Shown: in pieces, positions 1 through 64,000 of the stretch | How positions within the stretch are numbered: the first letter of the stretch is position 1 | Layout: each line of letters begins with the position of its first letter | Source of the DNA: Trypanosoma brucei | Taxonomy: Eukaryota | Assembly: GCA_000002445.1 (NCBI GenBank) | Contig: CH464491.1 | Span: 3,520,001-3,584,000, forward strand | Direction: 5' to 3' | DNA: 64,000 nt | Position numbers and translations under genes: made by a program | Notes under the pieces: model-generated | What the model saw: only the letters and a program-made list of their open reading frames with translations | The model's database searches: none | What the model was told of the DNA's origin: nothing

Positions 1-12500: not shown

Positions 12501-12680
12501 CGGGCCATCCTCCTCAAGGACTTCCACTTTAGTTCCCTTCGGGTACGCAACGAGACATTGGTGCAACTTCCCGACGGGCGTGCATGGGTCCCTGGCTACC
12601 CATTCCGCCATGAACTGGGCGTACCCAAAATTGTCCGGAGCTATCAACCTCGGGAAATGAGTACAACCATGGTCATCCAT
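6600..12680 (-). CDS. Large SF1B helicase, Upf1-like and most like Sen1/senataxin (C-terminal helicase core with a long N-terminal region)
   Basis: Track ORF is 2033 aa with a TTG first codon; true ATG at 12678-12680 (MDDHGCTHFPRL...). Helicase motifs seen: Walker A IIEGPPGTGKTQT, motif II VVVDEASQ, motif III LVGDSRQLQPTV, motif VI NVALTRAREFCIVFG. The polyY tract for trans-splicing sits ~300-400 nt upstream (purine-rich + run at ~12990-13050). Confidence 0.7.
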   Translation of the reverse strand: MDDHGCTHFPRLIAPDNFGYAQFMAEWVARDPCTPVGKLHQCLVAYPKGTKVEVLEEDGPLQSTDDKAESGKGASEEVVLCESELTLEEIPEMVRQLSRGLIPVGPTFGASSPVVHKALEHVLSDKPDYGESFAQGASTGSDVDLLSLLTASKSTAFHGALVLLLFHRRRVVRFLSRKILLELSGVSHFRRDADTPATAAKAVWFVSLQLLCTLRHLVRIPMPVAEEKVRCAVADGFCSLFAFLGALDKELMDISKELKQQYAIGHETPSGSVEGASNVPHAMLALAQVSEGVVLTLGGGAIIHWLLSSARDPKEGQLSKPTTELLATMLSACLEDGTALPASVPSGQPRMSVARTILHMVITNGKNAGECEGKRRAKWYGQRLRELWWLAAHIEPPKSTPETGAPVDASGRPADEPHPGKLAGWIATLFSKNIGKYINFGAAEQTARTARSGCSDAAFRNMEVVIHTLSNVMCSLSDEVPQVVATQSHHNLLRSIQRGVADIAFAILRRTSNTISVVLLLRHFARADVEAFTKTDESLPAGCFRDLWEVFPRLLERVCTAALEVTEASSSPSPQLQLFSMLEVLTVFVECPAACIWLFSRNQEGQERGAQPLASLVDKCMSEVARVLRGAASAVMKQRKITKKGGNTPGTRSGVDDDAWTSAATLSSSSDSHVRHFAGVLFLSGNENMHEVGETILNLYFPIAAHREAIYTEAANWMMQKLILNDEVLNDYPLLLDEKKVNDAARARGVMWVNVMSACDRSRVADWVLTVMWWLCALVAEHSPLSSALCGKLSLKVIVLLPPITTYTLGAAQTRRQAADAPTATAACSVHNMISRSSSVSSSDSSDCGNSVNGLDEDFQSFLERWCDPQLLRRCAQRLMLAVLGGWIYYVPHNFTESLLYVARVLSSLPRDESFTLGLHSAFSKLLPHFQGDRLIPLLNADIHWLTAIIREVKEAHNRSAMSLALQEEKFTMEEKRELEARGRQMPERPTATDFNLSHVQLQVDHERRQNQQGEHRTIANVTCTEEATTGMKRPRGGDLMFPKGQRPAVPNRILISNALLQQRFQQQQQFLAASGVAEKRQNGSQSVGVSNLQLLRERKVREITQAKKLSQCHDAIRRIVGYTDFLRSPPPVSDIIGTGASCLAEEAPVIPESFATATDSGFTAYVSSFLPHIAVELRHELYHKFDEMLDGCRWRNRTGKNRPPEDIVYGDMIGEDEDNDTIHNSVVRGVVEGGTRPASWIVENSVSVVCTGNATVNPVDPTRMQFNITLANLGGEAKVLPSIGTVLLEGDVAVLMFPLGPLRSALPDAFGGCDTPTVWATMGCMPKICIVTVVQQGQSSATLTVFTPPKSKRPDLESSDGWNIPLIPFAQALRAFIMHKKHFYIKRLFPLGPSLAVVSALFDVQRRCIASTLMKPRLAARKAQEHARVLDTVLFETERWDTFAKKLLLRDCLDEFQARAVAVALVALVSEWEEQALGEKRLDAAPPDITIIEGPPGTGKTQTIAALTINLLKTLQEGKRVLLCASSNRAVDEVLLRLRSLLTRAPQLANRRLLRVGVRESVDPQVLAIRPAVFLDDCTDVTSDDAGGQQTFHAEMDTNGRPYGKRALPASADSSNVMLYGRSKKKDQIIRDASVVCTTIGSIPQIQRFLSEYDVVVVDEASQCTEPEALLALVLAKRRVVLVGDSRQLQPTVLSQKSAACGLRRSLLQRLLNEGHRPFTLLTQFRMHPSLCAFPNKYFYEGKLRTHESVLRRAIPASAVIHLATRTKLEKLPRLIFVDVHEGRMESSGKGGLRGTSVVNNTEAKVVAEHVRRFRKFLNLTVSEFAKHAGIITFYRAQREAIISNLTPEERRSEMQVATTDSFQGKERDFVFISCVRAPVRNGGAGTNNRSRYGSTLGFLQDWHRINVALTRAREFCIVFGHRQTFIDVAIVHRGKLSDKRRTEGGWGSTGTSVPITVSHQPELPMDEDDGNSDVETVEAPVLRPDDDPLVFEEMLRYAEKWPEQVSWFSNSQELNVLKELIRTV

Positions 12681-13428
12681 ATCCTTGTTCACAGATAACA
12701 AAAGTTAGCGTGACTGTTTGCTTGTGGCCGTCTGAATACAATATTTACTTTTCCCTCTTTTTCGCCGAACTCCCCTTTTCGTATTTACTGTTTCTGCTTT
12801 GAGCTCGCCCCCCCCTTCCCTATCTCGGCCTGCCTCCACACCTGTATTCTCACGGCCGTACAGACACTAAAAAAAAATACAAAAGTGTTTGGCCGCAAAC
12901 GCTAGCTGGTGCACGACCGGAAATTATATCCTTTCACCTTTCCAAGTAAAAAAATGCGCGTGGGAAAGTGATTGCAAGTTTAATGATATACAATAACTTT
13001 AAAGATCAGAGGAAGGGAAAAAAAAGACTCCAAATCTTCTCCGTGTGGAATAAGATGTGAAGTGCCACAGAAGGAAGAATCCATCAAGCGACGACTACAG
13101 AGAATACGTTAGGCCGCCTTCAAACAAACAAACGGAGCGACGAACACGTAAAAAGCCACCTACCACATCGAAACTTCAATGTGATACGATTTTACTCCGC
13201 AAGCACTTCACCGGTTTGGGTTGTTGACAGCAACCAAGTCGTATATGAAGGGAGCAGGAACTGCAGCGGCTATGATCCGCTCCCTCACCCGTGTGGCTGT
13301 CGCGACGCCTCTCCCCTCTCTTTCTCATAATTTTATAGTTTCTCCATCAGAATTCCATTACGTACGGTGTTGTGAAGGTGAGTGTATGCGCGCGCGTGTG
13401 TGTAGTTGGGAGGAGGGGGGACTTTCCC

Positions 13429-13932
13429 CTATTGCGATTGGAGTTTATCGACTGCCCTGCCGTGTATCTTGAATGCTGGTGTAACCCACACTCCACAGGA
13501 GCACTGCGAGCCAACCCACGATTGTGTACCAATCTTCGCGGAACAGGAATTGTTTGGGCAATATACCGTATCGGGAAGCACACTAGTGCCTCCACTTTCG
13601 CAGTGCGCTTCACGACTTTCTGCAGCCACCCATATTGAGACATCGGGGTTAAGAAAATAGCTGGTACACACACCCGCATTTTGCTGATCGCTCTGCTGTT
13701 TGGGGGCACCTCGCCGCCCGAATGCCTTCGGGCCTTTGCTGCTTGAGTCCGCACTGTGTGGCATAATTTCTTCGTGAGTGAAGAGAATGCGTCTGCAGAG
13801 GCGACAAGCGTACACAAATGATGAGTCCTCAGTTACTACTGGAGTTTCCTCATGCTTGCCGCTGGTCCCTGCAGTCACTGAGGTAACGGTGCTACCACCC
13901 CCTTTTGTGTCGCATCCTGCCTCCTGACTCAT
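13429..13932 (-). CDS. small zinc-binding protein with a Yippee/Mis18/CULT-like fold (CxxC ... Cx4C/CxC)
   Basis: Track ORF starts at GTG. A polyY tract (purine-rich + run at 13941-14010) precedes the ATG at 13930-13932 (MSQEAG...). YACRLCRRILFTHEEI resembles the Yippee N-terminal CxxC segment; the C-terminal part carries DTVYCPNNSCSAKIG and CSCG. Confidence 0.4.
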   Translation of the reverse strand: MSQEAGCDTKGGGSTVTSVTAGTSGKHEETPVVTEDSSFVYACRLCRRILFTHEEIMPHSADSSSKGPKAFGRRGAPKQQSDQQNAGVCTSYFLNPDVSIWVAAESREAHCESGGTSVLPDTVYCPNNSCSAKIGTQSWVGSQCSCGVWVTPAFKIHGRAVDKLQSQ

Positions 13933-14214
13933 GGCTGTATGCTCAAGAGAGAAATCAAAGACATCAAAGAAGAGAGGAGACCGGGGAAGAGGAAGGGCTA
14001 ATTGATCAGCTAAGATAAACATGTAGAAAACAGTAATAGATCTGCCGCTGTCCACATTAACGTTGATGGACCAGAACACCAGTTGGTGCGCCACGAGGGA
14101 AAAAGACGCGCCTCGCTTTCGGTTTCTTTTTTTTTTTTTAAATTGCTAAGCGACAAATAATATTTAATACCATCATAGCCGACACGCGAGCCCTGTGCAG
14201 TGAAAAAAAAAAAC

Positions 14215-16197
14215 TCACAAGGCGGGAGCCTCAGCTTGTTCTTTTAGTGATTCCGAATTCTGACGGGAGGCGGTTATTTTCTCTTCATACCGCGCAATGA
14301 AAGACAGGAGCTCTTCCGTAATTTTCGCAATTTTCCCAACAACACCTTGTTCCACAGTGGTAAGGTACAATTGCGCATTTCCGGTTCCATCGCTCTTTGC
14401 CGTGTCGACCTCCGCGCACGCGAGCCCCAAGAGCTGCGGAAGGTGCTGCAGGAAGCGGACGAGGTAACACAAATGGGCCTCATCAAGCCAGCAGCAGGAG
14501 ACGTGACTACTCACCGCAGGTGCAGTGGGCAACAGGGAGGCATCGGCTACGGCCATCTGAGCAGCCTTTGCTGCCGCCCAATCGTACATCTCCGCCTTTT
14601 CCCGATTGTAGAGGACAATGTGGAGGAAAAGCCGCTCGAGTTGTTGCTTAATAAGGGTGACGTAGTCACAGTAAAGATTTTCCTCTTGCTGAGCGTACAT
14701 GAAGGGGTTGACAAAATCCTGAGATTCGCGTTGTGCCTTGTGGAAGCCACGCACAGAAATGATAAACGCATCGAGTACCGCGCGGCAGCTGAGCGCTGGC
14801 TCATACATTTGTGGGGCGTCACCACTCCTGTCAATCTCTGGGACCCCATTCGTGCCGCTCTTGTCATTTTCCAACCTGTGGATAAGTCGTGCATGTAGCG
14901 TTTCCCTATGCAAATGGTCTGATATCAGTCTGCGGCGCAGTGTACTCGGTGTGTTAAACACCGGTTGAAGAGCTGTGGGCTGAACTATGGGGGTAACCGT
15001 ATTGACAACGTTAACATGAGCGGACAAGGTGGGAATTCTTGCTGTTCCTGGTATCGTGGCCTTCCTTGGTGGGTTCATGGGCGTCGCAGTTGTGTGGGAG
15101 GGAGGAGAAATGCTTTGCGCCACGTTTTCCGGTGCCCCGACATCCCCTCGATTACTGCGCTCACTGCCTTCAATCTTCTGTTTTAACTGACTTTGCTGCA
15201 TTTTCTTTGCTTCCTGTACGTACACCTCAACACCAGTTCGTGTTCCCCTGAGGGAAGGATCAATACGGAGCACGAAATCATCAATCTTTTTGTGTGCAAA
15301 ATGATGAAAGGACGCCGCCCGTCGTTCCCACTCCACCACCCCCGCATTGAAGTTCACACAGTTCCTCACCATCAGTTCCACATCATCCCGCAGTGATGTC
15401 AGTGATTCCGCTATACTACTCCCCATGTAAAGTGTGGGGTCGTCCCCGGTTCGTCGTCGTCTATGTTGCTGCCCCAAGTAGTACCCGTTCTGTGCACGTT
15501 CCTTCATGATGATAAGGTTCATCTTCAGGGGGCACATAGCCTCGTAGGCGCTTTTCAACTCTGGGTACGCCTCCGCTACATCGACGGCAAAGGCGCCATC
15601 ATCCTCACGTCGATTCAATGAATCGACGAGTTTGATCAATTCCGCGCTTCTTCTATTGCTATCGTCCTCGCTGGTAGCAATACCATTCCCCCGACCCGGT
15701 TGCCGCCTCGAGGAGTCGTTATCCACAGCTTCCGGCCCTCTTTCCCTTGATTCCCCGTCACGACCGCGTTTGCCTGTAGAATGTTTCTCTGGGACCGACA
15801 CTGACGCCACACGGAAAGAGGAAAGGCGCCTGCCACCCACTTTCTGCGAAATATATGCATCTATTTTGCCCATTGCAAACTTCTCAAAGGTTCGTGCGGC
15901 ATCTGCATAGGCCCCCTCCGCGCCGTTAAAAAGGATGCAGTTGTTAACCATCAACCTGATGTCTTCCTTTAATGTCGTCAGCTGCACATCATATCCGTAT
16001 GCACCCTTCGCCGCGCGGTCAGCAGCCGTCGCTAGATCACATCGGTTTGGACACACCTTCGTGTAGCTTTCTGCAAGTTCCGGGTACTGCAATAACACAT
16101 CCTGTGAAAAAAGTCCATTTTCTTGTGGTCGGTCGAGCGAGCGGACGAGTGACACCATTTCCTCTCTGGGGTAAAGCAGCTGCCGGTTTTGACTCAT
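14215..16197 (-). CDS. BDF5: bromodomain factor with two tandem bromodomains and a C-terminal MRG-like region; BDF5-like
   Basis: Bromodomain signatures DIRLMVNNCILFNGAEGAYADAA and DDVELMVRNCVNFNAGVVEWERRA, each preceded by a YPEL...Y segment. The track ORF's N-terminal 74 aa is polyY translation (FLCCFSPLFPSPPQKKK); ATG at 16195-16197 (MSQNRQLLYP...). The gene symbol comes from recall of T. brucei BDF5 having tandem bromodomains. Confidence 0.6.
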   Translation of the reverse strand: MSQNRQLLYPREEMVSLVRSLDRPQENGLFSQDVLLQYPELAESYTKVCPNRCDLATAADRAAKGAYGYDVQLTTLKEDIRLMVNNCILFNGAEGAYADAARTFEKFAMGKIDAYISQKVGGRRLSSFRVASVSVPEKHSTGKRGRDGESRERGPEAVDNDSSRRQPGRGNGIATSEDDSNRRSAELIKLVDSLNRREDDGAFAVDVAEAYPELKSAYEAMCPLKMNLIIMKERAQNGYYLGQQHRRRRTGDDPTLYMGSSIAESLTSLRDDVELMVRNCVNFNAGVVEWERRAASFHHFAHKKIDDFVLRIDPSLRGTRTGVEVYVQEAKKMQQSQLKQKIEGSERSNRGDVGAPENVAQSISPPSHTTATPMNPPRKATIPGTARIPTLSAHVNVVNTVTPIVQPTALQPVFNTPSTLRRRLISDHLHRETLHARLIHRLENDKSGTNGVPEIDRSGDAPQMYEPALSCRAVLDAFIISVRGFHKAQRESQDFVNPFMYAQQEENLYCDYVTLIKQQLERLFLHIVLYNREKAEMYDWAAAKAAQMAVADASLLPTAPAVSSHVSCCWLDEAHLCYLVRFLQHLPQLLGLACAEVDTAKSDGTGNAQLYLTTVEQGVVGKIAKITEELLSFIARYEEKITASRQNSESLKEQAEAPAL

Positions 16198-16254
16198 GGG
16201 CACGATCGGTGTTGCTGCGTCTCCATGCAAGAGAAATATATGTACAGAATTGTG

Positions 16255-16370
16255 GGTGGGAAGACAATATTGAAGAAAAAGATGTTTAAGTGTTTTTTTT
16301 TTTTGGGGGGGGGAAGGAAACAGTGGAGAAAAACAGCAAAGAAATATCGGAGTAAAGGAAGTAAGTATTG
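16255..16370 (-). promoter_or_regulatory. polypyrimidine tract / trans-splice acceptor region upstream of the bromodomain-factor gene
   Basis: The + strand is purine-rich (gaagaaaaagatg...ggggggggaaggaaacagtggagaaaaacagcaaagaaa), so the coding strand is CT-rich, immediately 5' of the ATG at 16197. Confidence 0.5.
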
Positions 16371-16688
16371 CACCCGAACAACAGTAATAGAGTGTGTTCC
16401 GTCGAGCTTTCTGTTGCAATCAAATCCACGTCGCCACCATCATCGCCCACTTCTGGAAGATGCGACACAATGCCATACCATTTTCGATTCCACCAAATAG
16501 ACAACTTCTTTTTTTCATTTGAAAAGAAACCGTGCAACATAATATTCCATTTCCCTCCCTCAGGGACACTACCAGACACTGTCCCGGGGGTGTACACACA
16601 CTCCACTTTTTCTGCCTCGTGTGCATAAGTAAATGCGTCTGCGTGCCTTCTCCGCATGATGCGCAGAGATGCTTGTTTCCTTTTCGTT

Positions 16689-17534
16689 TCACACACGTGA
16701 AATTATTTGTTGCACTCGCATGTACTCATCCCCAGTTAGTGTTACAACGCCAGTAGCCCTCTTGCGGTCTCTGTCCTGCACCTCTGCTGAGCCCCGGGGT
16801 TGACAGCAGGACTGGCGGCGCCTCCTGGAGGGTGTAAAACACCTACCGACTTTCCCTGATGCAGGCGTCAGGGAAACTGTCGTGGCTGAAGTGGAAGGAG
16901 GTACGGAAGTTCCTTCACTTGGGTTTGGAACATGGGGGAAGCAGTTCAGCCGCGCGGGCAATGCGGTTGATGGAGCAGCACCTACACGTTTGGACGACGA
17001 GGCGCTACCCATATGTGACCTTACGAAGGGCCCTGAAGAGGGGCGTGACAACGTCGGGGCTCGATTCTTTCGGTGTTTGTCAGCCTTACGTCCGCTCACA
17101 GACCATCGAGGGACCTGTTGTGTGTCGTACCGACTCCAAGCGGCATCTAACAGTTTGATTGGTTGTTCAACGGTTGAAACGGACACCGTCGAGGTCCGTC
17201 GGAAAGAACCTGTTGTATATAAACCCTGCGGCCCCTCTACATTTTGACATTCCCCTTCTTTGATCGATCCCCCTTCGTCTATAGACACCATTACGTCTGC
17301 TGCGGGCTCCTGGTGTCGTATGTCAGCAACCTCTTCCGTCACACATCCGCTGCGATTTCCTTCTTTATTTTCGAGTGCCCTCCGGTGACAAGCATTAGTG
17401 GCACCGGACTCATCACAGATGTAGCCACGGCGCCGCAGTTCGTATGTATTTTCGTAGAGCTTGGCGGTTTCGCGCCGACGCGCTGCTCGCAACCGCTCCG
17501 CCGTTGTACAACCATCGGAACGAGGTGTCCACAT
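16689..17534 (-). CDS. hypothetical S/T/R-rich protein
   Basis: 281-aa ORF on the unit's coding strand between two confident genes. No recognisable domain, low complexity. My base-level check of the start was off by one relative to the track. Confidence 0.35.
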   Translation of the reverse strand: MWTPRSDGCTTAERLRAARRRETAKLYENTYELRRRGYICDESGATNACHRRALENKEGNRSGCVTEEVADIRHQEPAADVMVSIDEGGSIKEGECQNVEGPQGLYTTGSFRRTSTVSVSTVEQPIKLLDAAWSRYDTQQVPRWSVSGRKADKHRKNRAPTLSRPSSGPFVRSHMGSASSSKRVGAAPSTALPARLNCFPHVPNPSEGTSVPPSTSATTVSLTPASGKVGRCFTPSRRRRQSCCQPRGSAEVQDRDRKRATGVVTLTGDEYMRVQQIISRV

Positions 17535-18476
17535 CGCTTCCGTATGCTAATTGTGGTGGTAGTATATATCGTTTTATGTAGTGTCTATGGTTTGAAAAAC
17601 GAGCAGAGAAGCTCGAGCCCAGTCCGTACTTGTGATTGTGACGATCTGAGAGTAGAATATATGCTTTCCCGCGTTTCGATGCTTTTCTGTTGCCGCCACC
17701 ACTATTCCTTCCTGCTACGGTACAATCCCTGTCGTTGCGCTGTCGTTGTACTAACCCCGAGGGGCTACGATTACAGTAGAGTAAGGCGCTAAAAAACAGA
17801 TGCATATCGACACCGTATACGCATTTCCGCAAAGAAGCACACATGTAAGTTACCACAAGTTCAAACAATAAGAACAGTAACACCAAGGGAAGGGGAGAGG
17901 AATTATAGCACATGAGTAAAGGTTACTGTTCAGCACTACTCTCACTTGAACAACGTTGTACACAGCATAGTTGCTTAGGGAAACAAGAAGAATACCATAT
18001 ACACTGGTGGATTCGCACCTACTGTACAATTAAGTGGATGCACCAACAACTGAAAAATTGCACCCGCCGTGGCAGTTGAAGAGTGGACCTGAGGGCTGTG
18101 ACAACACACAGACCGCGGAAGCTACATATCGCTGTGACACCGCATTTCAATAAAATTCCGACAAACCCAGATAATTTCGAAATAAAAGAAAAAAAAGAAG
18201 AGGACAAGGGTAGAGGTACATACGGCGAAATATGCAAGGGGGATCAAGGCAACAAAATATGTTGACGCACAAGAAATACGTCACGAGAAAAAAGGCGTGA
18301 GGATTACTACCCCACCAAAATGGTGCCGCGTCTAACAGTGCATCGGCAGCACGTGAGTCTGTTCATGTTTTTTATGATTTGCTTTGGCGGCAGTGACGTG
18401 ATTATGTAATATACATTGAAGTGAATTAACCCGTGCCAACTGAAGATCCCCGTTTCTTCACGTAAAAGTTCCCCAC

Positions 18477-19481
18477 TTATTCTGACCGCTGTTGTCTCTG
18501 TCGGTGTTCCCCATGCGGATGTTGATGCTGCCGTCGTTGTTGCTGCTGTTGCTGTGCCATTTGGTGCCTTAGCAGCGCCTCAACCATGTCCCTTTTGTCC
18601 CGGCACCGCTCTAAAGAGAGCCAATTAAGCCACATCAGGGTCCGGAGGTTGCGCACTGTCATGGCTTCCAGCTCCTCACGTGTTCGAAGGACTTTTGCAT
18701 CGGCGATTACACCCTCCTCCTCTCTCGGCACCCTACGGCTCGAATCACTTCCACGTTTGTTCTCAGCAAGTCTCAGGAAAGAGACATTTTCAGGATTTGC
18801 CCTTTCAGCCGCTGGAGATATGGAGTGGATGGGCTGACGTACCGAGGGGACAAATGCCCTTGGTACTAGCACGCGCGCAAAACGCGCAGCCCTATTAATA
18901 TACGCCGGTATTTTTTTAAGGCCTGCTTCCGGGAACTCTGCCTCGAGCGAGTCGCGGAATGCCTTTGTGAAATGATTGCAATTACGTCTCAGCATGTGGT
19001 ACTTACTTGCCTCCCACTCAGGGCGTAGCTTTCCCACTATAGCAAGAATTTGTCGTATACTTGTGCCTCGAGGTAGATACCCAAGCAACTTACTCTTTTC
19101 AAACAGATACTTTGGGAGCATTTCTCTTGGCCTACCACAAGTGATACCACAGACCCCAGGTATAGGACGTGTTGAGCCGCTGAATGCCCATTCCGTGGAG
19201 AAAATTTCCATACCGGTGTGATAAATGCCCAGACCAATACGTGCATTTAGATTGTATGTGGTTTTGTCCACCTTGTTCTGCAGATTGTAAATATTCAAAA
19301 ACACAGGTACACCCATGCCCACGCTTCTACATCGGCCCTCGTCCTCTGACGTTTCCGGGCTGCTTTGCTCACTTGATAGTTGACCACGCTTCGACTCTGC
19401 TGGGGGGCATTGCTGTTTCAGTCTAGTCGATTTGCTGTCCTTTAAACTCTTGCTAGAAGGCCTGCAACAGCCTCCGCCCAT
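18477..19481 (-). CDS. PPPDE/DeSI-family (DUF862) cysteine peptidase (deSUMOylating isopeptidase-like) with an N-terminal MGGGCC dual-acylation consensus and a C-terminal extension
   Basis: Motifs YHTGMEIFSTEWAFSG ... NCNHFTKAF (His and Cys catalytic dyad context of PPPDE). The track's first codon is GTG; ATG at 19479-19481 gives MGGGCCRPSS. Confidence 0.7.
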   Translation of the reverse strand: MGGGCCRPSSKSLKDSKSTRLKQQCPPAESKRGQLSSEQSSPETSEDEGRCRSVGMGVPVFLNIYNLQNKVDKTTYNLNARIGLGIYHTGMEIFSTEWAFSGSTRPIPGVCGITCGRPREMLPKYLFEKSKLLGYLPRGTSIRQILAIVGKLRPEWEASKYHMLRRNCNHFTKAFRDSLEAEFPEAGLKKIPAYINRAARFARVLVPRAFVPSVRQPIHSISPAAERANPENVSFLRLAENKRGSDSSRRVPREEEGVIADAKVLRTREELEAMTVRNLRTLMWLNWLSLERCRDKRDMVEALLRHQMAQQQQQQRRQHQHPHGEHRQRQQRSE

Positions 19482-20558
19482 CACCTACACCAGTGTGCAC
19501 AGCAAACAGGATGGGTTGCTAAGCTGGCGGTTGAGATTTTCAATGCTTCGTATAAATAGCTAAAGTTTTTGACGTCGTTTCACACTCAGTTGTCTTGACC
19601 CTTGCAGTGGGAGGGGCGGGGTGTAGAGTTGCGCAACTGGACTTCGCCACCGGTACTGCACCTGCTTGCCGTCAACACCGCCACCACAAGTCCTATACTC
19701 TTCCTGCCTCCGCTCGCCGTTCGCTTTTATGCGGGGAGGACAAGGGTAACTGTACGCAGAGCTGCCCAAAATACTCACCACAATAGCGGAGAGATGTGTA
19801 GATGAACCTATGAATAAATATGTAAAAGAAAAAAGCGTATGCTGCCTTTTGTAACGGAAAGAGGAACACGAAAACGGCGCCACACAAACCGATTTGGATG
19901 GGGAAGGAGGGTGGTCAACACGACGGACTTCGGTTACTATGAAGTTGGGAAAATAGTTCGTGAGTGGTGTCTTGGGAAACACAATGCCAGTCGTCGTCAA
20001 CATCATCCGTTCGCAGCATCGCCTCATGCCTGCATGCAAACGGGTAAACGCAACGGGAAAATGTCATCACATTCCAAGCCACTCTGTCCTTGTGAACACT
20101 ATGAAGGGGAAACCAGTCGGAACGAACAAAACAAACAAGCGATAAGGAATACTAACAACGGTAACAGAGGATGAACCACGGGCACAACCATCGTGCAAGC
20201 AACGTCCACCAATGAATGCAGCCACTACGGAAGCATACCCGCAAGTTTATTCGTGCACACAATTTCCCGTGGCGATATGCACGATGATCGGCGATTGACA
20301 TTCACACCCTACGTCTTTCATCCCCCCACGATGCCATCAATAGCTTCTCCGATTTTATCGTGTTAAGAGTTTCATCTTCATACCACAATTAAACAAGGGA
20401 TTATCAACAAACAAACGCGTACCGCTGCCGCCTCTACCCCTGCGAACACCATCGACGAAAATTTATACCCCGATACCTCACAACACGGGAGACCGTTTAA
20501 CGACGCGTTTTTCTTGCCACAGATTCCCTTCCTCGTTGTTTGTGCTACTCACCCACAC

Positions 20559-21509
20559 CTACCTCCATTCCTTCTGCCACCTATCTGTACGGCTTTTCAC
20601 ATACTCATAAACAACCATTGAAACCCCACTGATGGGTCCAGCGCGTAGGAGCGAGACGCCGAGACCGCGGTATATGACGAGCGGTGATTCTCTTCGTAGT
20701 AGCTCCACCACTGCCAGCGTTCCTACGCACCGGGCTTGTACAATTGTCTTGACTGTGTCCAGAGGATACAGAAGTGCCCATGTGACCATAGACGCCGTAC
20801 AGCCGGCTACAAATGTCCACTCAGTGGGCAACCGTTCCTCAATTCCGGGCGACTCGGTGCCAGTACTCGAAGTACACCAAGCACGGAGCCACCGCCTGTT
20901 TACATCATAGAAACCCAAGTAGCACCCAGCGAAACACGTATCCTTCAGGAGGTGGTAACCGAATCCATGAAAGTAACCCTTGATTCCCTCACTGCGGAAA
21001 ATATTCGCAGCACACACCCATGCGTTCCTGGTTGATCTCCGCGTGGAGTATTGTGTCCTAAGTTTTATGACGTGGAAGGGACAGCCAATAAACGTTCCCG
21101 CAGCACCGGCACACGCACCCGAGCGAAACGGTGACTCTCCCAGCCACGATGCTACCGACCTCAGCAGCTCATTGACATGTAAACTCCGGAAGGGATGAGA
21201 GGCCATGGGGGTGGAGTGAGTCGCTCGCGGCGGTTTGTTACAACTTCTCTCTGCACGAATCGAATCCCACAAGGCATATTGCAGGCTACGCTTCGTTGCC
21301 GACATGATAAGCGGTGGACCGGTACCACGGTACAAACTTCGCACACCTTCCTCGCGTGCGACGTCCAACATGGTCTTCCACGCCGAGCGGGCCGCCAACG
21401 GACCACACGCCTGCGCACGCGTCTTTGCACTGTCAAGAGGCTGACCCAGAACAACAGTTGTCATACCTTGCGCTGCACCAGGCAGAAACGTGAGTGCCCA
21501 ATCAATCAT
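20559..21509 (-). CDS. mitochondrial carrier family (SLC25) protein
   Basis: 316 aa, tripartite. Carrier signatures PLDSAKTRAQ and YPLDTVKTIVQ (P-x-[DE]-x-x-[KR]); six predicted helices. Confidence 0.7.
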   Translation of the reverse strand: MIDWALTFLPGAAQGMTTVVLGQPLDSAKTRAQACGPLAARSAWKTMLDVAREEGVRSLYRGTGPPLIMSATKRSLQYALWDSIRAERSCNKPPRATHSTPMASHPFRSLHVNELLRSVASWLGESPFRSGACAGAAGTFIGCPFHVIKLRTQYSTRRSTRNAWVCAANIFRSEGIKGYFHGFGYHLLKDTCFAGCYLGFYDVNRRWLRAWCTSSTGTESPGIEERLPTEWTFVAGCTASMVTWALLYPLDTVKTIVQARCVGTLAVVELLRRESPLVIYRGLGVSLLRAGPISGVSMVVYEYVKSRTDRWQKEWR

Positions 21510-31080: not shown

Positions 31081-32859
31081 CTACGCACGACCGACGGGGA
31101 TGTCGCGAATCGCCAACTCGACGGCGGTTTCTTCCCCCTCCACTGCCCTGCGCATGCGCTCAAGGACACTCTTCTTCTCCAGCACCTTGCGTTCCTCGTC
31201 TTCCACATACTGCATGGAGCGGTTAACGAACCGGTCACGCTCTTCAACGGATTTGACACCGTGTACCTGCAGCGGGTGTACGAACGGTGTTGCCGCTCGC
31301 TCGTACTTCTCCAAGATGGCTTTTTCGACACTGAGGAACAGCTGCTCACCAGCGTCTTGTGTTGCATTGAGGGCATTAATGACGCCTGTCACTCCCTTCA
31401 TCTGCTCTATGAGCTCCTCCAGCTCGGCGCGGTAATTATTCATGTTGGGGTCAAGGCTTTCCATCGAAGAGTTGCGGTTATGCTCGACAAGTCGTGACTG
31501 CCGCGACAGCGTGTCGTGGCGATGCATTTTCTTAACCGTCAGCTCGCCACAACATTCCACGAACGGATCGTAAGCCTCCATGAAGCCTTCCGCCTCTGTA
31601 TCGTTAACTTCGTTCCTCGCGTCGCGCAGTTTCTGCCACGGCAGCCGCTTAACCATCTCACCAACGTACGACTTGATCCCGGGCACAACCGACAATACCC
31701 GCTCGCAGTACTCGAGACATTTGAGAAGCCGCTGCTTCTGCTGAGTCCCCATATTGGCGAACTCGTTGTACGTCGTTATACGCCTCTCCTCTTCTTTCTT
31801 TGCCTTGATTTGTTCATCAACAATTTCCCTCTGTTTGGCTGTCAGTTGCACCAGCTCTGCAGCCTTCCGCTGTATTTCTTCTACCAACTTTTGCTTGGCC
31901 GAGATAACGGCGTAGAGGTTATCCTTCATTTCCCTTTCCTTCACCTTATATTCCTCCAAGCACTTTTCGTGTGTGGCGCCCTCTTGGAGAAGTTTGTCGG
32001 AGCATTTTTTTATGTCTTCCTGAATGACGTCTCGCTGGTTACTGTGGTAGTCTGTGAATTGTTGCAGGGCCTCGAGTGAGTCCCTCTCCAGCGCCTGAAG
32101 TTCGGCGATGAATCCCTTCTCCTGATTTTCCAAGTTTTGGGACAAGAATGCCTTCAGACGTTGCGCGCAAACTTCCACAAGTTCGTACCGTGCGGCGATA
32201 AGCTGTCTGTGTGTTCGCTCCACTTCAAGGACATCGCCGCCGACAACAGCGCGCTTGTGCGCCTCAATGGCATCCTGTACCTTCTTTTTGGCTGCATCAA
32301 GCGGGGGGTCGAACTCAGCGAGCTCCTCCCGCATCTTCCCGAGGAGATCTACGAACTGAATTTCGTACAGAGCACCGCAAAGCTCGGAGAGGTCACGGAT
32401 AATATCCCGCGGCTGATGTGGCTTGAGGATGTTGAGGTTCTCGCGAAGTAGCAGGAAGCGACCGCGGGGGAATTCCACGGTCGAGTCACGGAGTGTACTC
32501 AAGATGCTTTCCACGGCAACCACGTCCAGCGGCTGTCGCGATAAAAGCTCGGCAATCTTTTCCCTCGTCACCTCTTGTTCGCAGAACCTCATCACCTTTT
32601 CCTCGGTCCATCCACACGGTGCTTCGTGCTTGTAACGCTCACACATTTCAGAAGCGGCGCTGCGGAGGTCAAACCCCCGTGAGGAGAGGGGAAGGAGACG
32701 GCTATCAACATACCCAGAGTAGTTTTCTGCTGTTGCAATGGCAGTTTCGGCGAGCTCAATGAGTGCAGCGACGGCTCGGTGGTTTTCCTCCTCCTGAACG
32801 AGCCTCCTCGGATATTCAGGCGGCAAGAGGTTAAAACTGTTAAGTTGCACCTCGATCAT
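31081..32859 (-). CDS. hypothetical coiled-coil protein (592 aa)
   Basis: ATG at 32857-32859 checked. Long heptad-like E/K/L-rich central region; no enzymatic motif. Confidence 0.5.
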   Translation of the reverse strand: MIEVQLNSFNLLPPEYPRRLVQEEENHRAVAALIELAETAIATAENYSGYVDSRLLPLSSRGFDLRSAASEMCERYKHEAPCGWTEEKVMRFCEQEVTREKIAELLSRQPLDVVAVESILSTLRDSTVEFPRGRFLLLRENLNILKPHQPRDIIRDLSELCGALYEIQFVDLLGKMREELAEFDPPLDAAKKKVQDAIEAHKRAVVGGDVLEVERTHRQLIAARYELVEVCAQRLKAFLSQNLENQEKGFIAELQALERDSLEALQQFTDYHSNQRDVIQEDIKKCSDKLLQEGATHEKCLEEYKVKEREMKDNLYAVISAKQKLVEEIQRKAAELVQLTAKQREIVDEQIKAKKEEERRITTYNEFANMGTQQKQRLLKCLEYCERVLSVVPGIKSYVGEMVKRLPWQKLRDARNEVNDTEAEGFMEAYDPFVECCGELTVKKMHRHDTLSRQSRLVEHNRNSSMESLDPNMNNYRAELEELIEQMKGVTGVINALNATQDAGEQLFLSVEKAILEKYERAATPFVHPLQVHGVKSVEERDRFVNRSMQYVEDEERKVLEKKSVLERMRRAVEGEETAVELAIRDIPVGRA

Positions 32860-33847
32860 GTTTGTATGTTTGTTCTTCGGTTCCTTTTGCCTCTCAACAA
32901 CTACTCAACTATTACTGAAAATTGTATTCCTCTTTATTTTTTAAACTGCACGAAAGTACCCTGAGGCAAATCGGGTAACGAAAGAATTCAAGATGTAGGC
33001 AAAAGAAAGGGTGAAAGGATGAAACTCGCAACACAATGTGTGAGACGTAGACCCAGGATGGTCGCGACACGTAAGCGCTGGTAGGACAGTACATATCCGC
33101 TTGCGTGTGGGCACTGCATTCCTTAACCCACAGCATCCAGTTCACACACGTAATGGAGACGGGAGCCACCCTGCTTGATACGACGCAGCACACATATAAA
33201 AATAAATAAGTATATACGGAAAATGCCCCATTCCCAAGCTTCCAGCACAAACCGCCGCGGCGGCCTGCTGAGGCCTAATTCAAGTGAAAGCATTCGCCTC
33301 AAGTCCGTCCGGACATTAAGCGAGTGATTGACTGTGTGAGACTCAACCATGCACCAACTTGTGAGGACACGCGTGGTGAAGGAGGGGCACTGACTAACTG
33401 GGGTCTCACATTTCTTGTTTGATATGCGTGTATAAGACCCATTTGGTTGCGTTAATTATCCTCTTGAACCGCAACAAGGGGACTCAAAACCATCCCTTGA
33501 AGCGCTGGTGATATAAAAAGTTGGCGTAAACGTAAGATGTGTGTTTGGTATAGATGCCAAACAGAACTTCTGACTACCATAAATTACACATCGTGGCACA
33601 CTGGCACAACCTTCAGCTGTCACTCACCTGCAAGGGCCACCGCGGACACCTACTGCAAAACAAGCGAGCGCATCAAGTGAAAAATCATAAATTACATAAC
33701 TAAGAGGAAAGTGTGTGTGGAAATGAACTAATCTCGCCGGTGTCACGATTCCCACCCGGTTAACTTCGTTAAAAAAAACTAAAGTCGATAAAAAGCATTG
33801 TGAACGTAACCACAACCACCATTAGCGGCCGCATCTTTTCCCATATT

Positions 33848-34390
33848 TTAGGCTGTCAGGATTCCCTCTTTCCCCATAGCTAATCTGCCCTCTGCGAGCG
33901 CCGCCATGCACTGGTCAAAGGCGCTCTTCATGCAGTTTTCCTCTTCCATCCTTCCCTCACGCGCAGTGATCAGAACTTTCACGTCTCGTGGGAGTTGTGC
34001 TGCCGTCACACCCATCATGGTCAAGCCAAGCACTGGGATGGGAGTAAACACACGACAGAAGACTTTGTTAGACGTCATACCACTTACAAATGAATGTGCA
34101 GGATTGGCGTGACGGTACCCGCGCACTGTGAGCCACACACCTACGCAAAGCCAACAGCATTGCGTGGCGACTGTCCACGAAGCTATTTGACAGGCTGTGT
34201 GAAGTGCGTGGCGCCCTTCCCTATGCATCGCGTACAAGCGTGTAGCTTCTTCCATTCGACGAATGTATTCCGTCGGAATGCGACTGCGCTCCACTGCTGT
34301 AGTTTCCGTGAAAAATGGTGTGTCCGGTGGGTTTCTTGGGTCCCATTCTACGCTGTTTGGCGTACCTTGGACTACCTTTGACGGGTTCAT
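33848..34390 (-). CDS. hypothetical small protein with two predicted hydrophobic helices
   Basis: The track's first codon is GTG; ATG at 34388-34390 (MNPSKVVQG...). Hydrophobic segments IASWTVATQCCWLCVGVWLTV and FTPIPVLGLTMMGVTAA. Confidence 0.35.
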   Translation of the reverse strand: MNPSKVVQGTPNSVEWDPRNPPDTPFFTETTAVERSRIPTEYIRRMEEATRLYAMHREGRHALHTACQIASWTVATQCCWLCVGVWLTVRGYRHANPAHSFVSGMTSNKVFCRVFTPIPVLGLTMMGVTAAQLPRDVKVLITAREGRMEEENCMKSAFDQCMAALAEGRLAMGKEGILTA

Positions 34391-35719
34391 ATTCTTATAT
34401 ATGATTACCACGACCTCCACTGGCTTGCACACTACAACTTCACGAAGCAGAGAAGAAAAGTTTTTCTAGCTTGATACAGTGCAGCACAAGGCGAGCACAG
34501 ATGTTGTTCCTACCTGGGAGAACAACACAACATTACCAGAATGCAGAGGTAGTGTGGTCAACACCACCTACTTGGCAGCCACCCCGCCATTAACGTCGTA
34601 TTTTTCTCTCTTGTCACTCGCTGTTAGGTCCCACAATAGGGACCGAGTTATGGGAGAACCATTCATGCTATTACCCGATGTGAAGAAGCCATCATCGTTT
34701 TTTTTTTGTGTAGCGGGAAGTGCAGCACAAGCCACCCTTTCCCTCCCCCCTAGTTCCATCATTTCCCTCCTCGCCTTCCTAATACTTCTCCCATTGCTCG
34801 CTTGATCGCTCGTGAAGGACGCGCTGAGCAGGCAGCAACATGGAAGGTTGTGGCAATTTTTTTAAAAAAAAACAAGAAAACGAACAAAATAGTTAACCGG
34901 TGTAAGTGGGCACTCCGCTCATTCCGGTACCATCTTCTTTCAGTTACAAACCCCTGTGCAAGCGCACTCACATTCACCCTCACCATCTCTACTTTTTCCT
35001 TTTTTTTTCTTTTGCGGCATTTGCACCTTCCACATTTACGTATTCCACGCGTGCAGTAAAGAGAAGCATGTGCATCGCAAGTTTCTTATATTACACGATT
35101 CTCTTTCCTACTCCATTGCGCGGTCTTATTTCATTATCTCCGTCCTTCCCCACATCCTCCGCGGCCACGAGTGTAACTAGCTTTCACAGGTGTGTGAGCA
35201 TAAGATAAAGCTGCACTTATATCAAGAACTCGTTTTCCATACATCTGAACCACATTTGGAAGGATACACACGGAGAGACGAAAGCGCAACGTTGAACCAT
35301 CACACAAGCTTCAAAGCGGGGGCTCCATACCGCCGATACGCAAGACAAAATTGTTGACGGTGAAGTGAAATAACATAGGGAATAATAATCTTAACAGAGG
35401 AAGTGCTACTGCACATATACAGACGAACAAATAAGCAAGCAAAACGCAGCATAACACCCGTGGAAGAAAAGAGAGAATAGGAACAACCAGCAAAGTAATA
35501 ACTTAGTTTTACCGGCGGACAGAGTCTCTCTTTTCCCTATCCCTCGTTCTACACTTCCAAAAGGGGGATCACAGGTTAGCCCGCAGCTAGCTTTTCAGGT
35601 TGCCTAACTCACCTTTTACTTTTCGTTTTGTTTTCGTTTTCACCACCACTGTCAATTTTACTCCTTCACTTCCATTTCCACCAAACGCCTTATGCGTGTA
35701 TGGGCGCACGCCATCGTTT

Positions 35720-38569
35720 CTATTGTTCAGGTTTGCCGGTATGACGGTACTTTTTCCGTGCAGCACGATCATCTTCCAAACTCTGCAGCATGCAAGATGC
35801 AATTCTGTCTGCGTGTATACCAGAGTCCACGAGGTTCAACATGTTGGCTACAGTGCGAACAAACCCATTTTTTAAAGGTTTGTGCCCACTTACCGAATGC
35901 TGGATGTAGTACGTTGCTGTATTCAGCGTGCTTAGGATATGGGTTTGGTTGACAACAACTAATTGTGGAGGATGCAGTGATGCCGTGTGTTGTAGAAGTG
36001 GCTGCAGCCGCTCATAGAGCGCTGTCCGTTTGGCAACATCGACTTGTGCAGCAATTGGTTGTATAAGTTTCTCTACCGTGAATAATGTGGTGTAGTGATC
36101 GGAGATGTCGTACTCCAGTAGCTTGACCGATGAGGGAAGAACACCCTTCTTCTGACAATTGCCCAGAAGGCGAAGTGCCTTGTAATGATTCGCAGTTGCA
36201 GCACACGAACTATCGTGAATAAGAAGAAGGAATACACTCTCCTCTTTTGCTGCCTCACAACGGTTGTCTTCCACTTTCTGGTTGTAAGCTATCAGCGGCA
36301 CGCTTTCCCCCTCAGGGATCCACAAATACGATGGTGCAACACCTTTCACAGCACTAACCAAGATGCTTCGGTAGGTCACGCGCGCATCAGCGTTTGTTTC
36401 CTTGCTTATGCTATCGCGCAATCCTCTCAGTGCCTTGTACATTACCGACGGGGAGGGGGCACGAGGGGCTGGCATACAGTGCTTTGGTGATCCAACAGAC
36501 CCTCCTACATCACTATGGAAAAGTTGTCCCCACCCTCCCTTGGGTCCTTGCAGTTCACCATAGCCCATGTCCACCCCTCGCACATCACCATCAGAATTAA
36601 AAACGTACACTTCACAGTTAGTCACCGACATCTTTTCATCGAAGTCACGCCAGATGACCGTGCGTAGCTCTTTAGACAATTCTTCCGCCTCCTCAAAAGC
36701 CGCTGAAGCGAACTGGACATTCGTGTCACGGCGAGCCGTACCTGCTGCTCGCCGGGCCGCCCGCTCACACCCGGTGGCCCTCTCGGAACCTGTGGGTGGC
36801 AATACGACCAGTACTAAGAATCGATTATTTCCCCGGTCCTCCAATGATTCCTTTGATGCTCCGTGGGCACTCGTCAGCCCTTGACGTTGCCGTAACCGTC
36901 TCTTTAGAGCGAGGTACGACGTGCGGAAATGTCGCTCGTACACATGCTGCATGTTTAAGCCACTCACGGGCACCAAATATGCCTTTTCCGACATCATATC
37001 CTCTGCGTAATCCACGAGACGCGTCCCGACGGTGTTAACCCATGCCGAGAAGTTTGTCTTCCCACTCGGTGCGGGAAAACGCAGGGCAACTCCCGTAAAG
37101 TGATCAAGTGGAGAAGCCTTACTTTCACCCTTGGGCACCATTCTATCCAAAAGCAGGAGCCTTGTGTCGTCCGAAAGCGGAAATGCATGAAGTTGAGTTA
37201 TGAAGTCGGCCGTCACACCGGCTTGGGGGTCGTCAACCAAGAACTTTAAGCTCTCCAGCTTCAGTTCCTTTGTCTCGATGATATTCAGTGCTTTCCAGTT
37301 GATCGAGTGCGCCTCCTCCATCATTTCCTCTTGTACGAAGAAGGTGGGGATCTTTGTCCGAAGCTTGAAGTGGATGTCGTCATTTTCGAGGAGAATCTCG
37401 CGCATCGGAGAGGTACCACTCCCCTCATTGTAGCCTGAACCCTTGCACAGAATGAGGAGGAATCGGTCATACTTCCCCAGTACAGCGTCTATTTCCTCTT
37501 TCTTCGTCAGTTGCAAATGTGATGATGTATGTGCATGAACGAAGTTGATCAAGCCCTTCTCTGTTAAGGGTCCATCGTACCTGTGCACGTTTTTTTTTCC
37601 ACCTGAACAGAAGAAAAGGCTGGGAGAGTGGAGCGTCATTTTCAGTGTCTCGCTGCCGAAAAAGTGATATTCCCCGAAATCTGCCTTTCTGATAGCAGCT
37701 ATGACCTGCACGGGCCCCTCTGATTTCGCTGTTGGCCATAAAAATAGATGATTACGCCCCTCCCTTCCTGTCCCACCACCGGTAGACAAGGTGGCGAAGG
37801 CGTTGACGCGTGCAGTTACAACATTTGGTGCTTGGTTTTCGGATACCTTTGATAATATGCTGTTAAGAAGAACGTGCCAGCTCCCTTGTGGGGCTTCCTT
37901 GTAGGGGTTCATTGCTTCCGATAGTCGTTGCAAAAGTGCGATGTATTTATCCGTAGCCTCATCCCAATCACTAAATACAAGCAACAGCATTTCGCTAAAG
38001 AGGTGGTTCTCTACCGCCTCCGCGAAGGCGTTTTGGTCCAAATCGATAATTCCATCGTAGTAGGCAATATGGGCATCCTTGCGTCTGGAATCTTGTTTAT
38101 AGTAAGGCATAAGTTGCAATGGCCCTTCTACTTGTGGACCACTCTTCGCAGAATCGCTGTTATACACACGCGTGAGGAACCCACTCACCAGCTGTTTTTC
38201 GGACACACCCACATCCACAAGCGTTCTGCTCGTTACAGCACGCAGTCCGCTTCGACCTGCTTCAGCTAATGCAGCCTTCTGCACTTCAAGGATGTAGTCC
38301 CTTTCTTGCGGCCCCACAACCCTCGTCGAATACTCCGTTATTTTAGGCCCTAATTCATCAGGTTTCCATTCCCTTGAAGGAGCGACAGATCCGGGCGTGG
38401 AAGGCGGGGTAGCTGCGCTACTCGCGGAGTTCTTCGATGTTGACACGTCGGCATACAGCATAAATAAAATACTTAGTATGTACAGCGCAAAGGCAACGAC
38501 CACCACATGAAATAACAGCCGTTTGCGCCTCCGCAGCGAAACAAGCCTAGTAACAAACCCAGAGCCCAT
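35720..38569 (-). CDS. hypothetical type II (N-terminal signal-anchor) membrane protein, 949 aa
   Basis: ATG at 38567-38569 checked. N-terminal RRRKRLLFHVVVVAFALYILSILFMLYA anchor followed by a large hydrophilic domain; no recognised catalytic motif. Confidence 0.55.
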   Translation of the reverse strand: MGSGFVTRLVSLRRRKRLLFHVVVVAFALYILSILFMLYADVSTSKNSASSAATPPSTPGSVAPSREWKPDELGPKITEYSTRVVGPQERDYILEVQKAALAEAGRSGLRAVTSRTLVDVGVSEKQLVSGFLTRVYNSDSAKSGPQVEGPLQLMPYYKQDSRRKDAHIAYYDGIIDLDQNAFAEAVENHLFSEMLLLVFSDWDEATDKYIALLQRLSEAMNPYKEAPQGSWHVLLNSILSKVSENQAPNVVTARVNAFATLSTGGGTGREGRNHLFLWPTAKSEGPVQVIAAIRKADFGEYHFFGSETLKMTLHSPSLFFCSGGKKNVHRYDGPLTEKGLINFVHAHTSSHLQLTKKEEIDAVLGKYDRFLLILCKGSGYNEGSGTSPMREILLENDDIHFKLRTKIPTFFVQEEMMEEAHSINWKALNIIETKELKLESLKFLVDDPQAGVTADFITQLHAFPLSDDTRLLLLDRMVPKGESKASPLDHFTGVALRFPAPSGKTNFSAWVNTVGTRLVDYAEDMMSEKAYLVPVSGLNMQHVYERHFRTSYLALKRRLRQRQGLTSAHGASKESLEDRGNNRFLVLVVLPPTGSERATGCERAARRAAGTARRDTNVQFASAAFEEAEELSKELRTVIWRDFDEKMSVTNCEVYVFNSDGDVRGVDMGYGELQGPKGGWGQLFHSDVGGSVGSPKHCMPAPRAPSPSVMYKALRGLRDSISKETNADARVTYRSILVSAVKGVAPSYLWIPEGESVPLIAYNQKVEDNRCEAAKEESVFLLLIHDSSCAATANHYKALRLLGNCQKKGVLPSSVKLLEYDISDHYTTLFTVEKLIQPIAAQVDVAKRTALYERLQPLLQHTASLHPPQLVVVNQTHILSTLNTATYYIQHSVSGHKPLKNGFVRTVANMLNLVDSGIHADRIASCMLQSLEDDRAARKKYRHTGKPEQ

Positions 38570-38601
38570 TGGTGCTCTTCCACTTGCACTTTAAAACCCA
38601 G

Positions 38602-38622
38602 TATATATATATATATATATAT
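38602..38622. repeat. (TA)n microsatellite in the 5' UTR region of the upstream membrane-protein gene
   Basis: gtatatatatatatatatatatatgtg read directly. Confidence 0.85.
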
Positions 38623-39132
38623 GTGTTAATTTTGCACCTTCTGGTCTCTTATGGCAACCGACTGCACCGCTAGCTTTCTCACGGCTTCTTTCAGTTTCGG
38701 CGTTGTCGCTGAGCGCTTCCAACGCTACTCGCGACCAACAAAATACACTCTTGCTGTTGCTTGCAACGATAATGGGGGATATCTAAAGTTACAAAAGAGG
38801 TAAAATTGCGGAAATAACGGCAACATGTTGGCAGTAGGGTGCGCCCTCGAAGGTTTTCAGTTGTGATTGCGTGGGCATCCTGGGCAATACTGCAAAACCA
38901 ACACAACAACAGAGAGGGCACGGCGGCGTTGCAACTGATGTCCGACCACAAAATACTAATACACACGAGACCACATTTACGCCCCAAACAGACACTGACA
39001 ACCTTGTGTTATAGCAGCCAAACCGCGATTTTGGCACCACACGCACACCACACATCACACAGCGCAACAATTGTGCCACAAAGAAAAAAAACTGTTTTAA
39101 ATACGCAGAGGTTGTGCTGGGAAACCCCTGCT

Positions 39133-39798
39133 CTATGTAGAGTGCGCTTCGCCATTTTGCCCACGATCCGCGCCACTGCCATCCAAGGGAGTAAACATCC
39201 AGTCTCCACCACTTGGCCGGGGTCGCTTGCGTCCCTGGGGATTAGCGGTGCGAGTTGGTGAGGTGGGGCGCTCACCACTACTCCTGTTACCCAAAAAAGT
39301 GCTGTAGCGGGCCAACAACTTACTCTCAACATCGGGAACTACACTTGAACGCATCGAAGTCACTTCCTTCCCAGTAGCTGTCATCCGCGGGGAAAGCAAA
39401 ACAGTACTTATTCGTGTTTCCTCACTTGCCCCAAGCTCCGCCTGCACGGTTAACATAATGTTCTGCAGAGCAGTATTTTCCTCCCGAAGCGCAGCGACAT
39501 CATCGTGGAGTCCCCGTAACGCGACCTTGAAGAAGTTGCCTTGCCTTCGTTCTCGTTCATTTGCTTCTTCCGCTACCAACTGTTGACGCACGGCCTCCTC
39601 CGCCGCCTGTACGCACTGCTTCTGCAAGCGTTCGGCACCATGACGCTTTTCTCGGAGGAAAGTAATTTCAGCAAGCATAGCCTCATTCTCGGCTATGAGT
39701 TCATGCACAAAAGGGTCCTTAAGTGTTGACAATGAGAATCCCGTCGATTTCTGCACCGAGGCCTCTCCTTCCAGACCTTCACCATCTTCTTCACTCAT
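39133..39798 (-). CDS. hypothetical coiled-coil protein
   Basis: The track's first codon is TTG; ATG at 39796-39798 (MSEEDGEGLEG...). Coiled-coil region AENEAMLAEITFLREKRHGAERLQKQCVQAAEEAVRQQLVAEEANERERRQ. Confidence 0.4.
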   Translation of the reverse strand: MSEEDGEGLEGEASVQKSTGFSLSTLKDPFVHELIAENEAMLAEITFLREKRHGAERLQKQCVQAAEEAVRQQLVAEEANERERRQGNFFKVALRGLHDDVAALREENTALQNIMLTVQAELGASEETRISTVLLSPRMTATGKEVTSMRSSVVPDVESKLLARYSTFLGNRSSGERPTSPTRTANPQGRKRPRPSGGDWMFTPLDGSGADRGQNGEAHST

Positions 39799-40103
39799 CC
39801 AAAGGTGGAATGAAAGAACACTCGGTTTTATTTCTCCTTCACCCTCTTTTTGCCCCCGTCTCCCCGTCGCCACCCAACCACTATGCAATGAGGAAGGAGA
39901 GCCTCCTTTATGTTAAAGGGGAACATCAGAGTAAACAACAAAGGAAGAGCAACCGAGCGTGCACAGTCCAATATGCTGTGGAAAAAACCGATGAACAGGC
40001 TACACCGACGCGATGTCGTACAGAAGAATTGGTAAAAAATAACAATAATAATACGGGAATGTAAAGAAAAGGGAAGCGTCTGTTGATAGTGGGGGTTCGT
40101 TGC

Positions 40104-41618
40104 CTACTGTGTGAAGATACTAAACACCTCCTCCACGCTGTTTGCCCGACGGAACGTGCGCTCCCTCCCGACCTTCATGTAAACAGTGCCGTTGTCAATG
40201 TACACAAAAACGCATGGATTCCCGCTACCAGAGGCGGGGGCCACCCCCGCGTCGCAAATACGAAACACTTTGTGCCCATGACCTGACCGTGCGGCTGTCT
40301 CCTCGAAAAGTAGTAATCTGTCTTCCGTTACAGCAGAGAGAATGGCAGTTGTGATTTTCCCCCTTGACTGTTGCAGCATGGCATTATATCGCTTCTGCTG
40401 TGAGGTGGCACTACCGCAGCCGCTTAAAACACCAAGCTCAGCGTGGCCAAGAGACTCAACCACAATCAAGGCACGGTAGCTGGCGGTGCACCACACATGC
40501 GAAAGCGTGCGGAGCTCATTTGCCGGTACCACAGGGGATGCATCTCTTCCAGTGCTCACCCACATCTGCACAAGTGCCCGAAACGGTCCCGCAAAGGCGC
40601 TGCAGAACACCTCAGTCATACCTGCGCGCGGTGCTGCAGCAGCGGAAAAGGCACGCTCAACGGAGACAAGCAGTGCATCAAATAGTTGCTTCATGAAGCA
40701 TACACCCTTCTGGATTTCTCCCACTAACGTCGCACCTTGCTCCACACACGCCCCGACGAGCACGGCGTGTCGTACAAGTGTGCTACATGCACGACTGAAT
40801 TCTACAGCGCTTTCCCTTAAATAAACCTGTAGCAGTCCCGTGGCGATACTTTCTATTGGAGCAACGACATTCATTGCCGCAAGCGGATGGGCCGCATTAA
40901 GCGCTACGTATGGAATAAGTCCTGGAAACAGCAGCAACGAGTAGAGCGGCGCAATAGCATGCTCCCTCCCAGCATTTACCGACATTGGCAACCTACACAT
41001 CACTCGGATCACCTCCGCGTCAAATTGGTCAACAAACTCCTCAGGCATCCCTTCCCTCACCTTACGCAGCAGCAGGAGCAATGGATCTACTTCCCGGCGC
41101 AGTTGTTCCCGCAGGGGAAACGCTGATGCGTTCTCGGTTACGCCACATAGAGTTGTGCGGATTTCCTCCGCTTTAGCCATCCCATGAACCCAATCAGCAA
41201 AAAGGGCTGCACGAAGTAACAAAAGAGTGAGCGCTGCGCCACTCGACCACAACTCCTCCACTCCCCCGTTCCACACCCTACGGACTCCCACCAAACCTTC
41301 AACAACGCGACTGAGGAGCGGATATGTTGCTCCGTTCTGTCGCCTTCGCTGCATGGTGCTCGATGGCTGCCTCGACTCCTTCTGAATACGCTGGCAAACA
41401 TCTCCAGCTGCATCAACGAAGGCAGAGAAATCAGCAAGGTTACGCAGCTCCTGCACGGTGGTTGCAAAACCGGAAGAACCCACCGTCGATGACGACTGGA
41501 GGTGCTGTTGTTGTGGCGGTGGTGGGCCCCGCGACCGCTCGTTTAACAACAATAGAGAGCGCTGAGACACCCGAAGTGCTTCGTTGAAGAGGGCATCAAC
41601 TTCAGTCCTCGAAAACAT
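40104..41618 (-). CDS. hypothetical protein (504 aa)
   Basis: ATG at 41616-41618 checked; continuous ORF on the unit's coding strand; no recognised domain. Confidence 0.45.
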   Translation of the reverse strand: MFSRTEVDALFNEALRVSQRSLLLLNERSRGPPPPQQQHLQSSSTVGSSGFATTVQELRNLADFSAFVDAAGDVCQRIQKESRQPSSTMQRRRQNGATYPLLSRVVEGLVGVRRVWNGGVEELWSSGAALTLLLLRAALFADWVHGMAKAEEIRTTLCGVTENASAFPLREQLRREVDPLLLLLRKVREGMPEEFVDQFDAEVIRVMCRLPMSVNAGREHAIAPLYSLLLFPGLIPYVALNAAHPLAAMNVVAPIESIATGLLQVYLRESAVEFSRACSTLVRHAVLVGACVEQGATLVGEIQKGVCFMKQLFDALLVSVERAFSAAAAPRAGMTEVFCSAFAGPFRALVQMWVSTGRDASPVVPANELRTLSHVWCTASYRALIVVESLGHAELGVLSGCGSATSQQKRYNAMLQQSRGKITTAILSAVTEDRLLLFEETAARSGHGHKVFRICDAGVAPASGSGNPCVFVYIDNGTVYMKVGRERTFRRANSVEEVFSIFTQ

Positions 41619-42783
41619 TTACAGTACTATAACTTTATTTGATTTTTTCGAAGGAGGTAGTCAAACAAAAATGCAAGAGAAAAAAGTGTGGGTATATTCA
41701 CAGTTCCCTGGAGAAGATGATTCGAGGGGTAAATCCGACAACCTATCTCAATAATAAACCACTTTTTCTGATAGTAGACATGGGGAGTTATAAGTAACAA
41801 AAGGAACAACGTTTGTACCTGCATATCTGTATACGTGACACTGTACCTCCACTACTAACAGCCAAGTCATACGAGTTACGAAAAAAAAGGTAGGATGCCG
41901 GTTCCATTAAAAACCCGAGCACTTTAATACCGAGGGCAAAGGTGCGGCAACAACACCGGGGAAGGGTAAAAACATAAAAAGACACAGAAGAATGAGAGCT
42001 GAAGTATACAAACACGGCGGCGCACAAAACAAAAACAACAACTTTTTACGCTCGAAAAACAGTTAACGGAAGATGGGAGCAGCCCCACTTATTTCGCTGC
42101 GATGCACCATTCACCTAACGAACTTCCCTTCAACTGCACGGGAACACCTCTCTCTGCTTTATTTTCTCATGTACAACACCATTTTTTTCTTTCCGTGCAA
42201 ATTCTTTTTACACCCTCCCTCCTGTTTCTGTAGCTAGCGTTCCAAGGCGACGCGGGCCCAGGAGGCGGGCCGAGGTCTCCGACTGTCATAACAGTTTGCA
42301 TATTTACTGCCTCGATTGCTTCCACTTCTCACTTGCACGGAAGATCGTTTATCAGCTTTCCTCCTTTACGATAAAAGGAGTGTATAGACATTAAGGGTTA
42401 AAGGGAAGAACAAACCCATGCCACAAAGGAGCCACGGCACTTGTCCACCTGAACAACAAAGTATAAAAGCTCCCACCGGACCAAATGGTCGAGAATGGGA
42501 GATGGGACGAAGAAATTAAAGGACAGTAACAACGTCACAGGGGGCACAATTGAGCCCGTCGCCGAGAGGGCACCACCGACAAAAAAAATCAGTAGAAAAC
42601 ACACTTTCACCCCACGAGACGGCAGCTATTTAAATATTGTTTTCATATCACCACGCTAGCATCCAGGCACGTACACAAAGATTGTCAAAGTTCGCATTAC
42701 TCACTTTGAACCTCATAGTGTGCTGCCGCTCCTCCTTCATCCACTTGATCACGAAACCTCATACTTTCCCGTACTGCCTGCCA

Positions 42784-44706
42784 TCACCAAAAACAAACGT
42801 ACGCAGCGAGTGCAAAGGCTGTTAAGGAAATCCCTGTGCCGATCATCGCCCCGCCCGTTGTTTCGTTGCAAATAAAATAATAATCAGACAGCGTAATGCA
42901 AAGCACGCCGGACACCAGTAGGGCCACTGGGTTCATTACTAACAGGGTACACGTCGTGGCCAGTCCAAGCACCTTGAGCGCGTGATTCCGCAGGAAGCAT
43001 TGGAGTACAAACAAAAACAACCACAACAGGGCCGCAGCGATGTAACATGCGTAAGAGTAGTGTAAAAAGTGATTGTGCTCCTCCAGGTAACGCAGTGGCG
43101 TATTCTCAACGTCCGTGACAAGAGGGATATGATGCTGACGCCACGGCACCTGACTTTTGTACCAAATCTCTGAGGCACCCGGAGGGTCTTCCGTCACTAT
43201 CCGAGGGTACTTAACGCTGCATTGATAACTTATAGAGGATATCCTCCCTGGGCGTCGTAGAGGGTCCAGGTATGAATCATCAAAATAATTCCTGTTACGC
43301 TCCTCCACCAAACGAACGTAGACAGGCATCGTCACGGCGATTGTTTGTGGTCTCTTCCCCGTCTCACACCACCTACTGCTGCTATTAGCGTCGAATGGAT
43401 CGAAGCTAAGCGCATATCTCGTTCCGATGTGCTTGGAGATAACGAGTTGGGTGTGGTTGGAGAATACACTTGAGTTGTATAATTCGTCGAAGTACAACAG
43501 CACGAAACACACCTCCTTCTCTCCGGCTCCCGGGGACGCGCAGTGAGGCAAGAAAGTCTTTTCTTCCTTGTCCGTTGTTATTGGCCTCCACCGTACATCA
43601 GACAAGGGAGCAGGTAATATGGCAAATGCGGGCTCACGACTCAAATCCACTAATTCACAACCTTTTCCCGGTACCAGCTCCACCACGGGAGCCCCGAGCA
43701 ATTGTCTGGTACTTTCCACACGCGTCGTGGTCAGTGTGGTGATGGTTCCCAACACACTTCCTGTGAGTAAGAGGAATGCAGCCCACGCCAACAGCCTCAT
43801 GCTGTTTTGTTTTTCCCCCGGTGTGGAACCAGTGCCCAGAGGAATGATAATGAACACAACTTGCACTATCACCAACCCCAGCAGAATAAGAAATGCTATG
43901 CTCCCAAGGACGGCATCACTATAACGTTCAGCAAACCTCACCCCAACATAATATGAAAAGAAAAAATTACCAGCACAGGCCGCCGCACTGAGAAGAGCAA
44001 TGGCAATACACCAACGCACGTGTTGTGTAGAACTTTTCTCAGTCGCGCGTTCGTCAAATTCGGCAGCCTTTTGCCGTTCCCTGAAGTACTCATCTCTCGT
44101 CACTATTCTGGGCCTTCCCACCATCTTTTGGAGGTAACGGGGGAGCTGCATTAAGCGTCGCCCCAAATCGAGCCGGTTGTAATACGTCCAATGTGGTGCC
44201 AAATTTGCAAAGAAGCGCCAATATCGACACACTTGACCTGCGTTCAGTATTTCACGCATATCTAAGCTAACATAAAGAAATATGACGGACAGTATTTCGT
44301 CATTGAAGGGACCAACTTGACTAGGTAGAACGGCGTTCTTTGTCGAGCGGTGCGTTTTATACGAGATGCACGCACGAAACTTCAGAACATCCTTCCGGGT
44401 GTTGGTGAAACGGAAGGCAATACTTTCTTCGTCGTCTTGCACCACAATTTCACCCCTCCGTTCGGTGAACTCAGTGCCTCCAACCATTGTCATCTCTTCC
44501 GTCATACTACCCCATTCAAAGTTGTAGTTGGGTGAGCAATCACGGTACCGCGCCGCTCGGTTATATTCCCTGTTAACTGGGGTTCTTTTTGCGTGCTCTG
44601 CACCATGATGATTACTACTAGCGGGTGATGTGATATCGTCGGCCCCGCAAAAGTCTGCCGCGTTATCAGGCGGATTTGCACCCTGCGCATGGGTTTGGTG
44701 GGTCAT
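42784..44706 (-). CDS. polytopic membrane protein (about 6 TM helices) with an N-proximal F-box-like motif
   Basis: ATG at 44704-44706 checked. F-box-like FNDEILSVIFLYVSLDMREILNAGQVCRYWRFFA. Hydrophobic helices include LGSIAFLILLGLVIVQVVFIIIPLG, LLAWAAFLLLTGSVLGTITTL, YIAAALLWLFLFVLQCFL and VLGLATTCTLLVMNPVALLVSGVLCITL. Confidence 0.55.
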   Translation of the reverse strand: MTHQTHAQGANPPDNAADFCGADDITSPASSNHHGAEHAKRTPVNREYNRAARYRDCSPNYNFEWGSMTEEMTMVGGTEFTERRGEIVVQDDEESIAFRFTNTRKDVLKFRACISYKTHRSTKNAVLPSQVGPFNDEILSVIFLYVSLDMREILNAGQVCRYWRFFANLAPHWTYYNRLDLGRRLMQLPRYLQKMVGRPRIVTRDEYFRERQKAAEFDERATEKSSTQHVRWCIAIALLSAAACAGNFFFSYYVGVRFAERYSDAVLGSIAFLILLGLVIVQVVFIIIPLGTGSTPGEKQNSMRLLAWAAFLLLTGSVLGTITTLTTTRVESTRQLLGAPVVELVPGKGCELVDLSREPAFAILPAPLSDVRWRPITTDKEEKTFLPHCASPGAGEKEVCFVLLYFDELYNSSVFSNHTQLVISKHIGTRYALSFDPFDANSSSRWCETGKRPQTIAVTMPVYVRLVEERNRNYFDDSYLDPLRRPGRISSISYQCSVKYPRIVTEDPPGASEIWYKSQVPWRQHHIPLVTDVENTPLRYLEEHNHFLHYSYACYIAAALLWLFLFVLQCFLRNHALKVLGLATTCTLLVMNPVALLVSGVLCITLSDYYFICNETTGGAMIGTGISLTAFALAAYVCFW

Positions 44707-45043
44707 AACACCGCTACTACTCGGTCACAGTCCTCCTTCCCTTTTCCTCCTTTACACAAAAGCAACAGAGAAATGAGGCAGAGAAGAAGAGCAGTACACA
44801 AACGTGGAATGTGAGGTAATAACCACATGCTCCGAGGCGTTGCAGATTTGTGGCTCCGTGAATATGCACCCGACGGTGGTACTCCTCGTTCACACGTAAG
44901 CTACAAAAACAGGCGGCGTGTACCCACCATTGTGTACTCACGTCTTCTGGTTTCCCAAGAAGTCCCTGCCACCACCTGGAGTGTTCTCACTTCCAACTAT
45001 TATAAAATAATAATATACAGTGATATGGCGGTCCTTCACAACT

Positions 45044-46678
45044 TTACGCGTTTTGGGGTGGAAAAACCTTTACCCCGCCAAATCGCTCACGCTCAAGCCG
45101 CTCCCGTTGCTCTCGCAAGTGCTGGAGGCCCTCGGGTACACCTATAACAAATTCACCGGGGCGTCCGCGGCGCCGGACATCAGTGAGCTGCGCAACTCGA
45201 CGCCTCAGCCCCTTACTCCATAGATGCGATGCCACGTACGCCTTCTCATCTTCAGTGCGTGGGAAACCAAACCGCCAAAGCCACGTCGCTTCCATCCGTG
45301 CCTCCTCCCCGTAGTCGCTTTGATCTCCGAGGTTACTCTTACCATCGCGCTGCTGCTGTCGCTCCGGGCCCTGACCAAACGGTGCGTCTTCTGGGTGATC
45401 CACGTCGAGACTACTATCTGCTGCATTGTCCCACTCATGCATCTGGCGAGACTCAATGAGACGCATAGCTGCTGAACCGTCTATTACATCCGCACCTGCA
45501 CAGCATGACGGCTCGTGGAACAGACAACCACGTTGTCTGAAATCCCCGTAGTTAAGCGTGAGCTCTTCCCCCTTTTTGATCAGCCGCGAAGCTACCACAA
45601 CAACACCAATGCCAGAGCGGTAGCGGTATGTCACGTTGTGACTGCGGACGGAGTGGTTCAGCATGTCGAGAAAGGGAACCACTGCTACTTTGGGTGGTTG
45701 GGCGCGCTGTTGCTGCCGGTGGGGGATAAAGTGCAAATTCACAGCACGGGACCTCATCATAAAGTGCGACCAACGAAGCTGTTCGATAGTTTTGGGGTCC
45801 CCACCAGCATCGTCGTCACCGGGCTGGTTAGTGGTGGAGGTTGGCGGGGTTGGCAACAAGTTGTCAGCAAACATACACCTTTGCAGCGGTGTAAGAATGT
45901 CAGAGTAGACTGACGTCTCTAGCTGCACCAGCTGCTGTTGCGCCGCTGATAAGGAGCCCCGACTCTTTGCGAGGTTTGCCTCATGTTGTCGCTGAGTTAG
46001 TGGGTGCCTCTTACCACGGCAGAACGCCGCGATCAGCGGTTCCGTTGCTACTACCTCTACCTGCGGTTTGCTGACGGCATCAATTCCGCAAGACTCAGCG
46101 GCCTGCAGCATTAACTCGACAGTCGCCACGTCCGTGTCGGCATGCTCCAGCGGCGATGAAATGAGTGCCGTGCGGGTGCCAGCCCGCAAGCGACGCTGGA
46201 GTGGCGTAAAGGCAGACGCCCTTTTCTCTTGTAACTGTAAGAGCAATCCCATCGGTGGTACGCGTGGTGGGAGGCTGGAAACCCACTTAGTCAGTGGGTG
46301 GTTTACTCCGCCATGCCTGAGGGTGTAGAGCGCAAGTGTGATCAGTAACGAATCACGTGTTGATAAAAGGTGTGGCATCCCACTCACAGTCGCCAGGCGG
46401 CGCCTTAGCTCAGCGTAGCTTGTAAAATTTCCACCCGCGGTAGCGTGCTGGAGAACGCTGTCAGCAATTTCGCCATGTAGTATGTGCGACTCTGGTACAA
46501 CGCAAAGCTGCTCGCCCCTACAAATGGAGCGGCTGGCCACAACACAACGGAGTGGTGCTCTCAGAACATTGTCCTTCCCCGTTCCCCGCGATTCAATTAC
46601 TTGCGTCAGAGCATCGCTCAAAATGGAGAGTCCGTTAGACCATTCACCAAGTCCGTGCATTGTCCGACAACATCGCAT
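45044..46678 (-). CDS. SET-domain protein (putative protein lysine methyltransferase, SETD6/LSMT-like)
   Basis: SET C-terminal signature FLDMLNHS ... GEELTLNYGDF. The track start 46849 is an ATG, but the following 57 aa look like polyY translation (LFFHFFFSFPVF; purine-rich + run at 46745-46800). The probable start is the ATG at 46676-46678 (MRCCRTMHGLGEW). Confidence 0.55.
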   Translation of the reverse strand: MRCCRTMHGLGEWSNGLSILSDALTQVIESRGTGKDNVLRAPLRCVVASRSICRGEQLCVVPESHILHGEIADSVLQHATAGGNFTSYAELRRRLATVSGMPHLLSTRDSLLITLALYTLRHGGVNHPLTKWVSSLPPRVPPMGLLLQLQEKRASAFTPLQRRLRAGTRTALISSPLEHADTDVATVELMLQAAESCGIDAVSKPQVEVVATEPLIAAFCRGKRHPLTQRQHEANLAKSRGSLSAAQQQLVQLETSVYSDILTPLQRCMFADNLLPTPPTSTTNQPGDDDAGGDPKTIEQLRWSHFMMRSRAVNLHFIPHRQQQRAQPPKVAVVPFLDMLNHSVRSHNVTYRYRSGIGVVVVASRLIKKGEELTLNYGDFRQRGCLFHEPSCCAGADVIDGSAAMRLIESRQMHEWDNAADSSLDVDHPEDAPFGQGPERQQQRDGKSNLGDQSDYGEEARMEATWLWRFGFPRTEDEKAYVASHLWSKGLRRRVAQLTDVRRRGRPGEFVIGVPEGLQHLREQRERLERERFGGVKVFPPQNA

Positions 46679-47515
46679 CTTCACACGACGGCTCAGCGAT
46701 GCTGGACTCCCGGCAGTGCCTTCGCTATGCTGGTAAAACGGCTCACCCCCAAGTAATTCGGCGAAAACTGGAAAGGAAAAAAAGAAGTGAAAGAAGAGTG
46801 CACGAGCAGCGACGAAGAAGGATTGGGTGCCGCCTGCTACAGCGCGCATGATTACTACTCTCGACCTACTTCAGCCACGTTTACCATACTTGTTTTACCT
46901 TAACGTATGCCCTGCCCATTCACGTGTCCCAGTTGCCGTGGACCCCAACGTGCCACGCTAATCACAGAAGTGTTTGTAGGGAAGGGGGGCTGACATTCAG
47001 CTGTGAACACGTGGGGAATTTTTGCGTGGGACCCGGCTCTGAACTGTTAATGCGGAGCACACCCTTTCACCAACTTCTTGATTAGCCAGAAACAGTCCCT
47101 AACCGTACTTCCTTCCTCTCCACAGAGCCGTGCGCGGAGACATAAAATGTCGAGGTACACATACGAGCGTATGGACCTGCAGGAGCTAGTTATGTGTAAG
47201 TTGAGCGGCGCTTCCATGAAAAAAAAAAACATATGGGCAAACACCAGAGGGGCGGAGTTATTTATTATTAACTTCCTCTGCTTAAGGAAACAAAGGCGGG
47301 TTTGGGCTCAAGCACAAACCAAAACAACGCACGGAACTTACCCACGGCAACAGAGGAACTTGGACATAAGAAAGGATACAGCAGTGCGACTTATTTTCCT
47401 CTCACGCCGAACAAAGTAAACAAAAGCCGGCACCAACAACGGAGGAAGTCGATGTTCCAAAGAGTCACCAACCAAACGCCATCTCCCCCCTCAATGTTCT
47501 TTCGTCTGCAAGATG

Positions 47516-47908
47516 TTAAACGTGCTCGGTGTCCATGTCATACTCTCCGTAGTCGGCTTCGCGCTGCTTCTCCTTTTTAGAACGACCCGCTCTGCGCTCC
47601 TCTTCCCGGGCCTTCTTGTTATTGATGTCAAATTCCTTTTCCATGGCACTCATCTTGTCTTGAAGCTCTTCCACCTTTACACCCAATTTACGCGCCTCTT
47701 CCGCCTGCGCCGCTCTCTCTAACTCTTCTTCGGTTCTTTTGATGGCGGCTGACTTGGACTTCTTTTCTGCTTTGATTGCGGCCTCGACGTCCTTCTGCCG
47801 CGAGCCGACTTTCAAGCCGGCTTCCGCCCACAGGCCGCTCGGCACCTCACCCTTCTCCTGAAGGATCTTCGACAGCTTGGCCAGCGACTCCAAGCGCCCT
47901 TCACTCAT
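47516..47908 (-). CDS. small K/E-rich coiled-coil protein (130 aa)
   Basis: The track N-terminus is polyY translation (LLCASFHLCVLLSAPPLLLSP); ATG at 47906-47908 (MSEGRLESLAKL...). Charged coiled-coil AIKAEKKSKSAAIKRTEEELERAAQAEEARK. Confidence 0.4.
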   Translation of the reverse strand: MSEGRLESLAKLSKILQEKGEVPSGLWAEAGLKVGSRQKDVEAAIKAEKKSKSAAIKRTEEELERAAQAEEARKLGVKVEELQDKMSAMEKEFDINNKKAREEERRAGRSKKEKQREADYGEYDMDTEHV

Positions 47909-48352
47909 GACCGTAGTCGCGTTTCCCCTAAAGCCTTTGGTACGAGGTGAGAGAAGTAAAGGTGGAGCGGATAAAAGTACACATAGATGAAAACTGGCAC
48001 AAAGCAATGTAGTCAGCCACACAAGCTACGCAGGCGAGGAGGTGGGAAAGCGAATCGCCCACTTCCCACAGGTGTGGAAACAAAACTATGCTGATGGCTA
48101 CAATGCTAGCCCCCATAAACCGCGCAACTGAAAACTCTTTTATCAAATACACAGTTGGGCGCGTATCGGAGGAAACAGACAAAGCGGATACAACCGACGA
48201 CTGCTCAGCCGCCTTTGTTTCCCCTTCACTTTCCATTAGCTCTCTGAGAGATCCCCTAATACTTTCCAACTTTTTGCAGATACTCCAATTTCCCTACCAC
48301 TCACTTGGAAAAGAACTGTATCAAGGAGATTTCACCCGCGTGTCCAAAAGTT

Positions 48353-49102
48353 TCATGAATCGTGTAATCCGCCACTTTTCCTTTCCTTTAGAAATGCATC
48401 TAGTGGCACGATACCTACGTCATCCACAAGCTGCTCATACGGTTTATCCAAGTACCATTCCCACGGCACGTTAAGTATACATGAAACAAAGCGCTTTCCG
48501 TGTAACTGACGGGGAGCATTGGCACGTGCCCACTCATTATACATGCCCATGTTAAGGATCTGATCCATCCTGAGCCATGGCATACCACCCAATACCGCCA
48601 TAAGTCCAACCGGAAGGCCCGTGTGCTGCCACTCGAAGAGTTTCACTGCCAACTCCTCTTCGATTGTCCGCCCTAAGCCTACATATGCATGAACAAAGTC
48701 GTGAATCTGCCGATACCGAAGCATAACGTATGCGAGCGTTGGGTCGCTAACGTGCAGGATGGGTGCCCTTCCACTCGGTAGAAAATTGTTTCGTTTCATA
48801 AATGCTGCGTACCGGTACCCAAATGTTCCCTCTGGTTGTGTCTTAGCAAACTCCAATGTCTCGTCCGTTACCTGCGGTCTCTCTTTTAATATCGAGCGTC
48901 CCATTTCGTCCGCCATCATCAGCCGCTGCATGTGATGCAAGGCTGTTAACGCTGTAATCTCAGCAAATGCCGCACTTCCTCTACCATCTTCCGGGTCGAC
49001 AATGGCACCGAAGCTCGACGTGACAAACGCCGGCAGAGACTTTACGGCGCCGGCGATACCGCCAAGAAACATGACCGCGGACGAAACCACCCTACTCTGC
49101 AT
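48353..49102 (-). CDS. COQ4: ubiquinone biosynthesis protein COQ4
   Basis: COQ4 zinc-ligand motif HDFVHAYVGLGRTIEEELAVK (HDxxH-x11-E) with extended family similarity on either side. The track's N-terminal 95 aa is polyY translation (FFFFYHYCYLFCYF); ATG at 49100-49102 (MQSRVVSS...). Confidence 0.75.
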   Translation of the reverse strand: MQSRVVSSAVMFLGGIAGAVKSLPAFVTSSFGAIVDPEDGRGSAAFAEITALTALHHMQRLMMADEMGRSILKERPQVTDETLEFAKTQPEGTFGYRYAAFMKRNNFLPSGRAPILHVSDPTLAYVMLRYRQIHDFVHAYVGLGRTIEEELAVKLFEWQHTGLPVGLMAVLGGMPWLRMDQILNMGMYNEWARANAPRQLHGKRFVSCILNVPWEWYLDKPYEQLVDDVGIVPLDAFLKERKSGGLHDS

Positions 49103-49199
49103 TAATAACTGGGTACGATACAAACCCTTCCTTCTGCTATGGGCGATTGTGAGGAAAAGGGGTATGGATAATATGTTCAGGTCGTTACGGGGTGGTTCG

Positions 49200-49320
49200 G
49201 AGTAAACCGGGGATGGAAAAAATTCGGGAAAGAGGGTGAGTGCGGTACGACTAGAAAAGGGTTGGGGATTTAGAAAGTAGCAGAATAAATAACAGTAGTG
49301 ATAGAAGAAAAAAAATAGAG
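49200..49320 (-). promoter_or_regulatory. polypyrimidine tract / splice-acceptor region upstream of COQ4
   Basis: Purine-rich + strand (gggatggaaaaaattcgggaaagagggtgag...gatagaagaaaaaaaatagagcgggaacgag), so the coding strand is CT-rich. Confidence 0.45.
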
Positions 49321-50018
49321 CGGGAACGAGCCCCCATGTGTTTCTTTCAAAGTGCAATGTACCATCATTGCCTGTTGGCATGCACATAAACCAAGAAAGA
49401 AAGCCGCCTCAAGGTATCTGCACTGCTTCTCTTGTCACCATTGCCCTTCGGTGGCCTGGTATTAAGGCAGTGCAACAGACACAAATAAATAAACAAGAAT
49501 TCTCCGTAAGGCATGGTGGGGCTGCCATCGTCAACAGCCCCACGAATAATCACTCACCGTAATCGATAATTATTGAGCTGTACGGCAGGATCCGGTTGAA
49601 TAACCCACCAACAAAAAAATGTGAGTGCCATGTTGCCGGTGCTTCCGGGCTACGCACAACACAAATTTCCGGCGGCACAGCAACGACAAATTTTCACCTA
49701 TCTCTCGCCACCCATGTGGCACCGTAGAGTATGTCTCATTTTCACCGCCAGTCCTGGAATCATTGCCCCCCCCCCCGAGATATTTCTACGCGTGGAGTCG
49801 TGTGGTTTACCGAGCCTCGAATAACTGAAACAGGAGAACCGCAACCTTTATGACACTGACTGCCCTTCACCGTATGTGGCTACCACCATATAGATAGGGC
49901 CCCACCTGCGGCGAGGTAGAAGTTGTAGAAGGGGATAAGCCCCACCGGCCGCCCTTTTGGAATTTGAGGAATCATGTGGCGATTAATTAGGGCTTTAGAA
50001 GACGTGTCGTAGCTGTGT

Positions 50019-50420
50019 TTACGTGGTGCTTTTTTCCCTTTGAAAAGTCATCGTAGTTATAAGCCACTCCCGATCTGAAACGCAGTTGTTTAATTGCATC
50101 AACATCCAGCCATCCTCTAGCAGCGTCTCCGCCAGCACCCGCCGGTCGCTGTCGACGCACCGTGTCAGATCCCCTTCCCACCATCGCCGCGGCTCGCCAG
50201 CGACACCAGTAGAAGTTGTAGTGCTGCTCTGCGCGAGAAATTGTTCTAACAGGTACCGCATCCGAATCCGTTCGTTTAGTTGGGTAGCGACAGCGTCTGA
50301 ACATAAAAGGCGGCATTTCACACTGTCTGGCCCTGCTGCATCACCAAACCGTCTGAAATGTTCCCACACCTCCAAGTAGGTAATCTCCTTCACGAACTGC
50401 CGCACGGTATTTTTCATCAT
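50019..50420 (-). CDS. hypothetical protein (133 aa)
   Basis: ATG MMKN at 50415-50420 checked; continuous ORF; no recognised domain. Confidence 0.35.
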   Translation of the reverse strand: MMKNTVRQFVKEITYLEVWEHFRRFGDAAGPDSVKCRLLCSDAVATQLNERIRMRYLLEQFLAQSSTTTSTGVAGEPRRWWEGDLTRCVDSDRRVLAETLLEDGWMLMQLNNCVSDREWLITTMTFQREKSTT

Positions 50421-50777
50421 ACCTTTGCGCGTTCGTTGTGTTTATTGTTACTAACGCTAATGCGGAGACGAGAACACCCCAAGGTGTCGAGTAGAACACA
50501 CACACAAAGAAAAACAAGACGAAAAGGGGCTAAGGAACAACAACTTTGCGACGACGGAGGTCCAAAATAATGAGAACAGCAACACCTTAATCGTTACAAT
50601 CGTACTAGCATGGAAAGGGGGAGAAGCTCATGTCTTGTATCGTACAATCTGCCTCCTCAGCGATGGCGGAAGGGAAACAAAAAGTGGAAGGGGCTAAAAG
50701 AGGGAGGGAGAGGAGCTAGTTGAGAACAAACCCGATCATGAGATTGTGAGGAGGCCTCTGACACCAGTTGGTTAGCG

Positions 50778-51878
50778 TTAGCGCTGCCGCCGTCTGGACT
50801 CGTGCCTTCCGCCTGCATTTCCCCTTTCCCTGCTGCTCCTACCCTTCTTATCGTTATGGTTATTATTTCCCCGCCGCTGGCGGTTAGTGTTCATGTAATG
50901 TCCCCCCCGGAATGGTATGGCACCGCCATCGAAGACAATGTTGTCCGGGCTCACGAAGCCACCACTGAACTCGTCGCCGGGACCGCCATAGCCATAAGGA
51001 TCATTGTCCGTAAAATCATCATCGTCATCTATGCCCATAAAATCAACCTCAGGAGACTCTGCGTAATAGTTGAAACCATAAAACCGTTGTCTCGCACGGG
51101 GTAGCGATTTGTTGTCTTCACTCCACCGATTAAACTCCGCTACAACATCAGTTGTTTGCTTTCCTAGCGCGTTGGCAATGAAATCAAAACTTTTGCCGTC
51201 TTGGTACATGTTCACCATTGCCTGCACGTCAGCATCGGGCCATGTAGTTGTCTTCTTTCGAGTCTGGCCACCTTTTGCGTGCTGCTGTTTTTCGCCGTGC
51301 TTCGCCTTCTTCTGCCCCCTGCCCGCTTCAGTGGTCCGCTGCTGGTGGTGGTGGTGGTGCCTCCAGCTACTGTCGCGCGAAGGAGAGGCCTGTTCAAACG
51401 CCTCGTTCTCGGCTTGTCGGTGCATTTCTTCCCACATCATTTCGTAAAATGTTGGATTAATTTCCTCATGCCACGGTTGATACGGCTCGTCATGTGGAGC
51501 ATAGTATGAGTGCTCACTACTCGCCCTGACTCCGCCGGAGGCGCAATTATTTTTTTGGTGCATACCGCACCCACCTAATTGGTGGAGACGCCGGAGTGTG
51601 GCGTACGCGTTGTTAATGTTCACCATACGGGAAGAGGCACCGGTCCCCTCCTCTCCACTGACGTCGGGGTGGTGCTTCTTGGCGAGCTCAACGTATCGAC
51701 GCCTGATGTCTTCAAATGTAGACGAAGTGGCGACGCCGAGTGTTGCGTAAGCGCTGCGTACCTCCCCTTCCGTTGGTGCCTGTGTTGCCATGAAACGACG
51801 CTGGAGGGATCGAACGCTCCTAAATGCAGCCCAACTGCGCATGATTGGGTACCTCTTCAGAGAATAACCGTTGAACAT
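50778..51878 (-). CDS. DnaJ (J-domain) protein with a presequence-like N-terminus and a D/G-rich C-terminal region
   Basis: J-domain YATLGVATSSTFEDIRRRYVELAKKHHPD (HPD tripeptide). The track's N-terminal 76 aa is hydrophobic UTR translation; the likely start is MFNGYSLKRYPIMRSWAAFRSV (ATG near 51878; an alternative start is MRSW near 51842). Confidence 0.6.
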   Translation of the reverse strand: MFNGYSLKRYPIMRSWAAFRSVRSLQRRFMATQAPTEGEVRSAYATLGVATSSTFEDIRRRYVELAKKHHPDVSGEEGTGASSRMVNINNAYATLRRLHQLGGCGMHQKNNCASGGVRASSEHSYYAPHDEPYQPWHEEINPTFYEMMWEEMHRQAENEAFEQASPSRDSSWRHHHHHQQRTTEAGRGQKKAKHGEKQQHAKGGQTRKKTTTWPDADVQAMVNMYQDGKSFDFIANALGKQTTDVVAEFNRWSEDNKSLPRARQRFYGFNYYAESPEVDFMGIDDDDDFTDNDPYGYGGPGDEFSGGFVSPDNIVFDGGAIPFRGGHYMNTNRQRRGNNNHNDKKGRSSRERGNAGGRHESRRRQR

Positions 51879-52274
51879 TTGGGAGGCCAGCGTGTGGACG
51901 CGTAGAGTGCCCAATAAGAAGAGAGCGTGGAAAAGAATAGTTATGACCACAAGGAGGTCAGCAATAAATACAAGACAAGGGGTACACATATGTACAAAGA
52001 GGTGTACAACACAGCTCATAGTACACTGGTAACAATGAAGAAAGGCGATGTGGCTCAACCTGTCTTCGTAGCAAACAATAACAAAATCAAAAATAAAGAA
52101 GAACAAAAAAAAATCTCTTCACAAGCGAGAGAGAAGAAATCCCTACAATGAAAGCTCACAATGAACAAAGATAAATAAACAAATAAAGGATTGAAGAAAT
52201 AACGCAAATCTATTATTATTATTATTTTTCTCCCCTTTCTCCTTCTGTGCCATGGTCACTTCTACCATGTTCAC

Positions 52275-52688
52275 TTAGAGGTCCTCCTCTTGCTCTCCTT
52301 GCGTAAATTTACTCCATTCATTGTACCCATCTGCGAAGTAAGTTGCTGCTCTGTACCCCAACGCTTCCACCACATCAACTGCCGTTGCCGCTCGGCCGTG
52401 GCGCTGATCAAAGAAAACAATTTTGTCCGATGCCTGCGGCATACGTATTTTATACTTTGTTTCGAATGCGGTGGGACTCATGCGAAACGCGCTTCGCACC
52501 TCCGAGGATGGAATATGTACGGAGAAGGGGATAGTACCATATCTTTTTACTTCAAAGGCGTCTCGTACATCAACAATGAAAGTGTTTTCGCTCTTACCAC
52601 TTCGCTTACTCTTCAGAAGAGCTGCCATGTGAAACTTGTTAAGTGCCCTCTTGCGGTCTAGCTCCTCGTAAGATGTGCTCTGACCCAT
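52275..52688 (-). CDS. single-domain rhodanese-like protein whose active-site loop has Asp in place of Cys (FFDQRHGRAATA), so it is probably non-catalytic
   Basis: Rhodanese fold motifs FIVDVRDAFEVKRYGTIPFSVHIP and the C-terminal YFADGYNEW. The track's first codon is GTG; ATG at about 52688 (MGQSTSYEEL). Confidence 0.6.
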   Translation of the reverse strand: MGQSTSYEELDRKRALNKFHMAALLKSKRSGKSENTFIVDVRDAFEVKRYGTIPFSVHIPSSEVRSAFRMSPTAFETKYKIRMPQASDKIVFFDQRHGRAATAVDVVEALGYRAATYFADGYNEWSKFTQGEQEEDL

Positions 52689-52747
52689 AGTTTGCTTCAC
52701 CTTTTAGCTTTGTGACGGGGGTTTGCCTCCGGCTTTTCACACCTATC

Positions 52748-52767
52748 CTATCCTGTCCTGTCCTGTC
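52748..52767. repeat. (CCTGT)n pentanucleotide mini-repeat
   Basis: tatcctgtcctgtcctgtcgtttcc read directly. Confidence 0.7.
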
Positions 52768-53189
52768 GTTTCCTTTATATATGTATGTTTTCCTTTTTAT
52801 TTTTTTCCAATCAATCCTCAACGAAGCACGAGCGTCTTTGGATAAGGGAACTCAAAATCAGTGAAACGCGCAAATCACCGAAGTACAACACAAACACATC
52901 AAATAAAAATATGAACAGTAGCACACACCAGTGGTACAGCGAGATAAGAAAAGATGGGCCGCTCCCGCTCAACCGCTGCTTCCCCTTCAACTAGTTGACA
53001 AAAGCTGAGCCACTCGTTTTTATGTTATCAAAATTCACGAGAGCAGTTGCTCCCGCCTAATGAGATGGCGTACCGGCTGAACCAATTTTCACAGGTAAAA
53101 CTATGGGATCATAACGCGTGAAGGCTACAAGTCCGGACCCTCCACCTGAAACCACCGCGTAGTTCCTCGGCGGATTCAACCCGAGGTCC

Positions 53190-53621
53190 TCACCCTTTGC
53201 AACCATCCGCGTCGTCAAACGGTGCCCCACCGTAGCATTCCCGCCATTCGGCAAAACTCCCAACAAAGTTCTTCACGTAACGATAACCTAATCCCTCTGC
53301 AATTTCAGTGGCGGTGGCGGATCGCACACCCCTCTCACAGTAAAATATCAACTCTGCTTCGTCCTTACGTGGCTTTGGGTGTCCGAAAGTCTTCACAAAC
53401 TCTTCCTCGTCCACCTCGTCACTTAACGCAGCTGGCAATGCATTCAGTGGAATATTGACAGCGGTTGGAATAAGACCTGTCGCTGCAACCTCCCCTGTTG
53501 AACGCACATCCACGATGATTTTATTTGCTGCTGCCCGGCTTCCGCCAAGCTTTGACCTCACTACAGCCAGCACTTGAGGTGCAGTGATGGTCGCTAATGC
53601 ACGCGGCGTTACGAAAAACAT
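53190..53621 (-). CDS. single-domain rhodanese-like sulfurtransferase with an active-site Cys (YCERGVRSATA); tandem paralog of 52275..52688
   Basis: IIVDVRSTGEVAATGLIPTAVNIP ... LIFYCERGVRS ... FVGSFAEWRE. The track's first codon is GTG (53708); the probable start is the ATG at ~53621 (MFFVTPRALATI). Confidence 0.6.
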   Translation of the reverse strand: MFFVTPRALATITAPQVLAVVRSKLGGSRAAANKIIVDVRSTGEVAATGLIPTAVNIPLNALPAALSDEVDEEEFVKTFGHPKPRKDEAELIFYCERGVRSATATEIAEGLGYRYVKNFVGSFAEWRECYGGAPFDDADGCKG

Positions 53622-56001
53622 TTCCAGTGAGTCGTTTTTTTGTCCTGTTTGCGCTCTTGCGTCCTCGCCTGAGACAATAGCAGAGTTTTGTCCCGGTACA
53701 AGCAGCACTTTCCCTCTTTACTAGTTCCCAGGCAAAAAAAAAAAACAGAAGGAGAGGGATAGGGAGAAGGACACTTTGATTTTTTTTTTTTTTGCAGAGC
53801 TTGCAAGTCCTCACGTCTTTTTTCCCCCATTCCGTGTGCAAGCCCGATAAAGGACGAATGGGAATAAACCATTTAACCAGAGAAATACTGTATAATAATA
53901 TAGCCTCTTACACTCACTTATAAAACCATTTTTTTTTTTTTGTTACCACCCTATTCGTCTCCTTTCCAAATATCACAATTCATTTAACACAATAGTGAGA
54001 TGAATTACACACCGCCCCTTCCTCAGTTCTATCATCGCTATTCCCCTCCCTTATCTTTTGCCAACCATTGCCTTTGCGGGAATCCACATTAAAAGAATTG
54101 TCACCACACGTCATACCTAAGTACAAAACACCATCTGTTGATATCATTCCATTCCATTCCACTTCCTTTTCTTTCCCTCACCCTCAACCTTCCCACCGTT
54201 TCCATCGGTTAGCTACGGTCTGTCGTAACCGTTTCTTCCCTCCATGCTACGGTAGGGTACCGCAGAATATAACTCAAAGACACAAAACGATACCATGCCC
54301 AACAATTTCTCTCCACACTAAAAAACAACAGCAACAACAGCAGCACAAAGTGTGTGTTTTTCTAAAAAAAAAAAAAACGCCCCCTAAAAAAAAAAAATGG
54401 GCGAAACCGGTTGGGGACAGTTTCCCCTTTTGTTTCTTCTGCTTGTCACCCAATCCAGCTCACTGAATCAACGTGACTGCCCTTCACATTTTCATTACTT
54501 TTGTCAGTTAATGATAATCTCACTCGAAGGAGGTGAATGTTAGAGAAAACAACTAAACAACGACAAAAAGCAGCCTCCCCATATTTCCACTTTCCTCTCC
54601 ATCCTCACAAAAATATCAACATCATCCCTCCCCACACCATCGTTTTTGTTGTTATTATTATTACTTTCGTTATTCACTTATTAAACTTTACATCATGAAG
54701 ATCTCCGGGAGAGAAAGTGCATATACACACAAAGAGTCGAGTGCGAGGGGCCCTGCTGGAACCGGTCGGTCGCACATCCACTTTGCGGTGACCGTCAGCT
54801 ACGGTTGTAATAATTCCCATGTGGGAACTTCTTTCCTCCCTCTCCCCCCTTGGCCTATCTCTTTTCTCAGCATCCCGAGACACCCCGCCCCTGCTGCTAT
54901 TACCACGCGCCAACCCAAGTGAAAACAAAGAAGAAAAAAAACTGTGGTAAAAGGACATGACTATTACCTAAAGCAATAACCACAAAACAAAGTGACGCTA
55001 GCAACAAACAAGCACACAAAACTGCAATATAGAAAGGTAAGAAGGTTAGGGCATACCAAAGTTGCCAAAAAAATGTAAAAGGAATGCCAAAATCACCGAG
55101 GATGGGGCCAGACGCAGGAACAAAAGCAAGAATAAAGTAAGTCTGCCGCCGAGTATAAGCCCCGAACGCGCAAATCTTACCTTGTATTCTCGTCCCTGCC
55201 TCACAAACAAGCGTATGTGTACGCGTTCCCCTCCACACCCCTTTTGGCCAACTCATAGAAAACACTCCCGTTTAGCTACTTATTTACTTCCTCCTTTGGT
55301 TGTAGAGCCGGACGCGACGCGTACCCGGAGAACGATTCTTCAGGGAGAAGTAAAAGCAGAACATAATGCAAAAAAAAAAAAAATGAAAAAGATGTCGAAA
55401 ATGAGGCTGGTGACAAGCCCTTTGCAGGGCCGGCGCCTTTTCGCATCTCATATTGTGTTTGATAAATGATGTTTTTCTCTCCCTTTTCCCTGGGGAAGAA
55501 GGAAAAGAACCAGAATTGCAAAAAGAAAAAAGAAGACAACAACTATCTGAAATGAAAACAGAGAAAAAAATACACATTGCGCATACACTAACAATAAATA
55601 TCCCCACCCATGTATGGGAAAGAACGGCAACAACACCAAAAGAAAATAGAATATAAGCACAAAAAGGGAGAAAAAGAACCTGAATAAAAGAAGTGTTCAT
55701 ACTCGTACACATCTGCAGCTCCCCACACAAAATGTCACTGGCATATTGGAGGAAAGGATTCAATAAATAGGAATAACACGGTGGAGCTTTTATTATTATT
55801 ATTTTCTTTAGTTCCTGGAAATGCATTGATTTTCTGTAGATTTCCCCCTGCCTGTCTTTAACAAACTAGTGAACCTTCAATGGCCTACATTACCGCAAGT
55901 AGCGGTGGTGTTCCCACTATAAAGGTGGGGAATTGACCCAGAATCCACTTCCCTGCAGCTTTCCGGCATCACTTTTTTACATACAACCAATTAATTGAGC
56001 A

Positions 56002-58521
56002 CTATTTCTCCCGTCTGCGGACGACAAAGGCCACCGTATTCAAGGGCGATCCATTGAACTTGAATCGAGACTCCAACATGTTTCCGCTTTTATCGATGAA
56101 GGACAAAAGACAAGGGGTAGTACGTAGATTGACCTTGTCTCGTGCATAGGTTGCGGAGTAGAGCGCGCTAAAGCATATCTCCGAAACCGCACTGTACTCC
56201 TCCCCTATTTCGCTCTTGAGGATGTAATGGTGTCTGTCTAACAAGTCAACCTCGACAACGAAGGTACAGTATCGAGCAAGGGATGTCCAACGCACTAGGC
56301 ATTCCAGGGGTTCACGCTCTCCGGTGGTTGCGGCAAGAAGGTGACGCATGATCACGAAATCGTACATTTTTCCACCAACGCTACCACCATCAAAGACTTT
56401 ATCAATCCGGATATTACCGCAAAGCACGGTGCGTGACTTATTACTGCTGGTAGAGAGCCCTATGTTACAAGGCTTTGCGCACAACAGCCGTTGTGCAGCA
56501 GGGTTTTTCATAATTCGATCTGCTTCCCGCGACGTTGGCAGTTCACACGTTTTCTGCCGATGGTTGGTGGGCTTTGGAAGAACAATAAGAACGCTAATGG
56601 TACCCGTGGCAGCACCTTCAGCACCATAGACCCCGCGTTCCGGGAAACCGAAGCGTTTTGCATTATTTTCTGGTGTTATCCACTGCTCCCGTTCATAGTT
56701 AACCGCTACATCTTCCGTCTGGTAATCGAAGGCCTCGTTACGTAGCCAATCGCCCGACTCACTGTCACAGATGGGTGCACGCCTCCGCGCTTGCTCGATC
56801 TCCAAGCGCCTCCTTCGCCTCCTTTCCTGCTCCTCCGGTGGCATGTCCTTGAGGTAGCGTGTCCCCCCGAAGTTGTAATCCTTCAACTTGACGTTAAGTT
56901 TGTGCATGCCCATGGAGCCTTGGAGCATACCAATTTCATTTATGCATGCATTATCCAGGTGGGCGGCAAACATTCCCCAGAAGCTTTGCTCTTCCTTCTT
57001 GTTTACTTCACGGTCACCAAATGCTCCACACATCAGCTGCTTCGCTACATCGCACAAGTCAAAAAAGGCAAAGTTCATGGCAGACGTATTGTTCCAACTG
57101 AATCTTGTGCGGGTCGGGTTGGTCTCCTTTTGATGTTCCCATTCCTTTTTCACGAGTTGTAGCCAGTGTGTTCGACTCTGAGTCCATATGTTAACGAACT
57201 CTTCTCCAAACATTTTTTGGAGATTTTCCTTGTCAAGATAATGCCGCTTATTCATAGCTTCGTTCAAAATATCGCCCTTCTCGCTGAACCCACCCAAATA
57301 ATGCATTTGCACATTGGTGTGCTTGTGGACTGGTATAATTTCTTCCGGTGCGCGCCGCGGTAGTCCATCAGCTACTTCCACCGGCTCACCAAACAGTTCC
57401 GTCATCAGCGATGCATTTTCTCGCACCAAGCCGTGCAACCTGGTGAGCATCGCAGCTGCACAGCCACGTAGGGCCCATGCACTTGCTGCACAACTAAACG
57501 GTGTCAAGGAAACCGGATATACCGGGGCAGGCTTATTGGTGTTTTCTCCGTTGTCCTTCTGCTCAATATGGTTGAAAGAGAGCGACGTGGATTTTTCTTC
57601 CTTAGCCTTCTTAAGGCGCCTCCGGTATTCCTCCACGCAAGGTTGCTCCCCCAGAGCCGCCCTATAGTAGAACACACACGACAACCGATTCCAGGTAGCG
57701 TTGGCCTCCTTGGCCTCTAGCTCCGTGTTTGAGTGGAACAGGTGCGTGTCGAAGAGTAAGACATCTGTTGGCTGCATGTTGAAGCAAACACCATAGTCAT
57801 CGAGGGCTAGGCTAAGACCACTATACTCACCTTTGAGCACAGCTAGGACACCATAACCGTTATCGAAGTCGCCATTGTCTGTGTGTGAGGCGGTGCGAAA
57901 CCGCTCATTGACTGTCAGTGTCGAAAAAGGAGAACCGTGGATGCGTACTACGTCCGGCACCGCTGCATCCTGTGCTTTCCAGTGGTCTGGAAGAGCAGCC
58001 TTATAAATTGCGCTCGTATAGTCAATCATAGGGAACACACTTCGCCACTCTTTAGTGTGCTCGTAGGTAAAGGAGGTCTTGCGACACTTCAGTTCCACGG
58101 GGGTACCACGGTAGTCGAAATAACCAGCAATGCCACTATTAGGGGAAACCCCACCGAACAGTGCCGAACGAAGGGAGGTACGCGCCACCGCGCACTCAAG
58201 GACGTCCGCTGCCATAGAGGTTGCGAACGATGGTAGAGCCTTTGGTATTAACACCCCACAGACCTTTCCCTTTGCGTTTCTGAACACTGTGGTACCATGG
58301 AAGTCAACTGTATGGTCGGCGTTGTTGTGAAATGGATGCTTTTTCACAGCCTCCTGAAAGGCCTTTTCGGCCTTCTCCCTCGCCTCGGCATCAATCTGGG
58401 AACCCTGCATGTAGTGGTTAAAGGCGTACACCACATCATTCGACGGTTGATAAACGTCCCAGCCGGGTTTCATGGAGTCATCTGCTTTCTCCCTCAGTAC
58501 CTTCTTCACCTGCCTTCGCAT
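56002..58521 (-). CDS. JBP1: J-binding protein 1 (thymidine hydroxylase of base J biosynthesis, TET/JBP 2OG-Fe(II) dioxygenase), 839 aa
   Basis: TET/JBP dioxygenase core RFRTASHTDNGDFDNGYGVLAVLKGEYSGLSLALDDYGVCFNMQPTDVLLFDTHLFHSNTE (H-x-D ... H). The track's first codon is GTG; the ATG three codons in gives MRRQVKKVLREK and a length of 839 aa, which matches my recollection of T. brucei JBP1. No SNF2 ATPase domain is present, so this is not JBP2. Confidence 0.8.
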   Translation of the reverse strand: MRRQVKKVLREKADDSMKPGWDVYQPSNDVVYAFNHYMQGSQIDAEAREKAEKAFQEAVKKHPFHNNADHTVDFHGTTVFRNAKGKVCGVLIPKALPSFATSMAADVLECAVARTSLRSALFGGVSPNSGIAGYFDYRGTPVELKCRKTSFTYEHTKEWRSVFPMIDYTSAIYKAALPDHWKAQDAAVPDVVRIHGSPFSTLTVNERFRTASHTDNGDFDNGYGVLAVLKGEYSGLSLALDDYGVCFNMQPTDVLLFDTHLFHSNTELEAKEANATWNRLSCVFYYRAALGEQPCVEEYRRRLKKAKEEKSTSLSFNHIEQKDNGENTNKPAPVYPVSLTPFSCAASAWALRGCAAAMLTRLHGLVRENASLMTELFGEPVEVADGLPRRAPEEIIPVHKHTNVQMHYLGGFSEKGDILNEAMNKRHYLDKENLQKMFGEEFVNIWTQSRTHWLQLVKKEWEHQKETNPTRTRFSWNNTSAMNFAFFDLCDVAKQLMCGAFGDREVNKKEEQSFWGMFAAHLDNACINEIGMLQGSMGMHKLNVKLKDYNFGGTRYLKDMPPEEQERRRRRRLEIEQARRRAPICDSESGDWLRNEAFDYQTEDVAVNYEREQWITPENNAKRFGFPERGVYGAEGAATGTISVLIVLPKPTNHRQKTCELPTSREADRIMKNPAAQRLLCAKPCNIGLSTSSNKSRTVLCGNIRIDKVFDGGSVGGKMYDFVIMRHLLAATTGEREPLECLVRWTSLARYCTFVVEVDLLDRHHYILKSEIGEEYSAVSEICFSALYSATYARDKVNLRTTPCLLSFIDKSGNMLESRFKFNGSPLNTVAFVVRRREK

Positions 58522-59164
58522 TCGTCCCACCGCGTCTTCTTTTCCACCAGCTCCTCTATGTCCAGGACGTTATTTTTTCTTTTTCAAATCGTGCCGCACG
58601 TGAAACGGTACCCCGGTGACTCCGCACAAAATACGCCCCAACGCTGCCAGCTAGCCCCCTTCCCGGAGTCAAAGGATTGAAGCTCGTGCGGGGCCTTTGT
58701 CTGCTGTAGCTGCCTTTCATCAGATAAAGAAGCATGATTGGTGGAAAAGAGTGTTGGCAGCAGCTTGAAAAGGAGGGAAACCAACGATAGTATCCAAGGA
58801 ACAAGGTATGGGAAGAAAATGCAGCGATCAGCCATAACCGGCCGGGGAAAAAACTAAAAAAAATATAGGAAGAGGGGAGAATGATGGTGTCCGAGCTAAA
58901 CAAATAACAAGCCAATCGAGTCACCCGCTTACGATCACTCCTCTACATTGTACAACACTTGTGTGATTGATCACACAATAGAATGACTCGCAGCGATAAG
59001 GGTGCCATCATAAAACGGCTGGTGATGGTGTGTGGAGAAGCGGCAACGCAGCGTTAAGACGATAAGAACATAAGGCAGATGAATTCGTGCACCCGCGCAG
59101 GTGCAATACACTCGTACCTTTTGTGTGTACTACACAATAGATAAAGAAATAGAGCGGATTAGAC

Positions 59165-59524
59165 TCAGCTTGAGAATAGAAAGTATATAATAATGGCCAC
59201 GATAGAAGACGTCACCGCAATAAGCTCAAGGGAAAAGGCGCTGGTGGTTGATGTTTCGGAAGAGGCTTTCAAGATCTTTACGTCCTCGGGGCTCAACCTG
59301 CCCACACAATATTTTTTGAGCTCTTCCTTCGCCATGTCACTGTGCCCAACCGAATTAAAGTCATCTGTCCCATCTTTACCGGCCACCCCAAGGAGTGTGT
59401 CTACGCCACCAGGATGTTGGCTAACGTACTTGGTGACATCATAAACTTTCTCGTCAATGCTGATCCACAAATCACCTTCTGCCGCATGCTTTTGAAGCTC
59501 TTTCAGCGATACAAACCCCTCCAT
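59165..59524 (-). CDS. cytochrome b5, tail-anchored
   Basis: Heme-binding motif YVSQHPGGVDTLLGVAGKDGTDDFNSVGHS and a C-terminal TM helix LIAVTSSIVAIIIYFLF; ATG at 59522-59524 checked. Confidence 0.7.
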   Translation of the reverse strand: MEGFVSLKELQKHAAEGDLWISIDEKVYDVTKYVSQHPGGVDTLLGVAGKDGTDDFNSVGHSDMAKEELKKYCVGRLSPEDVKILKASSETSTTSAFSLELIAVTSSIVAIIIYFLFSS

Positions 59525-59552
59525 GTATATATATATATAAATAAATATATAT
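59525..59552. repeat. (TA)n / AT-rich microsatellite immediately upstream of the cytochrome b5 start
   Basis: gtatatatatatatataaataaatatatatg read directly. Confidence 0.8.
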
Positions 59553-59891
59553 GTTTTCCTTTTGCCCGGCGGCTGCCAAAATCTGTGACTTGTTATTCTT
59601 CTTGAGTAAAGTCTCGATTAGTGAGAAGGAAGAGAAAAGGAAGAATAAAAATGCTGACGGCCTCTACTAGCCGTTTCTTACCCTACTTCATTTGTGTTTT
59701 TGTGGTTTCTGTTGCTCTTTTACCTGACGTTCAGTGCGAAGCTTCACTCCGCAGTTTTAACCACCTGCCCCACGATCCTTCGGGAGATACAGCTGTAACG
59801 TCAACCCCATGACGATGGCAAGCCGGAAGTAGGAAGAAACCACGGCACCACTCACTCTTCAACTTTGCACATTGCCAGTGCCTCCGCACAT

Positions 59892-60299
59892 TTAGATCCC
59901 AACTCTTGCGGGAGTACCAGGCATGGCGCCTAATCGCACCATCTCGGCAATCGTAACAAACTCAACGAACCCGATGCGCCGCCGCGCTCCGTCACAGCGT
60001 TCCCTCTGGGAGTAGCCTTCATACGGTGGTGGGGGTGGCATGCAAGCTTCCTGGTGAAGTCGGCACTCAATGTGATACAACTCGGGGTTCATCACACCTC
60101 TAAGCACATCCGGCGGAACGGTTATATGATTTCCTGCACCCTTGCGCTGCTGCTGCTGCCGCTTCTGCTTTTGCTGCCGGAAGACTCGCATTTCCACCTT
60201 CTCTAAGTTGGAGCTAAGATCCTTCAGGCATGCCTTCATGCGCCGCTCACGGATGCTCTTCCGTGCACGCCTCACAAGCTTCATCTTAGGGTGGCTCAT
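59892..60299 (-). CDS. hypothetical basic protein (135 aa)
   Basis: ATG at 60297-60299 checked; K/R/Q-rich N-terminal half; no recognised domain. Confidence 0.35.
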   Translation of the reverse strand: MSHPKMKLVRRARKSIRERRMKACLKDLSSNLEKVEMRVFRQQKQKRQQQQRKGAGNHITVPPDVLRGVMNPELYHIECRLHQEACMPPPPPYEGYSQRERCDGARRRIGFVEFVTIAEMVRLGAMPGTPARVGI

Positions 60300-60687
60300 C
60301 TACCTTTTGGTTGTTGAGCACTTTCCAGCCACACTTACTTTGTAGAGGCCGTGTGCAGGCGATAGGGCGCATGGAAAAGGTGTGAAAGGGAAGATGCCAA
60401 CAGGGCTCGCATAGTCCCGCATCATTTGCAACCAGGGAGTAGTAGCGTGATAGAGACAGGATGACAAATCTACATTAACTTACATATGTGCGGCCAAGTG
60501 GAAAAAGAGTCCACCTTTGAACACAAAAAAACCCTTTCAAAGGAAAAGAAAGAAATGCTTGTGAAAGGCGGTTATCTTCACTCGGTTGTTCTGCTTTTAA
60601 GAACTTCCTTGCAACGGAGTACATACCGAGATGTTACAGTACAAATATTAACCTCTACATTTTGCCGTCCCCCGTAGTTTCCACTTC

Positions 60688-63600
60688 TCACGGTGCAGTG
60701 GCAATTTCACATTCCATGAACCGTACATATGGGATCGGAATTGGTTCTTTGTGCTGCTGCTTCTGTAAACGACGAAACTTGCGTACGGAACACGTACACT
60801 TTACCTCATAAAGATATGCCACATGATCCACATCCAGCGTGCGGTAGCCGAAAAGCGGGTTAACAGGAAGCCGCCATGACAAACATCGCATAACGATAGC
60901 GTTTACCCAGTGCGTAATGTTCTGTTTTTGCGCGGGGTCGTCGTCTTCAAAGTTAACACGAACACCAGCAGCGCAGGCTGTGAGGCGAATACCGACGTTA
61001 CATTCTTGAGGCCTACACTTCTCTACCTCACTTTCCACAGCTTCCATGACAATACCGTCGATACCCTTGTTGTTCTGCGTCAACACGAAGTAAATCGTTC
61101 TTTTGAAGAGTATCTCCTTCAGGGGGCCGGCTTGCACCAGAATGTTCTTGAAAACACTGAACATATCCGGCTGAACGACAGCGCTCCCTACCGCAAATCG
61201 CATGACGACATGAACTTCCTTTGAGTCCCTCTCGCGTCTCAGTTTGTCGCGTGCATCGGAGTCTAGTGGGCAGGTGTGAATGGGGATGAGCTCTGCAGTA
61301 AATGGCAACTCGCGGTCGAGCTCCTTCCTCGCCGCGGCATACGTTTGCTCATCGACTACAGACTGCATCTGTGACACTACGTAGGTGGCCAAAGACCTCC
61401 AGTCTCGCTGCTCCGCAGTAGTCTCAATACCCCCCCGCAGTATAGCGGCCTTTGTGTGAGCCGAAACACGTGGCAACCGTCCATCGAAGGCCTTCTTCAG
61501 GATGTCAGTGAAAACACGCCGCTGTTGTGGTTTGTAAGGGAATCGCAACGTGTTGCCCGTGCTGCTTGCCAAGCAAGCAAAACCACAGGTCATCGGAGTG
61601 ATAGGTTCCAAATCGAAGGCAACAACACGCTGCAACCCTACAGGCGTCATATGTCGCTGGAAAATTAGCTGCATAAGCTCCCCGACCTCGCACAGTGTGT
61701 TTGCGTACGGGTTGACAAAAAGATTCTCGCACGGCAGAATGAAGTTCATTCCCGCCTCATTTTGCCTGTACAAACGTTCATATTCCTCCGTAGATTCGAT
61801 GGCTAGCTTTATCTCCCGGATGATCATCAGAACTTCTGTATCGTATTCTGCTTCGCACGCCATGCGAAGGTTTGCTTCCTCATCCTCTGTCTCCGCCACC
61901 GCCCAACGGAACATTTCATCCCTTTGCCGAGCTGCCATTTCAGCCTCCTGCGTCGCTTTTTTGCTCATTATGACAACTTGCTTCTTTTTCGACTTGCGAG
62001 CCTTTGGTTGTGGCATGGTCTCGCGGAAGTTTTGTATCATTTGCCGGTAGCCCAGCCCACGCTCGAGGTCAATGTGAGCCCTTTGGCTCCCCTCTGAAAT
62101 AGATATGTGAAGGCTGTGGAGAGAAACTAGGATGGGTTGGCGTATCTCCATCCTTCCACCGTAACCACTAACGTACACAAATGACGTCGCATTTTGGTCA
62201 AGTTCTGCGATCGACTTAGTAATGGCCACTCTTTCAGGGTTGAGTAGGTGAGTAACTTCGTAACCCTGTCGCCTCAGCATCGACGACAACTCCTCTAGAT
62301 TATCATTTATTGACGGTATCGACTCCGCTTCTATATCATGAAGCGAGATGAGCAGCGCAGACAACCTTTCCCTAGCCTTGAGGAGAGGGTTTGCTCGAAG
62401 CACAGCGATCTCTTCAACCCGACGTTCCTGAACCTGTTTCTCATTAGCCAGGCGCAGCGCTTCCATTCGACCCATTTGTGCTCTCCAGTTCCTCTGAATC
62501 AGAACTGCAGCCCTTTCGTATGTCGCTATGTACAAGCGCCTGTTAAATAATGCTATGGAGGCTGCCTCATCGGCTGTTGCACGACCAGATAGATGATGAA
62601 TAATGTGAAGACTGGAACCGAATTCAGCGTTAAGTAAGTGATTGTGCAGCACGGCGCTAAGAAGCCACGGCTTCCCGCTGTTCTGCAGGGAACGAACAAG
62701 GTCCTCAGTTACGATGCTCTTTCCGCTCACGGTTATAGGTCCCAGTTTCCATGTCGTGAAGGGCTTTAGGGTGTCAGAAAGAAGAACGGAGTCCACACTG
62801 TTTATCATATGGTTTAGCATGATTTCTCTGCGCCCTTTGGTACCCGCCACCGCATAAGCATACTGCCACCGTAGCATACTTTGGTTGAATGTGGCGTCTG
62901 GTGGAAGCACGGGACCGTGCAGGTTGAGAAGAGTTACGTGGCAATCGCCAATTCTGATGACAAACATAAAATGACCAACGGGCTTCTCCAAGGACAGTGC
63001 TTCGTTGACTATCTCCTCAAACTGAACAAGGGTCTCCACATGTCTGAAACAACTTTCGGGCAGTGCCCTCCACGTTTTCCACTCCGGCCGAGCGTCACAT
63101 ATGTGCTGCTCGACGACCCTCAGTTCCACAGAAGCACCGGCTAGCACATCATATGGTACCTCGCGCACAACACCTGATTGGCTGAATTCGCATGTGAACA
63201 CAACCGCAGCCAGCGAAACAGCATTGTTCATGTGGATGAAAACTTCATCCTGCGCAGTGGTATCTTGCCCCTCTTCGTGTGTTTCCTCCAGATACGGGTA
63301 CCAAAAAACATCATGACGACGAATTGCGCATGTTTTTTCACTGATCAGTAGTCCGTGGTTGCACCGGCCGCTTGAGTCTTGCAGCACATATGAGCCTGGC
63401 CCCTCATTCATCACCAACGTCGCGAGCGGCACGCCGCGTGCGGAGATGAAACACCGGGAGATTTCACCATAGAAAGGGCACTGCACTCTGTAGCTACGCA
63501 CGTTATGGCCACCGAGACAGATCCAATCATCGAATGGTATAAATTTCCCTGGTCCCTCCCGCACCAGGTAGAACAGCTCTTGCGGTGTGCCGTCAACTTT

Positions 63601-64000
63601 CACTGAATAAGCGTTGGCCTCACTGTCAATGCACTTCCAAACCAAAGTATGCCATTGCCCATCCATAAAGTTTGTGTGCTCATTTCCTCTCAGTAACGCC
63701 GAGCAGCAAGCGCCTAGCGAGTCCACGAGGTATAGCGTAATGTTATACTCATGAAAGCGGTAGCGCTCCCTTCCGAACGCTGGCTCCGCATTGAACACGA
63801 TACCGAATCCCTGCATTCTGCATTGTTTGTCTGTCACACCAAGTAAGCTCATAACTCTATTGTCTACATCTGTTTTAAATCTAATTTCTACAGTCCAATT
63901 GTGTAGCAAATCCCCTAAAATACCTAATGTGCCCAGATTCACCACGAGGTTTCCGTCCAAATGCGGAGCACAGGAGGGTGGTGGGCCACAACCTGGTTCG
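60688..64000 (-). CDS. 5'-truncated large protein (more than 1100 aa) with an N-proximal concanavalin-A-like/LamG-like beta-sandwich region and an IQ motif; the gene continues beyond the window edge
   Basis: The track start (63960) is a TTG, and the frame stays open to position 64000, so the true N-terminus lies outside the window. LamG-like segment FMDGQWHTLVWKCIDSEANAYSVKVDGTPQELFYL; IQ motif AAVLIQRNWRAQMGRMEALRL. Confidence 0.5.
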   Translation of the reverse strand, partial: EPGCGPPPSCAPHLDGNLVVNLGTLGILGDLLHNWTVEIRFKTDVDNRVMSLLGVTDKQCRMQGFGIVFNAEPAFGRERYRFHEYNITLYLVDSLGACCSALLRGNEHTNFMDGQWHTLVWKCIDSEANAYSVKVDGTPQELFYLVREGPGKFIPFDDWICLGGHNVRSYRVQCPFYGEISRCFISARGVPLATLVMNEGPGSYVLQDSSGRCNHGLLISEKTCAIRRHDVFWYPYLEETHEEGQDTTAQDEVFIHMNNAVSLAAVVFTCEFSQSGVVREVPYDVLAGASVELRVVEQHICDARPEWKTWRALPESCFRHVETLVQFEEIVNEALSLEKPVGHFMFVIRIGDCHVTLLNLHGPVLPPDATFNQSMLRWQYAYAVAGTKGRREIMLNHMINSVDSVLLSDTLKPFTTWKLGPITVSGKSIVTEDLVRSLQNSGKPWLLSAVLHNHLLNAEFGSSLHIIHHLSGRATADEAASIALFNRRLYIATYERAAVLIQRNWRAQMGRMEALRLANEKQVQERRVEEIAVLRANPLLKARERLSALLISLHDIEAESIPSINDNLEELSSMLRRQGYEVTHLLNPERVAITKSIAELDQNATSFVYVSGYGGRMEIRQPILVSLHSLHISISEGSQRAHIDLERGLGYRQMIQNFRETMPQPKARKSKKKQVVIMSKKATQEAEMAARQRDEMFRWAVAETEDEEANLRMACEAEYDTEVLMIIREIKLAIESTEEYERLYRQNEAGMNFILPCENLFVNPYANTLCEVGELMQLIFQRHMTPVGLQRVVAFDLEPITPMTCGFACLASSTGNTLRFPYKPQQRRVFTDILKKAFDGRLPRVSAHTKAAILRGGIETTAEQRDWRSLATYVVSQMQSVVDEQTYAAARKELDRELPFTAELIPIHTCPLDSDARDKLRRERDSKEVHVVMRFAVGSAVVQPDMFSVFKNILVQAGPLKEILFKRTIYFVLTQNNKGIDGIVMEAVESEVEKCRPQECNVGIRLTACAAGVRVNFEDDDPAQKQNITHWVNAIVMRCLSWRLPVNPLFGYRTLDVDHVAYLYEVKCTCSVRKFRRLQKQQHKEPIPIPYVRFMECEIATAP

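What the first reader, a model, noticed from the sequence alone, without database searches (positions are those of the whole stretch)
56002..58530. JBP1 (base J thymidine hydroxylase) gene, with the start needing correction from the ORF track
The ORF carries the TET/JBP dioxygenase H-x-D...H iron-binding core and has the JBP1 length with no SNF2 domain. JBP1 is the reader-writer of base J (beta-D-glucosyl-hydroxymethyluracil), the kinetoplastid DNA modification that marks Pol II termination sites and telomeric repeats. The track's first codon is GTG; the biological start is the ATG three codons in, giving 839 aa. This is a known system, not novel, but it is the most functionally distinctive gene in the window.
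Basis: partly seen in the sequence, partly recalled or inferred. Interest (0 to 1): 0.5.

Follow-up and report, generated by a model that had tools for sequence, protein, structure and literature searches.

The report
Trypanosoma brucei JBP1 gene, already known

Summary
The ORF exists at 56002..58530 on the minus strand. Its listed GTG start is an artefact of bacterial-code ORF calling. The first in-frame ATG (58521..58519) gives an 839-aa protein. That protein is identical, residue for residue, to the deposited T. brucei brucei TREU927 JBP1 (XP_829420.1 / UniProt P86938).

- **Domains:** Pfam finds only Tet_JBP (residues 131-287, E 2.5e-58) and the JBP1 J-DNA-binding domain (residues 419-582, E 2.8e-94). 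There is no SNF2 domain.
- **Key residues:** The iron and 2-oxoglutarate ligands H213, D215, H263 and R279 are conserved. So is D548, the aspartate that confers specificity for base J.
- **Published evidence:** H213 and D215 of this very protein were shown by mutagenesis to be required for J synthesis.

One side observation may be worth a note. The C-terminal ~200 residues have no Pfam family and are called part of the hydroxylase domain in the literature. In the model they fold like a class I SAM-methyltransferase that lacks the glycine-rich SAM loop.

The parts
56002..58521 (-). JBP1 coding sequence: ATG 58521..58519 to stop TAG 56004..56002, 839 aa
   Evidence: ORF list; codon check; exact match to XP_829420.1 / P86938
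58522..58530 (-). Three extra codons (GTG GGA CGA) added by the bacterial-code ORF caller; not part of the gene
   Evidence: The deposited protein starts at the ATG. An in-frame stop lies 14 codons upstream of the ATG
57661..58131 (-). Tet_JBP 2-oxoglutarate/Fe(II) dioxygenase (thymidine hydroxylase) core, residues 131-287
57877..57885 (-). Iron-binding H213-T214-D215 (HxD)
   Evidence: Invariant in 16 and 39 homologues; codons CAC ACA GAC. Tb H213 and D215 changed to Ser abolish rescue of J levels (PMC1874643)
57733..57735 (-). Distal iron-binding His, H263 (= L. tarentolae H239)
   Evidence: Invariant; codon CAC. Lt H239A is inactive
57685..57687 (-). 2-oxoglutarate-binding Arg, R279 (= L. 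tarentolae R255)
   Evidence: Invariant in 16 and at least 90% conserved in 39 homologues; codon CGG. Lt R255A is inactive
56776..57267 (-). J-DNA-binding domain (DB_JBP1 / JDBD), residues 419-582
56878..56880 (-). D548, equivalent of L. tarentolae Asp525, the residue that confers specificity for base J
   Evidence: Aligned in the KLKD-F/Y-NFGGTRY ribbon-helix motif; invariant in 39 homologues. Role of D525 from PMC3141245
56005..56604 (-). C-terminal region, residues about 640-839. The literature calls it the C-terminal half of the hydroxylase domain; in the model it has a class I methyltransferase-like alpha/beta fold
58767..58881 (-). Polypyrimidine tracts upstream of the ATG with AG dinucleotides at 58855 and 58765: candidate trans-splice acceptor region (inferred only)
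   Evidence: Sequence scan. This assumes the standard rule that a spliced-leader acceptor is an AG after a polypyrimidine tract; no RNA data were available

Best explanation
The locus is the single-exon gene for thymine dioxygenase JBP1 (J-binding protein 1) of Trypanosoma brucei brucei. It lies inside a long minus-strand polycistronic unit.

The protein both reads and writes base J. Its helical J-DNA-binding domain (residues 419-582, with D548 recognising the glucose of base J) docks on existing base J. Its TET/JBP-type Fe(II)/2-oxoglutarate dioxygenase domain (H213, D215 and H263 hold the iron; R279 holds 2-oxoglutarate) hydroxylates a nearby thymine in DNA to 5-hydroxymethyluracil. A separate glucosyltransferase (JGT) then converts that to base J.

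This lets J be propagated and maintained after replication. In T. brucei, JBP1 is the main source of J at the flanks of chromosome-internal Pol II units, while JBP2 acts mainly at telomeres.

Shown here: the identity, the domains, the conserved residues and the fold. Taken from published experiments: catalysis, J binding and genomic roles.
For: - **Identity:** Exact 839-aa match to XP_829420.1 / EAN80308.1 / P86938, with 3 substitutions against the gambiense-type sequence P86937.
- **Domains:** Pfam Tet_JBP (E 2.5e-58) plus DB_JBP1 (E 2.8e-94) and nothing else. PDB sequence hit to the L. tarentolae JBP1 DNA-binding domain, E 1.2e-52.
- **Relatives:** 47 homologues across kinetoplastids, all with the same two domains.
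- **Residues:** H213, D215, H263 and D548 invariant, R279 at least 90% conserved, in 39 sequences.
- **Literature:** Tb H213 and D215 mutants, and Lt H189A, D191A, H239A and R255A, fail to restore J but still bind J-DNA (PMC1874643). D525A loses J specificity (PMC3141245). JBP1/JBP2 double nulls lack J (PMC2655668). JBP1 deposits J at Pol II unit flanks (PMC2896530). JBP1 hydroxylates a T 13 bp from an existing J (PMC4344527).
Against: Nothing found argues against it. Two limits apply. No expression or N-terminal data for this locus could be examined, so the start codon rests on the first-ATG rule, the deposited annotation and the basic N-termini of other Trypanosoma JBP1s. Enzymatic activity is not testable with these tools.
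Confidence: 0.98

Rival explanations
1. The gene encodes JBP2, the second thymidine hydroxylase, which carries a C-terminal SWI2/SNF2 ATPase and does not bind J-DNA.
For: It shares the Tet_JBP domain with JBP1.
Against: Pfam at E<=0.01 finds no SNF2_N or helicase family. The JBP1-specific J-DNA-binding domain is present at E 2.8e-94. The sequence is an exact match to the deposited JBP1.
Confidence: 0.003
2. The gene encodes a J-reader only (JBP3-like), or an inactive JBP1 copy that binds J but does not hydroxylate.
Against: A complete Tet_JBP domain is present with all four catalytic residues. Identity to JBP3's domain is only 17%, against 47% to JBP1's. Wild-type Tb JBP1 restores J levels in null cells.
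Confidence: 0.005
3. The gene is JBP1, but translation starts at the next in-frame Met (residue 17, MKPGWD...) rather than at the annotated ATG.
For: The first ~40 residues are poorly conserved and modelled with pLDDT below 50. Leishmania JBP1s are about 24 residues shorter at the N-terminus. The spliced-leader acceptor site was not determined.
Against: Other Trypanosoma JBP1s begin at the aligned position with similarly basic N-termini (MKQKRGKQ, MAPKLQKR, MK-GKR). The deposited records use this ATG. Scanning ribosomes normally use the first ATG, and there is none upstream in frame. The basic N-terminus contributes to J-DNA binding in L. tarentolae (PMC10276184).
Confidence: 0.04

Closest known systems
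Thymine dioxygenase JBP1 of Trypanosoma brucei brucei TREU927 (UniProt P86938, XP_829420.1)
   Same: Identical over all 839 residues. Same domains and same catalytic and J-recognition residues.
   Different: Nothing. The only difference from the ORF track is the spurious 3-codon GTG extension.
JBP1 of Leishmania tarentolae (the structurally and biochemically characterised orthologue; PDB 2xse, 8bbm)
   Different: Leishmania JBP1s are about 44% identical overall. T. brucei has an N-terminus about 24 residues longer. The DNA-contacting Lt Arg517 is His540 in T. brucei. By published account JBP1 is essential in Leishmania, whereas T. brucei JBP1 nulls are viable.
JBP2 (SWI2/SNF2-containing thymidine hydroxylase)
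   Same: Shares the N-terminal Tet_JBP hydroxylase domain and the H-x-D...H...R motif. Both perform step 1 of J synthesis.
   Different: JBP2 has an SNF2 ATPase and no J-DNA-binding domain. This protein has the reverse.
TET 5-methylcytosine dioxygenases (human TET2, Naegleria NgTET1, Coprinopsis CcTet)
   Different: According to the literature, JBP1 oxidises thymine rather than 5mC. The J-reader domain and the C-terminal alpha/beta domain were matched by other PDB entries, not by the TET chains.

Membership tests
JBP1 (thymine dioxygenase, J-binding protein 1) | TET/JBP-type 2OG/Fe(II) dioxygenase domain | tested here: met
   [not shown]
JBP1 (thymine dioxygenase, J-binding protein 1) | Fe(II) ligands HxD...H and the 2-oxoglutarate Arg | tested here: met
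   H213, D215 and H263 invariant, R279 at least 90% conserved, in 39 homologues. They map to Lt H189/D191/H239/R255, which were mutated in PMC1874643
JBP1 (thymine dioxygenase, J-binding protein 1) | J-DNA-binding domain (helical bouquet, DB_JBP1) | tested here: met
   [not shown]
JBP1 (thymine dioxygenase, J-binding protein 1) | Conserved Asp in the ribbon helix that confers J specificity (Lt Asp525) | tested here: met
   D548 in KLKDYNFGGTRY, invariant in 39 sequences
JBP1 (thymine dioxygenase, J-binding protein 1) | No SWI2/SNF2 ATPase domain; length about 800-840 aa | tested here: met
   Only two Pfam families at E<=0.01; 839 aa
JBP1 (thymine dioxygenase, J-binding protein 1) | Sequence identity with the experimentally studied T. 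brucei protein | tested here: met
   Exact match to P86938 / XP_829420.1; 836 of 839 identical to P86937
JBP1 (thymine dioxygenase, J-binding protein 1) | Thymidine hydroxylase activity and specific binding to J-DNA | not testable with these tools
   Published for this protein and its orthologues (PMC1874643, PMC3141245, PMC2655668)
JBP2 | C-terminal SWI2/SNF2 ATPase (SNF2_N plus Helicase_C) | tested here: not met
   No such Pfam hit at E<=0.01
JBP3 | J-DNA-binding domain without a dioxygenase domain | tested here: not met
   [not shown]
Class I SAM-dependent methyltransferases (C-terminal residues about 640-839 only) | Seven-stranded Rossmann-like alpha/beta fold | tested here: met
   [not shown]
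Class I SAM-dependent methyltransferases (C-terminal residues about 640-839 only) | Glycine-rich SAM-binding loop after strand 1 (motif I, GxGxG) | tested here: not met
   All 39 homologues have VLVVLPxP-type sequence with no glycines
Class I SAM-dependent methyltransferases (C-terminal residues about 640-839 only) | Significant sequence similarity to a methyltransferase family | tested here: not met
   No Pfam hit at E<=10. Against PDB sequences the profile gives only E 0.83 and 0.91 to two methyltransferases

The most novel reading that the evidence does not exclude
The C-terminal ~200 residues of JBP1 are treated in the structural literature simply as the C-terminal half of the thymidine hydroxylase domain. 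They may instead be a degenerate class I SAM-methyltransferase-derived domain that has lost its glycine-rich cofactor loop. Such a domain could serve as a scaffold packed against the dioxygenase core, or as a DNA- or ligand-binding module. If so, JBP1 would be a three-module protein (dioxygenase, J-reader, methyltransferase-like), loosely reminiscent of AlkB-methyltransferase fusions such as ALKBH8. The evidence is a predicted structure only, and one key paper (Adamopoulos 2019) could not be read, so this may already be described.
Probability: 0.4. Interest if true: 0.3.

Novelty: already known. Interest (0 to 1): 0.08.

Why it matters
The gene matters biologically. JBP1 is half of the enzyme pair that makes base J, the kinetoplastid-specific DNA modification involved in Pol II termination and telomeric and VSG expression-site chromatin, and JBP proteins are founding members of the TET/JBP family. 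But this locus adds nothing new: the sequence is identical to the deposited and experimentally characterised protein. The practical value is a confirmed annotation and a reminder that a bacterial-code ORF track overextends eukaryotic genes to GTG/TTG codons. The only item that might repay further work is the methyltransferase-like fold of the uncharacterised C-terminal region.

Tried and rejected
- **JBP2, JBP3-like reader or pseudogene:** rejected on domain content, conserved residues and exact identity to JBP1.
- **RNA genes:** Rfam at gathering thresholds and a tRNA scan over the whole window found nothing.
- **Tandem repeats:** none in 52000..60700.
- **Recovering the source contig:** The look-up of encoding contigs returned no record, although the exact-sequence look-up does list the protein on a 5.26-Mb contig. 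The window's DNA was therefore not compared base by base with the reference chromosome.
- **C-terminal region and inter-domain linker (residues 288-382):** Pfam at E<=10 gave nothing.
- **C-terminal profile against PDB sequences:** only sub-significant hits.
- **Literature on the C-terminal fold:** searches linking JBP1 to a Rossmann or methyltransferase fold returned only PRMT5 papers ('JBP1' is also an alias of PRMT5) or nothing. The 2019 JBC domain-architecture paper (PMC6709619) is not held.
- **Apparent 3.9-kb gene-free gap below JBP1:** it is partly filled by two small rhodanese ORFs, so it is not an unusual feature.

Full report
**Observation.** The ORF list shows an 842-codon ORF at 56002..58530 on the minus strand that starts with GTG. 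Translating it directly gives V-G-R-M-R-R-Q... The fourth codon (58521..58519) is the first in-frame ATG. The upstream frame is closed by a stop 14 codons before that ATG, with no other ATG between. The stop codon is TAG at 56004..56002. The GTG exists only because the ORF tool applies bacterial start codons.

**Identity.** An exact-sequence look-up finds this 839-aa protein in the public collection as EAN80308.1 / XP_829420.1 / UniProt P86938. That record is 'Thymine dioxygenase JBP1, Trypanosoma brucei brucei (strain 927/4 GUTat10.1)', on a 5.26-Mb contig. It differs at three positions (T71A, S338P, D586N) from P86937, the T. b. gambiense-type sequence that represents the 90% cluster. A homology search returns 47 relatives across Trypanosoma, Leishmania, Crithidia, Leptomonas, Phytomonas, Bodo and environmental sequences. 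All of them carry the same two Pfam domains, at 30-56% identity outside the brucei group.

**Domains and residues.** Pfam finds exactly two families at E<=0.01:
- Tet_JBP (PF12851), residues 131-287, E 2.5e-58.
- DB_JBP1 (PF18526), residues 419-582, E 2.8e-94.

There is no SNF2 or helicase family. A sequence search of the PDB hits only the L. tarentolae JBP1 DNA-binding domain (2xse/8bbm, E 1.2e-52).

In alignments of 16 and 39 homologues, H213, D215, H263 and D548 are invariant. R279 is invariant in the 16 and at least 90% conserved in the 39. The codons were checked in window coordinates. The offset to L. tarentolae numbering is 24 for the catalytic residues (H189/D191/H239/R255) and 23 for the J-recognition Asp (D525). 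The ribbon-helix motif KLNVKLKD(F/Y)NFGGTRY aligns without gaps.

**Published experiments on this protein.**
- Yu et al. [quoted passage not shown] Serine replacements failed to restore J in JBP1-null trypanosomes, while wild-type Tb JBP1 did. The Lt H189A, D191A, H239A and R255A mutants were inactive but still bound J-DNA (PMC1874643).
- Heidebrecht et al. 2011 show that D525A abolishes discrimination of J-DNA and abolishes in vivo function (PMC3141245).
- Cliffe et al. 2009 show that deleting both JBP1 and JBP2 gives J-null T. brucei that still has glucosyltransferase activity (PMC2655668).
- Cliffe et al. 2010 show that chromosome-internal J at the flanks of Pol II polycistronic units depends mainly on JBP1 (PMC2896530).
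- Genest et al. 2015 propose that JBP1 bound to J hydroxylates a T 13 bp away on the complementary strand, which explains maintenance after replication (PMC4344527).

**Structure.** An AlphaFold2 model built from the 39-sequence alignment has mean pLDDT 83.3. Low confidence is confined to residues 1-42 and a few loops.
- Foldseek against the PDB gives 8bbm and 2xse first (target-normalised TM 0.93-0.94), then CcTet, TET2, NgTET1 and CMD1 (E about 1e-7 to 1e-5).

This independently confirms both the reader domain and the TET/JBP fold.

**Mechanism.** What I showed here is sequence identity, domain content, conserved catalytic and recognition residues, and predicted fold. What comes from the literature is the mechanism itself. 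The J-DNA-binding domain docks on existing base J. The Fe(II)/2OG dioxygenase oxidises a nearby thymine to 5-hydroxymethyluracil. JGT then glucosylates it to base J. JBP2 supplies SNF2-dependent de novo synthesis, mainly at telomeres.

**Rivals.**
- JBP2 is excluded: there is no SNF2 domain and DB_JBP1 is present.
- A reader-only JBP3-like protein or an inactive copy is excluded by the intact dioxygenase core.
- Initiation at Met17 cannot be formally excluded without RNA or peptide data, but it is unlikely. There is no upstream in-frame ATG, and other Trypanosoma JBP1s start at the aligned position with comparable basic N-termini.

**Context.** All 23 ORFs of at least 220 aa in the window are on the minus strand, and GC skew is negative throughout. 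This is what one polycistronic unit would give. Pfam assignments for the neighbours:

| Position (all minus strand) | Pfam domain |
|---|---|
| 59165..59524 | cytochrome b5 |
| 53190..53708 | rhodanese |
| 52275..52700 | rhodanese |
| 50778..52106 | DnaJ |
| 48353..49387 | Coq4 |
| 45044..46849 | SET |
| 42784..44706 | F-box-like |
| 31081..32859 | paraflagellar rod protein |

None has an evident link to J biosynthesis, which fits the lack of operon-like functional clustering in trypanosomatids. The window holds no Rfam family and no tRNA.

A sequence profile of the region gives only sub-significant PDB hits. The top two are nonetheless SAM-methyltransferases (E 0.83 and 0.91), aligned over a stretch that includes the conserved 'DFVVLQHVLS' segment. 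The glycine-rich SAM loop expected after strand 1 is replaced by 'VLVVLPxP' in all 39 homologues, so canonical SAM binding is unlikely.

The 2023 JBP1 modelling paper describes this region as the C-terminal part of the hydroxylase domain, with a beta-sheet contiguous with the N-terminal part. It never mentions a methyltransferase or Rossmann fold. Library searches found no paper making the link. The 2019 JBC domain-architecture paper is not held, so prior description cannot be excluded. This is a prediction-based lead, not a finding.

**Verdict.** The feature is an already known, correctly annotated gene, and interest is low.

Noticed in passing
[not shown]
   Followed up: partly
window 56002..58521 (-); public names: The exact JBP1 sequence and several orthologues (T. 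grayi, T. theileri) also carry the public name 'chaperone protein DnaJ' or 'DnaJ chaperone protein', although no DnaJ domain is present. This looks like a text confusion of 'DNA J-binding' with 'DnaJ'. By coincidence, a genuine DnaJ-domain ORF lies three genes downstream at 50778..52106.
   Followed up: partly
window 52275..52700 (-) and 53190..53708 (-): Two adjacent small ORFs (141 and 172 aa) each carry a rhodanese-like domain (E 4.6e-11 and 8.2e-13), possibly a tandem duplication. They fill part of the apparently empty stretch below JBP1. The remaining gap, 53709..56001, is 2.3 kb at 42% GC.
   Followed up: partly
window 58556..58881 (-): Upstream of the JBP1 ATG there are polypyrimidine tracts (58881..58767) with AG dinucleotides at 58855 and 58765. 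There are also out-of-frame upstream ATGs at 58735 and 58720, opening 59- and 54-codon ORFs that end at 58556. These would be uORFs if the spliced-leader site lies upstream of them.
   Followed up: no
window 56902..56904 (-), JBP1 H540: L. tarentolae Arg517 is described as close to DNA in the ribbon helix. The equivalent residue is His in T. brucei, and also in T. cruzi and L. mexicana. The neighbouring K545, K547, D548 and R555 are conserved.
   Followed up: no
whole window 1..64000: All 23 ORFs of at least 220 aa are on the minus strand, and GC skew is negative in 31 of the 32 2-kb bins. This is consistent with the interior of one polycistronic transcription unit, with no strand-switch region.
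   Followed up: no
proteins P0044-P0048: Environmental and assembly-derived homologues of 891-1156 aa carry both Tet_JBP and DB_JBP1 but are longer than canonical JBP1 (about 810-840 aa). Their extra regions were not examined.
   Followed up: no
window 60688..63960 (-), 35720..38569 (-), 40104..41618 (-): Three large ORFs (1090, 949 and 504 aa) in the same transcription unit have no Pfam family at E<=0.001.
   Followed up: no
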